This document shows, piece by piece, positions 1 through 64,000 of a DNA stretch of 64,000 nt; positions within the stretch are counted from its first letter, which is position 1; every line of letters starts with the position of its first letter. The translations under genes were made by a program, and so were the position numbers. Source of the DNA: an uncultured Acidimicrobiales bacterium (GTDB lineage Bacteria > Actinomycetota > Acidimicrobiia > Acidimicrobiales > SZUA-35); contig CAWDOA010000009.1 of NCBI GenBank assembly GCA_963803875.1, positions 26,216-90,215 on the forward strand, given 5' to 3'. The notes under the pieces are model-generated. The model was not told the DNA's origin, did not search any database, and saw nothing but the letters and a program-made list of their open reading frames with translations.

Positions 1-1
1 C

Positions 2-277
2 CGCAGTGAGTTCGCCCATCCGGAGGAACCGACACTGGTCGTGATGTTCGGATCCACAACGTGCGACACCTGCCCGATTGTCTGGGAAACCATCGAGTCG
101 ATCGGCGCGCCAGCCGAGCGTGTGGATGTACAAACGGACCCAAAGCGGCACCAGCGGTACCGTATCGATGGTGTACCCACGACCGTGATTGCGGACCGCG
201 CTGGTGTTGTGGCGAGGACCTTCTTTGGTCCCCTCAGCAAAGCCCAGATCGAAGAGGCACTCCGCCAGATGAACTGA
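2..277 (+). CDS. thioredoxin-fold small redox protein, 5' end cut by window edge
   Basis: Frame is open from nt 2 (RSEFAHPEEPTLVVMFGSTTCDTCP...). CxxC motif CDTC followed by ...IDGVPTTVI..., as in thioredoxin/glutaredoxin-like proteins. Stop at 275-277. Confidence 0.6.
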   Translation, partial: RSEFAHPEEPTLVVMFGSTTCDTCPIVWETIESIGAPAERVDVQTDPKRHQRYRIDGVPTTVIADRAGVVARTFFGPLSKAQIEEALRQMN

Positions 278-327
278 CTCGTGCACCACAGGGAGGGGAC
301 TTCCGTTCGAAGACAGGCGTAGGACGG

Positions 328-2319
<1,992 letters not shown>

Positions 2320-2347
2320 GTAATCCAGCTTAGAGGTTGAGGTTGAA

Positions 2348-3127
2348 GTGTCGACGGTCGGGCGCCGGGTGAACGACGCCTGTCACAGGTACCGTCGGCG
2401 CATGCTGCCTGAGACTGAGCGGGTCGACAGACACAGTGTTCCGTGGACTCCGTGGGCTGCGCTCGGAATCTGGGTTGCAGCGTTCTTCGGATCTGCGGTG
2501 TGGGTCACCGTGTTGATCACGGTCAATGGTGCTGACGACGGACTGCCCCGATCTGTTCCATGGCTCGTCGCCGGTCAGCTCGCCCTATGGGCTGCCTACG
2601 GCATCGGACCGCTGATTCTTGCCCGTCAAGCAGGTCAATCATATGTGCAGGCGTTCAAACTGGACTTCCGAGGCAGGGATGTTGCGATTTGGGCGTTCGT
2701 CGGCCTGCTTGTCCAGATCGTGGTCATTCCGTCGGTCTATATCCCTCTGAGGAGCCTCATCGACTCCGACGAGGTCGGCGACGTCGCAGAGGAGCTGATC
2801 GACATGGCGGCCTCGCCGGTGGACGTGCTCTTGCTGTTCCTGATGATCGTGGTCATCGCGCCGGTGGTGGAAGAGCTGTTCTTCCGCGGAACTGTGCTCC
2901 CAGCGATCATGAACCGGCTCGGAACGTTGCCAGCCATCTTGCTCAGCTCCCTGTGGTTCGCCGCCAGCCACCTTCAGGCCATTCAGTTTCCAGGGTTGCT
3001 GGTGGTCGGGATTGTGTTGGCTTATTGCCGAGTGAGGACAAGCAGCCTCATTCCCGCCATCGCGCTTCACATGGCCTTCAACGGCGTCACATTCGGCGTT
3101 CTGGTCAGCCAGTTGGAACTGACCTAG
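2348..3127 (+). CDS. CPBP family intramembrane glutamic endopeptidase (CAAX protease-like)
   Basis: Polytopic membrane ORF with motifs EELFFRG, FAASH and HMAFN. Start uncertain (GTG 2348 or ATG 2402). Confidence 0.8.
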   Translation: MSTVGRRVNDACHRYRRRMLPETERVDRHSVPWTPWAALGIWVAAFFGSAVWVTVLITVNGADDGLPRSVPWLVAGQLALWAAYGIGPLILARQAGQSYVQAFKLDFRGRDVAIWAFVGLLVQIVVIPSVYIPLRSLIDSDEVGDVAEELIDMAASPVDVLLLFLMIVVIAPVVEELFFRGTVLPAIMNRLGTLPAILLSSLWFAASHLQAIQFPGLLVVGIVLAYCRVRTSSLIPAIALHMAFNGVTFGVLVSQLELT

Positions 3128-3333
3128 ACAGACACCCGACGGCGGCGGCCGGCATGAGTGCCGACATGCTCGAGGGCAGCCTCGAGATCGACGTCGTTGC
3201 CAGCGAGCTCCCAGCTGCGAGTGTCGCAGGTCTGGCAGGAGAACATGATCAGATCGTGGCCGTCGACATTCATCTTGAGTGTCACCAACTCCGAGGTGCA
3301 GGTAGGGCAGGGTTGTGCTGTGGGTAGTGCCAT
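3124..3333 (-). CDS. small zinc-ribbon protein (69 aa)
   Basis: MALPTAQPCPTCTSELVTLKMNVDGHDLIMFSCQTCDTRSW... contains two CxxC pairs. ATG 3333 is preceded by GGAGGAG 9 nt upstream. The longer ORF-track start (3390) has no such RBS. Confidence 0.55.
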   Translation of the reverse strand: MALPTAQPCPTCTSELVTLKMNVDGHDLIMFSCQTCDTRSWELAGNDVDLEAALEHVGTHAGRRRRVSV

Positions 3334-3529
3334 TATCAAGTTCTCCTCCGCGATCGCCTGAGCTGCACTCCGGTCGTCGCCGGCACGCACGTGTTGAGAG
3401 TTGGCCGGCGATTTGAGCCGCGCGACCTACCTCCACTGCGAAACCAGTGGGTCGCAAGACCCGTCAACGGCAACGAGTACGTGACCGTGCCCGCATTCGT
3501 ATCTGTGAAACTGCCACAATTGGGGGGTT

Positions 3530-6352
3530 GTGCTGACCCTCCCCAAACCACTACCCCCATCAGCCCCCGAGCCCGAGCAAACTCCTCGGGTCGTCGAGCA
3601 GTCCGGACCTACCCGCGAGTTTCTGAGCCGATTCGGTTCATGGGTCAGTTTTGCAGCGGCACTTGGCTGTGCCGTGTTCGTTTTATTTCAGCTTCGCCCC
3701 GACCTCGTTCTGGCCGACACAACACCCTCGGGTGGCGATATGGGTGCCCACGTGTGGGGCCCGGCGTATATGCGGGATCACCTGCTGACCCAGGGCCGGC
3801 TCACGGGTTGGACTCCGGACTGGTACGCCGGATTTCCGGCGTACCACTATTACATGATCGCCCCGCCCCTGGCGATCATCGCAATCAACGCTGGGCTGAA
3901 CCCGCTGATCGGCGTTCCCATGGCATTGGTCGCCATCGGCGCCGCCTGGTTGATCGCCGGTCACCGCACTGTGCAGGGCTCCGGATTCGCCGGATTGATC
4001 AAGATCGTCGGCACGATAGTGGCCGTCTCGCTGGTCTGGGTCCCATACGGCGTGGCCTTCAAGCTGGTATCTGTTGTCGGTTTGATTCTCATGCCACTGG
4101 CCGGCTGGGCGATGGCCAGATTGGCGAGGGCCGAAGAACCGGTTCCCGGTCTTGTTGCCGTGGGTGTAACCATCTTCTTGTTCGACACCAACTTCAACAT
4201 CTATGGCGGCAACATCGCGAGCACTCTGGCCGGTGAGTTCGCCTTTTCAATCAGCCTTGGGTTCGCTCTTCTCACGATCGGTTGGCTGTTCCGGATGCTC
4301 GACACCGGGCGGTGGCGAGCCTCCACCGCCGTGCTGCTGGCGCTCGTGGCCCTGACTCATGTGATCCCCCTGATATTCGTGATGTTCGTTTGCGCCATTT
4401 TGGTCGTGTTCTGGATCGACGCGCCACGGTGGTGGATTCTCGCAACGGGGATGGCGGCTGCTCTGGTGCCGGTCGGTCTCAACGAGGGTCTGGGAACGGC
4501 TCCACGCGTGGCGGCGCTCGTCACCCTGCCGATCGTAGTGGTTGCATTGGCCTCGATCTCGCCAGCGATCGTGGAACGCATCAAGTTATTGGCGATCGTG
4601 GGCCCCGTCGGCTCGCTCATCGCTGCAATCTGGCTGTTTCCGTTCTATATGAGGAGCAACCTCTTCAATGACATGGGCTGGGAGCGGCTGGACGACTACC
4701 TACCCGATCTTGTCAATACGCCGATGAGGATTGCGCTTCCGGTTGCCGGAGTTGGTGCACTGCTGTCGTTCGCATTCAAGGACCGACTAGGCATGTTGTT
4801 CTCGATTCTTGGGGTTGCGTGCGCCCTCGGTGTTGCAAACTTCCCTGACGGTAAGTTGTGGAACGCCAGAATCCTTCCCTTCTACTACCTGTCGGTGTAT
4901 CTCACCGCTGCGATCGGAATTGCCCTATTGGCTCGGGTGATCGGTACCGCAATCTCTGAACGGCTCAGCTCGCCGGATCCGGTGGTTACCTATGCCTTCG
5001 CTGCTCTCGCATTGGCGGCCTCCCTGATCGGTGTGACATTCACGCTTCAGGCGTTTCCCGAGCGCTTCGAGGGCGTCAGCGATGAAGGCAGCTACACCTT
5101 CCTGGGAATCGAAGGGGGAGAGAAGAGTTTCATACCCAGTTGGGTCCAGTGGAACTACAGCGGGTACGAAGAGAAACGTAGCTTTGCGGAGTATGCGGCG
5201 GTTGTGGATGCCATGGCTGAGATCGGGAACTCCAGGGGTTGTGGTCGGGCCATGTGGGAGTACAGCGCCGATCTTGATCGCTATGGAACCCCCATGGCGT
5301 TGATGCTGTTGCCGCACTGGACCGACGGTTGCATCGGATCCATGGAGGGTCTGTACTTTGAATCGTCGGCATCAACCCCGTTCCATTTCCTGAACCAGAG
5401 CATGCTCTCGGTTGGACCGTCACGGGCCCAGCGAGACTTGCCGTATCAGGATTTCAACATCGATCGGGGCGTCGTTCAGCTCCAGACCGTGGGGGTGCGT
5501 TACTACATGGCCCAGTCGGACGAAGCCATAGCTGCCGCCGATGACCACCCCGACCTGGATCGGATCATTGAGGCTCAGCCTTTCGTCATCTATGAGGTCG
5601 CAAATTCGACTTTGATCGAGGGGCTGGAGTTCGAGCCGGTTGTGGCCAGCGGCCCGACCGCAGAGAACGTCACCGAGGCCAGCACCAGGTTCGATGTCGG
5701 TTGGGAAAGCCAAGCTGTTGCGCATTACAACAACCCGGCGGGATTCCAGGCACTCCCGGCTGAGGATGGGCCGGATGAGTGGTTGCGCGTGAGCACGTTG
5801 GCCGGTTCCGATGGTGCTGCCGCGAGTCGGGCTCAAGTGTCGGACATCGAAGTGGGTCGCAATACGATCTCGTTTTCGGTTGACCAAGTCGGAACGCCGG
5901 TTCTGGTCAAAATGAGCTATTTCCCAAATTGGGAGGTCTCCGGTGCGGATGGTCCCTACCGGGCCGGCCCAAACCTCATGGTCGTCGTCCCCACCAAAAC
6001 CGCAGTCGAGATGAACTATGGCGACACCATGGTCGAATATGTGTCCTTCGTGCTGTTCGCTCTTGGCTGCGCAGGTGCGGTGTTTCTGGCCAGAGACGGA
6101 GCCTCATCTCGGTCGGCCAATGAAGCGGCAGGCACCACCGAACCGGATCAGATGCCGGACGCCCACGACGATGTCGACGAGCGAATCGAACCCGACTTGT
6201 TCGCCAAACTACTTGCCGAATCCGAGATGGAGAGTGGGCCGAACGTAGTGCCACCAGAGCCAGGTCCATCGATCTCAGAAGTCGGCCTGGCTGATCGGAT
6301 GCTCAGCGCGCTCGAGAACGATGAAATCAGGACAGAACAGGATCACGAGTGA
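3530..6352 (+). CDS. large polytopic membrane protein, putative GT-C-type glycosyltransferase
   Basis: 940-aa ORF. About 14 predicted TM helices in the N-terminal 480 aa, with a conserved early loop (GGDMGAHVWGP...GWTPDWYAGFP), followed by a roughly 400-aa soluble domain and a C-terminal TM helix. Family assignment rests on architecture and context only. Confidence 0.5.
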   Translation: MLTLPKPLPPSAPEPEQTPRVVEQSGPTREFLSRFGSWVSFAAALGCAVFVLFQLRPDLVLADTTPSGGDMGAHVWGPAYMRDHLLTQGRLTGWTPDWYAGFPAYHYYMIAPPLAIIAINAGLNPLIGVPMALVAIGAAWLIAGHRTVQGSGFAGLIKIVGTIVAVSLVWVPYGVAFKLVSVVGLILMPLAGWAMARLARAEEPVPGLVAVGVTIFLFDTNFNIYGGNIASTLAGEFAFSISLGFALLTIGWLFRMLDTGRWRASTAVLLALVALTHVIPLIFVMFVCAILVVFWIDAPRWWILATGMAAALVPVGLNEGLGTAPRVAALVTLPIVVVALASISPAIVERIKLLAIVGPVGSLIAAIWLFPFYMRSNLFNDMGWERLDDYLPDLVNTPMRIALPVAGVGALLSFAFKDRLGMLFSILGVACALGVANFPDGKLWNARILPFYYLSVYLTAAIGIALLARVIGTAISERLSSPDPVVTYAFAALALAASLIGVTFTLQAFPERFEGVSDEGSYTFLGIEGGEKSFIPSWVQWNYSGYEEKRSFAEYAAVVDAMAEIGNSRGCGRAMWEYSADLDRYGTPMALMLLPHWTDGCIGSMEGLYFESSASTPFHFLNQSMLSVGPSRAQRDLPYQDFNIDRGVVQLQTVGVRYYMAQSDEAIAAADDHPDLDRIIEAQPFVIYEVANSTLIEGLEFEPVVASGPTAENVTEASTRFDVGWESQAVAHYNNPAGFQALPAEDGPDEWLRVSTLAGSDGAAASRAQVSDIEVGRNTISFSVDQVGTPVLVKMSYFPNWEVSGADGPYRAGPNLMVVVPTKTAVEMNYGDTMVEYVSFVLFALGCAGAVFLARDGASSRSANEAAGTTEPDQMPDAHDDVDERIEPDLFAKLLAESEMESGPNVVPPEPGPSISEVGLADRMLSALENDEIRTEQDHE

Positions 6353-7620
6353 GGTCTCGGCTTCGTCGGTTCGCCCTCGTTGGCGTAGTAGCCACGGTGA
6401 TCGATATCGGAGTTTTCCTGTTCGTGGCAGATCGAGCCACTACCGCACCATTGTGGGCTCCAAACATCCTCGCTCTCGCCCTCGCTTCCACCTTCGCCTA
6501 TTTCGGCAATCGATTCTTCACCTTCGGCGCTGGGGATGACGCTCGTTGGGTCCGGCAGCCTGCATTGTTCTTCGCCACCGCAACGTTCGCAGCGGTGTTG
6601 GACACCGGTGTTCTGTATCTGGGCGGCACGGTCACCGGCAATTTGCTCGCCGCCAAGATCTCAGCGGTGGCGGTCGCAGCGGTGCTGAGGTGGGGTGTCT
6701 ATAGATGGATTCTCTTTGGCCGAGTCCGACGAGAGTTGGCTCTCCGGGTGAACCGGCCGGCGTCCACTGAGCCCTACCGGCTCTCAGTTGTGCTGCCTGC
6801 GTTCAATGAGGCGGGCAGGATCGCTCGCTCGATCGAAACGCTGCATGCGACGCTGGTGCCTGCGGTAGGTGCCGACAACCTTCAAGTGCTTGTGGTCGAC
6901 GACGGTTCGATCGACGACACGGCATCTGCTGCTCGGGCCGCCGGAGCCGATGTTCTGGTCCAACCCGAGAACAGGGGCAAGGGCGCTGCGGTAAGGGCCG
7001 GAATTATTGCGGCCAGCGGTCGATCGGTTGTGTTCACCGACGCCGATCTTGCCTATTCGCCATCGGTGATACTCGACATCATGAGGGAGATCGAGGCTGG
7101 TTGGGATGTGGCCGTTGGAAGTCGTCGCCACGAAGAAACAACGACCCTGGTGAAGGCGCGTTGGTTTCGTGAACTTGGCGGCCGCTTCGTCAACCGGCTG
7201 ACCCATCTCGTTCTCCTCGGGCACTTCCGCGATACCCAATGTGGCATCAAGGGGTTCCGTGGAGACATCGGTAGGGTCATGTTCGAGCGGTGTCGTATCG
7301 ACGGCTTTGCCTTTGACGTAGAACTGTTCCTGATAGCGGAACAGGATCGACTGTCGCTTACCGAGATTCCGGTCTCGGTAGAGAACCGCAAGGGATCAAA
7401 GGTGCGACTGATCCAAGACACAATCACCCTGTTCCGCGACCTCGTGAAGATTCGAAGGGCGGCCGGCTGGGGCTGGTACGTCCCTACCCCAGCTCAGCAA
7501 AAGATTCTGGAGCGACCGGCTGGGGCGACGCCTATAGGTGGGCGTCGCCGAACAGATCGTCGGGCCGCACGCGACGGCGAATCCATCGAACCGTCGTCCG
7601 CGAACATCTCTGGGTCCTAG
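6349..7620 (+). CDS. GtrA-like membrane domain fused to family-2 glycosyltransferase (polyprenyl-phosphate sugar synthase-like)
   Basis: N-terminal about 125 aa is GtrA-like (4 TM, FALVGVVATVIDIGVF...YFGNRFFTFG). C-terminal part is GT2 (SVVLPAFNE, VVDDGSIDDT, NRGKGAAV, FTDADL, DTQCGIKGF). Start overlaps the upstream stop (6349/6352). Confidence 0.8.
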   Translation: MRSRLRRFALVGVVATVIDIGVFLFVADRATTAPLWAPNILALALASTFAYFGNRFFTFGAGDDARWVRQPALFFATATFAAVLDTGVLYLGGTVTGNLLAAKISAVAVAAVLRWGVYRWILFGRVRRELALRVNRPASTEPYRLSVVLPAFNEAGRIARSIETLHATLVPAVGADNLQVLVVDDGSIDDTASAARAAGADVLVQPENRGKGAAVRAGIIAASGRSVVFTDADLAYSPSVILDIMREIEAGWDVAVGSRRHEETTTLVKARWFRELGGRFVNRLTHLVLLGHFRDTQCGIKGFRGDIGRVMFERCRIDGFAFDVELFLIAEQDRLSLTEIPVSVENRKGSKVRLIQDTITLFRDLVKIRRAAGWGWYVPTPAQQKILERPAGATPIGGRRRTDRRAARDGESIEPSSANISGS

Positions 7621-7629
7621 ATTGGTGGC

Positions 7630-8991
7630 GTGAAAGACCTTTCAGCAATCGTCAAGGCATACGACGTCCGCGGAACCTTCCCCGATCAGATCGACGCAGA
7701 AACCTGCCTAGCTCTCGGAGTCGGTTTCGCAGAGTTCATCAAATCGGCCGAGCCGACTACAGAAGAGATAGTCATCGCTCACGACATGCGCCCCTCGGGC
7801 CCCGAACTCGTGGCCGCGTTCACTCAGGGAGTGAACCGACAGGGTCTCGGTGTTGTGAACATCGGCTTGGCGTCGACCGACATGATGTACTTTGCCTCGG
7901 GTTCGGAGAACAAACCCGGTGTCATGTTCACCGCCTCCCACAATCCCGCTCAGTACAACGGAATCAAAGTGTGCAAATCGGGGGCAGCACCCATCGGGCA
8001 AGACACAGGTCTCGGAGCCATGCGGGAAGGCGCAGAAGCCTACTGGCGGGGTGAGATCGAAGCCGCGGATTCACCGGGGACTTCTGGCACCGCAGAGATG
8101 CTCGATGCCTTCGCTCAGCACGTTCTGAGTTTCATCGCTGCCGATGGGCTCAGGCCGCTCAAGGTCGTGGCTGATACTGCGAACGGCATGGGTGGATATG
8201 TGGTGCCCGAGGTCTTCAAGCATCTGCCGTTCGATTTGGAGATCATGTATCCCGAACTCGACGGCACGTTTCCCAATCACCCTGCTGACCCTATTCAGGT
8301 AGAGAACTTGGCTGACCTGCGGGCCCGGGTCACCGAGGTCGGCGCAGACATCGGGTTGGCCTTCGATGGCGACGCCGACCGCGTCTTTTTGGTGGATGAA
8401 CGAGGTGAACCGGTCAGCGGATCGCTGACCACTGCGCTGCTGGCTAGAGCCACGTTGGCTACCACCCCGGGGGCAAAGGTCATCTACAACCTCATCTGTT
8501 CCGATGTCGTGCCCGAGGTCGTATCAGAGAATGGCGGAATCCCGATCCGCAGCCGGGTCGGCCACAGTTTCATCAAGCAGATCATGGCCGATGAGGGAGC
8601 CGAGTTCGGCGGCGAGCACAGTGCTCACTACTACTTCGCCAAGAATTGGCGGGCGGACAGTGGGCTGATAGCCGCCGTGATGGTGCTCGCCGAACTCAGC
8701 GCCAGCGGCGGCACGCTCAGCCAGTTGCTTGATCCGTTCAAGCGATACAGCGCTTCGGGAGAAATCAACACCCGTGTCAAGGACGCACAGGCGGTGATAG
8801 ACGCCGTGAAGCAGCACTACGCAGGATCTCAGCAGGACGAGCTCGATGGTCTGACGGTTCGCAACGACCGATGGTGGTTCAATCTACGTGCCTCCAACAC
8901 AGAACCGTTGCTGCGACTCAACCTCGAAGCTGCCGACGACGATGCGGTCGCTGCCCACGTGGCCGAGGTGCAGTCGGTCATGGTTCTCTGA
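7630..8991 (+). CDS. manB: phosphomannomutase/phosphoglucomutase
   Basis: 453 aa. Active-site Ser loop TASHNPAQYNGIK and metal loop FDGDADRVF. Confidence 0.9.
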   Translation: MKDLSAIVKAYDVRGTFPDQIDAETCLALGVGFAEFIKSAEPTTEEIVIAHDMRPSGPELVAAFTQGVNRQGLGVVNIGLASTDMMYFASGSENKPGVMFTASHNPAQYNGIKVCKSGAAPIGQDTGLGAMREGAEAYWRGEIEAADSPGTSGTAEMLDAFAQHVLSFIAADGLRPLKVVADTANGMGGYVVPEVFKHLPFDLEIMYPELDGTFPNHPADPIQVENLADLRARVTEVGADIGLAFDGDADRVFLVDERGEPVSGSLTTALLARATLATTPGAKVIYNLICSDVVPEVVSENGGIPIRSRVGHSFIKQIMADEGAEFGGEHSAHYYFAKNWRADSGLIAAVMVLAELSASGGTLSQLLDPFKRYSASGEINTRVKDAQAVIDAVKQHYAGSQQDELDGLTVRNDRWWFNLRASNTEPLLRLNLEAADDDAVAAHVAEVQSVMVL

Positions 8992-9000
8992 GGTTTTCCA

Positions 9001-10174
9001 GTGGAGCGTTTGACATGCACCGTCCAGGAGTACGCCTGGGGCGACACCGAATCCATCCCTCATCTGTTGGGACGAGAGCCTGACGGTAGGCCCAAGGCGG
9101 AGCTGTGGATGGGTGCACATCCTCGAGCCAGCAGCGTGTGTGCCGACGGAACACCATTGGTTGACCGTATTTCTGGCGACCCCAACACTGCCCTGGGATG
9201 CGAGCTTGCCGAACGTTTCGGTCAGTTGCCATTCCTCTTCAAGATATTGGCCGCTGGAGAGCCGCTGTCGATTCAGTCTCATCCCACTCTTGAGCAGGCT
9301 GTTGCCGGCTTCAACCGCGAGAACGAAGAGGGAATACCTCTCGACGCTCCGCATCGGGTCTACCGAGATGCCAACCACAAGCCGGAGTTGATCGCAGCGC
9401 TTACGCCGTTCCACGCCAAGTGTGGCTTCCGCCCGCTGTGGGAAAGCCGACAACTGTTCAGTCAGTTGGTGTCTGCGGGCGAACAAGCTGTTCTTCAGCC
9501 GCTCGTAGAGATCCTGTTCGATTCAGGCGATCCGGCCACGGTCTACAAGAATGCTCTGGCCCACATCCTGGCTGCCGAGCGTGACGAGGAGGCAATCGCT
9601 GCGGCCACCGTGCGGGCTGCACAGGAGCTTGGGTATCTCAGTGCGGCAGATCCGTTTCGAACCGAATTGGAGTGGACTGAACGGATTGCCTCATCCTTTC
9701 CTGGTGATTCGGGAGTAACCGTGGCGTTGATGCTCAACCATGTGGTGCTCGAGCCCGGGCAGGCGGTATTCCTCGAAGCCGGCAACCTCCATGCCTACCT
9801 CTCCGGAGTAGGCATGGAACTGATGGCCAATAGCGACAACGTCGTCGCGCGGGGGTCTTACTCCGAAACACCGTGATGTGGTCGAGCTTCTGCGGGTGCT
9901 CGACTGTTCCCCGATCGACGTTCCGGTTCAGACACCGGAGTCGGACACGTGGCGTTATGACTCGCCGGTGCCAGAGTTCACGCTCGAGCGTCTGATCGAT
10001 CCGAGAGGCACGTTTGAATCGCCGGGTCCCGAGATCGTCTTCGTACAACAAGGGTCGGTTGTTCTGAGCGGGGTGGCACTCCAGGCTGGTGATGTTGCCT
10101 GGGTTCCCGCATCCGAGGCTTTCTTCACAGCTGAGGGCGAGGCCACGTTGTGGCGAGCGGGTGTTCCGGTCTGA
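9001..10174 (+). pseudogene. manA: type I mannose-6-phosphate isomerase, interrupted by a +1 frameshift near 9847
   Basis: ORFs 9001-9876 and 9878-10174 are collinear with ManA (YAWG, ELWMGAHP, LPFLFK, QSHP, NHKPE, ANSDNV). Frame 1 reads ...ANSDNVVARGSYSETP*. Frame 2 from 9848 reads RGGLTPKHRDVVELLRVLD, the expected continuation. The shift lies in gtcgcgcggggg. Confidence 0.85.
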
Positions 10175-10219
10175 AGCGCTAGTCAACAGATTCGGTGATC
10201 ACGAACTACCCTGCTTGGG

Positions 10220-10462
10220 GTGACGTTGGAATCGTTTCTGCTCGAGATCCTGGCCTGTCCCCAAGACAAAGGTCCGCTCTACTACCTAGAGGATGAAGAC
10301 ACGCTCTACAACCCGCGCCTAACTCGTCGTTATCGCATCGAGAAGGACATTCCGGTGCTGTTGATCGACGAAGCGGAGACAGTCGATCAGGCCGAACACA
10401 ACAGGATCATGGCTCGCATCGATGCGGAATCGATCAGCCCAACATGGGAGCAAGATACGTGA
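10220..10462 (+). CDS. Trm112 family protein
   Basis: 80 aa. LLEILACPQDKGPLYY...RRYRIEKDIPVLLIDEA is the typical Trm112/UPF0434 pattern. Confidence 0.8.
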   Translation: MTLESFLLEILACPQDKGPLYYLEDEDTLYNPRLTRRYRIEKDIPVLLIDEAETVDQAEHNRIMARIDAESISPTWEQDT

Positions 10463-11490
10463 GCGAACGCATCGACAGCCTCGGCATGTGGGACGCCATG
10501 CTGGCCTTGCCCGAACAGATCGAAGAATCGATGGCTGCCATCGGCACAATCAGTGGTCTGCCCGATACCGCCGGTCTTGAACACGTCATCATTCTCGGAA
10601 TGGGCGACAGCGGGTTTGGTGGCGATGTAGCGGCAGCTTCTGCCCGGCCGTTCAGCTCGCTCCCGATCGTGGTGTACGGCGGCTATCTGCCGCCGAGTTG
10701 GGTCGGCTCGACAACTCTGGTGATCGCCATAAGTTCCTCCGGAACCACCGAGGAAACGCTGGAATCACTGGAGGCCGCTGTGGAGAGCGGCGCCTCGCTG
10801 GTTGCGGTGACGTCCGGAGGGGAGTTGGCGTCGTTGGCCCGCCGCGCCATGGCACCGGTCTTGCCTGTGATCGGGTCAGCGCCCATGCCACGGGCAGCGC
10901 TGGGCGCCCTTGCCGTTCCAGCGATGCTCACTCTGGAGCAACTCGGTCTCTTTCCTGGAGCTCGCACCTGGATCACCGATGCCGTCCAGCAGCTGAAGAT
11001 CCGCCGCGACGAGCTGGTCAGCGACGCCTCGCCAGCCAAGGAGATTGCTCGGCGGATAGGCCGGACCATGCCGATCATCTATGGCGGTGGCGTAATCGGT
11101 ACGACTTCGGCAAAACGGTGGAAGATTGCAGTGAACCACAATGCGAAGGCGCCGGCGTTTTGGGCTCCGATGCCCGAGCTGTGTCACAACGAACTGGTTG
11201 GCTGGGGCCAACACGGTGATGTCACACGGCAAGTGTTCACCGAGGTGCAGTTGCGACACGAGTACGAGCACCCCCAGACCGCCCGACGCTTCCAATATGT
11301 GCAAGAGAAGACGCTAGAAGTGATGAGCGACATCATCTCGGTGGAAGCCGCCGGCGAGGGCCCGGTAGCGCAGCTCCTGGACCTTGTACTCATGGGCGAT
11401 GTAGTGAGCCTGGAGATGGCGGCGGCCGAGCGGCTCGATCCCGGGCCCCTTCCAATTGTCGATGACCTGAAGACCTGGCTAGACGGGTAG
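10444..11490 (+). CDS. SIS-domain bifunctional phosphoglucose/phosphomannose isomerase
   Basis: 348 aa with two SIS-like halves (ILGMGDSG..., AISSSGTTEET). Start is ATG 10444 or GTG 10459 (GTGA overlap with the Trm112 stop). Confidence 0.75.
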   Translation: MGARYVSERIDSLGMWDAMLALPEQIEESMAAIGTISGLPDTAGLEHVIILGMGDSGFGGDVAAASARPFSSLPIVVYGGYLPPSWVGSTTLVIAISSSGTTEETLESLEAAVESGASLVAVTSGGELASLARRAMAPVLPVIGSAPMPRAALGALAVPAMLTLEQLGLFPGARTWITDAVQQLKIRRDELVSDASPAKEIARRIGRTMPIIYGGGVIGTTSAKRWKIAVNHNAKAPAFWAPMPELCHNELVGWGQHGDVTRQVFTEVQLRHEYEHPQTARRFQYVQEKTLEVMSDIISVEAAGEGPVAQLLDLVLMGDVVSLEMAAAERLDPGPLPIVDDLKTWLDG

Positions 11491-11516
11491 AGCCACCGGG
11501 CAGACAGCGCTGCTGC

Positions 11517-11951
11517 TCAGCCCAGGAAGTCCTTTAGCCCCTCTGCTGCGGCATCTCCGATCTTGTTGAAGATCGGACCGAGCAGTGGATCAAGAATCTT
11601 CAGGGGCCCATTGAGAAAGAGATCGGCGGCGTAGGTGACGGTGCTGCCGTCTCCACTGGGAGTGACGGTCACGATGTCGTCGGATGAGAAGAACTTCGCT
11701 TTGGCAACCGCCCGAAAACGTTTGCCAGGTTCGAACTCTTTCATCTCATAGGTCAACGGCGTTGCCGGCGCTGGCCCGACACCGTTGACAACGAGGCGAT
11801 AGGCGGCACCAAGACCCGGTTCCTTGCCGCTGGTCTGGGTTGCGCTTTTGACCCCAGGATCCCACTCTGCGAAGCGCGTCATATCGGCCATCATGGCGAA
11901 GGCGTCGGCGGGGGAATGGTGGGTGCTTGCGGAAGTCTCGTAGTGGGCCAT
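11517..11951 (-). CDS. SRPBCC (polyketide cyclase/dehydrase-like) family protein
   Basis: Start taken at internal ATG 11951 (MAHYETSAS...), giving 144 aa. The longer ORF-track start would overlap the ahcY promoter/5' region. Confidence 0.6.
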
Positions 11952-12002
11952 GGGACCATTGTGCCTGTTCTTTGCCGAATAATCGTCCCTACACTGCAGC
12001 CC

Positions 12003-13475
12003 ATGACAACGACAGAAGATCGCCCTCGCACCCTTGCAGAAGGCGATTACAAAGTGGCCAACATCGACCTTCACGGCGTGGGCCGCAAGCAAATCGAGCT
12101 CGCAGAGCACGAGATGCCGGGGCTGATGTCACTTCGGGCCGAGTTTTACGACGAGCAACCATTAAGAGGCGCTCGCATCATGGGCAGCCTGCACATGACG
12201 GTCCAAACCGCTGTTCTCATCGAAACACTCACGGCGCTCGGTGCACAGGTGCGATGGGTGTCCTGCAACATTTTCTCAACCCAAGACGAAGCCGCGGCCG
12301 CTGTTGTTGTTGGTCCCAACGGGACCACTAATCGACCTGAGGGAGTTGCGTGTTTCGCCTGGAAAGGCGAAACGCTTGAGGAGTATTGGTGGTGTACCGA
12401 CCAGGCGCTGCGGTGGCCAGGCCACGACGGACCCACCCTGATCCTCGATGATGGCGGCGATGCCACGATGTTGGTCCACAAGGGTGCTGAATACGAGGCG
12501 GCAGGGGCAGTTCCCGACGCAACTGAGGACGATCCCGAAGAATGGCATGTCATCATCGATTTGTTGAAGAAGCTGCAGGCCGAGGACAGCACCATCTTCA
12601 GCCGCATGGCCCCCGGAATCCGCGGCGTGTCAGAAGAAACCACCACCGGGGTCAATCGCCTCTACGAGATGAGCAAAAGCGGTGCTCTTCGGTTCCCGGC
12701 TATCAACGTGAACGACGCTGTCACCAAGTCCAAGTTCGACAACAGGTACGGCACCCGCCACAGCTTGCTCGACGGCATCAACCGAGGCACTGATGTGATG
12801 ATCGGGGGCAAGACCGCACTGGTGATGGGGTATGGCGATGTAGGCAAGGGATGCGCCGATGCACTCCGCGGTCAGGGCGCACGCGTCGTCATCACCGAGA
12901 TCGATCCGATCTGTGCTCTTCAGGCTGCGATGGACGGCTACGAGGTGACCACGCTCGAACGTATGCTCGACAAGGCCGACATATTCATCACCTCTACAGG
13001 AAACAAGGACATCATCAGCGCCGAGATGATGGGCATGATGAAACAGGGCGCAATCGTGGGCAACATCGGTCACTTCGACAATGAGATCGATATGGCGGGC
13101 CTGTTCGGTAGCTCCGATATCCAGCGGATCAACATCAAACCTCAGGTCGATGAGTTCCGCTGGCCCAACGGAAAGAGCATCATCGTTCTGTCCGAGGGAC
13201 GGCTTCTGAATCTCGGGAACGCTACCGGGCATCCCAGCTTCGTCATGAGCGCTAGTTTCACCAATCAGGTGTTGGCTCAGATCGAGCTTCACAAGAACGC
13301 AGATAGCTACGATCGGCTGTCGGTGACCACGCTTCCCAAGAAGCTTGACGAGAAGGTGGCTCGCCTCCATCTCGATGCACTTGGAATTCGGCTGACCAAA
13401 CTCACCCAGGAGCAAGCCGATTACATCGGCGTCCCCGTCGACGGGCCCTACAAACCCGATCACTACCGCTACTGA
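12003..13475 (+). CDS. ahcY: adenosylhomocysteinase
   Basis: Start ATG 12003 ([23 protein letters not shown]...). NAD site [10 protein letters not shown] and C-terminal ...PDHYRY. Full-length collinearity with SahH. Confidence 0.95.
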
Positions 13476-13785
13476 GTTGTCCCTCCGGGGGCCTCTTTGC
13501 TCGCCTTCGTGCCTTCCTGTTCGTGTTCTCGCGCTGCTTCCCTCGTTCCTCGGTCGGCTTCGCTTCACGAACCCGGCACTTCGGGTCGCTCCGGGACGGG
13601 TTGTCCTTCCGGGGGCCTCTTTGCTCGCCTTCGTGCCTTCCTGTTCGTGTTCTCGCGCTGCTTCCCTCGTTCCTCGGTCGGCTTCGCTTCACGAACCCGG
13701 CACTTCGGGTCGCTCCGGGACGGGTTGTCCTTCCGGGGGCCTCTTTGCTCGCCTTCGTGCCTTCCTGTTCGTGTTCTCGCGCTGC
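13476..13785. repeat. 124-bp tandem repeat, 2.5 copies (pyrimidine-rich on + strand)
   Basis: Units start at 13476, 13600 and 13724 (gttgtcc[c/t]tccgggggcctctttgctcgccttcgtgccttcctgttcgtgttctcgcgctgc...). Near-identical copies; the third is truncated at about 13785. Confidence 0.9.
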
Positions 13786-13800
13786 AGTCGCCTGCAGCGC
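13779..13800 (+). terminator. 9-bp perfect hairpin at the end of the tandem array (possible ahcY terminator)
   Basis: gcgctgcag-tcgc-ctgcagcgc. No U-tract follows. Confidence 0.3.
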
Positions 13801-13869
13801 GCCCGTTCCACGGAGGTTCCTAGCGTTGCGGGTTCCTTTCGGTGTGATGTTCTTGGGGCGTGCTAACCG

Positions 13870-14349
13870 ATGAGCACGATCTCTGCCATTTTCTTGGCGT
13901 TCGTACTCGGAATTGCATCCTTCGCCAAAGCAAGCGACATCGCCCAAACCCGCAGCGGGTTCGTCGATCTGGGTCTTCCCCGAGCGGGATTGTTGGCCTG
14001 GGCCGTACCAGCGATGGAGGCGGCTGTCGCAGTACTGCTGTTGGTAACACCTGGCTGGGGGGGAGTCGCCGCATTCGCTCTGCTGAGTGGTTTCACCGTG
14101 GTGCTCGTTCTTACCATCGGATCTGGGCGGATCGTTCCGTGTCGATGTTTTGGTGGTACCACCAGCGATCCAGTGTCTTGGGGGCAGGTTGCGCGAAATG
14201 TCTGGCTTCTGTGCCATGCGACCGTTGCATCCCTGGCGACGTCGTTGGCGCGTCCGACCTTGCTCGAGCTGGTCATAGGAGGCGCGAGTATTGGAGTTGG
14301 CCCGATTGTCATTTCCTACATCGACGCTCGGTTTAGAGTCACAACATGA
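13870..14349 (+). CDS. MauE/DoxX-family membrane protein
   Basis: 159 aa, 4 TM, with conserved ...GRIVPCRCFGG... as in methylamine-utilisation MauE-like proteins. Confidence 0.65.
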   Translation: MSTISAIFLAFVLGIASFAKASDIAQTRSGFVDLGLPRAGLLAWAVPAMEAAVAVLLLVTPGWGGVAAFALLSGFTVVLVLTIGSGRIVPCRCFGGTTSDPVSWGQVARNVWLLCHATVASLATSLARPTLLELVIGGASIGVGPIVISYIDARFRVTT

Positions 14350-14519
14350 GCTGGCGTCTCACACTCGTAGCCCTAGCGTTGGTGGCCGGCGCTTCGTGCG
14401 GTGTCGGCAGTGATGCGGAGGACCCGACAAACCAGCCTGATGTCACCGTGCTGGGAACAACGGTGGCGACCGGGCAGCCTCGGCCCACTATTGGTTCAGC
14501 GGTCTCTACCGAGCGCTGA
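14346..14519 (+). CDS. small putative lipoprotein (57 aa)
   Basis: Not in the ORF track (<60 aa). ATGA start/stop overlap with the MauE-like gene. MSWRLTLVALALVAGASCGVGSD... is a signal peptide with a lipobox (AGASC). Confidence 0.4.
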   Translation: MSWRLTLVALALVAGASCGVGSDAEDPTNQPDVTVLGTTVATGQPRPTIGSAVSTER

Positions 14520-14534
14520 CCGGAGCGACCATGA

Positions 14535-15155
14535 TCAAGCTCGCACGGCTAGAGCGGCTGCGACGATGTCTATCCCCGGTGCGTTGTGTCTGAGCAACCG
14601 GGCGGCGGTGCTAACGCTTGCTCCGGTCGTGATGACGTCGTCGATGAGGAGTATCTGCTCGCGCTGGGGCTGTGTGAGCCAGGCGCCCCGCACCCCAAGC
14701 CTCGGCCCTTCGAGTCGGACAGAGCGAGAGCCGCCGAATTGACCTCGTCCGAAACGGACAAACGCCGCCGCTACCGGCACCTGCAGTTCCTGACCTACAC
14801 GCGTCGCCAGTATTCTGCCCTGATCGAAACCTCGACGTCGTCGCCCTCGGGGGCTGGGCGGAATCCACGTGATGACCGAAGCGCTCCGGGCGTAGGGTCT
14901 CAGTTGTTGGGCCAGAGGCAGGGCAAGACGCTTCATCAGCTTGCTTCCTCCCAGGCTCTTGGCTGCGGTAACAAGGGGCGCTGTCGTCTCGTCGTAGCGC
15001 CACAAAACCACGGTTTGGTCCACCGCCGACACCGTCGTCGGCGGAGCCGGGGTGAGTGCCGCACCGCAGGGCATACAGATCAGCCTCAGACTTGGGTGAC
15101 GGCACCGACGATCGATTGCCCGACCACAGACCGGGCAACGAACCATCAACAACAT
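14535..15155 (-). CDS. comF: ComF family phosphoribosyltransferase-domain protein
   Basis: N-terminal Cys pairs (CPVCG...CMPCG) and C-terminal PRTase loop LLIDDVITTGASV. Confidence 0.8.
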   Translation of the reverse strand: MLLMVRCPVCGRAIDRRCRHPSLRLICMPCGAALTPAPPTTVSAVDQTVVLWRYDETTAPLVTAAKSLGGSKLMKRLALPLAQQLRPYARSASVITWIPPSPRGRRRRGFDQGRILATRVGQELQVPVAAAFVRFGRGQFGGSRSVRLEGPRLGVRGAWLTQPQREQILLIDDVITTGASVSTAARLLRHNAPGIDIVAAALAVRA

Positions 15156-15185
15156 AAACGTAAACTAGCGTAAGTATACGAATCC

Positions 15186-15824
15186 GTGAACATGTGTAAG
15201 GCCGCGGTGCAAAGTGTCCGATACTCCTTCGTGTCCGATTCAACAGTCACGGTTGCTCTGTGTGAAGACCACGAGGTGTATCGCCGCGAGCTGATGACAG
15301 CGCTTGAGAGTGACACCGACATCGTGGTTGTCGCCGAGGCCGAACTGCCCGGTGGCCTCGGCCCCATCATCTCAGACCATCCACCCGATGTGATCGTCGT
15401 CGACCTGACCCCTTCGAAGGGAGACCCGATCGAGATCATCAAAACCCTGCGCACTCACATGCCCGATTCAGCTGTCCTCGCCGTCGGCGGACCAAACGAC
15501 GATCTGGCCCCAGCTCTACTTGCGGGTGCACTGGGCGCCGTCGACAAGAACATCGCACTCGACATGGGCGGCCTCATCGTTCATGCACTGGCTTCGGGAA
15601 AGCTCTTCCTGGACCGGAGGGCAGCGCAATCGCTCCTTCGAGCTCTGCACGCCCATCCCCGTCGCACTTCGATACCGCAAACACAGCTCGAACTGGTTGA
15701 CGCGCTCGCCCAAGTGGCAACCATCGCAGAACTCGGAAGAGACAGCTTCGCTGGGGCCAAGAACGAACGCGAACTTGTAGCCCTTCTGTCCACGCTCCGA
15801 GCAACCCGATCCACAGACGGCTAG
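15186..15824 (+). CDS. orphan response regulator (receiver domain plus degenerate NarL/LuxR-like C-terminus)
   Basis: VALCEDHEVYRREL...PDVIVVDLTP...AVLAV is a receiver pattern. The C-terminal HTH is weak. Start uncertain (15186, 15192 or GTG 15231). Confidence 0.6.
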   Translation: MNMCKAAVQSVRYSFVSDSTVTVALCEDHEVYRRELMTALESDTDIVVVAEAELPGGLGPIISDHPPDVIVVDLTPSKGDPIEIIKTLRTHMPDSAVLAVGGPNDDLAPALLAGALGAVDKNIALDMGGLIVHALASGKLFLDRRAAQSLLRALHAHPRRTSIPQTQLELVDALAQVATIAELGRDSFAGAKNERELVALLSTLRATRSTDG

Positions 15825-15926
15825 CGCCGGTCACGTTCAGTTGTTCAGGTCCTCGTACCGACACCTTGGGGTTCCCCGACATGTGAGCCAGGGGCTCGGT
15901 TCGGTGAGGATAGGCTTGTTCCGGCT

Positions 15927-18671
15927 ATGAAGCTCTTCGACAAGATTCTCAAAGCGGGCGACGGAAAACGCCTGAAGACGATCCAATCAGTGGTTGCACC
16001 CGTCAACGCGCTCGAACCTGAGTTCGAAGCGATGAGCGACACTGATCTCCAAGCAAAGACCGGGGAGTTCCGCAACCGGCTCGACAACGGCGAGTCTCTC
16101 GACGACCTCGTGGTCGAGGCCTTTGCCGTAACTCGCGAGGCTGCCAAACGAGTCTTCGGGCAACGTCCTTACGACGTCCAGCTGATGGGCGGGGCTGCCC
16201 TTCATTTCGGTTGGGTGGCAGAAATGAAGACCGGTGAAGGCAAGACCCTTGTTTCCACCCTTCCGGTCTATCTCAACGCTCTCGCCGGACAGGGCGTGCA
16301 CCAGATAACGGTCAACGAGTACCTGGCCTCACGTGATGCCGAGTGGATGGGGTCGCTCCACAAATGGCTCGGGCTTAGGGTTGGGTTGGTCGTGCCTGGA
16401 ATGCCCAGCGGGCCGAACAAGAAGGCACAATACGACGCCGATATCACTTACGGAACCAACAACGAGTTCGGCTTCGACTATCTGCGTGACAACATGGCAC
16501 GCGACCGTGCCAGCATGGTGCAGCGAGGCCACCACTACGCCATCGTCGACGAGATCGACTCGATCCTCATCGACGAAGCCCGTACCCCGCTGATCATCAG
16601 CGGCAAGGTGAAGGGTGCGGCAGATCTCTACGATCGTTTCTCCCAAATCGCTGGTCGATTGCGACCCGACGACGACTACGAGGTTGACGAAGAGAAGCGG
16701 CTGGTCACCGTTACCGAGGAAGGGATCAACACTGTTGAAGCGGCTCTTGGGATCGAGAACCTCTACGACGGAGTGCAGGGAGATCTCGTACATCATCTGA
16801 ACCAGGCGCTGCGGGCCAAAGAGCTGTTCAAACGCGACAAGGACTACCTGATCCAAGACGGCGAGGTGAAAATCGTCGACGAGTTCACCGGCCGCGTCCT
16901 TGAAGGCCGACGTTGGTCGGATGGTCTGCATCAGGCAGTCGAGTCCAAGGAGGGCGTCGCCATCAACGATGAACAGCAGACGATGGCGACAGTCACTTTG
17001 CAGAACTATTTCCGTTTGTACGAAAAGCTTTCAGGAATGACAGGCACGGCTCAATCAGACGCCGCCGAGCTCGAAACAACCTACAAATTGCCGGTTGTGT
17101 CGATCCCTACCAACATGCCACTCATCCGTAAGGATGAAGCTGACTTCATATACAAGAACGAAGTCGGCAAATACGAAGCGATCGTCGCAGACGTCGAAGA
17201 ACGGGTGAAGCAAGGACAACCGATTCTTGTTGGAACCGCCTCGGTGGAAAAATCTGAGAAGATCAGTCAACTCTTCGATGAAAACCGAATCGAGCACGAG
17301 GTACTCAACGCCAAGCAACACTTCCGGGAAGCCGACATCGTGGCCCAGGCAGGTGCTCCTGGGGCAGTCACCGTGGCTACGAACATGGCGGGGCGAGGGG
17401 TCGACATCGTGCTGGGTGGAAATCCTGAGAAGTTGGCCGAACGTGACACCAAGGCTGAGGGTCTCGAATTGGGCACCGACGATTGGGATGCCTACTACCA
17501 GAAGCGGATGGACTACTGGATCCCAATCTGCGCAGAGCGACGAGAACTCGTCGAAGCAGCAGGCGGCCTCTACGTGCTGGCAACCGAGCGCCACGAATCC
17601 CGACGAATCGACAATCAGCTCCGAGGCCGTTCCGGCCGCCAGGGCGAGCCGGGTGAAAGTCGCTTCTACCTCAGCCTCGACGATGATCTGATGCGCATCT
17701 TTGCCAGCGGCACCCTCAGTGGGGTGATGGACCGGGCCATGCCCGACGACGTTCCGATCGAGTCCAAGATGGTGTCCAAATCAGTTGAGCGGGCTCAAAC
17801 CACCGTCGAGCAGCGCAACGCTGAAACCCGCAAGAACGTCCTGAAGTACGACGAGGTCTTCAACCAACAGCGGAAAATCATTTACGGTCGGCGGCTCCAG
17901 CTGATGGATCAGGGCGATCTCCGAGACGAGACACTCGAGGCAATCGAGACCACCGCCCAGGGACTCGTTTCTACCCACTGCGCCGAGAATCTGGATGACA
18001 CTTGGGATCTCGAGGGGCTCATCACCGACACCAAGCAGTTCTGGCCAACCGAGTTGACTCACGATGACTTGATTGACGCCGACGGTCTTGCAGGCCTCAC
18101 CGAGCGGCTCGCTGAAGATGCGATCGCGATTTATGAAGAGCGCGAGGCCGAGATGGGTGCCGATGTGATGCGGCAGGTCGAGAACCAGATCATGCTTCAG
18201 CTGATCGATCAGCGGTGGCGAGAGCACCTCACTGAAATGGATCAACTGCGGCAGGGCATCGGCCTTCGTGCGATGGGCCAACGCGACCCTCTCACCGAAT
18301 TCCAGCGGGAAGGTTTCGACATGTTCGCCGGCATGATGGCGGCGCTACAGAACGATTTCGTCCGCTACGTCATGCACGTCCAGCTGGTGGAGAAATCTCC
18401 ACCGCAGGAGAGCAAGGCTCCAGAGGATGCTCCGTTCCCCAAAGCCGTCGGCGCCGTGGCGGCAAAGGGATTGAACGCACCGGTGCCCACAGCCACCGAC
18501 GTGCACGCAGAGAAAGCCGACGCCGATAGCGGAGCCAAGCCGGGACAACCGCCGGAACCAGAGCGTGTGAACAAGCCAAAAGTGAACGACGAATGGGCCA
18601 ACACCGGTCGCAACGAACCATGCCCGTGCGGTAGCGAAAAGAAGTACAAGAAGTGCCATGGGGCCAGGTAA
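15927..18671 (+). CDS. secA: preprotein translocase ATPase SecA
   Basis: 914 aa. MKTGEGKTL Walker A, DEIDSILIDEARTPLIIS, C-terminal zinc finger CPCGSEKKYKKCHG. Confidence 0.98.
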   Translation: MKLFDKILKAGDGKRLKTIQSVVAPVNALEPEFEAMSDTDLQAKTGEFRNRLDNGESLDDLVVEAFAVTREAAKRVFGQRPYDVQLMGGAALHFGWVAEMKTGEGKTLVSTLPVYLNALAGQGVHQITVNEYLASRDAEWMGSLHKWLGLRVGLVVPGMPSGPNKKAQYDADITYGTNNEFGFDYLRDNMARDRASMVQRGHHYAIVDEIDSILIDEARTPLIISGKVKGAADLYDRFSQIAGRLRPDDDYEVDEEKRLVTVTEEGINTVEAALGIENLYDGVQGDLVHHLNQALRAKELFKRDKDYLIQDGEVKIVDEFTGRVLEGRRWSDGLHQAVESKEGVAINDEQQTMATVTLQNYFRLYEKLSGMTGTAQSDAAELETTYKLPVVSIPTNMPLIRKDEADFIYKNEVGKYEAIVADVEERVKQGQPILVGTASVEKSEKISQLFDENRIEHEVLNAKQHFREADIVAQAGAPGAVTVATNMAGRGVDIVLGGNPEKLAERDTKAEGLELGTDDWDAYYQKRMDYWIPICAERRELVEAAGGLYVLATERHESRRIDNQLRGRSGRQGEPGESRFYLSLDDDLMRIFASGTLSGVMDRAMPDDVPIESKMVSKSVERAQTTVEQRNAETRKNVLKYDEVFNQQRKIIYGRRLQLMDQGDLRDETLEAIETTAQGLVSTHCAENLDDTWDLEGLITDTKQFWPTELTHDDLIDADGLAGLTERLAEDAIAIYEEREAEMGADVMRQVENQIMLQLIDQRWREHLTEMDQLRQGIGLRAMGQRDPLTEFQREGFDMFAGMMAALQNDFVRYVMHVQLVEKSPPQESKAPEDAPFPKAVGAVAAKGLNAPVPTATDVHAEKADADSGAKPGQPPEPERVNKPKVNDEWANTGRNEPCPCGSEKKYKKCHGAR

Positions 18672-18674
18672 GTC

Positions 18675-19772
18675 GTGGCTGATATCGATGATGTCATTCA
18701 GGAATTGCGTCGAGACCTGGACGAGGCCGACGAGTACCTGAAGATCGAGCGCCTGAAGGCTCGGCTTCCTCAGCTGGAAACAGAAATGGGACGCCCCGAT
18801 CTTTGGGATGACTCCGAACGCGCCCGGGAGGTTCAGACCGAGTTCACCTCGGTGAAGAGTGACCTTGACCTTTACGACGAACTAGGCGGTCACGTCGATG
18901 ACCTCGAGGCCCTTGTGGAGTTGGCGGCGGAGGAAGGCGATGGTTCCCTCGACGTTGAAATCACCGAGCTTTCCGAAAGTCTGACTCACCAGTTCGCTCA
19001 ACTCGAACTCCGAGCCTTGTTCACCGGCGAATACGACCAGGGCGATGCCGTGTGCGAAATTCACAGCGGCGCAGGCGGAACCGATAGCCAGGACTGGGCT
19101 GAGATGCTCTACAAGATGTACGAGCGATGGGCCAAGAACAAAGGCTTTTCGATTGAGGTTGACGACTGGCAGGAGGGTGCCGAGGCCGGGATCACCACCG
19201 CAGTGTTCAATATCCGTGGACGGTATGCCTACGGTCTTCTTCAAGCCGAACGCGGCGTTCATCGGCTCGTTCGGATCTCGCCATTCGACCAACAAGCTCG
19301 TCGGCACACCGCTTTCGCCAGCTTTTCGGTATGGCCCGATGTGGAAGAGAGTGCTCAGACCATCGACATCCCCGACAAGGACCTCCGGGTTGATGTCTTT
19401 CGATCTTCCGGTGCGGGTGGCCAGCACGTCAACACCACCGATTCGGCGGTGCGGATCACGCATCTCCCTACCGGCACGGTTGTCTCCTCCCAGGACGAGC
19501 GGAGTCAGCATCAGAACCGAGAAACGTGCATGAAGAAGCTCACGGTGCGGCTCCTCGAGCTGGAACGGCAGAAGCGAGAAGATGAACTAGCCGCCGAAGC
19601 GGGGGAATCAAAGAGCACCGAGTGGGGCAGTCAGATCCGCAGCTACGTGCTCCAGCCTTATGAACAAGTGAAAGATGAGCGAAGCGGCCTAACGTCTGGC
19701 AACCCCAAGGGTGTTCTCGACGGCGACGTGGAACCGTTCATGGAAGCCTGGCTCCGCTGGCGTCGTCACTGA
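18675..19772 (+). CDS. prfB: peptide chain release factor 2
   Basis: 365 aa, GTG start. SPF-type region and GGQ motif (SGAGGQHVNTTDSAVR). One uninterrupted ORF with no programmed +1 frameshift site. Confidence 0.95.
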   Translation: MADIDDVIQELRRDLDEADEYLKIERLKARLPQLETEMGRPDLWDDSERAREVQTEFTSVKSDLDLYDELGGHVDDLEALVELAAEEGDGSLDVEITELSESLTHQFAQLELRALFTGEYDQGDAVCEIHSGAGGTDSQDWAEMLYKMYERWAKNKGFSIEVDDWQEGAEAGITTAVFNIRGRYAYGLLQAERGVHRLVRISPFDQQARRHTAFASFSVWPDVEESAQTIDIPDKDLRVDVFRSSGAGGQHVNTTDSAVRITHLPTGTVVSSQDERSQHQNRETCMKKLTVRLLELERQKREDELAAEAGESKSTEWGSQIRSYVLQPYEQVKDERSGLTSGNPKGVLDGDVEPFMEAWLRWRRH

Positions 19773-19799
19773 GTCTTCCCCGCCAGTGGGCCGTTTTCG

Positions 19800-20030
19800 C
19801 CAACTCGTCGGCCCTGGCGGCCTTCGGAGTTGCTGGAGGTTCCGCTGGCATCGCCCGTTTCTCCGGCCCCCGGCGTTCTCACTCGGCGGGCCGGCTCCTT
19901 CGTCGCGTTGCACCGTGTCGCTTCACGGCTCATCCTTGGTTGGTCTCGAACCAGGTCGAAAGGTCGCTTTGTGGTCCTTGCGAAACTCGGCTCGCAAGGC
20001 ATCCTCGGCTTTGGGCGCGCTGGCGGTTTG
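19800..20030. repeat. degenerate members of the pyrimidine-rich intergenic repeat family
   Basis: Shares short blocks with the other loci (gttctcactcggcggg, gtcgcttcacgg, ccttcgg). Non-coding spacer between convergent prfB and the potD-like gene. Confidence 0.35.
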
Positions 20031-20033
20031 TGC

Positions 20034-20067
20034 GGGTCTGACCCTTCCTTTTGGAAGGGTCAGACCC
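20034..20067. terminator. 15-bp perfect hairpin between convergent genes (bidirectional terminator candidate)
   Basis: gggtctgacccttcc-tttt-ggaagggtcagaccc, 17 nt downstream of the potD-like stop. Confidence 0.6.
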
Positions 20068-20083
20068 CTGTCAGACCGTGTTG

Positions 20084-21211
20084 TTAGCCTTTGGCTTTGG
20101 TGAAGGCATCGGAGTAGTTGGTCTCGAATTCGCCGGTGTCGGCGATTGATTCCACGCTGTCGAGTCCGCCCACCAGCACCTCCGGGGAGGTGATGAAGGC
20201 ACGAAGCTCTTCGTCCAGACCATCGACTGCGGCGCCGTTGGGAGTTCCGTAGTAGTTCCAGTTCGAAAGCGTGGCGCCTTGTTCTCCATCGAGCAGCCAG
20301 TTGATGAACGTGTGAGCCGTGCAGGGATGGGGCGCATCGAAAGCTACGGCCATGTTGTCCACCCAGCGAGTCCCTCCTTCTTCGGGAACAAAGAAGACAT
20401 AGTCCTCGGGATTGTCGGTTCCGAGGAACTGGGTGAATGCGTCGCCGGAATAGACATGTCCGATCACACTCTCACCGCTGGTGAGCAACTCGTCGGAGGA
20501 GTCGGTGTTGAACGCCAACAAGTTGTCGCGGGCACCGGCAATCACAGCTTCGGCTTCGGCGAGCTCACCCTCGTCAGTTGAATTGAGCGAATACCCCAAC
20601 GACTTGAGAGCTGCACCCAATGTCTCCCGTGGGTCGTTGAGCAACGTAATCTTTCCCTTGTAAGCATCGGCTGCATCGCCGAACACGAGGTCCCATGATC
20701 GAGGGAAGTCGGTGCCGACCACGGCAGTATTTACACCGAGACCCGTGAAACCCCACTGGTAGGGGACCGAGTACTTCTGTTCGGGGTCATAGCTCGGGTT
20801 GGCGAACTCGGACGAGATGTTGCTCGCATTTGGGATGACATCAAAGTTAAGCGGCTGGATGAAGCCGCCATCGATCATGATTCCCACCATGTAGTCAGAC
20901 GGAACGATCACGTCGTAGCCCGAACTGCCGGCTGCGATGATTGGCTGCATCGCCTCGTTGGAGTCGTAAACATCCATCGTCACATCGATGCCGAACTCGT
21001 CGCCGAACGCTTGTAGGTGATCGGGGTCGATGTATTCGGCCCAGTTGTACAGCGCCAGGTTGCCGTCGACCTCACCTACCTCGCACGAGCCAGCGCTGGA
21101 TTCCTCGCTGTCGCTCCCGCACGCCCCGGCAATGAGGGCGATAACGGCTATCACCCCGAGCCATCTCAATATTGTCGATTCCTGCATAAGTTTCTTCCTT
21201 TGGTTGCTCAA
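20084..21211 (-). CDS. ABC transporter substrate-binding lipoprotein, spermidine/putrescine (PotD/PotF-like) family
   Basis: 375 aa. Signal peptide with lipobox (LIAGACGSD) and PotD-type periplasmic binding fold pattern (LYNWAEYI..., VPSDY). Confidence 0.8.
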   Translation of the reverse strand: MSNQRKKLMQESTILRWLGVIAVIALIAGACGSDSEESSAGSCEVGEVDGNLALYNWAEYIDPDHLQAFGDEFGIDVTMDVYDSNEAMQPIIAAGSSGYDVIVPSDYMVGIMIDGGFIQPLNFDVIPNASNISSEFANPSYDPEQKYSVPYQWGFTGLGVNTAVVGTDFPRSWDLVFGDAADAYKGKITLLNDPRETLGAALKSLGYSLNSTDEGELAEAEAVIAGARDNLLAFNTDSSDELLTSGESVIGHVYSGDAFTQFLGTDNPEDYVFFVPEEGGTRWVDNMAVAFDAPHPCTAHTFINWLLDGEQGATLSNWNYYGTPNGAAVDGLDEELRAFITSPEVLVGGLDSVESIADTGEFETNYSDAFTKAKG

Positions 21212-21224
21212 TATATTTGTCGAT

Positions 21225-22043
21225 CTAGGCGACGCCGCCGCCCCGTGTCCTCTGGGCGATCAGGGAGATCGCAACCAGAGTGGTGGAGGCAACGAGCATC
21301 ACAACACTGACCGCGTTGATGAGCGGCGTAACGCCTCGGCGAATCAGGCCGAAGACAAACACTGGCAGTGTGGTCCAACCTGGTCCAGCCACGAATTGGG
21401 TGATAACGACATCGTCGAGCGACAGCGTAAACGCCAATAGTGCGCCTCCCAGGATGCCCGGCATGATCATCGGCAAGGTCACGAAGCGGAACGACTGCCA
21501 TCGGGACGCGTAGAGGTCCATGGCAGCTTCCTCCAGTCGGTTGTCGCTTCCGGCGAGTCGGGCTCGAACGACGACCGATACGAAGCTGATACTGAACGCG
21601 ATGTGAGAAAGGGTGATCGTGGCGAAACCCTTCGAGAGGCCTAGCCAACCGGCAACTTGGGAGAAGAACAGCAACATCATCACCGCCATGGTGACATCGG
21701 GAATGATGATCGGCAGATACAGCAGTGCGTCGAAGACCTGCTTGCCTCGAAACGTGAATCGTTCCAGAGCGAGCGCTCCCAGAGTTCCCAACACGACCGA
21801 GACCAGGGTTGAGACAACCGCTATCTGGATAGAGGTCCACACCGCATCCTTTGTTGGCTCGCTGTCGGCGAACTCTCGATACCAATCGAGGGTGAACCCT
21901 CCCCACACACCGACGTTTCGGTTGGCACTGAAGGAGAAGACCACCAGCAGAAGAATCGGTGCATAGAAGAAGAAGTAGACCAACCAGGCGTTGGCAGAAA
22001 GCAAGAACTTGGTCGCTCCCCGAGGTTCAGTAATCCCGCTCAC
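21225..22043 (-). CDS. ABC transporter permease (PotC-like)
   Basis: 272 aa, 6 TM, with an EAA-type loop (EEAAMDLYASRWQSFRFVTLP). Confidence 0.85.
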   Translation of the reverse strand: MSGITEPRGATKFLLSANAWLVYFFFYAPILLLVVFSFSANRNVGVWGGFTLDWYREFADSEPTKDAVWTSIQIAVVSTLVSVVLGTLGALALERFTFRGKQVFDALLYLPIIIPDVTMAVMMLLFFSQVAGWLGLSKGFATITLSHIAFSISFVSVVVRARLAGSDNRLEEAAMDLYASRWQSFRFVTLPMIMPGILGGALLAFTLSLDDVVITQFVAGPGWTTLPVFVFGLIRRGVTPLINAVSVVMLVASTTLVAISLIAQRTRGGGVA

Positions 22044-22194
22044 AACAATCCCCTCCGGGGGCCTATCCCTCGCATACAGGCCTTCCTGTTCGTGAGAACT
22101 GGAACCGGTCTTCCGGGTCGCTCCGGAACGGGAGTCGTTTGCTCGTACCTCGCAGACGGCCCCACTGCGGTCACGTCGATCCTCTCGGAGGAAG
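22044..22194. repeat. copy of the TCCCTCCGGGGGCC repeat family inserted between two permease genes
   Basis: cccctccgggggcct...gccttcctgttcgtg...cttccgggtcgctccggaacggg matches the start, middle and end blocks of the 124-bp unit at 13476, with an internal deletion. Confidence 0.65.
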
Positions 22195-23094
22195 TCATAA
22201 CGTTTTCCCGCCTTTGCGGAAATAGATCACTGTGGTGGCGAGCATGATTGCCATGAGCACCGTGGAGAGTGCGGCACCAAATGGAAAGTTACGAGCCGTG
22301 AGGAACTGGGTGACGATGTAGCTGCCGAGCAGTGTTGTCTTGGCACCTCCGAGTATCTCCGGCGTCACGTAGGCGCCAAGGCTGGGAATGAAGACCAGAA
22401 TCGATCCGGCTATGACCCCTGGAAGCGAAAGTGGAAGCAACACATGGCGGAACGATTGGAATCCGGTTGCGTACAAGTCTCGGCTTGCTTCGAGAAGCCG
22501 GCCATCGATCCGCTCTATTGATGCGTACAGGGGAAGAATCATGAACGGTAAGAATCCGTACACCAGGCCCAGGACGACCGCAGCTTGGGTGAAGAGCAAT
22601 CGAGTTGGTCCGATGCCCACCGTTTCAGTTACCCGACTCAGGGGGCCGTCAGTTCCCAGGATCACGTACCAGGCGTAGTTGCGAACCAAGAAGTTGGTCC
22701 AGAACGGGATCATCACGAACACCAGCATCAGGTTGCGAACCGACATCCCTCGTGTGGCCATGTAGTAGGCGAAAGGGTAAGCCAGGAGCAGACAGATCAC
22801 GGTGGTGAGGAGAGCCAGAACGAGTGATCGGGTTAGAACCTGTCGGACGAGCCCATCGCCCAGCGCTCGATAGGAATCGGTGTTCCACCCGCTGAGATCG
22901 GTGCCGCCGAATCGGTTCCGCGTGGCAAACGAATACACGAGCACGAGTAGGAGAGGAATTGCGAAGAACACTGTCAGGAACGAGAACGCAGGCAACGCCA
23001 TGAGGAAACCGCGTCGTTTCTCGTGGCGCTGGTTGGCCGCTTCGAACTCTGGCGTCGCAGCCACGACGTCGGGCGGTGTCTCAATCATCGTCAT
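22195..23094 (-). CDS. ABC transporter permease (PotB-like)
   Basis: 6 TM, with loop LEASRDLYATGFQSFRHVLLP. Start taken at ATG 23094 (TGATG overlap with the ATPase stop). The ORF-track start 23133 is also possible. Confidence 0.85.
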   Translation of the reverse strand: MTMIETPPDVVAATPEFEAANQRHEKRRGFLMALPAFSFLTVFFAIPLLLVLVYSFATRNRFGGTDLSGWNTDSYRALGDGLVRQVLTRSLVLALLTTVICLLLAYPFAYYMATRGMSVRNLMLVFVMIPFWTNFLVRNYAWYVILGTDGPLSRVTETVGIGPTRLLFTQAAVVLGLVYGFLPFMILPLYASIERIDGRLLEASRDLYATGFQSFRHVLLPLSLPGVIAGSILVFIPSLGAYVTPEILGGAKTTLLGSYIVTQFLTARNFPFGAALSTVLMAIMLATTVIYFRKGGKTL

Positions 23095-24173
23095 CAGTCG
23101 GGCACCACCCAGTCGGCGGTTCGATCCCACCACACCGCAACGTCGTCACCAGGACCGAACCGAAGGTCAGCGGCGACGGTCTCTGATCGAATCTCGAGGG
23201 TCATCCAATCAACCTTCACCTGGTAGAGCAGGCTGTGGCCGAGGTAGCTGAGAGTTGACACCACTCCGTCGAGACTGGTGCCGAGGTCCTCAGGAGGAAC
23301 ATCGGCACGCAATCCGATGCGAATTGATTCGGGTCGAAGGCTCATGGCCACTTTCGTACCGATTGGGTGGGGATTCGGACACACCAGCTTGCTGCCGTTG
23401 GCGAGGACGATCATGTCGTTGTCGGCAACCGTGGCATCGAGCAGATTTGTCTGGCCGATGAAGTCTGCCACGAAGCGATTGGCGGGACGTTCGTAGAGTT
23501 CGTCGGCGGTTCCCACTTGGAGCAGCTCGCCGTCGTGCATCACTGCGATGCGGTCGCTCATCGTGAGCGCCTCTTCCTGGTCGTGGGTGACGAAGACAAA
23601 ACTGACGCCCAGCTCGCGCTGGAGTGTTTTCAGTTCCACCTGCATTTCTTGGCGAAGTTTGAGATCTAGTGCACCGAGAGGTTCGTCCAACAACAACACC
23701 TTGGGCTGATTTACCAAAGCCCGTGCCAGCGCGACGCGTTGCTGTTGTCCACCCGAGAGCTGCGAAGGCTTCCGTTTTTCCATCCCGGTGAGCTGAACAA
23801 GGTCGATCAACTCCATCGCTTGACGAGATGCGGTTGCTTTCTTCAACCCTCCCATGCGCAATCCGAAGCTCACATTGTCGAGAACGTTCATATGGGGGAA
23901 CAATGCGTAGTTCTGGAAGACCGTGTTCACGGGCCGCTTGTTGGGTGGGAGCGTTCCGACTTCGTCACCGAAGATCTGTAGGCTTCCCTCGGTCGGGAAC
24001 TCGAGGCCGGCAATCATTCGAAGGGTTGTTGTTTTGCCACACCCGGAAGGCCCCAGCATGGCGAAGAACTCACCGTCAGCGATGTCCAGTGAGATGTTGT
24101 CGACAGCGGTCACGTCGTCGAAACGTTTCGTTACCGACCTGATCGATACGGCGGGTGTTGATTCTTGAGCCAT
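23094..24173 (-). CDS. ABC transporter ATP-binding protein (PotA-like)
   Basis: Walker A GPSGCGKTT, signature LSGGQQQR, Walker B LLLDEP, C-terminal TOBE-like domain. Confidence 0.9.
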   Translation of the reverse strand: MAQESTPAVSIRSVTKRFDDVTAVDNISLDIADGEFFAMLGPSGCGKTTTLRMIAGLEFPTEGSLQIFGDEVGTLPPNKRPVNTVFQNYALFPHMNVLDNVSFGLRMGGLKKATASRQAMELIDLVQLTGMEKRKPSQLSGGQQQRVALARALVNQPKVLLLDEPLGALDLKLRQEMQVELKTLQRELGVSFVFVTHDQEEALTMSDRIAVMHDGELLQVGTADELYERPANRFVADFIGQTNLLDATVADNDMIVLANGSKLVCPNPHPIGTKVAMSLRPESIRIGLRADVPPEDLGTSLDGVVSTLSYLGHSLLYQVKVDWMTLEIRSETVAADLRFGPGDDVAVWWDRTADWVVPD

Positions 24174-25162
24174 CAGATCCGTCCATAGGGTCGAGAGTTT
24201 GCACCGGCGCGAACCGCCTGAGTGCAGATGAAGTCGTGAGCGATCGTCGCAGCTGCGATTGCGGTTATCTCGCTGATGTCATATGCCGGCGCAACCTCGA
24301 CGACGTCCATGCCGACGATGTTCACGTTTGTGAGTCCACGGATTGCGTCGAGGGCTTGGGCGGTGGTGAGACCGCCCGAGACGGGCGTTCCGGTCCCCGG
24401 TGCGAATGCTGGATCGAGACAATCGATGTCGAATGTGAGGTAGGCCGGAGTATCGCCGACGACTTCTCCTACGACGTTGAGAACCGCTGGTATGCCTTCG
24501 CGATGAACCCATGGTGCGCCCAGGATCGTAAAACCGTGGGTTTCGGAGTTCATGGTCCGGATACCGATCTGGACAGAAGTCGCCGGATTGATTATCCCTT
24601 CTCGCAATGCGCGCAGAAACATTGACCCGTGGTCGAGGCGTCCGGGGTCGTCTTCCCATGTGTCGCAATGAGCGTCGAAGTGGATGAGTGAAAGCGGCCC
24701 GTGCTTCTTGGCATGCGCCCGCAGCAGGGGATAGGTGATGAAGTGATCGCCCCCGAAGGTGACCATCTGGGTGTCCGTGGCCAAGATGCTGTCGGCGTGG
24801 GCCTCGATGAGCTCGGGGGCATCCTCTGGATGTCCCCAGTCGAGAAAGCAGTCGCCGTAATCCACCACCGCAAGCGTGTCGAAGGGATCGAATCCCCACG
24901 GGTAGGCGTGGAGTTCGGCGAGTCCCACCGACGCTTCCCGAATGCTGCGGGGGCCAAAGCGAGCACCGGGACGATTCGAGGTGCCCATGTCGAAACAGAT
25001 GCCCGAGACGGCAATGTCTGCGTGTGTGAGATCACGGGTGTACAGCCGACGCAAGAATGACAGCGCGCCGCCGAAGGTCATGTCGGTCTTGCGTCCGATC
25101 AAACCTTCCCGGCTCGTTGCATCGCCTCGGAAGGCCTGATCGCCCGGAGAATCTTGGCTCAT
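24173..25162 (-). CDS. agmatinase/guanidino-acid hydrolase (ureohydrolase family)
   Basis: Mn-site motifs GGDHFITY, HFDAHCDTW, DIDCLDPAFAPGTGTP. Substrate cannot be read from sequence. Confidence 0.85.
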   Translation of the reverse strand: MSQDSPGDQAFRGDATSREGLIGRKTDMTFGGALSFLRRLYTRDLTHADIAVSGICFDMGTSNRPGARFGPRSIREASVGLAELHAYPWGFDPFDTLAVVDYGDCFLDWGHPEDAPELIEAHADSILATDTQMVTFGGDHFITYPLLRAHAKKHGPLSLIHFDAHCDTWEDDPGRLDHGSMFLRALREGIINPATSVQIGIRTMNSETHGFTILGAPWVHREGIPAVLNVVGEVVGDTPAYLTFDIDCLDPAFAPGTGTPVSGGLTTAQALDAIRGLTNVNIVGMDVVEVAPAYDISEITAIAAATIAHDFICTQAVRAGANSRPYGRI

Positions 25163-25605
25163 CCCACCCCCCAGTCATATGTCTGCTTCACGATTCCGAG
25201 ATAGGGCAACAACTCGACCGATGTCACGTTCGGCATCGAACGAAAGTCGTTGGTGAGATCAACGAAGGTCGCTCGATCTCGGCATACAACTTCGGCGATC
25301 AGGTCGAATTGGCCTGCTGTCATCACGACGTAAACGGAGTCGGCGAAGGAAGCCACGTCGTTGGCGACCGACCTAGCATCGGAGTTCACCTTGAACCCCA
25401 CCATCGCCTGGGTGGAGAGCCCTAGCTTCACAGGATCGGTCACGGCCACGATGTCGATGACGCCGTCGGTGGTGAGCCGATTGACCCGTTGTCGTGCTGC
25501 GGCATCGGACAGCCCCACAAGTTTTCCCAACCGGGCGAACGACGTCCGGCCATCAGCCTGGAGGTGCCTGATCAGATTTCGGTCGATGTCGTCTATTGAA
25601 GGCAT
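25159..25605 (-). CDS. Lrp/AsnC family transcriptional regulator
   Basis: 148 aa. N-terminal HTH (DRNLIRHLQADGRTSFARLGKLVGLSDAAARQRVNRL) plus a RAM-type C-terminal domain. Confidence 0.85.
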   Translation of the reverse strand: MPSIDDIDRNLIRHLQADGRTSFARLGKLVGLSDAAARQRVNRLTTDGVIDIVAVTDPVKLGLSTQAMVGFKVNSDARSVANDVASFADSVYVVMTAGQFDLIAEVVCRDRATFVDLTNDFRSMPNVTSVELLPYLGIVKQTYDWGVG

Positions 25606-25609
25606 TCGA

Positions 25610-26299
25610 TCACCCGTGGCGGTTTTCGATGTAGCGCGGATTGTGCCAAATGATCAACGATGCCCAACTGTCGACCGCAGGATCTGCCATGTAGTTCGCC
25701 AATGCGCACGGCGACTCGAATCCGTTGGCGAGCTGGAACGTGAGTGTGGGGTCGTACAGGCGACCTTCGCGCACTTCTGCGATGTACTCGTCGGCCGACA
25801 TCTCGTGCTTGTGGTCGGCGAATCCGGGTATTACCCCGCCGGCGATGATTCCTCGGAGGTTCAGATCTGCACATACTTGCTTCCGCAGGTCATACAGCTC
25901 CTTACCGATTCCGCGACGGCGGTAGGAGGGGCGTACCACGATGTCGGTGCCGTAGTACCAGTCGCCATGGGGATCATCCCCACACGCCGTTGGTGCATCG
26001 TTGAAGAACGTCTTGAGGTTGTGCTGAGGGCTGTTGAGGTCGAAGTCGGTCCGTAGGCCCAAACCGGCCGCAACCGGCACCCCACGGTCGGGCCCGTCAA
26101 AGCCGACGTAACTTCCCTCAGGGAACTCGCGAGCCACATCTCGGTATTCCGCCGCGCTATACAGATCCTCGGGAAGCGCTGTAGGGAATGACAGAACCTC
26201 CAATTCCTCCATGGCGTCGGCCATCTCCTCGGTCAGGCGCGTGTACTGAAGTCCTGAGCGGGGCCCCACGGCTACCAGGTCTGCTGGATGGTCAGTCAT
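25610..26299 (-). CDS. GNAT family N-acyltransferase
   Basis: 229 aa. Acyl-CoA binding motif VRPSYRRRGIGKELY. Confidence 0.65.
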   Translation of the reverse strand: MTDHPADLVAVGPRSGLQYTRLTEEMADAMEELEVLSFPTALPEDLYSAAEYRDVAREFPEGSYVGFDGPDRGVPVAAGLGLRTDFDLNSPQHNLKTFFNDAPTACGDDPHGDWYYGTDIVVRPSYRRRGIGKELYDLRKQVCADLNLRGIIAGGVIPGFADHKHEMSADEYIAEVREGRLYDPTLTFQLANGFESPCALANYMADPAVDSWASLIIWHNPRYIENRHG

Positions 26300-27398
26300 C
26301 GAAGCTCACATGCTGATAGCGATTGTCTTCGGGTCGACCCCAGCAGGCCCAGAAGTCTCCCGTGCTCGGCCGCATCACGGCCGCACCGCTCGATTCAATG
26401 TGGTACGGCGCCGTCGCCCGCTGGCAAATTGCGTCGGGCTCTCGGGTGAGTCCCATTACGCGCTCCACATCGATTGGGCCCTCTCTCAACAGATCCACGG
26501 CGGTCTTCAAACGAGCGTCTGAGCTAGCCAGGAGGCCGCTGTCTTTCGGAGCCTGTACCGCGCCGGTGTCGGGATGGATGGTGTGATTGGTGTGGACCAG
26601 CGGCGCATCGTGCAAGGTGTCGATCGCCATGACAGAAGGCATTGCCTCCACGTTGTAACCGGACCCGTGGCGGTCGAAGATGAGGAAGTTGTGCCCACCG
26701 GCCAGCTGCGCTCGCTCGAGGGTGGCGAGTGCTTCTTCGGCGGTTGCGGTTTTCAGCATCGCTCGGACAACTGTCGGCCAGGTAACACCGGGTTGACCGT
26801 CGAGGCAGGTGAGGTTGTTGATTCCCACGCAGACGCCTTCGGAATTCATGCCGATTTGGCCTAGGCACCCCGTGGTGGTGAAGACCAACGCGGCCGGTTT
26901 GTCGCTGGGCCGGATCCGGAGTAGCAGCACGTAGTCGGTTGCCGTGTCGTGCATGTCCCAGGTCTGTCCGAAGATGCCGGCGTTGTTCGCCCGCGAGTCC
27001 GGAATGATCATTGCAGTGCAGTCGTCTTCGGTGACAGACAGCGGGGCAACGCCTCCGACCTGGGCGCGAACGGTGTCAACAAAATCAGTGAACCCGCCGA
27101 CGACCACAGCCTGAGCGGGCGAGATGCCCGCAGCTGATGCCATGGCGAGCATTTCGGTGTGGAGATCTCGATCGAATTCCTCGTGCGCTGGGAGCATCGA
27201 CTCGGCCAGCGCCAACACGTCAGACTCTTTGAGCTGGCCACCGCTCCACAGGCCCGAGCAGACAAGCTCGACTCGTTCGGCGGCATATCGCCTGATCTCT
27301 TCTGCGTACCGGGCCCCGTGCGCCGAACCGATGTCGGAGGGTGATCCCGCGGCGTCGAGAATGCGAATCGAAGGACGCAGGTTCTGTCCGGCGGTCAC
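26292..27398 (-). CDS. C45 family Ntn-hydrolase (acyl-CoA:6-aminopenicillanic acid acyltransferase-like)
   Basis: 368 aa. Internal ...EDDCTAMIIP... followed by GQTWDM, typical of self-processing C45 peptidases/acyltransferases. Confidence 0.6.
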   Translation of the reverse strand: MTAGQNLRPSIRILDAAGSPSDIGSAHGARYAEEIRRYAAERVELVCSGLWSGGQLKESDVLALAESMLPAHEEFDRDLHTEMLAMASAAGISPAQAVVVGGFTDFVDTVRAQVGGVAPLSVTEDDCTAMIIPDSRANNAGIFGQTWDMHDTATDYVLLLRIRPSDKPAALVFTTTGCLGQIGMNSEGVCVGINNLTCLDGQPGVTWPTVVRAMLKTATAEEALATLERAQLAGGHNFLIFDRHGSGYNVEAMPSVMAIDTLHDAPLVHTNHTIHPDTGAVQAPKDSGLLASSDARLKTAVDLLREGPIDVERVMGLTREPDAICQRATAPYHIESSGAAVMRPSTGDFWACWGRPEDNRYQHVSFDD

Positions 27399-28624
27399 GA
27401 CAGCGGATTCTTGGCGATGGCGTCGGCGAGCACATCGACACAGATGTCGATATCTGCATCGGAGATCACCAAGGGTGGGCAGAATGCAATGGAGTCACCG
27501 ATTGGTCGAGCGATCACGCCGTTGTCGAGCATGGTGTCGCGGATGGCGCAGGATCGTTCATAGGTCGTACCCTCGCCAAGACGTCCAGCCCACACTGCGC
27601 CGACGCCGCGAACCTCCGATAGCGCACCGTCGCCGGCCAGAGCGTGTAGCCCCGTAGACAATCGTTTGCCGACGCTGTTGGCACGTTCTACGAGGCCTTC
27701 GTTTTCGATCAAGTTGATATTGGCGATCACCGCAGCCGATCCGCCGGGATGACCGCTATAGGTGTAGCCGTGTCGGAATAGGAAGTTCGGGTCCGACTCC
27801 AATACGTCGGCCACCCCTCGGCTGATCAAGACGCCCCCCACTGGCTGGTAGCCGCTCGTAACGCCCTTGGCGAAGGTGATGAGGTCGGGCTCGGTGTTGT
27901 AGGTCTGACTTGCGAACCATGAGCCGGTTCGCCCGAAACCGGAAATCACCTCGTCGAAGATCAGTAATGCATCGTTTGCATCGCACAGCTCGCGCAATCG
28001 GCGGAGGTAGTTCTCGGTTGGTGGGAACACACCGCCAGCACCCTGTATCGGTTCGCAGAGTACCGCAGCGACCCGATCACCCGATTCGGCGAAAAGGCGG
28101 GCTGCACTTTCGATGTCATCGGGGTCGATCTCCACCACATGAGGCAAGAGGTCGCCCCAGTTCTCCCGGTTTGGTGCGATCCCCTGGAGAGAGGTTCCAC
28201 CGAGATTCACACCGTGATAGCCGCGAGTCCGACGGGCGATGATCTGTCGGTCCGGTTCTCCCTTCAACTGCGGTATGAGTCGGGCGATCTTGAGAGCGGT
28301 GTCGATCGACTCTGATCCCGAGCAACACAAGAACACCCGTGGATCTTCGAACGGGGAGACCTCGGCGATTCGATCTGCTGCCTGCTCAGCGATCTCCAGC
28401 GTGAACGGCGCAAATGAGTTGTAGGTGGCGAGCGTGTTCATCTGCTCGTGCACGGCTTCGATGATTTCGGAGCGGTTGTGACCTACCTGGCAATACCACA
28501 GACTGCCGAGACCGTCGATGTACTCGCGACCCTTGGTGTCGAACACCCGAACTCCTTCGGCTCTAACCAGAATTCGTTCGCTGGCAACGGCTGGCTTGCC
28601 GAAGGGCTGCAAGAACGCTGTCAT
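27395..28624 (-). CDS. class III (omega) aminotransferase
   Basis: 409 aa. PLP-lysine context DLITFAKGVTSGYQP, plus FDEVISGFGRTG. Confidence 0.85.
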   Translation of the reverse strand: MTAFLQPFGKPAVASERILVRAEGVRVFDTKGREYIDGLGSLWYCQVGHNRSEIIEAVHEQMNTLATYNSFAPFTLEIAEQAADRIAEVSPFEDPRVFLCCSGSESIDTALKIARLIPQLKGEPDRQIIARRTRGYHGVNLGGTSLQGIAPNRENWGDLLPHVVEIDPDDIESAARLFAESGDRVAAVLCEPIQGAGGVFPPTENYLRRLRELCDANDALLIFDEVISGFGRTGSWFASQTYNTEPDLITFAKGVTSGYQPVGGVLISRGVADVLESDPNFLFRHGYTYSGHPGGSAAVIANINLIENEGLVERANSVGKRLSTGLHALAGDGALSEVRGVGAVWAGRLGEGTTYERSCAIRDTMLDNGVIARPIGDSIAFCPPLVISDADIDICVDVLADAIAKNPLS

Positions 28625-28668
28625 CGTGTCTCCCCGTGAGTTTCTTCGAGAGGGTCAGATCCCCTGAA

Positions 28669-28705
28669 ATCGAAGCCGATACCCCCATTTGCATCGGATT
28701 TCGAT
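28669..28705. promoter_or_regulatory. inverted repeat in divergent promoter region (candidate operator)
   Basis: ATCGAAgCCGAT-n12-ATCGGatTTCGAT, between the aminotransferase operon start (28624, -) and the FAD oxidase start (28759, +). Confidence 0.3.
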
Positions 28706-28758
28706 GAGTATTGCACGTTCGTCTTGCAGATTCGAGGCAAACGGCTAGTTTTCTGGCG

Positions 28759-30186
28759 ATGCCCGACTCAGGAACAGCTTCTATCGCCAACGCCATCACC
28801 CAACCACTTTGGCTCGACCAACTTGGCTTTGATATCTCGCCTGAGGGTGAAACGGCCAATCACGTCAGACCATCCCTTGCGGGTGATACCCAGGTAGACG
28901 TGGCCATCGTCGGCGGCGGATTCAGCGGCCTATGGACCGCGTATTACCTGATCAGGAACGATCCGACGCTGCGGATCCAGGTGATCGAGCGTCACTTCTG
29001 CGGCTACGGCGCATCGGGTCGCAACGGGGGCTGGGCAGTCGGCGAGCTTGCGGGATCGTTGGAGAAGTATGCGAAGCGGTCCTCACCCGAAGCGGCCATG
29101 CATCAGGCTCGGGCGGTCTTCGATGCCGTCGATGAAATTGGTCGGGTGTCCACTGCGGAAGCTATCGATTGTGGGTTTGCGAAGGGCGGAACTATTCGGC
29201 TCGCCCGGAACACGCCTCAGGCCGAACGCCAGCGGGAGGAGATTGCCCACGAACGGGCGAATGGTTTCACCGAGGACGAGATTCGTCTGCTCGACGCCGA
29301 TCAGGCTCGCGCGTATCTCAACGCAAGCCGGGTGGCCAGTGGCATCTATTATCCTCACTCGGCTGCGCTGAATCCGGCCCGATTGGTTCGGGGCCTGGCT
29401 TCGGTCGTGGAGGATGCCGGGGTTTCGATTGCCGAGGGAACAACGGTCAGCGCCATCGATAACGGGTGCGTGCGTACCGAACACGGCACGGTTCGGGCAG
29501 ACGTAGTCGTGCAAGCGACCGAGGCGTACACCCGTGACCTCGAGGGGAAGCGCCGAGATCTTCTGCCGGTGTACTCGCTGATGATTGCGACCGAGCCGCT
29601 CCCGGATTCGGTTTTCGACGAGATCGGGTTGGGTGAGCGGCCGACCTTCGCCGACGATCGCTTCATGGTGATCTATGGCCAACGCACCAGCGACAACCGA
29701 ATTGCCTTCGGGGGTCGGGGGGTGCCCTACCTCTTTGGTTCACAGATCGACCGCAGGGCCGAATTGCATCTGCAATCGCACCGGCTGATTCAGTCGACCC
29801 TGGCCGAGATGTTGCCAGCGGTTGCCGACGCCCGCATCACTCATCGCTGGGGTGGTGTATTGGGCATTCCTCGCGACTGGGTGCCAGGACTTCGATTTGA
29901 TCGATCCACTGGGTCGGGTGTGCTCGGCGGCTACGTCGGTGAAGGAGTAGCGGCGGCAAACCTTGCGGGCCGAACCATGGCCGATCTTGTTCTAGGGCGG
30001 TCAACCGATCGGACCTCGTTGCCCTGGGTCGGGCACCGATCCCGGCGCTGGGAACCGGAGCCATTTCGGTTCCTCGGGGTGCGTAGCAGCCGCATGATTC
30101 TTGCCGCTGCGGACAAGCGGGAAGATACCACCGACAAGCCGGCGACGGCGGCTTTCAAAATCTCGCGCCTTTTGCGAGGTGCATGA
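28759..30186 (+). CDS. FAD-dependent oxidoreductase (DAO family, gamma-glutamylputrescine-oxidase-like)
   Basis: Dinucleotide fold VAIVGGGFSGLWTAYYL, about 475 aa. Start taken at ATG 28759; the ORF-track start 28711 is non-ATG. Confidence 0.8.
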   Translation: MPDSGTASIANAITQPLWLDQLGFDISPEGETANHVRPSLAGDTQVDVAIVGGGFSGLWTAYYLIRNDPTLRIQVIERHFCGYGASGRNGGWAVGELAGSLEKYAKRSSPEAAMHQARAVFDAVDEIGRVSTAEAIDCGFAKGGTIRLARNTPQAERQREEIAHERANGFTEDEIRLLDADQARAYLNASRVASGIYYPHSAALNPARLVRGLASVVEDAGVSIAEGTTVSAIDNGCVRTEHGTVRADVVVQATEAYTRDLEGKRRDLLPVYSLMIATEPLPDSVFDEIGLGERPTFADDRFMVIYGQRTSDNRIAFGGRGVPYLFGSQIDRRAELHLQSHRLIQSTLAEMLPAVADARITHRWGGVLGIPRDWVPGLRFDRSTGSGVLGGYVGEGVAAANLAGRTMADLVLGRSTDRTSLPWVGHRSRRWEPEPFRFLGVRSSRMILAAADKREDTTDKPATAAFKISRLLRGA

Positions 30187-30538
30187 ACAGCTGCGATCAC
30201 GAGACAAGAACACCCACCCAGGAGAGTACAGCCACCCCCAGACCTACCGCAGGCGCCAAGGGCCGCCCCGACAGTGCGGTGAGGAGGCATTGCCCAACCC
30301 CCGACGAGTGTGGAGGGCGCCGCAACGATGGCCTAGACAACACAACCGATCATAAGGATGGCTTGAGGCTGGGAGCCCGGACTCGGCGGGGTGCACTGGG
30401 GATGTGGTCCACGATCTTGTATCGGTAGTGCAACATCAGAGTGATACCGAATGCTGACTTGGGGCACAATGCAACTTGTTTCGATGCAGACGCAGTGACG
30501 CCGATAGGTGATCGGCCCCTACTACCCTGAGGAGCCAC

Positions 30539-30600
30539 GTCAATCCCTCCGGGCGCCGTCGGGCCACGGAGTCCGTCAATCCCTCCGGGGGCCGTTCAGG
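30539..30600. repeat. 36-bp direct duplication carrying the repeat-family core
   Basis: gtcaatccctccggg[c/g]gccgt occurs at 30539 and 30575, just upstream of ftsE. Confidence 0.55.
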
Positions 30601-30635
30601 TCGCGGAGACTGATCTTTGAAGAGTGCGCCGCTAA

Positions 30636-31316
30636 GTGATCAAGCTCGAGAACGTCACAAAGGAATACAAGGGCTCGTCCGTCGCGCTCAGGGATGCCTC
30701 TGCTGAGATCAGCAAAGGCGAATTTGTCTTCCTTGTCGGCCCCTCGGGGTCAGGAAAGTCCACGTTTCTGCGACTGCTCAACAAACAGGAGGTGGCTGAC
30801 AGCGGACGGGTGCTGGTGAACGGGAAGGACGTTGGTGAACTACACCCATGGAAGGTGCCCCTCCTACGACGCCAGATCGGCTGTGTGTTTCAGGACTTCA
30901 AACTGCTCCCATCCCGCACGGTGGGGGAGAACGTGAGCTTCGCCCTCGAGGTGATCGGTAAGCCCAAGCACATCATCGAAACCCAGGTGCCAGCGATCTG
31001 TGAGCTGGTCGGACTCGGTGACAAGATCGACAAGTATCCGCACCAGCTTTCTGGAGGCGAGCAACAGCGAGTGAGTATCGCCAGGGCCTTCGTGAACCGT
31101 CCGGTGATCCTTCTGGCTGATGAGCCCACTGGAAACCTCGACCCCCAGACCGCCAACGGGATCATGTGGCTGCTCGACCGCATCAATCGGTCAGCCAACA
31201 CCACTGTGGTCATGGCCACGCATGACCGTGGCATCGTCGACACGATGCGTCGACGTGTGATCGAACTCTCACACGGCTCGATCGTGCGCGATCAAAGCCG
31301 CGGCGTCTACGACTGA
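30636..31316 (+). CDS. ftsE: cell division ATP-binding protein FtsE
   Basis: GTG start. Walker [29 protein letters not shown]. Followed by ftsX. Confidence 0.93.
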
Positions 31317-31330
31317 GCAGGAGACAGCAC

Positions 31331-32224
31331 ATGGCCGTTCGGGTCGACTACATCGTCAAAGAAACCGCCTACAACATCATTCGCAACCCCTCATTGAGCA
31401 TCGCAACGGTGCTCACGGTCGCTGTGTCACTGTCCCTCTTGGGCGCGGCATTGGTTATACAGCAGGGTGTCTCTGGGCTTCAGACCCGGTTCAAAGACGA
31501 TGTTGAATTCATCATCTGGATCAACAACGATGCAAGCGAAGAACAGGTCGCCTCGGTCCAGCGAGCTCTCGACGATTCACCGGTGGTGAAGACCAGTACC
31601 TTCATCAATCGAGCCCAAACCTTCGCCGAGTTCGAGGAGTACTTTGCCGAGTCACCCGAGGTGTTGGCGGCGGTCACACCCGAGGATCTTCCCACCTCGT
31701 TCCGGGTTGTGCCTGTGAATCCCGAACTCAGTGTGGTGGAACAACTCGGACGCCAATTCACCCCGCTTCCCGGGGTACGCCAGGTCGATTTCGCCGGCGA
31801 TTACATCCGCCGCCTCAATCAATTCTCGTCGGCGGCCAGCATCACAATGACCGTGGCTGCACTGGCCAGTGGGTTGGCATCTAGTCTGCTGATGTACAAC
31901 ACGATTCGAACCGCTCTTTTCGCTCGACGGCGCGAGGTGGAAGTCATGCGTCTGGTGGGCGCAACCAACTGGTTCATTCGGATTCCGTTCATGTTGGAAG
32001 GGTTACTCCAGGGGCTTGTGGGCGCCGCGTTCAGCGCCGGAGCCGTGCTCGCCCTGAACGGTGTCGTGGGCGATGCGGTGCGTGACGCTGACTTCCGACT
32101 GTTCGATTCCTTCGCCCTGAACAATGGCCAGCTGTGGATCATCACGATGGTGCTGCTGGCCTCTGGTGCGCTGATCGGAGCGGTGGGCTCGGGTGTTGCT
32201 GTCAGCCGCTACCTCGACGCCTAA
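31331..32224 (+). CDS. ftsX: cell division permease-like protein FtsX
   Basis: 297 aa. N-terminal TM, periplasmic domain and 3 C-terminal TM helices. Position immediately after ftsE. Confidence 0.9.
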   Translation: MAVRVDYIVKETAYNIIRNPSLSIATVLTVAVSLSLLGAALVIQQGVSGLQTRFKDDVEFIIWINNDASEEQVASVQRALDDSPVVKTSTFINRAQTFAEFEEYFAESPEVLAAVTPEDLPTSFRVVPVNPELSVVEQLGRQFTPLPGVRQVDFAGDYIRRLNQFSSAASITMTVAALASGLASSLLMYNTIRTALFARRREVEVMRLVGATNWFIRIPFMLEGLLQGLVGAAFSAGAVLALNGVVGDAVRDADFRLFDSFALNNGQLWIITMVLLASGALIGAVGSGVAVSRYLDA

Positions 32225-32285
32225 GTTGGCCAGATTCCTGTCCACAGCCACATGTTTGGCAGACGCGGTGGGCTAGACATCGGGG

Positions 32286-33120
32286 ATGACCCTCACCGTT
32301 GATGTCACCGACCACGTCGCAACGATCACGTTGAACCGACCTGACACGTTGAACGCATTCAACGTGCAGATGATGCGTGACATGATCACAGCTCTGGATC
32401 GAACCGATGATGACGACGATGTGCGGGCCGTGATCGTCACCGGTGCAGGCCGCGCATTCTGCGCCGGAGCGGATCTTGAAGGTGGCGGCGACACGTTCGA
32501 CCATGGCTCGGACTCCGGACCGGGTTCGTCGTGACGGAGGCGGAATCCTCACCCTCCGGATCTTCGAGTCAACCAAGCCAATCATCGCCGCCATCAACGG
32601 CCCGGCGGTCGGCGTCGGAATCACCATGACGCTCCCGATGGACATCCGCCTAGCCTCGGACCGGGCAAAGATCGGATTCGTCTTCACCAAGCGGGGCATT
32701 GTGCCCGAAGCCGCCAGTTCGTGGTTCTTGCCCCGTCTGGTTGGGATGCCAACGGCCCTTGAATGGTGCTACAGCGGACGGGTCATGGACGCAGACGACG
32801 CCGCTGCCGGTGGGTTGTTGCGCGTGGTGCCCCACGATGAGCTTCTGGGGCGAGCCCGAGCGTTGGCCTCGGAGATATCCCAGAACGCCCCGGTTTCAGT
32901 GGCGCTCACCCGGCGAATGTTGTGGCAGGGCCTCACCTTCGACCATCCAATGGAAGCCCATCGCACGGATAGCAGAGCGATAGCGGCTCTCGGACGAAGT
33001 GCGGACGCGAAAGAGGGCGTCATGAGTTTCCTCGAGAAACGAAAGCCGGCCTGGACGAATCGGCCGAGCAGCGACACTCCCGACGTATTCCCCCAGGATG
33101 TTGCTCGCACGTTCAGCTGA
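32286..33120 (+). pseudogene. enoyl-CoA hydratase/isomerase (crotonase) family, frameshifted near 32505-32530
   Basis: ORF 32286-32534 carries the N-terminal crotonase motif (RAFCAGADL). It continues in the +1 frame (ORF 32443-33120) with ...RDGGGILTLRIFESTKPIIAAINGPAVGVG.... The shift is in gactccggaccgggtt. Confidence 0.8.
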
Positions 33121-33748
33121 CCGTTGAGCTCACGCGGTCTGCCCATACAGCGAACAGTGGATCACGTCCCGATGTCGGCACTTCGACCCCGGATGGTTCA
33201 CCCCATCCCGCCGAAAGCGAGAAATAGCCAGCCACGATCCCAATCCGCTGCTCGTCACTGGCTGCCAGCCAACCTCTGATCGCCTTGGTTGGAAAGAGCC
33301 GATTGGAGAAACACACAACTGCGCGCCCTCCTGGTCTCAGAACTCGACCGATCTCATCGAACACCTCCAGCGGGTGTTGCAGATAGTCGACCGACACCGC
33401 ACAAACGATCCCATCGAAGACTCGTCCGCGAAACGGCAGGCTCGGATGTGCGTTGAGATCGGCGACCACGCCGCCGCAGGCTTGGATGTTTTGAGCGAGT
33501 TCGACCGGGTTCATCCCGTGGACCACCAAACGTTTGGGTTGGCAGGTGAAGTGGGAGATCCAGCTCCCCATGAGATCCAGAACATCGCCCTCGATCGAGA
33601 GTTGCTCATAGAGCGACCCAATAGCTGCTCGTGCGCCATCGTCGATATGGGCGACGATCCGAGGCTGTGTGTAGAACCAGCGATCATTGGTTGGATCCTG
33701 GCGGTGGAAGAAGTTCGACGGGAAATGGGCGTAGCGAGCGTCGTTCAT
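33113..33748 (-). CDS. class I SAM-dependent methyltransferase
   Basis: Start at ATG 33748 (MNDARYAHFPSNFF...), in an ATGA overlap with the MFS stop. Motifs VLDLMGSW and LRPGGRAVV. Confidence 0.7.
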   Translation of the reverse strand: MNDARYAHFPSNFFHRQDPTNDRWFYTQPRIVAHIDDGARAAIGSLYEQLSIEGDVLDLMGSWISHFTCQPKRLVVHGMNPVELAQNIQACGGVVADLNAHPSLPFRGRVFDGIVCAVSVDYLQHPLEVFDEIGRVLRPGGRAVVCFSNRLFPTKAIRGWLAASDEQRIGIVAGYFSLSAGWGEPSGVEVPTSGRDPLFAVWADRVSSTVS

Positions 33749-34920
33749 GCGGGCTTGGGCTGATGGCTGCGCATGGTGAGTTGCAGGGCGACGATGGTTG
33801 CGGTCGCCGTGACCAACCAAAGGGCGAGGTTGAGCGAGGCGCCCGGGCGATGAAGGTGATGACCACCGGCATCGCCATTCCCACGTACGCAGCGAAGTAG
33901 AAGGTTGCATTCAGCGCCCCACGATTGCTTGGGTCGGCTATCGACTCGGTGATTGCCAAGCCAGCGGTCAGAATGGTGCCCGACGCTGCCCCGAGCGCAA
34001 TTGCGGCAATCGGAATCAGCTGCCAAATATCGGTCACAAAGGCCGTGGTTCCCAGCACATAACCGACTACACCGACCCACATTCCGATCTTCAGGCCGGC
34101 TGTCGACGTTGCAGCTCGTTTGAGCAACGGTCGTGAAAGGAGGGCCGCTAGTGCGGTAGTCGTGCCCGTTATGCCCGCCACGAGCACGTCGTTGCTGCCA
34201 CCGATCGCGTCACGCAGGATCACCGGGAATAGAGCAAAGCTGGTGGAGGGGAAGCCAAAGACCCACAGGGCCGCGGGCGCAAGCGTGGTGAGGAAACCTG
34301 CGGGCCGACGCCGGCACTCCGAGTTGGGGGCGCAGCGAAACAGCTCGATCTGGACTCTTGGTTTCGGGAAGATTCCACATCCCCAGCAGCACTAGTGCCG
34401 TGGCTCCGGCGTGCAGCACATAGGGCACGATCAGAGGCGAGGGTCCGACACGTTCATAGAGCGCCGACGTGATCGGTCCGAAACCGAACCCGATGTACAC
34501 CATCACCGTGGTGACACCGGCAATGTGTAAACGATCTCGGTTGTCCAGCGGTTTGCTGTTCAGTTCGGTTAGCCAGGCGGTGCCGACCGAGAGCACAGCG
34601 CCGCTTACAGCCCCGAGCAGAAGTCGGCCGGCGAATAGCAGTGCGAGGGAGTCACGACCGAAAATCAGGACGATGGAGGCCACCGCCGATGCAGCTGTGA
34701 ACGGCAGGATCAGCGGACGGCGCCCGAACCGATCCGAAAGCCTGCCGGCGAACAGAAGGGACACGAGGATCCCACCCACGTAGACGGTGAAAATCCCTGT
34801 TGCACCAAGATCAGAAAGACCCAGGCGATCCTGATACCGAAGGATCAGTGGCGTGCTCACGTTGGTGCCCCATGCCACAACGAACAAACCGGCAGCAAGA
34901 ATCTTCTGCTGCCGGTTCAT
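33745..34920 (-). pseudogene. MFS transporter, two frameshifts
   Basis: Three consecutive ORF pieces. 34210-34941 holds TM1-6 with motif A GRLSDRFGRRP. 33684-34223 holds TM7-11. 33745-34080 ends in ...ASLNLALWLVTATATIVALQL.... Shifts lie at about 34290-34370 and about 33835-33850 (gcccgggcgcc). Confidence 0.75.
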
Positions 34921-34943
34921 CGATTCGAGTCTGAAACCCAATG

Positions 34944-34976
34944 GGGTCTGACCCCGTCATCGACTGGGTCAGACCC
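34944..34976 (-). terminator. 11-bp hairpin downstream of the BI-1-like gene
   Basis: gggtctgaccc-n11-gggtcagaccc. Same 11-mer arms as the hairpin at 20034. Confidence 0.4.
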
Positions 34977-35002
34977 ATCGAGGGTCGTTGGGAGCGGTGT
35001 TG

Positions 35003-35716
35003 CTAGCGACGCATCTGTGCCAGTAGCCGAACGACGTAGTAGAACATCGTCATGAGCGAGCTGAACAACCCCAGGGCTGCGGCGACGTGAGCCCAAGCAG
35101 GGAATTGACGGACCACTTTCTGGGTCTGATACAGGATGCTCACACCTGACAAGGCGATCATTCCGACGCTGAACCATATGCCGAGGCTCAGCCCGAACAG
35201 CAGGGCGGCAACGATCAGCCCGAGGGCAACGAAGCCTCCCCACATGACCATGGGCCGAAGGAACGAAAGGTCCTTGCTCGTCGTCATGCCGATGACCGTG
35301 AGCCCAGCAAATCCAACAAGGGTGATGCCGGCCGCTTGCACCAGAATGCCGCTTCCGCCGTCGCTGTCGGCGACGAGCTTGAGTAGCGGAGCGAAGACCA
35401 GTGAATAGATAGCAGCCTGTCCGAACAAGCCCGCGTATTGAAGATTGGGATTGTCGACCCGCAAAGCAGCGTTGGCGCTCATCGTCCCACCGAGCCACAT
35501 GAGGCCGATGAGGAGCAGCCACAGCAGGTTCGATCCGCCGAAGGTGTCCAACATGAAGTCGGCGACACCGGTGACGAAAAGGACTGCCTCGAACACGACG
35601 AATGCGAGTACGGCCAGCGCAACGTGCTGGTAGACCCTCACCAAGAACGCTGAACGAGTCGCCTCGTCGGTGTTCGCTGCTGGGATGTACTGAGTAGTGG
35701 ACTGGGCAAAAGCCAT
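35003..35716 (-). CDS. Bax inhibitor-1/YccA family membrane protein
   Basis: 237 aa, 7 TM. N-terminal ...RSAFLVRVYQHVALAVLAF... is typical of the family. Confidence 0.8.
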   Translation of the reverse strand: MAFAQSTTQYIPAANTDEATRSAFLVRVYQHVALAVLAFVVFEAVLFVTGVADFMLDTFGGSNLLWLLLIGLMWLGGTMSANAALRVDNPNLQYAGLFGQAAIYSLVFAPLLKLVADSDGGSGILVQAAGITLVGFAGLTVIGMTTSKDLSFLRPMVMWGGFVALGLIVAALLFGLSLGIWFSVGMIALSGVSILYQTQKVVRQFPAWAHVAAALGLFSSLMTMFYYVVRLLAQMRR

Positions 35717-35867
35717 GCGTGGGCAACCTCCTGGATGCTGACTGACGTCTAGTATCTCACGTTTTTGGGCCCAAGAAGGTTCCGGGCGGTGGTGAAACCT
35801 GACCAGCTACCGCCGATGCAGTGCAGGTAGAATGGTTAAAGCTGTTTGACAACTTCATCCAGTACAT

Positions 35868-36239
35868 GGGGCTGATCGGTTTCGACGTCGAGACCAGAAG
35901 CTGTTTGTGCGACCCGAGTTGCTCAGACTCGTGAAACGGGGCTTTTTGAAGACGGCAACAAAACCGACTTCGCTCTTGCCGCCTAATTTTTTAGGTAGTA
36001 CAGAGGAAAACTGCGAGCCGCGAGGCCACGCAGGGCCTGACCACTACAGCCCGGTAACAGAAGTAGTGGTGGACGGTGGGAGAGACCACTGACGGACAGG
36101 GAAAGACTTCTGACACCGAGGAAAGACTCGGCGGTGAACTAACCCGGTAGATGGACAGCCGTAAGTCCGAACCACGGGAATGGTCGTAGCAGAAGCAGTA
36201 CCTGCTCGGCGGACGGGGGTTCGATTCCCCCCAGCTCCA
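35868..36239 (+). ncRNA. ssrA: tmRNA (SsrA)
   Basis: 5' GGGGCTGATCGGTTTCGAC pairs with 3' CAGCTCC, including the G3:U wobble (alanine identity). T-arm GGGGGTTCGATTCCCCC and discriminator A are present; CCA is not fully encoded. Internal tag ORF ...GAC GGC AAC AAA ACC GAC TTC GCT CTT GCC GCC TAA (35951-35986). Confidence 0.95.
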
Positions 36240-36244
36240 CGTAG

Positions 36245-36660
36245 TGTCCCCTTCAGGGGGAGCGTTCCACGCACGGTTCCGTTGTCGTCGCTCGTTCCTG
36301 CGTGCCCACGTTCACACTCGCTGGTCGCCCGCATCGTGGTCCCTCCAGAACTCGACTGGCATCGGCGCACTGTCCACGTTCTCACTCGGGCTGGCTGGCC
36401 CGTCGCTTGACGGACCGAGCTTCGGGCAGGCGCGAACCGGTTAGCACAACCGGCGGCCTCTTGCCTCGCCTCGGCCACTTGGGTCACGCGTTCTTCGGCA
36501 TGGCCGCCCTCGCTTCACACTCGGGCCTTCGGGTCGGCCGGAGATCTGTCCCTCCGGGGGCCTCGCCTCGCCTTCGGCCCTTTGGGTCCAGGGCTGCCAG
36601 CGGCGGTCCCCCTCTTGAGAGGGTTCACCGGAGGCTCGGAGCGCTCGTGTCTTCAAGCGC
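36245..36660. repeat. about 420-bp spacer packed with degenerate copies of the pyrimidine-rich repeat family
   Basis: gttcacactcg / gttctcactcggg / cttcacactcggg recur. 36520-36580 reproduces the unit junction of the 13476 array (cgcttcac...cttcgggtcg...gtccctccgggggcctcgcctcgccttcgg). Confidence 0.55.
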
Positions 36661-36665
36661 GATGT

Positions 36666-37130
36666 CTAGTGCCGGCTGCGCTCGGCCAACTCTCTGCGAG
36701 CCTCGCGGTCGGCGTCGCGTTTGGCGATGATCTGGCGCTTGTCGACGGTTTTGCGACCCTTGCCGAGGCCGAGCTCCAGCTTCACTCGGCCGTCCTTGAA
36801 ATAGAGCGCCATCGGCACCAGCACCCCTTGGTCCTGATTGACCTTGGAGGACAGGCGGACCAACTCGTGCTTGTGCATCAGCAGTTTGCGGCGACGCGCC
36901 CGGTCGAGCACCACATGAGTCCCTGCCCGGGAATATGGCGCAATGTGTAGGCCCACCAAGAACAGCTCGTTGTCCTCGAAACGGGCGTAGGCATCGTTGA
37001 GTTTGACGTTGGATTCCCGAATCGCCTTCACCTCGGCGCCAGCAAGCACGATGCCTGCTTCGAAGGTTTCAGTGATCTCGAAATCCAACCGGGCTTTTCG
37101 ATTCGTCGTGATCATTTTGATCTTGGCCAT
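36666..37130 (-). CDS. smpB: SsrA-binding protein SmpB
   Basis: 154 aa. NRKARLDFEI...AGIVLAGAEVKAIR...LLMHKHE... is the canonical SmpB pattern. Confidence 0.95.
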   Translation of the reverse strand: MAKIKMITTNRKARLDFEITETFEAGIVLAGAEVKAIRESNVKLNDAYARFEDNELFLVGLHIAPYSRAGTHVVLDRARRRKLLMHKHELVRLSSKVNQDQGVLVPMALYFKDGRVKLELGLGKGRKTVDKRQIIAKRDADREARRELAERSRH

Positions 37131-37149
37131 GGCAACCCCACGGTAGCGG

Positions 37150-38187
37150 TCAATGGCCGACCAGGACTTCGGTTACGTCGGCCACAAGGGTCACACGGCG
37201 GCGACTGCCCTGGCCACTTCGCCCCATTTCTCCAAGCGCGTCGGGGTTTGTTCTCAGTTCCTCGTCGAGCAGGTACAGGGCCACTCGTTGAGCGCACGAG
37301 CCGTACCGTTGGAGTAGCAGGTCGGCCATGTCGTCCCAGGGTGCTACGACGGCAAAGTGCTCGAGCATTTCGTCGGTTATCAGAGCCTCCATCTTTCCGA
37401 GATCGCCCGCTTTCATTGCCAATCGAAGCGCTGTCGTAGTTCCCTCGAATCCGAGATCGTCGAACTGAAACGAGTAGTTGGGAGTGGTGCCATAAAAGGC
37501 GATCTGCTGTTTGGCTCTGGCCACCATCGGCGCCCGTTCCTCCGGCGTGTCTCCGCCAACCGCAAACACCGGAACGATCAGGTCCTTACCAGCGGCCGCC
37601 GGGATCAGTCGCCGCTCGAGATACTGCGTGCTGTGCAGCGGGTGGACGTGGATTCCATCGGCAACATCCGCTGCGGTGCGAACCATCAGAGGCCCCACTG
37701 CTGAGATATCGACCTTCATCGGATGATCGTGGCGAGGAGGGGACCAGTCGGGTGGAAGCAGTGACAGGTTGTAGAACTCGCCCTCGTAGTTGAGCCGCTC
37801 GTGACCGCTGAAGGCGCGAAAACACGCGCGGACTGCTTCGACATACTCACGCATCCGGGCTGCAGGGTGGGCGAACTCTGCGCTGTAACGGCGTTTCACG
37901 TGGGCCCGCACCTGACTTCCGAGGCCGAGCCGAAAACGACCGTTGGTGTTGGCTGCCATCTCGTAGGCAATGGCCGCCGAGACCATGGGGCTCCGAGGAA
38001 AAGCCACTGCGATCCCAGTGGTGTAGAACAGTGATGGAGCGGCCAGCGAACACGCCGCAATCCGCATCCACGGAACCGAACTGGTTTCGGTGAAGAGCAT
38101 TCCAGCGAAACCCTCCGCCTCGATGTTCTGTGCCAAGGTCACCGCCTCGCCCCACGACGACGGGCCAACCATGACATCGAGCTGCAT
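37150..38187 (-). CDS. LLM-class (luciferase-like) probable F420-dependent oxidoreductase
   Basis: 345 aa with a TIM-barrel LLM pattern (FAGMLFTET...GRFRLGLGSQV...). The last 25 aa look atypical (see findings). Confidence 0.7.
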   Translation of the reverse strand: MQLDVMVGPSSWGEAVTLAQNIEAEGFAGMLFTETSSVPWMRIAACSLAAPSLFYTTGIAVAFPRSPMVSAAIAYEMAANTNGRFRLGLGSQVRAHVKRRYSAEFAHPAARMREYVEAVRACFRAFSGHERLNYEGEFYNLSLLPPDWSPPRHDHPMKVDISAVGPLMVRTAADVADGIHVHPLHSTQYLERRLIPAAAGKDLIVPVFAVGGDTPEERAPMVARAKQQIAFYGTTPNYSFQFDDLGFEGTTTALRLAMKAGDLGKMEALITDEMLEHFAVVAPWDDMADLLLQRYGSCAQRVALYLLDEELRTNPDALGEMGRSGQGSRRRVTLVADVTEVLVGH

Positions 38188-39113
38188 TGTGTGTTGTTAG
38201 CAGACGGTCGGCATTCGCTTCGAAATGGGCTCGTATCTAGTAGCGAGTAAAAACCGCGTCCCGACTTGCGGCCCAGCAATCCAGCTTCACACATCCGGGC
38301 CAGGAGAGGCGGGGGAGCATAGAGCGGCTCTTTGAACTCTGCGTACAGCGACTCGGCAACGGCCATGGTGGTGTCGAGACCAATCAGATCGGTGAGTCGT
38401 AGCGGGCCCATCGGATGAGCACAACCGGCCACCATGCCATCGTCTATGTCCTCTTTGGAAGCAAATCCTGATTCGTACATCCGGATCGCGGACAGCAGAT
38501 ACGGGATCAATAGGGCATTCACTATGAAGCCGGCACGATCTTGGGACACGATGACCCGCTTGTGCAACTGGCTCGAGGCGAAGTGCTCGGCTCTCGCTTT
38601 GGTGTCTTTGCTGGTGTGAAGGCTCGTAACGAGTTCAACTAGTGGCAGGACCGGGACCGGATTGAAGAAGTGAATTCCTACAACGTTCTCGGGCCGATTG
38701 GTTGCCATCGCCAACTTCATGATTGGTATCGACGAGGTGTTGGAGGCGAGCACGGCGTCAGGTGAGGTGACAACTTTGTTGAGTTGTGTGAAGAGGCCCA
38801 CTTTGGCAGCTTCGTTTTCGACGATGGCCTCGACGACCAGATCACATTCGGCCAGCGCTTCGAGGTCGTTTTCGATATCCAGCCTCGATTTGGCAGCGGC
38901 GATGTCAGCTTCAGATCGTTTCCCTGCCTTGACGCCGCGGGCCAGGCTTTTCTCGATCCGTGCCAAACCCGCCTCGGCTGCTTCTGGGCTTGCCTCGACC
39001 ACAGTGGTGTCTATCCCAGCCAAAGCACAAATTTCGGCTACACCTGAGCCCATCAATCCTGCGCCGACGACGCCTACCCGGGAGAAGCTCTTGGGTTCTG
39101 TCTCGGGACTCAT
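38139..39113 (-). CDS. 3-hydroxybutyryl-CoA/3-hydroxyacyl-CoA dehydrogenase
   Basis: Rossmann motif VGVVGAGLMGSGVAE plus the C-terminal dimerisation domain ...GRKSGRGFYS. A 40-aa tail overlapping the next gene is atypical (see findings). Confidence 0.85.
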   Translation of the reverse strand: MSPETEPKSFSRVGVVGAGLMGSGVAEICALAGIDTTVVEASPEAAEAGLARIEKSLARGVKAGKRSEADIAAAKSRLDIENDLEALAECDLVVEAIVENEAAKVGLFTQLNKVVTSPDAVLASNTSSIPIMKLAMATNRPENVVGIHFFNPVPVLPLVELVTSLHTSKDTKARAEHFASSQLHKRVIVSQDRAGFIVNALLIPYLLSAIRMYESGFASKEDIDDGMVAGCAHPMGPLRLTDLIGLDTTMAVAESLYAEFKEPLYAPPPLLARMCEAGLLGRKSGRGFYSLLDTSPFRSECRPSANNTQCSSMSWLARRRGARR

Positions 39114-39166
39114 CGGGAAGACGGTAACGCCTCCACCCGTGATCAGCAGGCTGATTGGACCAAAAC

Positions 39167-40153
39167 TCAGCGGGGGAGAGCCGAGAGGTCTGACTCGCTC
39201 GTGCGATCGGGCAGCGGTGCTTCATCGCTGTCGATCCCATCCGGGGCCACGGGAAACACGAGTGTGAACCCAGCTCCACCGAGGGTGGCCTCGGGTTCTA
39301 TCCACACCTCGCCGCCATGGTCGTCTACAACCGACTGAACAATCGTGAGGCCGAGACCCGACGCTGCCGACTTCTCGATTGCGCTGGATCCCCGGCGAAA
39401 GCGCAGAAGAAGACGCTGCGGGTCATCGGTACCAAGGCCAGGGCCGTCATCGATGACCCGTACTGCGATTGCTGGCCGTTTGTCGGCCATCTGATCCGAC
39501 CTGATCTCAACTATCACAGTGGAAGTACAGTGCTCGGCTGCGTTGGCCAACAAATTCGAGATCGCCCAACGGAGACGACGGGGGTCACCCACTACCGAGG
39601 CGGTTGTCACCTCGGCGTGGACCGGCACGTGCCGCGACTGGGCGCTGGCTTCGGAACGCACCAGATCTACCAATTCGACCGGACCCCAGAGTGCGAAGGG
39701 GTTGTCGGCGTGTGCGGTAAGGCTCAGGGCCAAAACGTCATTCACCAGATCTTCGATTCGTCGAATGTTTCTGAGGGCCAATTCGAGTTCGGCTGTTGAA
39801 CCGGGTCGGGCGGGATGTTTTTTTCTTGCCACCAGCAGATCGGCGAGAGCGTGTAATGCCGTGAGGGGTGAACGGATCTCGTGACATGCAGCTGCCAACT
39901 GTTCACGCTCGAAGGAGCGCTCGCCCTCGAACCTTGTGAGCAGGGCCCGTACGGACATCGCCAACGGCTCGAGTTGTGCAGGTAGTTGAGAAGGAGCCTC
40001 GCCTCTCAGCGGTGCGTATGCATCGATTGCGTTGATCGAATTCTGCAGTCGGCCCAGACCCCGACGCGTTCGGGCGATGTGGACTACACAAACGACCAAC
40101 ACAGGGAGCCCGATCAGGGCGATTCCGGTCGTCATTGCTGTCATCGAGGGCAT
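39167..40153 (-). CDS. sensor histidine kinase
   Basis: Start at ATG 40153, directly after the RR stop. One N-terminal TM, H-box CHEIRSPLTAL, N box LLANAAEH, DDGPGL, GLGLTIV. Confidence 0.85.
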   Translation of the reverse strand: MPSMTAMTTGIALIGLPVLVVCVVHIARTRRGLGRLQNSINAIDAYAPLRGEAPSQLPAQLEPLAMSVRALLTRFEGERSFEREQLAAACHEIRSPLTALHALADLLVARKKHPARPGSTAELELALRNIRRIEDLVNDVLALSLTAHADNPFALWGPVELVDLVRSEASAQSRHVPVHAEVTTASVVGDPRRLRWAISNLLANAAEHCTSTVIVEIRSDQMADKRPAIAVRVIDDGPGLGTDDPQRLLLRFRRGSSAIEKSAASGLGLTIVQSVVDDHGGEVWIEPEATLGGAGFTLVFPVAPDGIDSDEAPLPDRTSESDLSALPR

Positions 40154-40155
40154 CG

Positions 40156-40815
40156 CTACGGATTCGGCCGGAGCCGGTAGCCGGTGCGGGGGATCGTGTC
40201 GACCCGCTCGCGTCCGAGTTTCTGGCGCAGGTAGCGGATGTACACCTCCACAACATTGGGATTGCCACCGTATCCATCGCCCCACACGCGGCTGAGAAGT
40301 TCGTTTTTTGACAGCGGCCGGTCACCTGCCTGGATCAACTGGGCCAGGACTTGCCCCTCGCGGGGAGTGAGATGAACAGCAGATCCCTCCACTTCGGCTT
40401 CCCGTGTGGAGGCGTTGTAGCGGATGCCCGCGAATGCGGCCGCATCGGCGGTGGTCCTGGGCCGACGGAGCATGGCAGTGATCCGGGCGAGCAGAACTTC
40501 GAGCGAGAAGGGCTTGCGTAGGTAGTCGTCAGCGCCGAGTTCCAGTGCCTCGATCTCGTCGAATTCGCCTGTCTTGGCCGACAGACACAAGATGGGCGTT
40601 GCGACACCGGCTGCTCTAAGTGACCGGCAGATGTCGAACCCGTTCTTCGACGGCAGGAGTAAGTCGAGCAGAATCAAGTCATATGAGTTGGTGAGCGCCT
40701 CGTCATAGCCCTCTTGTCCATCCAGAAAGATGGTCGACTCAATATCGATTTCTTCCAATGCAGCCGAGACGGTTGTTGCGATGTCGTTCTCATCATCGAT
40801 TATCAGTGCGTGCAT
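40156..40815 (-). CDS. OmpR-family response regulator
   Basis: Start at ATG 40815 (MHALIIDDEND...). DLILLDLLLP phospho-acceptor region and winged-helix C-terminus (VEVYIRYLRQKL). Confidence 0.9.
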   Translation of the reverse strand: MHALIIDDENDIATTVSAALEEIDIESTIFLDGQEGYDEALTNSYDLILLDLLLPSKNGFDICRSLRAAGVATPILCLSAKTGEFDEIEALELGADDYLRKPFSLEVLLARITAMLRRPRTTADAAAFAGIRYNASTREAEVEGSAVHLTPREGQVLAQLIQAGDRPLSKNELLSRVWGDGYGGNPNVVEVYIRYLRQKLGRERVDTIPRTGYRLRPNP

Positions 40816-40879
40816 TGTGGTCCGTCGCCTTCGCTCTCTTTCAGTCGCTAGGAGCAGACTGAAAGTCATTTGGACATGA

Positions 40880-41938
40880 ATGTCGCAGCATCCACCAGTT
40901 TTCCCTGCGCCTGCTGGGAAACTGACCCGGATGCAGATCGCCGACACAACTCATGACCACGAGTTTGGCCCCTCTGATGCGGCGAGGCGTGGATCCACCA
41001 CACCATTCGAACAGGATGCAACACATTTGTTGTTGCACCAGCTCGCCGAGATCGGGCGCACGTTCGACACCTGTGGTGATCAGATTTGGGGGTTCGGCTT
41101 CAATCCAATGAAGATCCCGATGCTGTTTGTGTTCAAGAGTGTCGACTTGAGTGCGCGCTTCGGGATCTGCAGCGGACCAGTGGATTACGAGCGGCTGAGC
41201 ACGATCGACGGCGCGGTGTTTGGAGAAATCGTCGAGAGCAGACCGTTGGCGCGACGGCGCCACGACCTCGCACACACTGATCTCCGATTTCATTGGGTGA
41301 ACGATTCGATCGCCGACCTGTTCCAGCCTGCTCTGAACCAGGAGGTGCGCTTTGATGCCGAGCTCGCAAGAATCGAGTCATTGGTGTTCGATTTCTCAGG
41401 TGACAACTACCGGCCCCAATCGTGGGAGTTCGCGCGTTTCGTGGTCCACGAGGCGTTCCACCAGCATCAGCTCTTCGATGCCAAATGGCGCGTGCCAGTC
41501 GGATATGACCCAGCGACCCCTCCGTGTTCGGATTCCCTGAACGGCCAGCTCGCCCGCGAAGAGGCTCGACTCCTCGAGCTTGCAGCGCTGAGTCGGTCTG
41601 ATCACCAAGCGCAGAACTTTGTTCACCGATTCCTCGAAATGCGTGCTGAACGTCACAGACGATGGCCCGATACCGAGATGCTGGAGCGGGGTACTGAACA
41701 GGTGGAGGGGTCCGCACGATACGTCGAGAACCTGTACAGCCGCTTCAATGGGCGGGCAGATCGTCTCAACATGCCACCCGAGGCATTACGGCATGAGCGA
41801 GACTGGGTCGACTTTGGTCGTCTCTATAGAACCGGTGCGCGCATGCTCGAAATCTTGGATCGGTTTGAGATTTCGTGGCGCAAGCGATTAATTCAGGGTG
41901 AGGATCCGTACGGCATTCTGTGCCAGACGTTGAACTAG
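40880..41938 (+). CDS. hypothetical protein with HExxH motif (putative metallopeptidase)
   Basis: 352-aa ORF (alternative start ATG 40931). Single HEAFH motif in ...FARFVVHEAFHQHQLF.... No family recognised by eye. Confidence 0.45.
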   Translation: MSQHPPVFPAPAGKLTRMQIADTTHDHEFGPSDAARRGSTTPFEQDATHLLLHQLAEIGRTFDTCGDQIWGFGFNPMKIPMLFVFKSVDLSARFGICSGPVDYERLSTIDGAVFGEIVESRPLARRRHDLAHTDLRFHWVNDSIADLFQPALNQEVRFDAELARIESLVFDFSGDNYRPQSWEFARFVVHEAFHQHQLFDAKWRVPVGYDPATPPCSDSLNGQLAREEARLLELAALSRSDHQAQNFVHRFLEMRAERHRRWPDTEMLERGTEQVEGSARYVENLYSRFNGRADRLNMPPEALRHERDWVDFGRLYRTGARMLEILDRFEISWRKRLIQGEDPYGILCQTLN

Positions 41939-41949
41939 CCACGATCGGA

Positions 41950-42633
41950 TCACCATGGCGCCCGGGCCAGATCCACGTGACTATTCCCTTTTTCAGACCG
42001 GTAGTCAGAGAACTTGGCCATGACCTCGTTCATCTCATCGGTCGAGAGCAATATGGGATGGCCAACTGTCCGTGCCATCAGGTACTGCTCAGCCAGAGCC
42101 TCCACTTCGATCGCAAGGTTGTACGCGGCCCCAACCGAAGCTCCACAGGCGAGCAGGCCGTGATTGGCGAGAAGGCATGCGCTCCGATCTTCTAACGCCG
42201 TTATCGCTGCGTCTGCGAGTGCGACGGTACCGAAGGTCGCATAGTCACTACAGCGGATGTCGATCCCACCCGCCACTGCAACCATGTAGTGGAACGGTGG
42301 GATGTCGAGTCTCAAGGTGGAAAGGGCTGTCGCTGCCGGTGAATGCAAGTGCACAATCGCATCTACATCACGGCGACGCTGATAGATGTGTTGATGAAAT
42401 AGCCATTCCGAGGACGGGCGGTGGGGACCGGCCGCTCGACCGTCGGCATCAACGAACACGAGGTCGCTTGGATCGATCATGTCGTAGGCAAGAGCTGACG
42501 GTGTGATCACGTAGCCATTCCCGGAGCGGAAACTGGCGTTACCCGAGGTCCCACGGTTGATCCCCATGCGCTGAGCATCGAGCAGAACGCTGATCATCGT
42601 CTGTCCATCGCCAGAGCTGGACTCCGATCCCAT
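41950..42633 (-). CDS. class II aldolase/adducin-domain protein
   Basis: 227 aa. GTSGNASFR, VHLHSP, LLANHGLLACG are typical of the fuculose-phosphate-aldolase-like fold. Confidence 0.8.
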   Translation of the reverse strand: MGSESSSGDGQTMISVLLDAQRMGINRGTSGNASFRSGNGYVITPSALAYDMIDPSDLVFVDADGRAAGPHRPSSEWLFHQHIYQRRRDVDAIVHLHSPAATALSTLRLDIPPFHYMVAVAGGIDIRCSDYATFGTVALADAAITALEDRSACLLANHGLLACGASVGAAYNLAIEVEALAEQYLMARTVGHPILLSTDEMNEVMAKFSDYRSEKGNSHVDLARAPW

Positions 42634-42769
42634 CTCCGGGAGCGTATCGCTGGCGGAGTTCGGGGAGGCTCACGTCACGATTCGGTGTCGTCGTTCATGG
42701 CGATCCCGGACCGAGGATGGGACTAGGCTCATACGAGACCGTGGGGAGACATCCATAACCAAGGGAGTT

Positions 42770-42991
42770 GTGAACTATGAGCGTTTCGCTTTGTTCGGAC
42801 TACTCGGCGGTATCCAAGCCCAACTTCAGTTCAAGCAGGCGCTCGATATGCCACCTCAGTTCTGCGACGAGATTCTGAGCCTTTCCGATCGCATTGGGGT
42901 CGTCCACGAAGGTGCTGTGCTCGCCAGGTTCGACGGAACCTCCGCAACGCGTGCGGAGGTCGGCCTGTTGATGGCCGACGGCTCGAGGTAG
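42770..42991 (+). pseudogene. remnant of the C-terminus of an ABC transporter ATPase
   Basis: Only ...DEILSLSDRIGVVHEGAVLARFDGTSATRAEVGLLMADGSR resembles the D-loop/H-loop-distal tail of sugar-type ABC ATPases. No Walker motifs are present upstream. Confidence 0.4.
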
Positions 42992-43004
42992 ATTCAGGTC
43001 TCGC

Positions 43005-43838
43005 ATGCCGCCGATTCGCATGATCGCCACCGACATTGATGGCACGATGCTTCGTGAGGATGGCACGCTGTCGCCGGCGGTCCGAGATGCCCTGCACGAG
43101 GCCACCAAGGCAGGCATTGAGGTCGTTCCGGCGACCGGTCGGCCCTACGTTGTTGCTACCGAGGTCATCGAAGCGCTTGGTCACAATCACTACTGGATCT
43201 TCGCCAACGGAGCGGTCACCTGGCACCATGGTCGGGCGGAGACGGTTCGAGGCTACTGGATGCAGCCAGACCGAGTTATCGAGATGATCGAGCGAATTCG
43301 ATCGTTCCTACCAAACGCGAGTTTCGCAGTCGAGTTCGAGAGGGATGCCATCTTCGAGCGGGGATTCGAGCGTCTGGTCAACATTGTCGACGGTCTTCAT
43401 CTGGTCAAGGATGTGACCCGTGCGGTGGAGTCCCGGGTGCAGAAGATCCTTGTTTTCGATCACAGCATCACACTCGACGACCTCTACCGCAAGGTGTGTG
43501 ACGCCATCGGGGACGACGGAGTCGCAACCTATTCAGGTCTGTCGTTCATCGAAGTTGCTGCCGACCTCGTGACCAAAGCCATGGCGGTCAGCGAGCTGGC
43601 TGCGGAGTTGGGAATCGATCGTTCTGAGGTTGCGAGCTTCGGCGACAATCACAACGATGTCTCCATGCTCCAGTGGGCCGGCCGAGGGTATGCCATGGGT
43701 AACGCAACGCCCGATGCTACCGAGGCTGCGAACTATGTGATCGGAACAAACGAAGAAGATGCGCTCGCTACACAGGTACGTACCCTCATTGCCGAGCACG
43801 AGGCGGGCACTGACTCTTCGTCGGAAGCCTTGGACTGA
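43005..43838 (+). CDS. Cof-type HAD-IIB phosphatase
   Basis: Motif I IATDIDGTML, motif IV FGDNHNDVSML, with a cap domain between. Confidence 0.85.
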   Translation: MPPIRMIATDIDGTMLREDGTLSPAVRDALHEATKAGIEVVPATGRPYVVATEVIEALGHNHYWIFANGAVTWHHGRAETVRGYWMQPDRVIEMIERIRSFLPNASFAVEFERDAIFERGFERLVNIVDGLHLVKDVTRAVESRVQKILVFDHSITLDDLYRKVCDAIGDDGVATYSGLSFIEVAADLVTKAMAVSELAAELGIDRSEVASFGDNHNDVSMLQWAGRGYAMGNATPDATEAANYVIGTNEEDALATQVRTLIAEHEAGTDSSSEALD

Positions 43839-43849
43839 GGGTTTCGGCA

Positions 43850-44587
43850 GTGGAAGTTCCAAAGCCGCTTCGAGGACTCCCCGGTTGGTTGGGGCGCCCG
43901 GTGTGGGGAGAGGCCAGGAGTGTTCGGGAGCTTCGCCTACTCAGGCAGAGCTTCTGGTGGCAGGGGTACGGGGTGCCCGAAGGCAAGAATCGACCTGTGC
44001 TTCTCATCGCAGGGTTTCTTGCCGGTCCCCGCACCATTGACGCTCTGGACCATGTTCTTTCCGTTGCCGGATGGCAGGTGCGCCAAGCCGACGTCGGCCG
44101 CAACGCCGGACCCGCCTACCACGGGATCGCGCATTGTGAGCGGGACCTCGAGGCGCTGTGCGAGGACAGCGGTGAAAAGGTCCGTGTGATCGGACACAGT
44201 CGGGGCGGCCAATACGCCCGCGTGCTTGCGATTCGGTTTCCCCAGGCGGTCGAGCAAATCATCACCCTCGGCTCGCCGCTGCGAGTGAAGTATCCGAAAT
44301 ACGCGGTCGTGAAGGTGCCCGCCGAGGCGCTTGATCGGCTTTGGCGTACCGGTGTGTTCGGCGCTGTTGACACCGAGGCCGAGCAGCGGGTCGACGAAGA
44401 TCGGTTTGTCCCGATCCCCGATGGAATCGATTTCGTCAGCGTCTATTCCAAGACCGACGGGATCGTGGACTGGCGGACTTCCATCGACCCTCAGGCTGAC
44501 ATGGTTGAGGTGAACGCATCCCATGCCGGACTCCCGAACAGCATCGCTGGAGTCGGTGCCGTGGCAACTGCACTCGCTCGTCTTTGA
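43850..44587 (+). CDS. alpha/beta hydrolase (lipase/esterase-like)
   Basis: Nucleophile elbow GHSRGG and oxyanion region VLLIAGFLAG. Confidence 0.65.
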   Translation: MEVPKPLRGLPGWLGRPVWGEARSVRELRLLRQSFWWQGYGVPEGKNRPVLLIAGFLAGPRTIDALDHVLSVAGWQVRQADVGRNAGPAYHGIAHCERDLEALCEDSGEKVRVIGHSRGGQYARVLAIRFPQAVEQIITLGSPLRVKYPKYAVVKVPAEALDRLWRTGVFGAVDTEAEQRVDEDRFVPIPDGIDFVSVYSKTDGIVDWRTSIDPQADMVEVNASHAGLPNSIAGVGAVATALARL

Positions 44588-44662
44588 GGACACGACCCGG
44601 TCATTCCCACTTTGATCCATTGCTTCTATGCGGGCCGGCGTCTCGGTAGCTAACTTCACTGG

Positions 44663-45325
44663 GTGGCTGAGTTGCAGTTTTTCTTCGGAACGATGGGATC
44701 GGGCAAGTCGACACAGGCGCTCCAGGTTCACTACAACCTGACCGAGCGAGGGCTCCGGTGTGTCCTGCTCACCCAATTGGACCGTACCGAGGGGGTGGTT
44801 TCCAGCCGCCTGGGGATTCAGGCCGAGGCGCTGATCATCAATCCGACCGTCGACGTATACAGGCTGGTTGCTCACGCTCATCGGACCGGTCTCGGACTTG
44901 ATGCAGTCATTTGTGATGAGGCCCAGTTCTACGAACCGGCCCAGATCGACCAGTTGGCTCGTGCCGTCGATGAGCTGCGGATCGATGTCTACGCATACGG
45001 ACTGCTCACCAGCTTCCAGGGGGAATTATTTCCCGGTTCAAAGCGCCTGATGGAAATGGCCGACAAGCGAAACGAGCTTCAAGTCGAGGCCCGATGTTTT
45101 TGCGGAAAGCGGGCAACCCACAACGCCCGTTTGGTCAACGGACGTCAGGTGTACGACGGCGAGCTGAAGATCGTTGGGGATACGGGAGAGTCGACAGCGG
45201 AAGTCTCCTACGACCTGCGTTGCCGCGAGCACTGGCTGGCCGGCAAGGACGATGCACGACAACGAGCGTTGTTCGACGAGCTGCGACTCGACGAGCTGCC
45301 CGTAGAGTTCGAGCATGGGTTCTGA
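44663..45325 (+). CDS. tdk: thymidine kinase
   Basis: P-loop GTMGSGKST, CDEAQF, C-terminal Cys cluster (CFCGKRATHNARL...LRCREH). Confidence 0.92.
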   Translation: MAELQFFFGTMGSGKSTQALQVHYNLTERGLRCVLLTQLDRTEGVVSSRLGIQAEALIINPTVDVYRLVAHAHRTGLGLDAVICDEAQFYEPAQIDQLARAVDELRIDVYAYGLLTSFQGELFPGSKRLMEMADKRNELQVEARCFCGKRATHNARLVNGRQVYDGELKIVGDTGESTAEVSYDLRCREHWLAGKDDARQRALFDELRLDELPVEFEHGF

Positions 45326-45932
45326 AACTATTCGGGTCGACAAGTGGTGTGACCCGATCTGACCGTGGTGTTGGATAACCAGTCGTTGGCTGGTTGAAGA
45401 GGTTGCTCCCCACCGAGATCTCGATATCCACTATCGATCGATCTCGCTGAAGGTCAAGAACAACAGCGACGACGAGGCGGCTCAATTCACCCACAATCTG
45501 TTGCGGGTGGCCGAGTCAGTTCGGGCGTCCCAAGGAGATGCCCCCCTCAAGGATCTCTACTGGGAGATGTGTCGTCGCATCCATCATGATGACGACCGCG
45601 CCTTTGCCCCCGAGGATGTTCTGGAGGCTGTCGGTGTCGACATGTCTCACGCCGCAGCTTTTTCGGACCCAGCCTGGGACGACGCAGTCGAGGCCGAAAC
45701 AGCGGCTGGAATCGATCTGGCAGGTGAAGACGTGGGCACTCCCATCATCGCTCTCACTTATCCCGATGGATCCCAGTCGGCGATCTTCGGACCGGTGATG
45801 ACCCCCATTCCTCGAGGTCAGGCTGCGCTTGATCTGTGGGACGGCATGGCGAAGGTGATGAGCGTGCCGGGATTCTTTGAACTGAAACGCACCAGGGACG
45901 TGGGTCCCGAAACAGGCCCTCGTCCGGCGTGA
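45315..45932 (+). CDS. DsbA-like (Rv2466c-family) thiol reductase with in-frame TGA at the first Cys of CPWC: candidate selenoprotein or nonsense pseudogene
   Basis: One frame from ATG 45315 to stop 45930-45932, interrupted only by TGA 45360-45362. Translation: MGSETIRVDKWCDPI*PWCWITSRWLVEEV...GEDVGTPIIAL...FGPVMTPIPRG...FFELKRTR. The ORF track lists only the distal 143 aa. Confidence 0.6.
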
Positions 45933-46035
45933 TTCCTTCCGTGGTCCTAAGGCAAGGCGTTGGCTCGTGCCCCTATCCGCCAGCGTGAGGTAGCCACCGA
46001 CTACCGTTGAAGCCGTTGAACGAAGGGACTGTAGA

Positions 46036-46338
46036 ATGTTTTTTTGGGGCGTTTTGGTAGGGCTGATAGGCGCTGTATTGATTGGCTGGTACGGCTCCAA
46101 GAAGCAGCGGGATCATGTTTCGGCCATGGAACGTACGCTGAGCGGCGAGTCTCGGAGGGTCACGGCTCTGGAACGAGAGCTCGCTACCGCCAAGGCCGAA
46201 GGTGCCGAGGCGGTGCGAAATGAGAAGCTGCGTCAGGCGCGAGAATTTGGGCAGTACAAGATACTTTTGCGCCGCGCCGACACTGCGTTGGCTCAAGCGA
46301 AGGCGGCTCGGGACGACTCCATCCTGGATGCTGCCTGA
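46036..46338 (+). CDS. hypothetical membrane-anchored coiled-coil protein
   Basis: 100 aa. N-terminal TM helix (FFWGVLVGLIGAVLIGWY) followed by a charged helical region. Confidence 0.45.
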   Translation: MFFWGVLVGLIGAVLIGWYGSKKQRDHVSAMERTLSGESRRVTALERELATAKAEGAEAVRNEKLRQAREFGQYKILLRRADTALAQAKAARDDSILDAA

Positions 46339-46354
46339 CCGATCCGGCTTCTGC

Positions 46355-47020
46355 TCAGGGGAGTGTCCAATCGATCGGCCCGCGCCCGCCTGCGCTCAAT
46401 AGCTCGTTGGTGCGGCTGAAGGGCCGAGATCCGAAGAAACCGCGGGATGCCGAAAGCGGGCTTGGATGCGGTGAAGTCACAACCGCATGCTGGTCGAGAT
46501 CGAGTCGAACCATTTTCTGCTGAGCTGACGCGCCCCACAGAATGAACACCACCCGGTCAGATTTGGCGTTCACCACGTCGATGACCGCGTCGGTGAACTG
46601 CTCCCAGCCTTGGCGCCGATGGGAGTTCGCTTGACCGGCCCGAACGGTCAGGACAGTGTTGATCAGAAGCACGCCTTGACGGGCCCACGGGATGAGCGAA
46701 CCTGACGTGGGTGAAGGGATCTCAAGATCCGACGACAGCTCCCGAAAGACGTTCTTGAGCGAGGGTGGTGGCGGTGTCGGCGGCTTCACAGAGAAGCACA
46801 GGCCGTGAGCTTGACCGGGACCGTGATAGGGGTCCTGGCCAAGAATCACGGCTCGAACCGAACTCAGCGGTGTGAGGTGCAGCGCGGAAAACACTTCATT
46901 GTGGGGTGGATACACCGGGCCCTGTTGTCTCTCCGACGCCACGAACTCCTGCAGCGGTGCCCAATAGGGCTTTGCGAATTCACTTCGGAGGACGGGGTTC
47001 CAGTCCGTTCTTGGTGCCAC
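46355..47020 (-). CDS. ung: uracil-DNA glycosylase (family 1)
   Basis: GQDPYHGPGQAHGLCFSV and HPSPLSA motifs. Confidence 0.93.
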   Translation of the reverse strand: MAPRTDWNPVLRSEFAKPYWAPLQEFVASERQQGPVYPPHNEVFSALHLTPLSSVRAVILGQDPYHGPGQAHGLCFSVKPPTPPPPSLKNVFRELSSDLEIPSPTSGSLIPWARQGVLLINTVLTVRAGQANSHRRQGWEQFTDAVIDVVNAKSDRVVFILWGASAQQKMVRLDLDQHAVVTSPHPSPLSASRGFFGSRPFSRTNELLSAGGRGPIDWTLP

Positions 47021-47053
47021 CTACCCGTTCTATCCGAACAGTACGATCCGTCG

Positions 47054-48334
47054 GTGCGCTGTTCCCCGGTTCCTCACGTCGGCGCATCGCTTTCCCGCTG
47101 GGTAATGGCAATAGCCCTTTCAAGTGCCGTCGCTTGCTCGGCGGGTTCAGCGCCGGATCAAGCCGTTGCATCAAGCGGGCTCGGTGAACCAGTGGCCGCT
47201 ACCCCCACCTCGGCTCCTGTAACCACGTCACTCCCATCCACGACGACAACGACTCAAGCCTCGACAACCACAACCGATCCGGTTCGTGCCCTGCTGGAGA
47301 CGATGACTCTTCAGGACAAGATTGGTCAAATTCTCATGCCGGTGGTGCGAGGCACTGGTGTCGACAGGGTGACCGGTGCCGACGTGGCGTACAACACAGC
47401 GCTCGGGGGCTTTGGGACCCCGGCGGAGTTGGTGTCGGCCTATCGTCTCGGTGGGATCATGTATCTGGGTCCCAACGTGGAATCACCGACCCAAATCAAA
47501 GAATTCAGTGACGGGTTGCAGGAAGTTGCGGCTGAGAACGGACTGCCGCCTCTCCTGGTGGCGGCAGATCAGGAGGGCGGCAGGGTCCGTCGAATCCGAG
47601 GTGAAGGTGTCACCGTCGTTGGTTCCGCCAGATCACTGGCCGGCGACGCCACAGCCGTGTTCGAGAACGCCAGTCTGACCGGCCAGGAGATGAGAGCGAT
47701 TGGCATAAACGTAGTATTCGCCCCGGTCGCCGATGTGGTTCGGTCCGATGTCGGGGTGATCGGCAACCGTTCATACGGATCGGACTCAGCGCTCGTAGCT
47801 GAGATGGTCGCGGCATCGGTGGAAGGGTTGCGGAATGGCGGAGTTGCTGCGGTCGCCAAGCACTGGCCCGGACACGGAGCCACCGAGGTTGACAGTCACA
47901 AGGCGCTGCCGATTGTTGAATCGACTGAGGAGGAATGGCGAACCACAGATCTTCCGCCGTTCGTGGCAGCAGTGAAGGCCGACGTGAATGCGTTGATGGT
48001 GGGTCACCTGGCTCTCCCAAGCCTCGGTGTTTTGGAACCCGCTACGATTTCCCCCAAGCTCACCGGGGACCTCATACGCACCGAGCTGGGTTTCGACGGC
48101 GTGCTCTTCACCGATGCGATGGACATGAGAGCTCTTGATGGCATCGACGAGGCCGAGTTGGCGGTACTCGTCTTGGAAGCCGGAATCGACATCCAGTTGG
48201 TCCCTCCTGATCTCGTGGCATCCGTCTCCGGAATCTCCCGAGCCGTTTCCACGGGCCGCATCAAGGAGGAACGCCTCGACGCAAGTGTCGCAAGAATCCT
48301 GATTATGAAACGGGATCTTGGGTTGATCGACTGA
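47054..48334 (+). CDS. glycoside hydrolase family 3 beta-N-acetylhexosaminidase-like lipoprotein
   Basis: KHWPGHG and GH3 N-terminal domain pattern. Start placed at GTG 47054 to give a signal peptide with lipobox (...WVMAIALSSAVAC); ATG 47105 is an alternative. The ORF-track start 46805 would overlap ung. Confidence 0.75.
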   Translation: MRCSPVPHVGASLSRWVMAIALSSAVACSAGSAPDQAVASSGLGEPVAATPTSAPVTTSLPSTTTTTQASTTTTDPVRALLETMTLQDKIGQILMPVVRGTGVDRVTGADVAYNTALGGFGTPAELVSAYRLGGIMYLGPNVESPTQIKEFSDGLQEVAAENGLPPLLVAADQEGGRVRRIRGEGVTVVGSARSLAGDATAVFENASLTGQEMRAIGINVVFAPVADVVRSDVGVIGNRSYGSDSALVAEMVAASVEGLRNGGVAAVAKHWPGHGATEVDSHKALPIVESTEEEWRTTDLPPFVAAVKADVNALMVGHLALPSLGVLEPATISPKLTGDLIRTELGFDGVLFTDAMDMRALDGIDEAELAVLVLEAGIDIQLVPPDLVASVSGISRAVSTGRIKEERLDASVARILIMKRDLGLID

Positions 48335-48344
48335 AGGTGTGGAC

Positions 48345-49019
48345 TTAGGCGACCGGTAGTGCAGTGATCACCTGGTTTCCTCGATAGCTCTTCGCAAATC
48401 GATCGAATGATCCTCCGCAGGTGACCAGGTGGAGAGCGTGGGGCCCGCCTGACCGGAAGAGCTCATCGGCGGGAAGTTCGGTCTTGTCATAGAGCACGAC
48501 CGATAGAACTGCATAGTCGGCGTGGGTGCCATCGGCGAGTTCCAAGTGAATCAGGTCTCCGACGGTTGCGAGCCGAAGGTTGTAGAACAGCCCCGGTTGA
48601 CCCCCGTAGTCGACGTGGGCTGCGATGACGGTGGCCCCCGGTGTCTCCGGTGTCGACGAGTGCCGATACCAACCAGCTGCCTGCGCAAACGGGACGTCGA
48701 GTTGGAGATCAGCAGCGATGCCGACAGCTTCCACCGGTCCATCGATATCGATTTCAGAGACCGAAATCCTCACGGGAGCAGGCCCTGTGCCCTGCTCGAT
48801 CAACGCATTCGCTGACCTCCGACGTGGGACGTGTACTGCGATGGTTTCGCGGTGAGACGGTGTTTGGAACCAAAGCTCGAGCGGTTGAGCAGCAACAGCC
48901 TGACGCACCTCAGCGCTCAGGGATCCTCCCGGGATCGTGGTCGACGGAGCAACGAGTAGTGCACCTGCGGTTGCCACATACACAGCGGCGAAGTGGCGAG
49001 TCCGGAGCCGCTTTCCCAC
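48345..49019 (-). CDS. class F sortase
   Basis: 224 aa. N-terminal TM anchor, catalytic His (VIAAHVDYGG), TLxTC-type Cys (LHLVTCGGSF), Arg near the C-terminus (YRGNQVI). Start abuts the upstream stop (49019/49020). Confidence 0.8.
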   Translation of the reverse strand: MGKRLRTRHFAAVYVATAGALLVAPSTTIPGGSLSAEVRQAVAAQPLELWFQTPSHRETIAVHVPRRRSANALIEQGTGPAPVRISVSEIDIDGPVEAVGIAADLQLDVPFAQAAGWYRHSSTPETPGATVIAAHVDYGGQPGLFYNLRLATVGDLIHLELADGTHADYAVLSVVLYDKTELPADELFRSGGPHALHLVTCGGSFDRFAKSYRGNQVITALPVA

Positions 49020-50993
49020 TCAGCGTCGACCCTGTCGAACAAATCGCTCGCGACCAACGAGCGCAAAGAAACCAAGTGCTCCGGCCGCAGCGACGAGCAG
49101 ACCCGTCGTCGGATCCTCAGACCCGGGCAGGAGCCCGCTCGCTCCCGTGGGAATGCCAGTGGGCGGTGTTCCGAGGCCACCGATTCGCTGCAGGATCAAT
49201 CGCGGGGATCCGTCGCGCAGGAACGTCGCTGCCGTCACCTCACCTTCGGTGTTTGAAACAACCGTGGCGAGCAGCGGGGATCCGTCCTCTTCGGTGATGA
49301 AGAGCTGGTAGTCCCCGGTTGGGAGATCGCGGGATAGAACTGCGCCGGGCGCAATGGCCTGCCGTTGCACGGACGCACCCTCGGTCACAGGATCGAGAGT
49401 CACCAGAATCGTAGAAGGTGAGGGATTACGGACCGAAAACCGACCCTCTCCAGCAGCGATGGGACCCAGCGCGTCCGGGAAGCTGAAAAGGGTGACGCCC
49501 CCGGCGCCGGCGCTGGCAACGACCAGCGCTTCGGGTTCACCGGTAATCTGCACTTCCTGGGCCAGCAGAACGTCATCGGTTCGATCAGCGGCCAAGACCG
49601 TAGGGTTCTCAACCGCGGAGAACAGTTGTAGGTCGTAATCGCCCGAGTCCAGGCTAAGCGGGCCGGCGATCTCTCCCGGTGCGAAACCGCCGACGAGGAG
49701 GTCTCCGTTGAGGTAGGCGTCGACAGAGGGTTCGCTGAGTCCATGGATAATCTCGAGCCCTGCCTCAGAAGCAGGAACCGATGGTACTTCAGGCGGCGAA
49801 GGGACTGTCGTGGAAGGGACTGTCGTGGAAGGGGCTGTCGTGGAAGGGGCTGTCGTGGTGGTGGGCTCCGTAGTCACAGCAGTGCTCGACGTGTCAGTGG
49901 TGGTTACAGTTCCGGTCGACGCTGTAGTGGTGGAGGTGTCGACAGTGGTTTCGGTTGTGGTCGACGACGTCGGCGAAGTGGCAGTGGTGGTGGTGGCCGA
50001 CTCTCCGTTGCCGCTTGTGGCTGCGCCCCACAAACCGATCCCGATCACTCCAGCGAGCCCTGCTCCAACCAGCCATGGAAGCGCCCGACCCAAAACGCCC
50101 CGGCTCGCTTCAGCTGGAGCCGATACGGCAGCGGAAGTGGCTCTGGCGGCAACGACCGGGGGCACAGTGGTCTCGATCGCAGGCGCTGCGCCGAACAAGG
50201 GCGAGTCGGCGAAGCCCATCGGCGCGTAGGAGCGCATGACCCCAACACCCGCCGCACTCAGTCGCTCGGCCAAAACCCTGGCGGTGGAAATCCGTTCGCC
50301 TACCTCCTCCGCAGTCGCATCGGCAACGATCGCTACAATCTCGGCAGGTGTGTTCGGATCTCTGGCCGTACCGGCCTCGAGTAGGCGACCGAGGCTATAG
50401 ACATCTCCGGGAACGGTCGGAACTCCCGAAAGAGCGACTTCGGGGGCCATCGGGAGCCCGCTTTCGGGTGTGCCGCCAAGGCTCAATCCCATGCCCGCTA
50501 CTGCAATTTCTGATCCGGCGACGATCACGTCACTGGGCTGTAGCGCTCCGTGTCGAAGGCCAAGCGAGTGGCCTTTCTCGACTGCGAGGGTTGCTGCGAG
50601 AGCGACGCCTGCACCTTCGTTCCAGTTGGGTGGTGTCCGAAAGTCAAGCCGCTCTTGGAATCGGGGGGCATCGGTTCGTAAGGACACAGCGGTTGTCTCA
50701 CCCTTGAGGTCCTTGGTCACCGAGGCGATCGGAACCAGGCCACTGGTGTCGCGATCCTGGGTTGGAACTGTGAGAAGTAGGCGGTCTACGTGGTCTTGAC
50801 TCCAGCGTCCCGGCGGCACGGTCTGCACTGTGACCGGCGCTCGATCGTCGGGGGTGCCCGTACGGGGAGCTGCCACGCCATCGGCACGCCGGTACCCAAA
50901 CCATGGCTCGATCTCGACCAGATCGGCCACTTCGAGGTCGACCCCACCCCCTTCTGTGTTTTTGCGCTCCATTGGCTGGGCACTCCCGTCCAC
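49020..50993 (-). CDS. pseudokinase - TM - Thr/Pro linker - DUF4397-like repeats - C-terminal sortase sorting signal
   Basis: 657 aa. The N-terminal about 250 aa is collinear with Ser/Thr kinase subdomains but degenerate (LRHGALQPSDVIV for HRDLKPxN, VAGMGLS for DFG; MAPE and DVYSLG retained). Then TM LPWLVGAGLAGVIGIGLWGAA, a T/S/P-rich linker and two DUF4397-like modules. The tail is ...EDPTTG-LLVAAAGALGFFALVG-RERFVRQGRR. Confidence 0.7.
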   Translation of the reverse strand: MDGSAQPMERKNTEGGGVDLEVADLVEIEPWFGYRRADGVAAPRTGTPDDRAPVTVQTVPPGRWSQDHVDRLLLTVPTQDRDTSGLVPIASVTKDLKGETTAVSLRTDAPRFQERLDFRTPPNWNEGAGVALAATLAVEKGHSLGLRHGALQPSDVIVAGSEIAVAGMGLSLGGTPESGLPMAPEVALSGVPTVPGDVYSLGRLLEAGTARDPNTPAEIVAIVADATAEEVGERISTARVLAERLSAAGVGVMRSYAPMGFADSPLFGAAPAIETTVPPVVAARATSAAVSAPAEASRGVLGRALPWLVGAGLAGVIGIGLWGAATSGNGESATTTTATSPTSSTTTETTVDTSTTTASTGTVTTTDTSSTAVTTEPTTTTAPSTTAPSTTVPSTTVPSPPEVPSVPASEAGLEIIHGLSEPSVDAYLNGDLLVGGFAPGEIAGPLSLDSGDYDLQLFSAVENPTVLAADRTDDVLLAQEVQITGEPEALVVASAGAGGVTLFSFPDALGPIAAGEGRFSVRNPSPSTILVTLDPVTEGASVQRQAIAPGAVLSRDLPTGDYQLFITEEDGSPLLATVVSNTEGEVTAATFLRDGSPRLILQRIGGLGTPPTGIPTGASGLLPGSEDPTTGLLVAAAGALGFFALVGRERFVRQGRR

Positions 50994-51207
50994 ACCTCGC
51001 CTAACAACCTCTCAGAGTACATAGGAAACCGATACCACTCTCAGAGGCGAATCAACTCATGGAGTGGGATGTGGATCTTGTATTGCTCAGAAGCTCGTGA
51101 AGACACCGTTGGCTGCACGCAACGGCGTCGGTGGAGTTTGCGCGAGCCATTGGTCACAGTGGTAGTGTTGGACTTCGCGTCCACGATCTTAAAGGGGAAA
51201 GAAACGC

Positions 51208-52401
51208 ATGGCACAGGTAGTTCTCAAAGATGTCAACAAGGTTTATCCAAACGGCTATCACGCCATCATCGATCTGAACCTCGACATTGCTGATGGTGAG
51301 TTTCTTGTCCTCGTCGGCCCGTCGGGCTGTGGCAAGTCGACAGCCCTGCGTATGGTCGCCGGTTTGGAAGAAATCAGCGGTGGTGAGATGTACATCGGTG
51401 ACCGGATGGTCAACGACGTTCACCCCAAGGATCGCGACATCGCGATGGTCTTTCAGAACTACGCGCTCTACCCGCACATGACCGTGGCCGACAACATCGG
51501 CTTTGCGCTCAAACTGGCCAAAGTGCCCAAGCCCGAGATCGAAGAGCGTGTCCGCAAGGCCGCAGCTGTATTGGATCTAACCGAAAACCTCGACCGCAAG
51601 CCTGGCCAGCTCTCCGGCGGTCAGCGCCAGCGTGTGGCAATGGGACGAGCCATTGTTCGTCAGCCCAAAGCGTTCCTCATGGACGAGCCCCTCTCCAATC
51701 TCGACGCCAAGTTGCGGGTCCAGATGCGTGCCGAAATCGCCGGCCTGCAACGGGACCTGGGTGTCACCACCCTCTACGTCACGCACGATCAGGTGGAAGC
51801 CATGACAATGGGGGATCGCGTTGCTGTGCTCAAGCGCGGCTGGCTCCAGCAGGTGGACTCACCTCAGAATCTCTATGACAAGCCAGCCAATGTGTTTGTA
51901 GCCGGGTTCATTGGCTCCCCGTCGATGAACCTCATGGCATCTCGGATCGAAGGAGCCGGATCGGATCTCAAGGTCCATATCGGTAGCAACACCCTGGATC
52001 TCGATGCAGCCCTCGTTGCTGCGAATCCCGGCCTCGCAGACTTCGTCGGAAAAGACATCGTTGTTGGTGTTCGGCCAGAGGATCTCGCCGATGCCGAATT
52101 GGCCACCTCTCCGGTGCCCCAAGGAAGGACCATCACCAGCGAAACCACCCTCGTCGAAGCGTTGGGTTCGGAGATCATCGTCCACTTCCCGCTCGATGCA
52201 GAACCCTTCGCGATCATGGATGCTGAGTTCGAAGGCGAAGATGCCGTAGAACAGGCCAAGGACGATCAGGGTCGCACGATCTACGTCGCCCGATTGAGCC
52301 CTCGATCGCAAGCTCGTATGGGCGCTCGTCTTACCCTCAACGTCGACACGTCCAGGATGCACTTCTTCGACCCGCAAACGGGCCTGGCAATTCGCGGCTA
52401 A
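51208..52401 (+). CDS. sugar ABC transporter ATP-binding protein (MsiK/UgpC/MalK-like), stand-alone
   Basis: Walker A GPSGCGKST, LSGGQRQR, FLMDEPLSNLD, C-terminal TOBE/MalK regulatory domain. RBS AAAGGGGAAAG lies upstream. Confidence 0.9.
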   Translation: MAQVVLKDVNKVYPNGYHAIIDLNLDIADGEFLVLVGPSGCGKSTALRMVAGLEEISGGEMYIGDRMVNDVHPKDRDIAMVFQNYALYPHMTVADNIGFALKLAKVPKPEIEERVRKAAAVLDLTENLDRKPGQLSGGQRQRVAMGRAIVRQPKAFLMDEPLSNLDAKLRVQMRAEIAGLQRDLGVTTLYVTHDQVEAMTMGDRVAVLKRGWLQQVDSPQNLYDKPANVFVAGFIGSPSMNLMASRIEGAGSDLKVHIGSNTLDLDAALVAANPGLADFVGKDIVVGVRPEDLADAELATSPVPQGRTITSETTLVEALGSEIIVHFPLDAEPFAIMDAEFEGEDAVEQAKDDQGRTIYVARLSPRSQARMGARLTLNVDTSRMHFFDPQTGLAIRG

Positions 52402-52775
52402 TGGATGATGAGGCGACGGGCGTAAAGCTCGGACGCCTTGTCCGCAGAGCTCGCAACAAGTCATCTGAAACGAGCCTTGGTCTTAGGTCCAGGGCTCGTT
52501 CTGCATGGCGGGGAGGCGACAACAACCAATCACCCCGGATCGGTCGCGATAGCGCACCAGGCAGCGGCTCAGCCGAGGACTCATCGTTGGACGATTCCAT
52601 CGTGGTAGATATCGAGCTGAGTGACGCCTTGGCTCGCGCCGAGTACGCTGAAGCCGAGAACGAGCGGTTACGGTCAGAGCTCGAGCGCAAGGAAGATATC
52701 CTGGCCGAAGCAGGTATTGCGCTTCGAACCGCACGGCTTGCGCTGCGGGATCACCTGCGAATCACCCAGCGGTAG
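52401..52775 (+). CDS. hypothetical protein
   Basis: 124-aa ORF, start overlaps the upstream stop (TAATG). Low-complexity N-terminal half, helical C-terminal half (AEYAEAENERLRSELERKEDILAE). No family recognised. Confidence 0.35.
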   Translation: MDDEATGVKLGRLVRRARNKSSETSLGLRSRARSAWRGGDNNQSPRIGRDSAPGSGSAEDSSLDDSIVVDIELSDALARAEYAEAENERLRSELERKEDILAEAGIALRTARLALRDHLRITQR

Positions 52776-52817
52776 CCCCTAGGCTAGTGGCCGACCAAAC
52801 CAGGACAGAAAGGTCCC

Positions 52818-54095
52818 TTGCGAACCATCGCCCCGCTGCTTGGCCCACCCGACGTCACCGTTCGGATTCCGGGCTCAAAGAGCCACACCAACAGAGCGCT
52901 CATATGTGCTGCACTGGCGCCTGGAACCTCAGGCTTGGAAGGTGCGCTCTTCGCCGACGACACGATCGCCATGGTCGGGTCGTTGTTGAGTCTCGGACTG
53001 GCGGTTTGGGCTGACCCGGCCGGCCGCACAATCACCGTGATGAATCCTGATGGTTCAATTCCAGCGGGCCCCGCTGACCTCGACGTAGGAATGTCGGGCA
53101 CCACCAGCCGTTTCTTGCTTCCCGTGTTGTGCCTGGGGCAGGGTCCTTACCGGATGGATGGGGCCTATCAACTTCGGAATCGGCCGATCGCCGAGCTTGT
53201 TTCGAAACTGCGTGCGCTGGGTGCGACTATAGATGGGGATTCGTTGCCGCTTACCGTGCACGGAGGTGGGCTAAGCGGGGGTTCGGTGGTTGTACAGGGC
53301 TCGGTATCCAGTCAGTACTTGTCGGGCCTTCTCATGGCGGCACCGCGGACCAGTTCTGGACTCTATGTCCGGGTTGCGGGCGAATTGGTGTCCAAGCCCT
53401 ACGTTGAGTTGACGATCAAGACAATGGAGAAGTTCGGTGTTCGCGTTGATGTGGACCCCTCCTACCGTGAGTTCACCGTGCCGCCGGCTAACTACCGTCC
53501 CACCACCATCGCGATAGAACCAGACGCTTCGGCCGCGAGCTACTTCTTCGCCGCCGCTGCGATCACCGGTGGTCGCGTAAAGGTTGAGGGCCTTGGGTCC
53601 ACGACAACCCAAGGCGACCTAGGTTTTGTCCACTTGCTTCAACGAATGGGCGCTCGTGTCACGATGACAGCAGACAGTACCGAGGTCCGGGGGACCGGCG
53701 AACTGCATGGCATCAAAGTCGATATGCGCGATATCTCCGATACCGCTCAGACCCTCGCCATCGTCGCAACATTCGCCGATTCGCCGACTGAAATCACTGG
53801 TATTGGCTTCATCCGCCGAAAGGAAACAGATCGAATCGGCGCTGTAGTCAGTGAATTGTCGCGGCGGGGAATTCAAGCCGAGGAGATGCCTGAGGGCCTG
53901 ATCATCCATCCCGGGAACGCCAGGCCGGGAGTTGTGACCACCTACGAGGACCACCGAATGGCGATGAGTTTCGCATTGCTCGGCCTCAAACATCCCGGGA
54001 TCCAGATTCGCGACCCTGAGTGTGTCGCCAAGACTTTCCCAGATTTCTTCGACGTACTGGAAACTCTCCGGCCCGAGTCCGTCGGGATGGGTTGA
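52818..54095 (+). CDS. aroA: 3-phosphoshikimate 1-carboxyvinyltransferase (EPSP synthase)
   Basis: 425 aa. PGSKSHTNRALI, and RPI/ELV...LGA pattern across both domains. Confidence 0.93.
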   Translation: MRTIAPLLGPPDVTVRIPGSKSHTNRALICAALAPGTSGLEGALFADDTIAMVGSLLSLGLAVWADPAGRTITVMNPDGSIPAGPADLDVGMSGTTSRFLLPVLCLGQGPYRMDGAYQLRNRPIAELVSKLRALGATIDGDSLPLTVHGGGLSGGSVVVQGSVSSQYLSGLLMAAPRTSSGLYVRVAGELVSKPYVELTIKTMEKFGVRVDVDPSYREFTVPPANYRPTTIAIEPDASAASYFFAAAAITGGRVKVEGLGSTTTQGDLGFVHLLQRMGARVTMTADSTEVRGTGELHGIKVDMRDISDTAQTLAIVATFADSPTEITGIGFIRRKETDRIGAVVSELSRRGIQAEEMPEGLIIHPGNARPGVVTTYEDHRMAMSFALLGLKHPGIQIRDPECVAKTFPDFFDVLETLRPESVGMG

Positions 54096-54096
54096 G

Positions 54097-55140
54097 ATGC
54101 GTTTCGCTCGCCTCACTGCCCCTCGCGTACTCGAGATCGTCTCGACCGCCGATCCTTCACCCTTGCCGGGTCAGGTGGTCGTCGAGGTCGTTGCATGTGG
54201 AGTCGGGGGTTCAGACCGGCAGGCCTGGGAGGCCGGTGTCGCGTCCACGCCGTCGTGGTTCGGCCACGAATGGACGGGCCGGGTCGTCGCAATTGGCGAG
54301 GGAGTTGTCGGTCGTTTCGTAGGACAGCGCGTCGTAGCTGGAGTTTCGCCCCCATGTGGATCATGCCGGCCTTGCAGCGTGGGGCGGACGGCGAACTGCC
54401 AATCCGTGCTCGAGCAGATCGTCGGACTCGATGATCTCAGTGCCGGCCATGGAGGCTTTGCCACCTACACCGTTGCTGATGCTCGCAGGCTTGTCCCTGT
54501 CGACGAGGCCATTTCGTTTCCTGACGCCGCACTGATCGAACCCGCTTCGGTAGCCGCCCACGCCCTTCGTCGGAGCGGCATGATTTTTGGTGATGTGGTC
54601 GTGGTAATCGGTGGGGGAACCGTGGGGCTTCTCACCAGCGAAATGGCTCGAATCGCCGGAGCTGCGCACATCGCCTCGGTAGACACGTCGGTTGTTCGGA
54701 ACGAGCTTGCCTGCGATCTAGGTGTCGACGCGGCTTTCACAACCCTCGATGACAGTCTGCGGAACTGGATAGACGATCACACCGAGGGTTTGGGTGCCGA
54801 CGTCGTTTTCACCTGCGTCGACACAGCTGAGGCACTCTCGGCAGGACTCTCGCTGGTTTGTTCGGGGGGCGTAATCGTTGCTGTTGGGGTAGGGGACCGG
54901 ATCGACAATCTCTCGGTTACGTCTCTGTTGGCTCGAGAGGCAGATTTCCGAGTCTCGCTGGGATACTCCGCCGATGATGTCGGGCGGGTTCAGGCACTGA
55001 TGCGTCAGGACCGTTTGAAGGTCCGCCCATTGCGACAACAGGGCACACGGTCCTCGCTCGAGGACCTGGCAGCAATTCTCGAAGCTGGGATCCAGCCGAC
55101 GGAGGGTCCGCCGAAGGTTCTGGTTCTGCCCAATAGCTGA
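54097..55140 (+). CDS. zinc-dependent alcohol/threonine dehydrogenase family oxidoreductase
   Basis: Start ATG 54097, 2 nt after the aroA stop. Zinc ligand context CGVGGSD...GHEWTGRV, structural Cys cluster CGSCRPC, Rossmann GGGTVGL. Confidence 0.85.
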   Translation: MRFARLTAPRVLEIVSTADPSPLPGQVVVEVVACGVGGSDRQAWEAGVASTPSWFGHEWTGRVVAIGEGVVGRFVGQRVVAGVSPPCGSCRPCSVGRTANCQSVLEQIVGLDDLSAGHGGFATYTVADARRLVPVDEAISFPDAALIEPASVAAHALRRSGMIFGDVVVVIGGGTVGLLTSEMARIAGAAHIASVDTSVVRNELACDLGVDAAFTTLDDSLRNWIDDHTEGLGADVVFTCVDTAEALSAGLSLVCSGGVIVAVGVGDRIDNLSVTSLLAREADFRVSLGYSADDVGRVQALMRQDRLKVRPLRQQGTRSSLEDLAAILEAGIQPTEGPPKVLVLPNS

Positions 55141-55164
55141 AACTGAAGATGAGTTACTGGTTCG

Positions 55165-56619
55165 CTAGGTTCGCTTGCTCGGCCCGATGGGGGTTTGCTG
55201 GGTGGTGGCGCGAAGGGCATCGAGGAAGGACTCGGCCCAGCGAGTGGCGTGGTTTGCCTCAACTTTTGCTCGCATGGCCGCCATTCTTTGTCTGGCCTCT
55301 GCGTCTGGCATAGCCACAGCGCGCAGTAGCGCCGCCTTCACTCCATCGATGTCGTAAGGGTTCACAATTAGAGCTTCGGTGAGCTCTTCGGCCGCCCCAG
55401 CGAACTCGGACAACACCAGAACCCCGGTGTCGTCGAATCGTGTTGCGACGTACTCCTTGGCGACCAGATTCATTCCATCGCGCAGCGGAGTCACGATCAT
55501 GACATCTGCGCTTCGGTACAACGACATGAGCTCATCAAAATCTCGGCTCTGATGGATGTAGTGCACGGGTGTGAGTCCCACCCGGGCGAAGTCGCCGTTG
55601 ATCTCCCCCACGAGTTGCTGGACTCGCTCCCGTAGGGCGACGTAGGCGTCGACGTTGTCTCTCGATGGTTCGGCGACTTGTATGAGAATCACTTCGCCCG
55701 GCGCGAAGTGCTCCTCGAACAGCAATTCCTTGAACGCTCGGAGCCGTACATCTATGCCCTTGGTGTAATCGAGCCGGTCAACGCCGAGGAGAACGGCCTT
55801 GGGGTTGCCGAGTCGCTCTCTGACTGCGGCTGCTCGTTCTTTGATCTCGGGTCTGTCGGCCCCGGTGCTGTAGCGCTCCACATCGATTCCGATGGGAAAC
55901 GCACTGACGTGAACGGTGCGTCCGTTGCGGGACAGCTCGTTGTAGCTGCTGGATGTGACAAGATCGAGCGAGGTGGCCAGACGGGAGAAGTTCTTTGCTC
56001 CTTTCGATGTTTGGAACCCGAGGAGATCTGCACCGAGAAGACCTGTAGTGAGTTCGTCTCTCCACGGGATCTGCTGAAACAACTCGGGCGGAGGAAACGG
56101 TATATGTAAGAAGAACCCGATCGTCAGGTCAGGTCGTTGAGCGCGAAGGTATCCAGGCACCAACTGAAGCTGGTAGTCGTGGATCCAGACGGTTGCGTTT
56201 TGGGCCGCGGTGCGCGCAACCTCGTCGGCGAAGCGCCGGTTGATCCGCCGGTAACCGTCGTACCAGTGGCGATGAAACTCAGCAGGCTCGACTTTGTCGT
56301 GGTAGAGCGGCCACAAGGTCCCGTTGGACATGCCCTCGTAGTGAAGAGCGTGTTCTTCGACGCTCACCGGCACAGGCACCAGACGCATTCCATCGTGAGT
56401 GAACGGCTCGACCGGACCCTCGAAATCCCCTGGCCAGCCGACCCATGCAAATCGGTTGCGATCGGCCAGAACAGGCGCCACAGCCGAGACCAGTCCTCCT
56501 GGTGATACCACCCATTCAGGACCCTCGCCGTCCTCGGATTGCACGCGCCGAATCGGCAACCGATTGGCTACTACCACCAGATCAGCGGTGAGATCGCTTC
56601 GTCGCTCGGGAATGGTCAT
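55165..56619 (-). CDS. otsA: alpha,alpha-trehalose-phosphate synthase (GT20)
   Basis: Start at ATG 56619 ([22 protein letters not shown]). WIHDYQL and GT20 C-terminal nucleotide-sugar binding pattern. Confidence 0.92.
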
Positions 56620-56638
56620 CTTTTCGAACCGAGCCCTT

Positions 56639-57046
56639 CTATCCCTGGGCCAACACAGAGCCGAGGAACATGACGGTAAGACTGAACAACAAACCAAGCG
56701 CACCGGTTACCGCAATCACGGGACGCTTTGTGCTTCGGGCGTGGGCCACCGCCGACGCTCCGGCGGCTATATAGAACAGGAATTTGATGCCGAACGTCAC
56801 GTTATAAGCGGTGGACGAAGTGCTGTCGCGGACAATGAGGCCCCAGACCCCGGTGATGAGCGCCAGCCCAAACGCGGGCCACGCAACCCGAGCGAAACCG
56901 TTTGCCAACGTCTTGGTTCCCTCGCTGCCGCTGGACTTTCGCAGGGCTGGAACGACGCCGGCAACAACGATTTGTCCCCCGACCCAGACACCGGCAGCGA
57001 GAACGTGCAAAAAGACCCGAAAAGAGTCGAGCGTGGGGGCGATCAT
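56639..57046 (-). CDS. hypothetical 4-TM membrane protein
   Basis: 135 aa with four hydrophobic helices. No recognisable motif. Confidence 0.5.
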   Translation of the reverse strand: MIAPTLDSFRVFLHVLAAGVWVGGQIVVAGVVPALRKSSGSEGTKTLANGFARVAWPAFGLALITGVWGLIVRDSTSSTAYNVTFGIKFLFYIAAGASAVAHARSTKRPVIAVTGALGLLFSLTVMFLGSVLAQG

Positions 57047-57049
57047 GAT

Positions 57050-57685
57050 CTACCGCCGAAGGAGCCTTCCGAGCATGGCTCCCAGACCAGACTTGCTGGG
57101 TGCGGATGCAGCGGATCCACCGGACATCTTTCCCGCTAGTGCCGTGAGATCGTCGAGGTCCAAACCATCACCGTCTGAATCGAGAATGGCTGCGAGCCCT
57201 CCAAGGCCGGGAGACTTCTGCTCGACTCGTTGGCGTTGCTGTCCAAGCATCGAACCCAGGTCGGCTGGGCCCATGTTGTTGGCCTTCTTCTGCTTGCTCA
57301 GGTAACCCATGACCAGCGGTGCAAGAATTGGCAGGAGCTTGGTGACTGCGCCAAGATCGAGGCCGCTCTGCTGGGCGAGCTTCTGCTCGACAGCAGGTCG
57401 TTTCTGTCCGAGCACGTGGCCGAGGATGCCTTCTCCGGCCCCACCGCCACCCAACAGGTCTCCGAGCTGTCCAAAGACCCCCTCGTCGTGATCCTCGAGC
57501 GCATTGGCGAGGCTCTGGGCGCCGTCGGCCCGCTGGGCGTTGTTCGCCATTCCGCCGAGAATTGCGGGAAGCGCCATACCTACTGCAGAGGACGCAGCGC
57601 CCTCGTCGACGCCGAGGCCAGACGCAATCTGGGAAAGGCCTCCAGAGCCCAGCTGAGAGAGGATTCCTTCAAGTACATCTGACAT
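57050..57685 (-). CDS. DUF937-like Gly/Ala-rich protein
   Basis: Start at ATG 57685 (MSDVLEGILSQLGSGGLSQIASGLGVDEG...). Repeated ...LGG/GLG... helical hairpin pattern typical of DUF937. Confidence 0.6.
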   Translation of the reverse strand: MSDVLEGILSQLGSGGLSQIASGLGVDEGAASSAVGMALPAILGGMANNAQRADGAQSLANALEDHDEGVFGQLGDLLGGGGAGEGILGHVLGQKRPAVEQKLAQQSGLDLGAVTKLLPILAPLVMGYLSKQKKANNMGPADLGSMLGQQRQRVEQKSPGLGGLAAILDSDGDGLDLDDLTALAGKMSGGSAASAPSKSGLGAMLGRLLRR

Positions 57686-57780
57686 GTGAGTGTCCGTTTC
57701 GCGTAGCCCTGCGGGGAGTGAGTGCCCCGGTCCCGGTGGGACTCGAACAAGCCTACCCAGGTGGGACGGGACACACTTCT

Positions 57781-60056
57781 CTAACCCAACCGACAAGGTT
57801 GGGCTCGAAGCGTCCCACACGCCGGAGAGTCTGTTGGCACGGTCACCTCGAATGCATCAGGGTCGATCTGGGGCAACAAGACCCTTGAACCGGCGAGGAT
57901 CTCGACCCGGATTGGAGTGGGGATCACATCAAATGCCCACTCCGCACGACTCGCGCCTGGCGTATCGATTGTGAGGACCACGCGGTGGCCGTCACGAAAC
58001 ACGTGGGCGAAGGCGAGAGTGCCGATAGAGGCATCAACCACCTCACCGGAATCAACAGGGCGAATGTCGGATTCGCGGTTGGAGATACGGTGATTCAGAG
58101 GAGTGTTGTCCGCTGAACCCACGCGTCGGCTGAGGCGGAGCCAACCGGATTGGATGAAGGTCTCTGAGCCGTCCGGGGCGAGATCAGAAAGTGTGATTTC
58201 GAGGTCGGCGTCGGGCTCTCCGTCGGGAAGTTGAACTCTGAGCTCTGCAACCGAGGACCCTGTGAGAACCACGGTATTGGTGAACTCGTCACTGACGAAT
58301 CGGGCGCTGTTGGCCGCATCGGCTAGCGGCCAGTCCCAATTGGGCGTGGAACCCCAGATCTGATCGGTGGCACCGATGATCAGCCGGGACCCTTCTGACG
58401 GATCGCTCACAAAAGATCCCACCACACCGCTCCCCTCGGCGGTTGGCCTCGAGCCGATCTCCAGCGACCCGCTGTTGCCGAGAGCGAACTCCAGGATCGA
58501 GGTTTCTTCAATAGGCCATTCGTTGAACGACTGGGCGAACCGTGGCTCAGGGAGATTCCGCAGTTCGGCGCCCACTTCGTAGAGCACCCGGATCGGTGCG
58601 TCAGCTTCATAACGTGACCGAGCGGTTTCGTAATCCAGCCCCTTGAGATTGGATTCGGGAAACGAAAGGGCGCTGCCGAAGAACGATGTTGTTCCGGCCC
58701 CGACCACGAATTCCAGGAGTGGTGTGGCCTCGGGAGCCCGCCTGGCCACATACAGGTCGTAAAATTCAAGCAGTGGAACCAGGACTGCGGGCGCCAGAGG
58801 ATCGATGTGAAGTCCGTTGTATAGAGTCGCTCGGAACGAAGGTGAGTTGTCGAAGTCATCGAGTAGCTGGGTGAAGCCACCGCCGGTTTGTTCGTCCTGC
58901 CAGGCACCTGCGAGATACACCGGCACGCTGATCTCACTGACAAAGGACTCAGGTGATCGGTCGCGACTCAATGCGGTGGAAAACGGCTCGCCGAGTGCGG
59001 TCGCGACCAGATCCGGGTTGTGAATCCTCAACGACTGGTTCGAGTCGCAGATCGAGTCGCCTGCTTCAACCCGGTCCCGAGTCCAGGGCTGCCCGAAAGG
59101 CTGGGCAGCCAGACCGACCTCGGTCGCCCAGCGCTGGCCGAACCCATTGTTGAATATTCCTCCAGGGAAAAGCGTGTCCTCGACTGTGGCAATAACCGAG
59201 AGCGGGGCGATGGCGTCGAGGCTCGGAGGGCGGGTTGAGGCGACGTGCAGCTGCATGATGCCCGGGTAACTGACTCCCCACATGCCGATCCCGTTTGACC
59301 ACGACTGTGCGGCAACCGTTTCGATCACGTCGTAGCCGTCCAGACGCTCCAACTGCGAGAACCCGTCGTACACACCTCCGCTGCATCCAGTTCCGCGAAC
59401 GTTCACTTGGACCAGGGCATAGCCCAGCAGGGGTAGTGTCAGCCGTGCCGGGTCGGCAGCACCTGGGTTCGAGGGGGAGTAGCCCGAGTACTCCACCAGC
59501 GTGGGAAACGACTTTTCCGGATCGTTCGACCCCGCCGGGAGGGTTACGTGGGCGGACAGAAGCGTTCCATCGCGTGTCTCGATGTAGTTGAGACCGGGCT
59601 GGAGAAGCTGGGAATCATAGTGTCGCTGAGGTGGGGCGCGCCGCCCGGAAGGACCACTGATCCGGCGGCGGCCACCAAGCGATCGCCGTCCCACACCTCG
59701 AGTTCGACGGTGCCTTGAGACAAACCCAGGAGTGCCGCGCTGCCAGACTCAGAAACGTTCGAACGCGTCATGACTTCGCCCGTCTTTGCATCGATCGCTC
59801 GGATCTCTGTGCCGGGCTCACCATCTTCCACTATGACTTGGGAGAAAGCGGTCTCGAGTTGCAGCGAAACCGTCGGGGCGACTGGATCTGGCACGGTCAC
59901 GCTGGAGTCTTCCGGATCCTGGGAGAGCGACTGGTTTGTGCCATCTGCCGAGGACTCGTTGAGGGTCTCGGGCGAACCGGATTCGGCACCGGTACACGCA
60001 CAAGCAAGCAGAACGAGCGCGACCAAATACCGCAGGGCGTGGAGGGGGATACTCAC
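57781..60056 (-). pseudogene. CocE/NonD (X-Pro dipeptidyl-peptidase S15) family hydrolase lipoprotein, frameshifted near 59633
   Basis: ORF 59544-60056 gives a signal peptide with lipobox (LVLLACACTG) and an N-terminal domain. Frame changes at ...VVLPGGAP|PQRHYDSQLLQPGLNYIETRDG... into ORF 57781-59694 (S15 hydrolase: NVRGTGCSGG). The shift is in a GGGG/CCCC run at 59633-59636. Confidence 0.75.
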
Positions 60057-60347
60057 TTCACTATTGTGGCTCAGGAAGAAGCCAGTATGTCGTGAGGGTC
60101 AGGTTTGGGTGGACATCGATGACAGATCGCACAGGGGTCCGACTCTTTCGGGCTTTCATCGCCTACTTTCTTGGTCCCGAGCGGAGTGGTGTCGAAAGGC
60201 GCCCCTGCTTTGTTGTCCCAGTACTTCTACGATCAAGGCTTTCGACCGCCCCATGAGTTCGACAGCAGCAGCGCGCCAGAGACCCCGCGGACGTGCCGGT
60301 ACATGCGGTGCCGTTTCCAATCCCAGCTATTCCAGACCAAGGCCAGC

Positions 60348-62750
60348 ATGACCGGATCCGCTGTGTCGCCGCTTGGCCGTTACCGCCTGCGCTTGATGGC
60401 ACTGGCTGCGTTGGTTCTACTCGGTGGAGCGGCAGCGAGTATCGCACTGACGGTTTCCGCCGAGGCCGAGCAGCCCTGGGTCGAGTCCGGATGGAGCGGG
60501 GGTGAGCTGCCGAATGTGTCGGTCGTCCTTCGCAGTATCTCGAGCTCGGATCCCTCCATCGAAGAACGTCTGTTGCCAGCGGTACGCCAAATCGCTGGGG
60601 TCGAGTCCGCCTTTGTCGATGTGCTCCCTACCGGCCCGCCAGTTATTCACCTCGTGGTGCCGGATGCCGGTCGGCTCGACGAAGTGACCGAGGAGATAGC
60701 GGAGTTGTCATCCGAAGTTGGTGAGGGTGAACTGTTGATTGGCGGTCAGGTCGTGGTCGACAATGAAGTCAACGGTTCGATCACCTCGGCAACCTTGGTA
60801 GCACTTGTTCCTGTTGTCATTATCCTCGGATTCGTCGTTGCAGCCCTGCACGGATCCGTCGTGGGGGCCGCAGCCACAATTTCGGCGGGCCTGTCGGCCC
60901 TCCTCGGAGGAATGATCGGTTCGAGCGTGGCAGGTGCCTTCGATGGCACGCTCGCCACAACCGTCGTGCCCGGGGCTCTTGCGGGTCTCTTGGTGGGCGT
61001 CACGGTCGTCTTTCGACTCATTACGTGGTTCAAGCACCCCGACGCCGATGATGCAACCGACAACATACTGGCATCGGTCATCGCCCAGCTGCCCGACCTC
61101 GGCCTGGTACTCGGCAGCCTTGGCGTTTTGCTTGTCGGAGGGCTCTTCTTTGATGGTTGGAATGCTCCCGTATCGATCTTCATGGGTGCCCTTTTCGGAG
61201 CGCTCGCAACTCTGGCAACCATGCCGGCCCTGCTCTCCACCCAGGGTTCGATTCACGACAACGCTGAGTTTCAAACGGTTCCGATCAAGATCTCTGACGG
61301 CCGCGACCTGCCACTCGCCGTCCTGGTGGCGATCGCCGTATTGCTGCTGGGACTGGGAGCAGTGGCAGCGAGCACGACGTCGTCCCGTTCGCTTCTTGAC
61401 GCCTCTGCGGTTGACAATGAGTCCGCTCAGGTATCGGAGCAGTTGGTTCGGCTGGGTGGCGACCCCTCTGCGGCTATCAGAGCAACGGCTCCCGATGGCG
61501 CCGAGGACTGGTTCGCCGACTGGTCGATGAGCGCGAGCCGATACCCCGGCGTCGAGTGGGTTGCCACCGCAAGCGGGCGTTACGAAGATGGAGAGTTGGT
61601 TTCCGATGCTTCGACGGCGCCACCGATCGGCGCAACAACAGCGATCATCAATCCCTCAGAATCAGCCCGATCCCGCCAAAGCCAAGACACGGTACGTGCC
61701 TTATCCGAGATTGAAGCAGACGGGGAGGTTCGGCTCGAGGGTCTCCCGGTAGCAGCGCACGATGCGACCCAAGGAGCTGATCGATCGTTATGGGTGATGG
61801 TTACCGCACTCTCGGTCCTTGCCGGAGCTGTAGTCCTGTTTCTCGTGGGCGACGCCGGCCTGGCTGTTGTGGTAGTTGCGACCCGACTACTCACCTCAGC
61901 CGCCTCGCTTGGGGCGTATCACGTCGTTGTCGATACCCCGACTGCCGGCGAACTCGAGATCCTCCTGTTACTTCTATCCACTGGTGTTTCCCTCTTTGAG
62001 ATTGGCTTGATCCGAATGATCCTTGAAAATGAAGAATCCCACATTGGCTCCCTGGTATCAGCGGCGATGCGGTCCGGAGGCGGTCAGCCCGTCGCAGGGC
62101 TTGGTGTCATTGCGCTCGCCGGAATAGGACTGCTCGCATCCAGCGTCGATCTCGTAGCTGCGTTCGGCATTGCGCTTGCCGTCGCCGCGATCATCGAGGT
62201 GGTATTGGGTATCTGGCTGTTACGGCCCGTCATCATCGGCGAACAGACGCTCCGGTCAGGGTCTCCTGGAGGGCGCGGTCGTTCTATCATCGGCCGTCGT
62301 GGACCGTCCGAGGGTGAACCGGTCAACCCCGAATGGCGCCGTGTCGTTTCGGGTTTGCTCCGTGAAGAGTTTCGTTTCCAGACAGAGCCCGATGAGGCCG
62401 ATTTGGGAACCGTCTTCGTCGAGGACACGCCGCTGTATAGCGAGCTGTCCCAACACAACCTGCGCCTTCGACAGAATGGTTTGAAGATCCGCGGTGAAGG
62501 GCCAACTGTTGTCAGTGTCAAGGCGGTGAATGATGGCGACCCCGTGACCGTGGCTATCACGGTCGATCACCCGTCTCGACAACTACTCGCCGCTGACGGA
62601 AGATTGCTCGGCGTGAGGGCTGCAGAACGCAGAGACGGCATGCTCTGGCTGGCGCAGGACCCCAGTGGCCGGTACCGAATCGCGGAGGCGGTCGACATGG
62701 GTAGCGGTCTTCCGATCCCTGAAGAGTCCAAGTCACAAACGGTCTCGTAG
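60348..62750 (+). CDS. MMPL/RND-superfamily-like membrane protein with C-terminal cytoplasmic extension
   Basis: Start taken at ATG 60348. Two homologous halves, each 1 TM + extracytoplasmic domain + 5 TM. A roughly 150-aa soluble tail follows aa about 640. Confidence 0.55.
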   Translation: MTGSAVSPLGRYRLRLMALAALVLLGGAAASIALTVSAEAEQPWVESGWSGGELPNVSVVLRSISSSDPSIEERLLPAVRQIAGVESAFVDVLPTGPPVIHLVVPDAGRLDEVTEEIAELSSEVGEGELLIGGQVVVDNEVNGSITSATLVALVPVVIILGFVVAALHGSVVGAAATISAGLSALLGGMIGSSVAGAFDGTLATTVVPGALAGLLVGVTVVFRLITWFKHPDADDATDNILASVIAQLPDLGLVLGSLGVLLVGGLFFDGWNAPVSIFMGALFGALATLATMPALLSTQGSIHDNAEFQTVPIKISDGRDLPLAVLVAIAVLLLGLGAVAASTTSSRSLLDASAVDNESAQVSEQLVRLGGDPSAAIRATAPDGAEDWFADWSMSASRYPGVEWVATASGRYEDGELVSDASTAPPIGATTAIINPSESARSRQSQDTVRALSEIEADGEVRLEGLPVAAHDATQGADRSLWVMVTALSVLAGAVVLFLVGDAGLAVVVVATRLLTSAASLGAYHVVVDTPTAGELEILLLLLSTGVSLFEIGLIRMILENEESHIGSLVSAAMRSGGGQPVAGLGVIALAGIGLLASSVDLVAAFGIALAVAAIIEVVLGIWLLRPVIIGEQTLRSGSPGGRGRSIIGRRGPSEGEPVNPEWRRVVSGLLREEFRFQTEPDEADLGTVFVEDTPLYSELSQHNLRLRQNGLKIRGEGPTVVSVKAVNDGDPVTVAITVDHPSRQLLAADGRLLGVRAAERRDGMLWLAQDPSGRYRIAEAVDMGSGLPIPEESKSQTVS

Positions 62751-62835
62751 AGCAGACGTCTCAGCGCAGGCCAGATTGGCGTAATGGCTTGGCTAACCTC
62801 GGAGTTGGACCGATGCCCGCCTCGAAGGACCCAAC

Positions 62836-64000
62836 GTGAGTCATGACCTAAACATGCCCGGAATAGCCAACTCGGTCCTCGACCTGATCGGGCATACCCC
62901 CATGGTTCAGCTACAGCAGGTCGGGGCGGATCTCGAATGTCCGGTTGTGGTGAAGTACGAAGTATTCAATCCAGGGGGCAGCGCCAAAGATCGCCCCGCA
63001 CTGAAGATGATCATCGATGCTGAAGAGGCCGGCCTTCTCAAACCCGGGGGCACGATCATCGAGCCGACGAGCGGCAACACCGGAGTCGGGCTCGCCATCG
63101 TTGCCGCCCAGCGGGGGTACCAGTGCATCTTCGTGGTTACCAACAAGGTCGGTGTGGAGAAGGTCGATTTGTTACGGGCCTACGGTGCTGAGGTGGTTGT
63201 TTGCCCGGTCGCAGTTGCCCCTGAAGACCCTCGGTCCTACTACAGCACCGCCGAGCGCCTGGTGAAGGAAACCCCAAACGCATATCGGCCCAACCAGTAC
63301 GCAAATGATTCCAATCCTCAGTCTCACTACGAAACCACCGGTCCCGAGATCTGGGATCAGACCGAGGGCAGGGTCACCCACTTCGTGGCCGGCGCCGGGA
63401 CGGGAGGAACGATCAGTGGGGTGGCGAGGTATCTGAAAGAGCAGAATCCTCGAATTCAAATAGTTGCAGCAGATCCTGAGGAGTCGGTCTTTTCCGGTGG
63501 ATCCGGTCGCCCGTACCTGGTTGAAGGTGTGGGCGAGGATTTCTGGCCCAGCACCTATGATCCCAGCCTGGTGGATCGGGTCATTCCGATCTCGGATGCC
63601 GATTCATTCAAGACTGCGCGGCTGGTGTCACAGAAGGAAGGTCTCCTCATAGGTGGATCTTGTGGAACCGCGGTGGCCGCAGCCCTCACAGTGGCATCCG
63701 AACTTGGCCCCGACGATCTCGTGGTCGTTCTGACTCCCGATTCCGGCCGCGGCTACCTGAGCACCGTGTTCAACGACGAGTGGATGGGCCGTTTCGGCTT
63801 CCTCGAATCCAGCGGCCCGTCCGTTGCCGACGTACTTGGTTCACGGAATACCGATATGCGCCCGAATCTGGTGTATGTGCAACCCGAGGATTCAGTACGC
63901 GACGCCATTCTCCTGATGCACAAACACAGCGTCAGCCAAATGCCGGTCGCCCAGGGCGAGATGCCGCTGGCAAATGCAGAAGTCTTTGGTTCGATCGACG
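62836..64000 (+). CDS. cbs: cystathionine beta-synthase-like PLP enzyme with CBS domains, 3' end cut by window edge
   Basis: Not in the ORF track because it runs off the window. Translation from GTG 62836 (or ATG 62854): ...VFNPGGSAKDRPALKMI...EPTSGNTGVGLA...GAGTGGTISG...GGSCGTAV..., then a CBS-domain start (...VRDAILLMHKHSVSQMPV...). Confidence 0.9.
   Translation, partial: MSHDLNMPGIANSVLDLIGHTPMVQLQQVGADLECPVVVKYEVFNPGGSAKDRPALKMIIDAEEAGLLKPGGTIIEPTSGNTGVGLAIVAAQRGYQCIFVVTNKVGVEKVDLLRAYGAEVVVCPVAVAPEDPRSYYSTAERLVKETPNAYRPNQYANDSNPQSHYETTGPEIWDQTEGRVTHFVAGAGTGGTISGVARYLKEQNPRIQIVAADPEESVFSGGSGRPYLVEGVGEDFWPSTYDPSLVDRVIPISDADSFKTARLVSQKEGLLIGGSCGTAVAAALTVASELGPDDLVVVLTPDSGRGYLSTVFNDEWMGRFGFLESSGPSVADVLGSRNTDMRPNLVYVQPEDSVRDAILLMHKHSVSQMPVAQGEMPLANAEVFGSID

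Follow-up and report, generated by a model that had tools for sequence, protein, structure and literature searches.

A probable selenocysteine codon in the redox motif of an Rv2466c/mycoredoxin-2-like gene from an uncultured Acidimicrobiales bacterium

The window analysed here, a stretch of 64,000 nucleotides from an uncultured Acidimicrobiales bacterium, carries a gene at 45315–45932 on the + strand that is interrupted by an in-frame TGA where Cys-type homologues have the first, nucleophilic cysteine of a CPWC redox centre. We regard this TGA as a real selenocysteine (Sec) codon and the gene as a functional selenoprotein gene, with a probability of roughly 0.9. The initial annotation had proposed a Sec-containing reductase of the Rv2466c/DsbA-like type equipped with a SECIS element, and this proposal is supported by the conservation of the TGA among relatives, by a hairpin specific to the TGA-bearing sequences, and by the dN/dS of the gene.

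The complete candidate selenoprotein gene consists of 205 codons plus stop and would encode an Rv2466c/mycoredoxin-2-like protein of DsbA-like thioredoxin fold. Its conceptual translation reads MGSETIRVDKWCDPI, followed by the stop at TGA 45360–45362 and then by PWCWITSRW...GPRPA up to the terminal stop. This agrees with the frame originally described, which ran from ATG 45315 to 45932 with a single TGA interruption and about 205 amino acids; apart from TGA 45360–45362, no further lesion appears in the translation of 45315–45932. The start codon (ATG 45315–45317) overlaps the 3′ end and the stop codon (TGA 45323–45325) of the gene before it (overlap 45315–45325, + strand). That overlap, also remarked on earlier, is seen in the sequence, and the identity of the upstream neighbour as the thymidine kinase gene tdk (44663–45325, + strand) is established by a match to Pfam TK (E=1.4e-26). 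The arrangement suggests co-transcription and translational coupling, and the two genes likely form one transcription unit. Both the gene order and the overlap recur in two orthologues from Acidimicrobiales metagenome-assembled genomes (MAGs; L001 and L002) and in a nearly identical metagenomic locus (L087). The true terminator, TGA 45930–45932 (+ strand), stands outside any hairpin context; as it is an ordinary stop, the TGA codon has two meanings within one gene.

With cysteine put in for the TGA, the product scores 137.7 bits against Pfam PF22234 'Rv2466c-like' (cut-off 27, E=6.3e-40) over profile positions 1–180 of 180, and the sequences of PDB entries 4WKW, 4ZIL, 4NXI and 5XUR match it over residues 6–199 at E values from 4.5e-37 to 3.3e-35. 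The Rv2466c-type, DsbA-like kinship suggested from the sequence thus holds over the full length of the profile, with the Rv2466c structures matching at E about 1e-36. From the end-to-end match to 4NXI, 4ZIL and 5XUR, the window protein would be expected to adopt a DsbA-like fold. No NCBIfam model matched it. In an all-against-all search of representatives, 1277 of them fell into the family at E<=1e-3, a number that dropped to 511 at E<=1e-10 and to 26 at E<=1e-30; most of these cluster representatives are Cys proteins of full length, so that the figures cannot be split into Sec and Cys forms.

Alignment to the Rv2466c crystal-structure sequences confirms that the TGA falls on the first cysteine of CPWC. 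The redox motif, predicted to be Sec16-Pro-Trp-Cys19 (U-P-W-C; 45360–45371, + strand), aligns to the C-P-W-C of 4WKW, and the UGA predicted to be read as Sec at residue 16 occupies 45360–45362 on the + strand. Among the 54 distinct TGA sequences that we collected, the proline and the second cysteine are invariant, and the tryptophan is present in 50 and replaced by phenylalanine in 4 (L014, L026, L062 and L084), which gives a U-P-F-C variant. Judged from these alignments, the predicted U-P-W-C is a chemical variant of the family-defining CPWC rather than a loss of the motif.

The closest known systems are M. tuberculosis Rv2466c (mycoredoxin-2, Mrx2) and its M. leprae orthologue 4WKW, which belong to the same PF22234 from end to end. 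Rv2466c and the window protein share the DP-x-[C/U]-PWCW-ITSRW block together with the GTP and ELKRTR motifs. Rv2466c itself is a DsbA-fold, mycothiol-dependent reductase and nitroreductase that acts through its CPWC centre (PMC6178380, PMC9841431). The mycobacterial genes encode cysteine at the first position of this centre and hence require no SECIS, whereas in the window that position is UGA-encoded and followed by a SECIS-type hairpin; the hosts differ as well, Mycobacteriales in the one case and Acidimicrobiales in the other.

UxxC DsbA-like selenoproteins form an established class, known since 2005 (PMC1088965). The 'DsbA-like protein' form 1 from the Sargasso Sea and from sequenced bacteria (COG2761/FrnE-like, PF01323) resembles the window protein in that U-P-[WF]-C starts helix 1 after a short N-terminal strand, in its DsbA-type thioredoxin fold, and in the hairpin that comes right after the UGA (PMC1088965, PMC13188914). 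The Sargasso sequences read uPWC[YWF] and the window U-P-W-C, with Sec as the N-terminal member of the redox pair in both. Four full-length Sargasso sequences match PF01323 at E values of 1e-21 to 1e-30 and do not match PF22234 at E<=0.01, phmmer finds similarity to the window protein only in the first ~45 residues, and the cis-Pro loop is the G-[VI]-P of FrnE/DsbA in the Sargasso proteins as against GTPI...FGPV...ELKRTR in the window family. The window protein does pass the PF01323 threshold (37.4 bits vs 25.6), but membership in PF01323 or form 1 was rejected, given 37.4 bits there against 137.7 on PF22234 and homology that is not full-length. The PF22234 assignment, the ~45-residue similarity and the different cis-Pro loop together make it a sister subfamily to the Sargasso form 1. 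A further parallel is Corynebacterium glutamicum NCgl2478, which is described as a DsbA-annotated, mycothiol-dependent thiol-disulfide reductase with a C-P-F-C centre (PMC8280269). By that description, its C-P-F-C parallels the U-P-F-C of the four Sec sequences, and NCgl2478 is a Cys protein, unlike the predicted Sec form in the window.

The state of the codon was compared across 84 related loci, the best-scoring of at least 541 matches. TGA is found in 58 of these loci (54 distinct sequences) and TGC or TGT in the other 26. Within the TGA class the codon is invariant (54/54), down to about 45% protein identity, and the base that follows it is always C (UGA-C in 54/54). The two Acidimicrobiales orthologues taken from the genome collection, L001 at 85% identity and L002 at 80%, have TGA rather than TGY at this codon, as do 56 further loci. 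Homologues of 50% identity, situated on contigs of 3.6–3.7 Mb, also carry it; these contigs are ctg148504_20x_l of ERZ25070591 and contig_2 of ERZ25071379.

Directly downstream of the codon and within the coding sequence lies a candidate bacterial SECIS-type hairpin (45376–45396, + strand), identified by folding and covariation. The initial annotation had placed a hairpin at 45377–45395, about 15 nt after the UGA. The hairpin proved real and slightly longer than described: 9 bp, with a 5′ arm at 45376–45384, a GUU loop at 45385–45387 and a 3′ arm at 45388–45396, separated from the UGA by 13 nt as measured to the stem and 22 nt as measured to the loop. Folded alone (25 nt), it reaches -10.0 kcal/mol (z = -3.86), a value equalled by none of 200 shuffles; in its 61-nt context the single sequence gives z = -1.33, which is not significant. 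Owing to the latter value, the window sequence alone is not convincing, and it is the comparative data that raise the hairpin above chance.

These data tie the hairpin to the TGA codon. Paired cells amount to 98.6% in the 54 distinct TGA sequences, as against 69.2% in 22 Cys-form sequences, where pairing is no better than in shuffles. The TGA class further contains compensatory changes at 3 pairs, with double changes in 24 cells, and such cell counts overstate the number of independent events because the 84 loci are a best-scoring subset and phylogenetically related. The covariation score is 0.233 vs 0.110 in shuffles (0/500) and <=0.082 in slid controls. At one pair, where both bases are synonymous third positions, all four Watson–Crick combinations occur, the states at pair 21–33 being GC 41, CG 5, AU 3, UA 2 and GU 2. 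The same helix emerges de novo from RNAalifold, and synonymous-site entropy is lowered over codons +5 to +11. The stem overlaps the codons of the conserved peptide WITSRWLV, so its conservation is partly a matter of the protein. The hairpin is conserved, covarying and specific to the TGA forms.

In the published model, a bacterial SECIS has a loop of 3–9 nt with G in the first two loop positions, a stem of 4–16 bp, a distance of 16–37 nt from the UGA and a minimum free energy <= -7.5 kcal/mol (PMC13188914). The window hairpin lies within all of these bounds (GUU loop, 9 bp, 22 nt, -10.0 kcal/mol), although its 3-nt loop starting with G-U is of the minimum size for the bacterial consensus; in 4 of the 54 sequences the closing pair opens to give a 5-nt AGGUG loop. 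Like the prototype, the SECIS of E. coli fdhF, it sits within the reading frame, immediately 3′ of the UGA. The stem of the fdhF element has a bulged U, which the window stem lacks. Searching 45200–45600 against Rfam at E<=10 returned no SECIS and no other match; bacterial SECIS elements are poorly represented in Rfam.

Sec insertion has to be weighed against other ways of decoding the UGA, namely, reassignment to Trp or Gly, near-cognate read-through, or insertion of Cys via tRNA-Sec at low selenium. UGA-C is a leaky termination context, which would favour read-through, and the Sec machinery was not seen in the window: ARAGORN and Rfam detected only a tmRNA and no tRNA-Sec in these 64 kb, themselves a small sample of the genome; tblastn with E. 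coli SelA, SelB and SelD queries gave no match in the 64-kb window or in any of the related loci; and ARAGORN found no tRNA-Sec in 55 TGA-bearing loci, for which the search covered the locus flanks only. Beyond the window, the supplement of PMC5029168 lists the cultured Ilumatobacter coccineus, I. nonamiensis and Ca. Microthrix parvicella as SelD+/SelA+/SelB+ and gives them 15, 10 and 7 selenoproteins, respectively; Actinomarinales carry selABCD (bioRxiv 10.64898/2026.04.03.716425). UGA is otherwise a normal stop in this organism. An intact RF2 gene with its SPF and GGQ motifs is present at 18675–19772, and TGA ends more of the window's frames than any other stop, closing 31 of the 49 long open ones, this gene's included, so that reassignment is excluded. 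Throughout the 84 loci, moreover, homologues align only Cys at the Sec16 codon, never Trp or Gly, and the UGA is accompanied by a SECIS-type hairpin of the published model. Insertion of Cys through the Sec pathway would still need the Sec machinery and is therefore a sub-case of the main explanation. Taken together, decoding other than by selenocysteine is very unlikely.

A pseudogene, in which a TGY-to-TGA nonsense mutation killed a Cys-type Rv2466c-like gene in a genome that accumulates lesions, is a still poorer account. Two broken genes do lie in the window, one for an enoyl-CoA hydratase (32286–32534 / 32443–33120) and one for an MFS transporter (34941–34210 / 34223–33684, - strand), each split over two frames, and the failure to see Sec machinery within the 64 kb could be read in the same way. 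The gene under study, however, has no other lesion, its sister sequences are free of further inactivating ones, and a dead codon would hardly be shared by 54 distinct sequences, with protein identity as low as about 45%, and followed by a covarying hairpin specific to it. Its dN/dS is 0.045–0.124 against L001, L002 and L005 at dS of 1.4–2.2, that is, at saturated dS within the window's own clade, and the same constraint (0.05–0.12) applies to the part upstream of the TGA: over the 13 codons 5′ of it, the window and L001 differ by 7 synonymous and 0 non-synonymous changes. The TGA is kept, with purifying selection on both sides, and the conservation of the codon, the covariation of the hairpin and the dN/dS effectively refute the pseudogene.

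The short downstream open reading frame from TTG 45501 could alternatively be the real gene, a truncated DsbA-like protein without CxxC, with the upstream 45 nt left untranslated. The closest database entries are all annotated in this manner, at 121–191 aa (e.g., MFW2381224.1). All public entries of the Sec form that we examined are N-terminally truncated proteins lacking the active site (examples are MFW2381224.1, NNE95949.1 and MFN0026417.1, each named 'disulfide bond formation protein DsbA'), and such truncation is what one expects where gene callers stop at a TGA. The called starts vary between sequences and fall within conserved Pfam positions, and a product beginning at 45501 would be missing the redox centre along with the N-terminal third of the fold. 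The region 5′ of the TGA, by contrast, behaves as translated sequence: variation there is nearly confined to third codon positions, and an ATG always stands 9–15 codons upstream of the TGA. A start at 45501 is accordingly barely credible.

Finally, a sequencing or assembly error for a true TGC or TGT can be dismissed as next to impossible, since an independent near-identical assembly (L087; JGI metagenome 3300045962, contig Ga0484979_0013827), 240/241 identical over 45280–45520, has the same TGA, as do a further 57 loci drawn from numerous unrelated assemblies, and since the lesions elsewhere in the window that might speak for it are indels rather than substitutions. The earlier description of those other lesions as frameshifts holds for the enoyl-CoA hydratase and MFS transporter genes, and they do indicate that the base-level quality of the assembly is imperfect.

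On the selenoprotein reading, expression would proceed as follows. An mRNA probably co-transcribed with tdk would be translated from ATG 45315, and the ribosome would reach the UGA at codon 16 in a weak, UGA-C termination context. There the hairpin at 45376–45396, acting as a bacterial SECIS, would recruit SelB-GTP-Sec-tRNA(Sec), and Sec would be inserted at codon 16 in place of release by RF2, with reading continued to TGA 45930. We infer both SelB binding and Sec insertion at UGA 45360 from the codon and the hairpin. The result would be a reductase of 205 residues with a DsbA fold, belonging to the Rv2466c/mycoredoxin-2 family and having Sec16-Pro-Trp-Cys19 as its active site. Homology suggests that the Sec16 selenolate would stand in for the nucleophilic cysteine and attack S-mycothiolated or disulfide substrates, a substrate class that is presumed from the family, to yield a selenenyl-sulfide with Cys19 or mycothiol; this bond would be re-reduced via mycothiol and mycothione reductase. 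Mycothiol is the putative reductant by analogy with mycobacterial proteins of ~40–45% identity only. Pfam scans of the 64-kb window found no msh, mtr or mca genes; for the Acidimicrobiia as a class, conservation of a mycothiol S-conjugate amidase has been described (PMC5962788).

With the window gene, the UxxC selenoproteins gain a member of the Rv2466c-like subfamily, which is well supported but comes as no surprise. Current understanding is not overturned: no kind of bacterial selenoprotein is more common than the UxxC thiol oxidoreductases, and Acidimicrobiales in culture were already known to be rich in selenoproteins. It is tentatively conceivable, at somewhat less than even odds, that the Sec form of mycoredoxin-2 (Rv2466c-like, PF22234) constitutes a distinct and so far unnamed selenoprotein family; on that reading, the Sec/Cys state would have switched several times. 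Our literature search returned no paper joining Rv2466c with selenocysteine and none on PF22234, and a search for mycoredoxin together with selenoprotein yielded nothing relevant by title and abstract. Among the sampled aquatic and marine Acidimicrobiia-like sequences, the Sec form is commoner than the Cys form (58/84 of the best-scoring loci).

If the Sec assignment is true, taking the UGA into account turns a truncated annotation back into a full redox enzyme and provides one more marker by which Sec use can be traced in Acidimicrobiales MAGs. It would also bring selenium into a family hitherto described with Cys alone, that of the mycobacterial prodrug activator and mycothiol-dependent reductase Rv2466c/Mrx2, and offer Mrx2 enzymologists a natural Cys19-to-Sec variant. 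Repeated natural exchange of Cys for Sec at the nucleophile would support a catalytic role of that residue. Were the enzyme to depend on mycothiol, as its mycobacterial homologue does, these abundant bacteria would need selenium for part of their mycothiol redox network. Published bacterial SECIS models are weak, and the covarying set of 54 sequences should be a useful test case for them.

As a side observation, a scan of the window for other in-frame TGAs near cysteines gave 93 candidates, nearly all of them noise at 60% GC, among which only TGA 45360 has a credible redox motif.

The Rv2466c-like gene occupies a single 205-codon frame on the plus strand (45315-45932), interrupted once by a TGA at 45360-45362 and closed by a terminal TGA at 45930-45932. 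Its ATG at 45315 lies within the 3′ end of the preceding gene, overlapping the last codons and stop (45323-45325) of what Pfam identifies as thymidine kinase (tdk). With the internal stop replaced by Cys, the product matches PF22234 "Rv2466c-like" over the full profile (1-180 of 180, 137.7 bits, E=6.3e-40) and PF01323 "DSBA" more weakly (37.4 bits). Its best PDB matches are structures of Rv2466c and an orthologue (4WKW, 4ZIL, 4NXI, 5XUR; E 4.5e-37 to 3.3e-35), and when aligned to them residue by residue, the TGA falls on the first Cys of C-P-W-C. Translation and this sequence alignment thus bear out the initial annotation, which had proposed one frame with a lone TGA at exactly this residue. 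As for its further proposal, a selenocysteine (Sec)-containing Rv2466c/DsbA-like reductase, we consider it roughly 90% probable from sequence comparison that the TGA truly encodes Sec and that the gene is functional, given a conserved TGA, a covarying hairpin specific to TGA-bearing forms, and a low dN/dS; the residual doubt concerns mainly whether this genome carries the Sec machinery.

The comparison drew on 84 related loci fetched as DNA, namely, two GTDB Acidimicrobiales MAGs, two loci on 3.6-3.7 Mb contigs, and 80 metagenome contigs, the top-scoring subset of at least 541 matches. Within this best-scoring sample, the codon aligned to the window TGA is likewise TGA in 58 loci (54 distinct sequences; Sec forms) and TGC or TGT in the remaining 26 (Cys forms). 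In every TGA locus, an ATG precedes the TGA by 9-15 codons and is followed by a conserved peptide x-I-[DE]-F-W-V-D-P-I. Across the 54 sequences, variation in the nine codons 5′ of the TGA is nearly confined to third positions (per-position entropies of 0/0/1.68 bits for Pro at −2 and 0/0/0.69 for Asp at −3), which by sequence is the signature of translation in frame with the downstream part. Within the window's own clade (the window, the MAG orthologues L001 and L002, and the related locus L005), Nei-Gojobori dN/dS is 0.045-0.124 at dS 1.4-2.2, and the 13 codons 5′ of the TGA differ between the window and L001 by seven synonymous and no non-synonymous changes. Gene order is also kept, comprising a HAD hydrolase, an alpha/beta hydrolase, tdk, the Rv2466c-like gene, a small ORF, ung (minus strand), and GH3; L001 shares it up to the Rv2466c-like gene, L002 from tdk on, and L087, a JGI metagenome contig whose strain is almost identical to that of the window, throughout. 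The GH3 (NagZ-like) ORF (46805-48334, plus strand) and ung (46355-47020, minus strand) overlap by about 200 nt on opposite strands; because its Pfam domain begins only at residue 168, the GH3 protein probably starts well 3′ of 46805.

Genome-wide reassignment of UGA is excluded, because directly 3′ of secA (15927-18671) the window encodes an intact class-I release factor (18675-19772, plus strand) whose SPF tripeptide and GGQ mark it as RF2, and because 31 of the window's 49 long open frames, the Rv2466c-like gene included, end in TGA. The RF2 gene itself runs in one unbroken frame, the +1 programmed frameshift known from prfB of many bacteria being apparently absent. An assembly error is ruled out by L087, which is identical to the window at 240 of 241 nt over 45280-45520 and carries the same TGA.

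A nine-pair SECIS-type hairpin follows the TGA on the plus strand, with 45376-45384 paired to 45388-45396 around a GUU loop (45385-45387). A hairpin had been claimed here from the outset; it exists, and its stem is a little longer than first described. In isolation it folds at −10.0 kcal/mol (z = −3.86; none of 200 shuffles is equally stable). Placed in 61 nt of context, it reaches a z-score of just −1.33, and the window alone is therefore insufficient to settle the matter. The hairpin agrees throughout with the consensus bacterial SECIS model, whose criteria are quoted in PMC13188914: an apical loop of 3 nt (model 3-9 nt) that opens with G then U (model, a required G within the first two positions, with G or U as the usual next nucleotide), an upper stem of 9 bp (4-16 bp), a UGA-to-loop distance of 22 nt (16-37 nt), and the above folding energy (≤ −7.5 kcal/mol). 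No Rfam model matches it.

Since this part of the gene lacks indels, the 54-nt segments that begin at the TGA can be aligned gap-free across the 54 distinct Sec sequences. In this alignment the loop G is invariant (54/54), and helix columns 17-25 and 29-37 form standard pairs in 98.6% of 486 cells, with double (compensatory) changes at three helix pairs (24 cells). The covariation score is 0.233, a value attained by 0 of 500 column shuffles (mean 0.110), and falls to at most 0.082 when the helix is slid by 1-3 columns. Pair 21-33, which links the third positions of a Thr and a Val codon, occurs as G-C (41), C-G (5), A-U (3), U-A (2), and G-U (2); in the window clade, two more pairs are remodelled by amino-acid changes (GCC/Ala to AGT/Ser, GTC/Val to CTG/Leu) with the helix kept. 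RNAalifold recovers the same helix without structure input. Synonymous-site entropy is 0-1.2 bits at codons +5 to +11 versus 1.5-1.9 bits at +12 to +20, as would follow from an RNA structure superimposed on the coding region. In contrast, the same columns in 22 distinct Cys sequences are 69.2% paired, a level attained by 126 of 500 shuffles; the hairpin indeed accompanies the TGA. Four Sec loci (L004, L006, L040, L061) have the Arg codon AGG instead of CGT, which opens the closing C-G pair, shortening the stem to 8 bp and enlarging the loop to 5 nt (AGGUG), with G still within the first two loop positions.

In a neighbour-joining tree of 84 proteins, Cys forms occur at several separate places amid Sec forms, and more distant Cys forms fall outside. 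This pattern, from a crude tree whose metagenome loci are the 80 top-scoring among at least 541 matches, is consistent with repeated Sec/Cys exchange. Three Cys forms grouped beside Sec forms, L081, L082, and L083 (TGT/TGC; codon at 1528, 1528, and 968, respectively), share the same peptide across the compared region; L081 and L083 retain eight of the nine hairpin pairs, which looks like a SECIS relic after recent Sec-to-Cys conversion.

The best-supported reading is that Sec would be inserted at codon 16 in a SelB- and SECIS-dependent manner. The nucleotide 3′ of the UGA is C in 54 of 54 sequences, and UGA-C is the weakest bacterial termination context. Neither the 64-kb window nor the sequence flanking the related loci yielded tRNA-Sec, selA, selB, or selD. 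Ilumatobacter coccineus, I. nonamiensis, and Ca. Microthrix parvicella are SelD+/SelA+/SelB+, with 15, 10, and 7 selenoproteins, respectively, and Acidimicrobium ferrooxidans is negative for the Sec trait (PMC5029168 supplement; Peng et al., 2016); selA, selB, selC, and selD are reported from 84 of 84 complete Actinomarina genomes (2026 preprint, bioRxiv 10.64898/2026.04.03.716425). The order thus has selenoprotein-rich members, yet the trait is patchy.

The predicted product is a DsbA-fold reductase with the centre Sec16-Pro-Trp-Cys19. By homology, we infer that nucleophilic attack would come from the selenolate of Sec and that mycothiol and mycothione reductase would recycle the enzyme. Rv2466c is a mycothiol-dependent reductase/nitroreductase (mycoredoxin-2) whose activity requires the CPWC motif (PMC9841431). 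Mycothiol S-conjugate amidase is conserved throughout Acidimicrobiia (PMC5962788), which makes mycothiol metabolism plausible there; the window contains no msh, mtr, or mca genes.

"DsbA-like" UxxC selenoproteins have been known since 2005, when nine sequences (COG2761) were reported from the Sargasso Sea (PMC1088965); they were counted in 41 organisms in 2016 (PMC5029168), and a 2026 review (PMC13188914) continues to list them as "DsbA-like protein form 1, PF01323". The Sargasso sequences bear uPWC[YWF] (PMC1088965 supplement) and, like the window protein, represent DsbA-fold oxidoreductases with an N-terminal Sec. However, they match PF01323 alone, with no PF22234 match at E≤0.01, and their similarity to the window protein does not extend past the first ~45 residues, which places the window protein in a different, Rv2466c/Mrx2-like subfamily. 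Our literature search found nothing mentioning Rv2466c with selenocysteine, nor PF22234; it is quite possible that genome surveys counted Ilumatobacter orthologues under "DsbA-like". The novelty is modest, a sister subfamily of a well-known selenoprotein kind in an order already known for Sec use. Its value lies in tying selenium to the mycoredoxin-2 family, in supplying an unusually clean covarying bacterial SECIS set, and in correcting annotation. The closest database proteins (65-99% identity) are all N-terminally truncated gene calls of 121-185 aa, and many 50%-identical matches start with MTARWVV, right behind the CPWCW block, as gene callers yield on meeting an in-frame stop. NCBI names the sampled Sec forms, truncated, "disulfide bond formation protein DsbA"; three such entries (MFW2381224.1, NNE95949.1, MFN0026417.1) have differing artificial starts and N-terminally truncated lengths of 160-191 aa, and none of the public entries examined is annotated as a selenoprotein.

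Elsewhere in the window, an enoyl-CoA hydratase gene (32286-33120, plus strand) is split over two frames, 32286-32534 matching ECH_1 profile positions 4-63 and 32443-33120 positions 80-250, which puts a frameshift around 32480-32530, whether from a real lesion or from an indel in the assembly. An MFS transporter gene (33684-34941, minus strand) is split near 34215, with 34941-34210 and 34223-33684 both matching MFS_1. In the 9001-10174 region (plus strand), a type I phosphomannose isomerase ORF of only 291 aa ends at TGA 9874-9876, directly followed in another frame by a 98-aa ORF (9878-10174) without a Pfam match; a frameshift is possible. A tmRNA (Rfam RF00023, 90.8 bits) adjoins smpB, the pair lying at 35868-36242 (plus) and 36666-37130 (minus); its ARAGORN-predicted tag peptide, ASREATQGLTTTAR, does not end in the hydrophobic ...AA that is customary, and the prediction may be wrong. 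Three large plus-strand ORFs (3530-6352, 40880-41938, and 60171-62750; 940, 352, and 859 aa) have a coding-like composition, yet at the thresholds applied none of them matches Pfam; gene calling on the independent contig L087 likewise yields the 352-aa ORF.

What the first reader, a model, noticed from the sequence alone, without database searches (positions are those of the whole stretch)
48345..50993. Class F sortase adjacent to a pseudokinase-TM-DUF4397 protein that carries BOTH an N-terminal membrane anchor and a C-terminal sorting signal
The 657-aa protein has these parts:
- No signal peptide.
- An N-terminal region of about 250 aa collinear with Hanks-type kinase subdomains but lacking catalytic residues. 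HGALQPSD replaces HRDLKPxN, AGMG replaces DFG, and no VAIK lysine is present; MAPE and DVYSLG are retained.
- One TM helix.
- A Thr/Ser/Pro-rich linker.
- Two DUF4397-like modules.
- A tripartite sorting signal: EDPTTG, then the hydrophobic LLVAAAGALGFFALVG, then RERFVRQGRR.

The sorting pentapeptide is non-canonical (DPTTG rather than LPxTG; an LPGSE lies 6 aa upstream). The sortase ATG (49019) abuts the substrate stop (49020).

If processed, the ectodomain would be covalently attached to peptidoglycan while still tethered through the membrane to a cytoplasmic pseudokinase. That would be a covalent wall-to-cytoplasm link. I am not aware of this having been described for sortase substrates.
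Basis: partly seen in the sequence, partly recalled or inferred. Interest (0 to 1): 0.65.

Follow-up and report, generated by a model that had tools for sequence, protein, structure and literature searches.

The report
Sortase paired with wall-tethered transmembrane pseudokinase
A membrane-spanning dead kinase with a surface domain is always encoded next to its own sortase and carries a conserved, non-standard sorting signal, so it is probably glued to the cell wall while still anchored in the membrane, and the same signal marks likely substrates of the poorly understood class F sortases.

Summary
Both genes are real. The large protein is a cytoplasmic kinase-fold domain without catalytic residues, followed by TM1, an 86-aa Thr/Ser/Pro linker and two beta-sandwich modules (the first is DUF4397). 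It ends in an unstructured tail, a hydrophobic helix and a basic tail. The small protein is a class-F-like sortase with the catalytic His and Cys.

Two details in the finding are wrong. The sorting motif is not DPTTG or LPGSE, which are not conserved. It is P-x-x-[IV]-P-[TS]-G-[DN]-S-x-L-L (PTGIPTGASGLL, residues 611-622). The sortase starts with GTG, not ATG.

In 27 of 27 loci with a complete homologue, all Acidimicrobiia-type MAGs and down to 28% identity, the sortase gene follows directly. All members are pseudokinases and all carry the signal.

Related class F sortases elsewhere sit behind ordinary secreted DUF4397, fasciclin or Excalibur proteins that end in the same extended signal. The cassette is therefore general, and this lineage replaced the signal peptide with a pseudokinase, a TM helix and a long tether.

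Cleavage, peptidoglycan attachment and double anchoring are inferred, not shown. I rate it a new variant of a known kind, with interest about 0.7.

The parts
49020..50993 (-). Gene for the pseudokinase-TM-linker-DUF4397-sorting-signal precursor (657 aa from GTG 50993; probably 650 aa from ATG 50972)
   Evidence: ORF list. Sequence around the start. 11 close homologues. 27 loci with a complete homologue.
50208..50936 (-). Cytoplasmic pseudokinase domain (residues ~20-262). HGALQPSD at 50529-50552 replaces HRDxKPxN.
   Evidence: Profile against PDB. AF2 model pLDDT 91. Foldseek kinase and pseudokinase hits. hhalign against PknB. Degenerate motifs across the whole family.
50016..50084 (-). TM1, signal-anchor helix (residues 304-326, ALPWLVGAGLAGVIGIGLWGAAT)
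   Evidence: Hydropathy. Basic residues precede it and acidic or polar residues follow it in all members. Coordinates.
49764..50015 (-). Extracytoplasmic low-complexity Thr/Ser/Pro linker (residues 327-410), the proposed tether
   Evidence: Composition 70% T/S/P. An 81-142 aa linker is present in all scored pseudokinase-type members and absent from the signal-peptide-type relatives read.
49476..49760 (-). Ecto module 1, DUF4397 beta-sandwich (residues 412-506)
   Evidence: Pfam PF14344 45 bits. AF2. Foldseek matches the PepT1/2 extracellular domain.
49179..49448 (-). Ecto module 2, second beta-sandwich (residues 516-605), a diverged DUF4397-like repeat
   Evidence: AF2. No Pfam hit of its own. 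Weak repeat signal. Short homologues give two Pfam DUF4397 stretches.
49128..49163 (-). Conserved sorting motif PTGIPTGASGLL (residues 611-622). The predicted scissile bond is T616|G617.
   Evidence: Alignments. Consensus from 50 unique signals. Unstructured and low pLDDT in the AF2 model. Unique in the window.
49053..49100 (-). C-terminal hydrophobic segment of the sorting signal (residues 632-647)
   Evidence: Hydropathy. AF2 helix 628-655. Coordinates.
49023..49052 (-). Positively charged tail RERFVRQGRR (residues 648-657). The stop codon is at 49020-49022.
48345..49019 (-). Class-F-like sortase gene. GTG start abuts the upstream stop. N-terminal membrane anchor at residues 9-27 (48939-48995). 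Catalytic His135 at 48615-48617 and Cys201 at 48417-48419.
   Evidence: Pfam and NCBIfam. Junction. Family alignment with invariant H135 and C201. These align to the catalytic His and Cys of class C sortases in PDB. Homologues named class F sortase.

Best explanation
This is a two-gene cassette, probably co-translated, of a dedicated class-F-type sortase and its single substrate.

**Topology (inferred from sequence).** The substrate inserts with its N-terminal pseudokinase in the cytoplasm. TM1 acts as an uncleaved signal-anchor. About 300 residues lie outside the membrane: a disordered Thr/Ser/Pro tether and two Ig-like DUF4397 modules. The C-terminal hydrophobic segment and basic tail act as stop-transfer.

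**Processing (inferred).** The membrane-anchored sortase recognises the extended signal P-x-x-[IV]-P-[TS]-G-[DN]-S-x-L-L in the unstructured tail. It cleaves after Thr616 through Cys201 and passes the Thr carboxyl to an amino group of the peptidoglycan precursor.

**Product (inferred).** TM1 remains, so the mature protein would be fixed at both ends: amide-linked to the wall outside and carrying a catalytically dead kinase scaffold inside. The 80-140 residue tether provides slack.

**What is shown.** Anatomy, folds, loss of catalytic residues, conservation of the pair and of the signal, and homology to ordinary sortase-cassette substrates.

**What is not shown.** Cleavage, the nucleophile, persistence of TM1, and any signalling role of the pseudokinase.
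For: - **Gene pair.** The sortase gene lies immediately downstream in 27/27 loci with a complete homologue, mostly with a 4-bp overlap, down to 28% identity. This holds in L002, where the rest of the context differs. In the window the spacer is 0 nt.
- **Signal.** 50 unique signals share a consensus. Positions +2 to +6 were not imposed by my search pattern, yet S occurs in 45/50 at +3 and L in 46/50 at +5. The distance from the motif to the C-terminus is a constant 33-45 aa.
- **Same cassette elsewhere.** Related class F sortases follow DUF4397, fasciclin or Excalibur genes that end in the same signal; the examples read in full have cleavable signal peptides. Among the 148 best 50%-identity representatives I examined, 59 signal-peptide-type and 13 pseudokinase-type proteins carry both the motif and a sorting-signal C-terminus.
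- **Accessibility.** The motif lies in a low-confidence, structure-free stretch between the last strand and the terminal helix.
- **Sortase.** His135 and Cys201 are invariant and an N-terminal anchor is present.
- **Pseudokinase.** Shown.
- **Tether.** A long disordered ecto-linker is seen only in the TM-anchored version. That fits both ends being fixed.
- **TM1 cleavage site.** No conserved A-x-A-type site follows TM1.
Against: - There are no experimental data of any kind, and every member found here is from a MAG or metagenome contig.
- The motif is not LPXTG, and the only characterised class F sortase (P. acnes SrtF) is reported to use LPXTG.
- The spacer between motif and hydrophobic segment is 14 aa. 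From my recollection of classic signals, that is on the long side.
- The sortase scores below the NCBIfam class F cutoff.
- Its catalytic Arg cannot be placed with confidence. R, K or H sits at Cys+9, and R213 is not conserved.
- The nucleophile is unknown. Hydrolysis, or transfer to something other than peptidoglycan, would give a singly anchored product.
- An AF2 docking test of motif into sortase could not be run.
Confidence: 0.6

Rival explanations
1. The sortase cleaves the signal, but the product is not attached to peptidoglycan. The acyl-enzyme is resolved by water, so the sortase acts as a maturation protease that removes the second membrane anchor. Alternatively it is resolved by a lysine of another protein or by a non-peptidoglycan acceptor. 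The mature protein is then an ordinary single-pass receptor-like pseudokinase or part of a surface polymer.
For: All evidence for a dedicated sortase-substrate pair fits this equally. The physiological acceptor of class F sortases is unknown, and a quadruple srtF deletion in Actinoplanes had no phenotype. The ecto modules are Ig-like, as pilins are.
Against: From general knowledge of sortases, the housekeeping and SrtB types characterised so far transfer to lipid II. I did not look for a pilin-type lysine motif. Polymerisation is hard to reconcile with an N-terminal membrane anchor. The conserved 80-140 aa tether is best explained if the outer end is fixed.
Confidence: 0.2
2. No processing occurs. 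The C-terminal hydrophobic segment is simply a second transmembrane helix of a two-pass membrane protein, and the neighbouring sortase acts on other proteins.
For: The motif is not canonical, and the two-helix N-in/C-in topology is viable by itself.
Against: A motif is conserved just outside the helix across 50 unique sequences. The same C-terminal module sits on otherwise soluble secreted proteins that are also encoded directly upstream of related sortases. Adjacency holds in 27/27 loci, mostly with overlapping stop and start. No other candidate substrate lies in the window.
Confidence: 0.08
3. The N-terminal anchor does not persist. After, or coupled to, wall attachment the protein is cut at or near TM1 by signal peptidase or regulated intramembrane proteolysis, as happens with anti-sigma factors. 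This releases the pseudokinase into the cytoplasm as a signal and leaves a purely wall-bound ectodomain.
For: Related cassettes sit beside an ECF sigma and anti-sigma pair (L041, L045). The kinase-TM-ectodomain architecture resembles single-pass signalling proteins.
Against: No conserved A-x-A-type site follows TM1. Nothing in the data points to a protease. The conserved long tether would serve no purpose if the anchor were removed at once.
Confidence: 0.1
4. The architecture is an assembly or gene-calling artefact that fuses a separate kinase-like gene to a DUF4397 gene.
For: None beyond the unusual architecture.
Against: The reading frame is uninterrupted in the window. The same collinear architecture occurs in 27 independent loci and in 13 complete 50%-identity representatives.
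Confidence: 0.01

Closest known systems
Class F sortases (NCBIfam NF033748; P. acnes SrtF is the only one characterised)
   Same: Sortase fold, invariant His and Cys (LVTCGG), N-terminal membrane anchor and actinobacterial origin. Class F is the best-scoring class model, and NCBI names the homologues class F sortase.
   Different: It scores 118 bits against a cutoff of 166. It is encoded with one dedicated substrate. The associated signal is P-x-x-[VI]-x-[TSA]-G-[NDT]-S-[GN]-L rather than the LPXTG reported for SrtF.
Dedicated sortase-substrate operons with non-LPXTG signals (SrtB-IsdC NPQTN; the S. pyogenes pilus sortase with QVPTG/EVPTG pilins; recalled from memory)
   Same: One sortase is encoded beside its own substrate. 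The motif has V-P-T-G at its core, followed by a hydrophobic segment and a basic tail.
   Different: The sortase class differs. I did not look for pilin or haem-uptake features. The conserved positions extend both upstream (P at -5) and downstream ([DN]-S-x-L-L). The substrate keeps an N-terminal membrane anchor and has a cytoplasmic domain.
Short DUF4397, fasciclin or Excalibur proteins encoded upstream of related class F sortases (found here: L041, L042, L045, L062, L074, L078, L079, L087, L088, L112, L114, L127)
   Same: The same sortase family lies directly downstream. They carry the same extended C-terminal signal, and the DUF4397 ones have the same two-module ectodomain.
   Different: They have a cleavable signal peptide, no cytoplasmic domain and no long linker. 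Their product would be a conventional wall-anchored protein.
Hanks-type receptor kinases of Gram-positives (PknB, StkP with PASTA domains)
   Same: Kinase-fold domain, juxtamembrane linker, single TM helix and an extracellular wall-associated domain. They are also the best sequence matches of the N-terminal domain.
   Different: All catalytic residues are lost in every family member. The ectodomain is DUF4397, not PASTA. Wall contact is predicted to be covalent rather than ligand binding.
Membrane-associated bacterial pseudokinase domains such as that of M. tuberculosis MviN/MurJ (recalled from memory), and eukaryotic pseudokinases KSR1 and HER3 (the top structural matches)
   Same: A kinase fold without catalytic residues, presumably acting as a scaffold.
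   Different: Sequence relationship is limited to the shared fold. None is known to be a sortase substrate.
Braun's lipoprotein Lpp of Gram-negative bacteria (a functional analogy only; recalled from memory)
   Same: One end is embedded in a membrane and the other end is covalently joined to peptidoglycan.
   Different: The membrane, enzymes (L,D-transpeptidases), anchor type and size all differ, and Lpp has no cytoplasmic domain.

Membership tests
Sortase (PF04203), class F | Sortase domain detectable by profile | tested here: met
   PF04203 E 4.2e-14, 52.8 bits against a cutoff of 26.6.
Sortase (PF04203), class F | Catalytic His and Cys (TLxTC-like motif) | tested here: met
   H135 (AAHVD) and C201 (LVTCGG) are invariant in 20 sequences. 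They align to the His and Cys of class C sortase structures.
Sortase (PF04203), class F | Catalytic Arg downstream of the Cys | tested here: inconclusive
   R, K or H sits at Cys+9 in most sequences. R213 is not conserved. The PDB alignments stop at the Cys.
Sortase (PF04203), class F | Score at or above the NCBIfam class F cutoff | tested here: not met
   NF033748 gives 118.3 bits against a cutoff of 166. It is still by far the best class, ahead of class GN at 20.9 and class E at 16.7. NCBI names 60-65% identical homologues class F sortase.
Sortase (PF04203), class F | N-terminal membrane anchor with an extracytoplasmic catalytic domain | tested here: met
   A hydrophobic segment at residues 9-27 follows a basic N-terminus.
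Sortase substrate (cell-wall sorting signal) | C-terminal hydrophobic segment followed by a positively charged tail | tested here: met
   Residues 632-647 followed by RERFVRQGRR. Conserved in all homologues.
Sortase substrate (cell-wall sorting signal) | Canonical LPXTG pentapeptide | tested here: not met
   There is no LPXTG. DPTTG and LPGSE are not conserved.
Sortase substrate (cell-wall sorting signal) | A conserved LPXTG-like motif ending in T/S-G shortly before the hydrophobic segment | tested here: met
   PxxIPTG at 611-617. The consensus comes from 50 unique signals, and the motif lies in an unstructured tail.
Sortase substrate (cell-wall sorting signal) | N-terminal cleavable signal peptide | tested here: not met
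   The N-terminus is hydrophilic, and the first hydrophobic segment is at 304-326 after a folded kinase-like domain. This is what sets the family apart.
Sortase substrate (cell-wall sorting signal) | Cleavage at the motif and covalent linkage to peptidoglycan | not testable with these tools
   This needs biochemistry.
Hanks-type protein kinase (Pkinase) | Bilobal protein-kinase fold | tested here: met
   AF2 pLDDT 91. Foldseek matches KSR1, PknG, PknB and HER3 with TM-scores 0.57-0.67 at E 1e-11 to 1e-9. Profile hits to StkP and PknB.
Hanks-type protein kinase (Pkinase) | Pfam Pkinase match above threshold | tested here: not met
   No Pkinase hit even at E <= 1.
Hanks-type protein kinase (Pkinase) | Catalytic residues: VAIK Lys, HRD Asp, catalytic-loop Asn, DFG Asp | tested here: not met
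   VTVQ, HGALQPSD and AGMG take their places, and the residues are degenerate in every family member. It is a pseudokinase.
DUF4397 (PF14344) | Pfam match above the gathering score | tested here: met
   45.3 bits against 30.6 for residues 412-528. The second module has no hit of its own but is a beta-sandwich in the model.

The most novel reading that the evidence does not exclude
After sortase processing the protein stays in the membrane through TM1 and is amide-linked to peptidoglycan through Thr616. This would make a continuous covalent chain from the wall, across the membrane, to a cytoplasmic pseudokinase. As the wall grows, turns over or is strained, the 80-140 residue tether would transmit position or tension to the pseudokinase scaffold. 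It would then be a physically wall-coupled sensor, a kind of device not described for bacteria. The shared signal P-x-x-[VI]-x-T-G-[ND]-S-G-L would also define the long-sought natural substrates of a large branch of class F sortases.
Probability: 0.3. Interest if true: 0.85.

Novelty: new variant of a known kind. Interest (0 to 1): 0.7.

Why it matters
Class F sortases are widespread in Actinobacteria, but their physiological role is unknown. Only one enzyme has been characterised, and deleting all four in Actinoplanes gave no phenotype.

This locus and its relatives give a concrete, testable answer for one branch. Each sortase has a substrate encoded directly upstream, and the recognition signal is extended and non-LPXTG.

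The Acidimicrobiia version adds something I could not find described: a predicted sortase substrate that keeps a membrane anchor and a cytoplasmic pseudokinase domain. If it is processed as predicted, it would be a covalent wall-membrane-cytoplasm connection in a monoderm bacterium. That bears on how cells sense or organise their wall. The new motif could also be useful for sortase-based protein ligation.

Tried and rejected
- **DPTTG or LPGSE as the sorting pentapeptide.** Rejected. DPTTG varies freely among homologues. LPGS exists only in the window's clade, and the other clade has LLGMDED.
- **Fusion or assembly artefact.** Rejected.
- **Active-kinase relatives in the family.** None found. 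All members have a degenerate HRD motif.
- **Other substrates or sortases in the window.** None.
- **Single-sequence search of the sortase against PDB.** No hit. Only the family profile reached class C sortases.
- **Internal repeat test of the two ecto modules.** Only weak similarity (hhalign E 0.006 over 34 columns).
- **Promoter and terminator scan of 48200-51300.** Nothing above chance.
- **Conserved neighbours beyond the pair.** Only vertical synteny (aroA and a MalK-like ABC ATPase upstream) and no functionally telling partner. Many BLAST clusters were shadow ORFs of this GC-rich DNA.
- **Literature.** I searched for class F sortase, DUF4397, sortase with pseudokinase, and doubly anchored LPXTG proteins. 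No prior description turned up. The library is incomplete, so this is not proof of novelty.
Full report
**1. What is at the coordinates**

Two ORFs lie head to tail on the minus strand. One is 657 aa (49020..50993) and the other is 224 aa (48345..49019). The upstream gene ends ...CAG GGT CGA CGC TGA and the next triplet, GTG at 49019-49017, opens the downstream ORF. The two genes therefore abut with no spacer. The upstream gene probably starts at ATG 50972 (M8), preceded by GGGAG. The 98%-identical homologue P0001 begins at that position.

**2. The small protein is a sortase**

- Pfam gives Sortase at E 4e-14.
- NCBIfam's best model is class F sortase at 118 bits. This is far above the class GN and class E models but below the curated cutoff of 166.
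- NCBI names 60-65% identical homologues 'class F sortase'.
- A 20-sequence alignment shows invariant His135 (AAHVD) and Cys201 (LVTCGG).
- With the family profile, these residues align to the catalytic His and Cys of solved class C sortases.
- The catalytic Arg cannot be placed with certainty.
- A basic N-terminus followed by a hydrophobic stretch (residues 9-27) gives the usual membrane anchor.

**3. The large protein, part by part**

*Residues ~20-262: a protein-kinase fold.*
- Pfam sees nothing here.
- A profile of nine family members against PDB returns only protein kinases, led by StkP, PknB, PknE, PknA and PknI at E 6e-8 to 1e-4.
- The AlphaFold2 model is confident (pLDDT 91, pTM 0.88).
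- Foldseek matches KSR1, PknG, PknB and HER3 at E 1e-11 to 1e-9.
- hhalign against the PknB kinase domain gives 96% probability over 226 columns.
- In that alignment VAVK becomes VTVQ and HRDVKPAN becomes HGALQPSD. The DFG region is AGMG. APE and DVYSLG are retained.
- The same degeneracy holds in every family member, so this is a pseudokinase family.

*Residues 304-326: a hydrophobic helix.* Basic residues precede it and acidic or polar residues follow it.

*Residues 327-410: a linker.* It is 70% Thr, Ser and Pro.

*Residues ~412-605: two beta-sandwich modules.*
- The model of the C-terminal 259 aa has pLDDT 86.
- The first module is Pfam DUF4397. The second has no Pfam hit and only weak similarity to the first.
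- The pair resembles the tandem Ig-like extracellular domain of PepT1 and PepT2.

*Residues 606-657: the C-terminal signal.*
- Residues 606-627 have low confidence and no secondary structure.
- Residues 628-655 form a helix that covers the hydrophobic segment 632-647 and the basic tail.

**4. The sorting motif**

The invariant residues lie further upstream.

With 27 species-level relatives from genome assemblies, the pattern is [AP]-P-x-x-[VI]-P-[TS]-G-[DN]-S-x-L-L. An acidic spacer of about 10 aa, about 20 hydrophobic residues and an Arg-rich tail follow.

In the window this is PTGIPTGASGLL (611-622), which predicts cleavage between T616 and G617. The extended motif occurs once in all six frames of the window. 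No other ORF there has a sorting-signal-like C-terminus.

**5. The pair is conserved**

Every locus with a complete homologue of the large protein has a sortase gene immediately downstream, mostly overlapping by 4 bp. That is 27 of 27, covering the window, L001-L005, L007-L028 and L030, with identity down to 28%. It includes L002, whose other neighbours differ. All sources are Acidimicrobiales, Acidimicrobiia or unclassified Actinomycetota MAGs.

**6. The cassette is general; the pseudokinase is the novelty**

- More distant class F sortases follow a gene for a short secreted protein; those read in full have an ordinary signal peptide. They come from Cryobacterium fucosi, Kitasatospora and many metagenome contigs.
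- That protein is DUF4397, fasciclin, Excalibur or an unassigned type. It ends in the same signal. Examples are NPGSIPAGEAGL, APAAVNTGNS, PTAVNTGDTGL, DPAGVPTGNSGL and SPTGVSAGNSGV.
- Fifty unique signals give this consensus:

| Position | Residues (count of 50) |
|---|---|
| -5 | P |
| -4, -3 | variable |
| -2 | V 39, I 11 |
| -1 | P 37, D 6, N 5, S 2 |
| 0 | T 38, S 7, A 5 |
| +1 | G |
| +2 | N 23, D 18, T 6 |
| +3 | S 45 |
| +4 | G 34, N 13 |
| +5 | L 46 |
| +6 | L 32, A 14 |

- The distance from the motif to the C-terminus is 33-45 residues.
- My search pattern fixed P, V/I, T/S/A and G. Positions +2 to +6 were free, so their conservation is independent evidence.
- An exhaustive profile search of 1.84 billion representatives found 63 proteins at E <= 1e-30. 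Among the 148 best that I examined, 13 complete pseudokinase-type and 59 signal-peptide-type proteins had both motif and signal. Most of the signal-peptide type that I inspected are about 270 aa.
- Other DUF4397 proteins end in what look like SLH-type wall-binding repeats. This also places the module at the wall.

**7. How it most likely works**

- *Shown.* The anatomy, the folds, loss of kinase catalytic residues, conservation of pair and signal, and homology of the ectodomain and signal to ordinary cassette substrates.
- *Inferred from established sortase biology.* The precursor inserts N-in/C-in with the ectodomain outside. The sortase cleaves after T616 and transfers it to the peptidoglycan precursor.
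- *Inferred from this family.* TM1 stays. No conserved signal-peptidase-type site follows it. A disordered ecto-linker of 81-142 aa is present in all scored pseudokinase-type members and absent from the signal-peptide-type relatives read. Slack of that kind is needed only if both ends are fixed.
- *Predicted product.* A pseudokinase scaffold in the cytoplasm joined covalently, through the membrane and a tether, to the wall.
- *Unknown.* What the pseudokinase binds or reports.

**8. Rivals**

- Cleavage without peptidoglycan attachment (0.2).
- Loss of the N-terminal anchor by proteolysis (0.1).
- No processing at all (0.08).
- An assembly or gene-calling artefact (0.01).

**9. Comparison with known systems and novelty**

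Dedicated sortase-substrate operons, non-LPXTG motifs, class F sortases, receptor-type Hanks kinases and bacterial pseudokinases are each known. I found no paper that links class F sortases to DUF4397, to this signal, or to a substrate with a cytoplasmic domain. Recent work still calls the class F role unknown. The literature library is incomplete, so prior knowledge, for example in annotation rules, cannot be excluded. I rate it a new variant of a known kind.

**10. Verdict**

Interest is 0.7. It offers a defined substrate and motif for an orphan sortase class, and a plausible covalent wall-to-cytoplasm link.

Noticed in passing
window 35868-36240 (+): A tmRNA gene (ARAGORN; Rfam RF00023 at 90.8 bits). 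ARAGORN's predicted tag peptide, ASREATQGLTTTAR, does not end in the usual ...LAA. That may be lineage-specific or a mis-set resume codon.
   Followed up: no
window 46805-48334 (+): A 509-aa ORF; the gene at the same position in relatives L001/L003 carries PF00933 (glycoside hydrolase family 3). It has an N-terminal hydrophobic, lipobox-like segment and a Thr-rich linker. It converges on the sortase gene with only 10 bp between the two stops. This synteny is kept in L001 and L003 but not in L002. It may be a wall-turnover enzyme, but no functional link was tested.
   Followed up: partly
L041 4145-7116; L045 8652-9913; L044 5991-8763 and L126 3925-6676: In related cassettes the sortase is followed by regulators. 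Cryobacterium has an ECF sigma factor and an RskA-type anti-sigma factor. L045 has an ECF sigma and a zf-HC2 anti-sigma about 3 kb away. Kitasatospora has an unknown protein followed by a response regulator and a HAMP histidine kinase. This hints that the cassettes belong to envelope-stress circuits.
   Followed up: no
proteins P0150, P0169, P0171: Some DUF4397 proteins end in what look like SLH-type wall-binding repeats (...GITVGKGDGTYGPNESVTRGQMATFLARALG) instead of a sortase signal. I judged this by eye, not by a profile. The same surface module would then be attached to the wall by different means in different lineages.
   Followed up: partly
L112 3150-3827, L113 1799-2485; L044 4617-4997, L126 2629-2997: Variant signals occur next to related sortases. 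Excalibur-domain proteins end in KP[SA]GGVDTGGGD. Small Kitasatospora proteins of 122-126 aa end in VP[RK]GGAQTGEGT. Here the V/I position is G or A and the spacing to the upstream Pro shifts by one.
   Followed up: partly
window 51208-54095 (+), with matching genes in L001, L003 and many of L009-L030: The pair sits at a conserved chromosomal position next to a MalK-like ABC ATPase, a small ORF and aroA (EPSP synthase) across much of the order. This suggests vertical inheritance rather than mobility.
   Followed up: partly
sortase residues 65-67 (window ~48819-48827) and alignment A4: An invariant Arg (R67), with a nearly invariant Pro two residues before it (V-P-x-R-[SDN]), lies in the otherwise variable linker between the sortase membrane anchor and its catalytic domain. 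Its role is unknown. It could be a lid-like or substrate-contact element.
   Followed up: no
L014 5875-8443: In this MAG the homologue is split into two overlapping ORFs (5875-7293 and 6662-8443). This is probably a frameshift or sequencing error. The sortase still follows.
   Followed up: no
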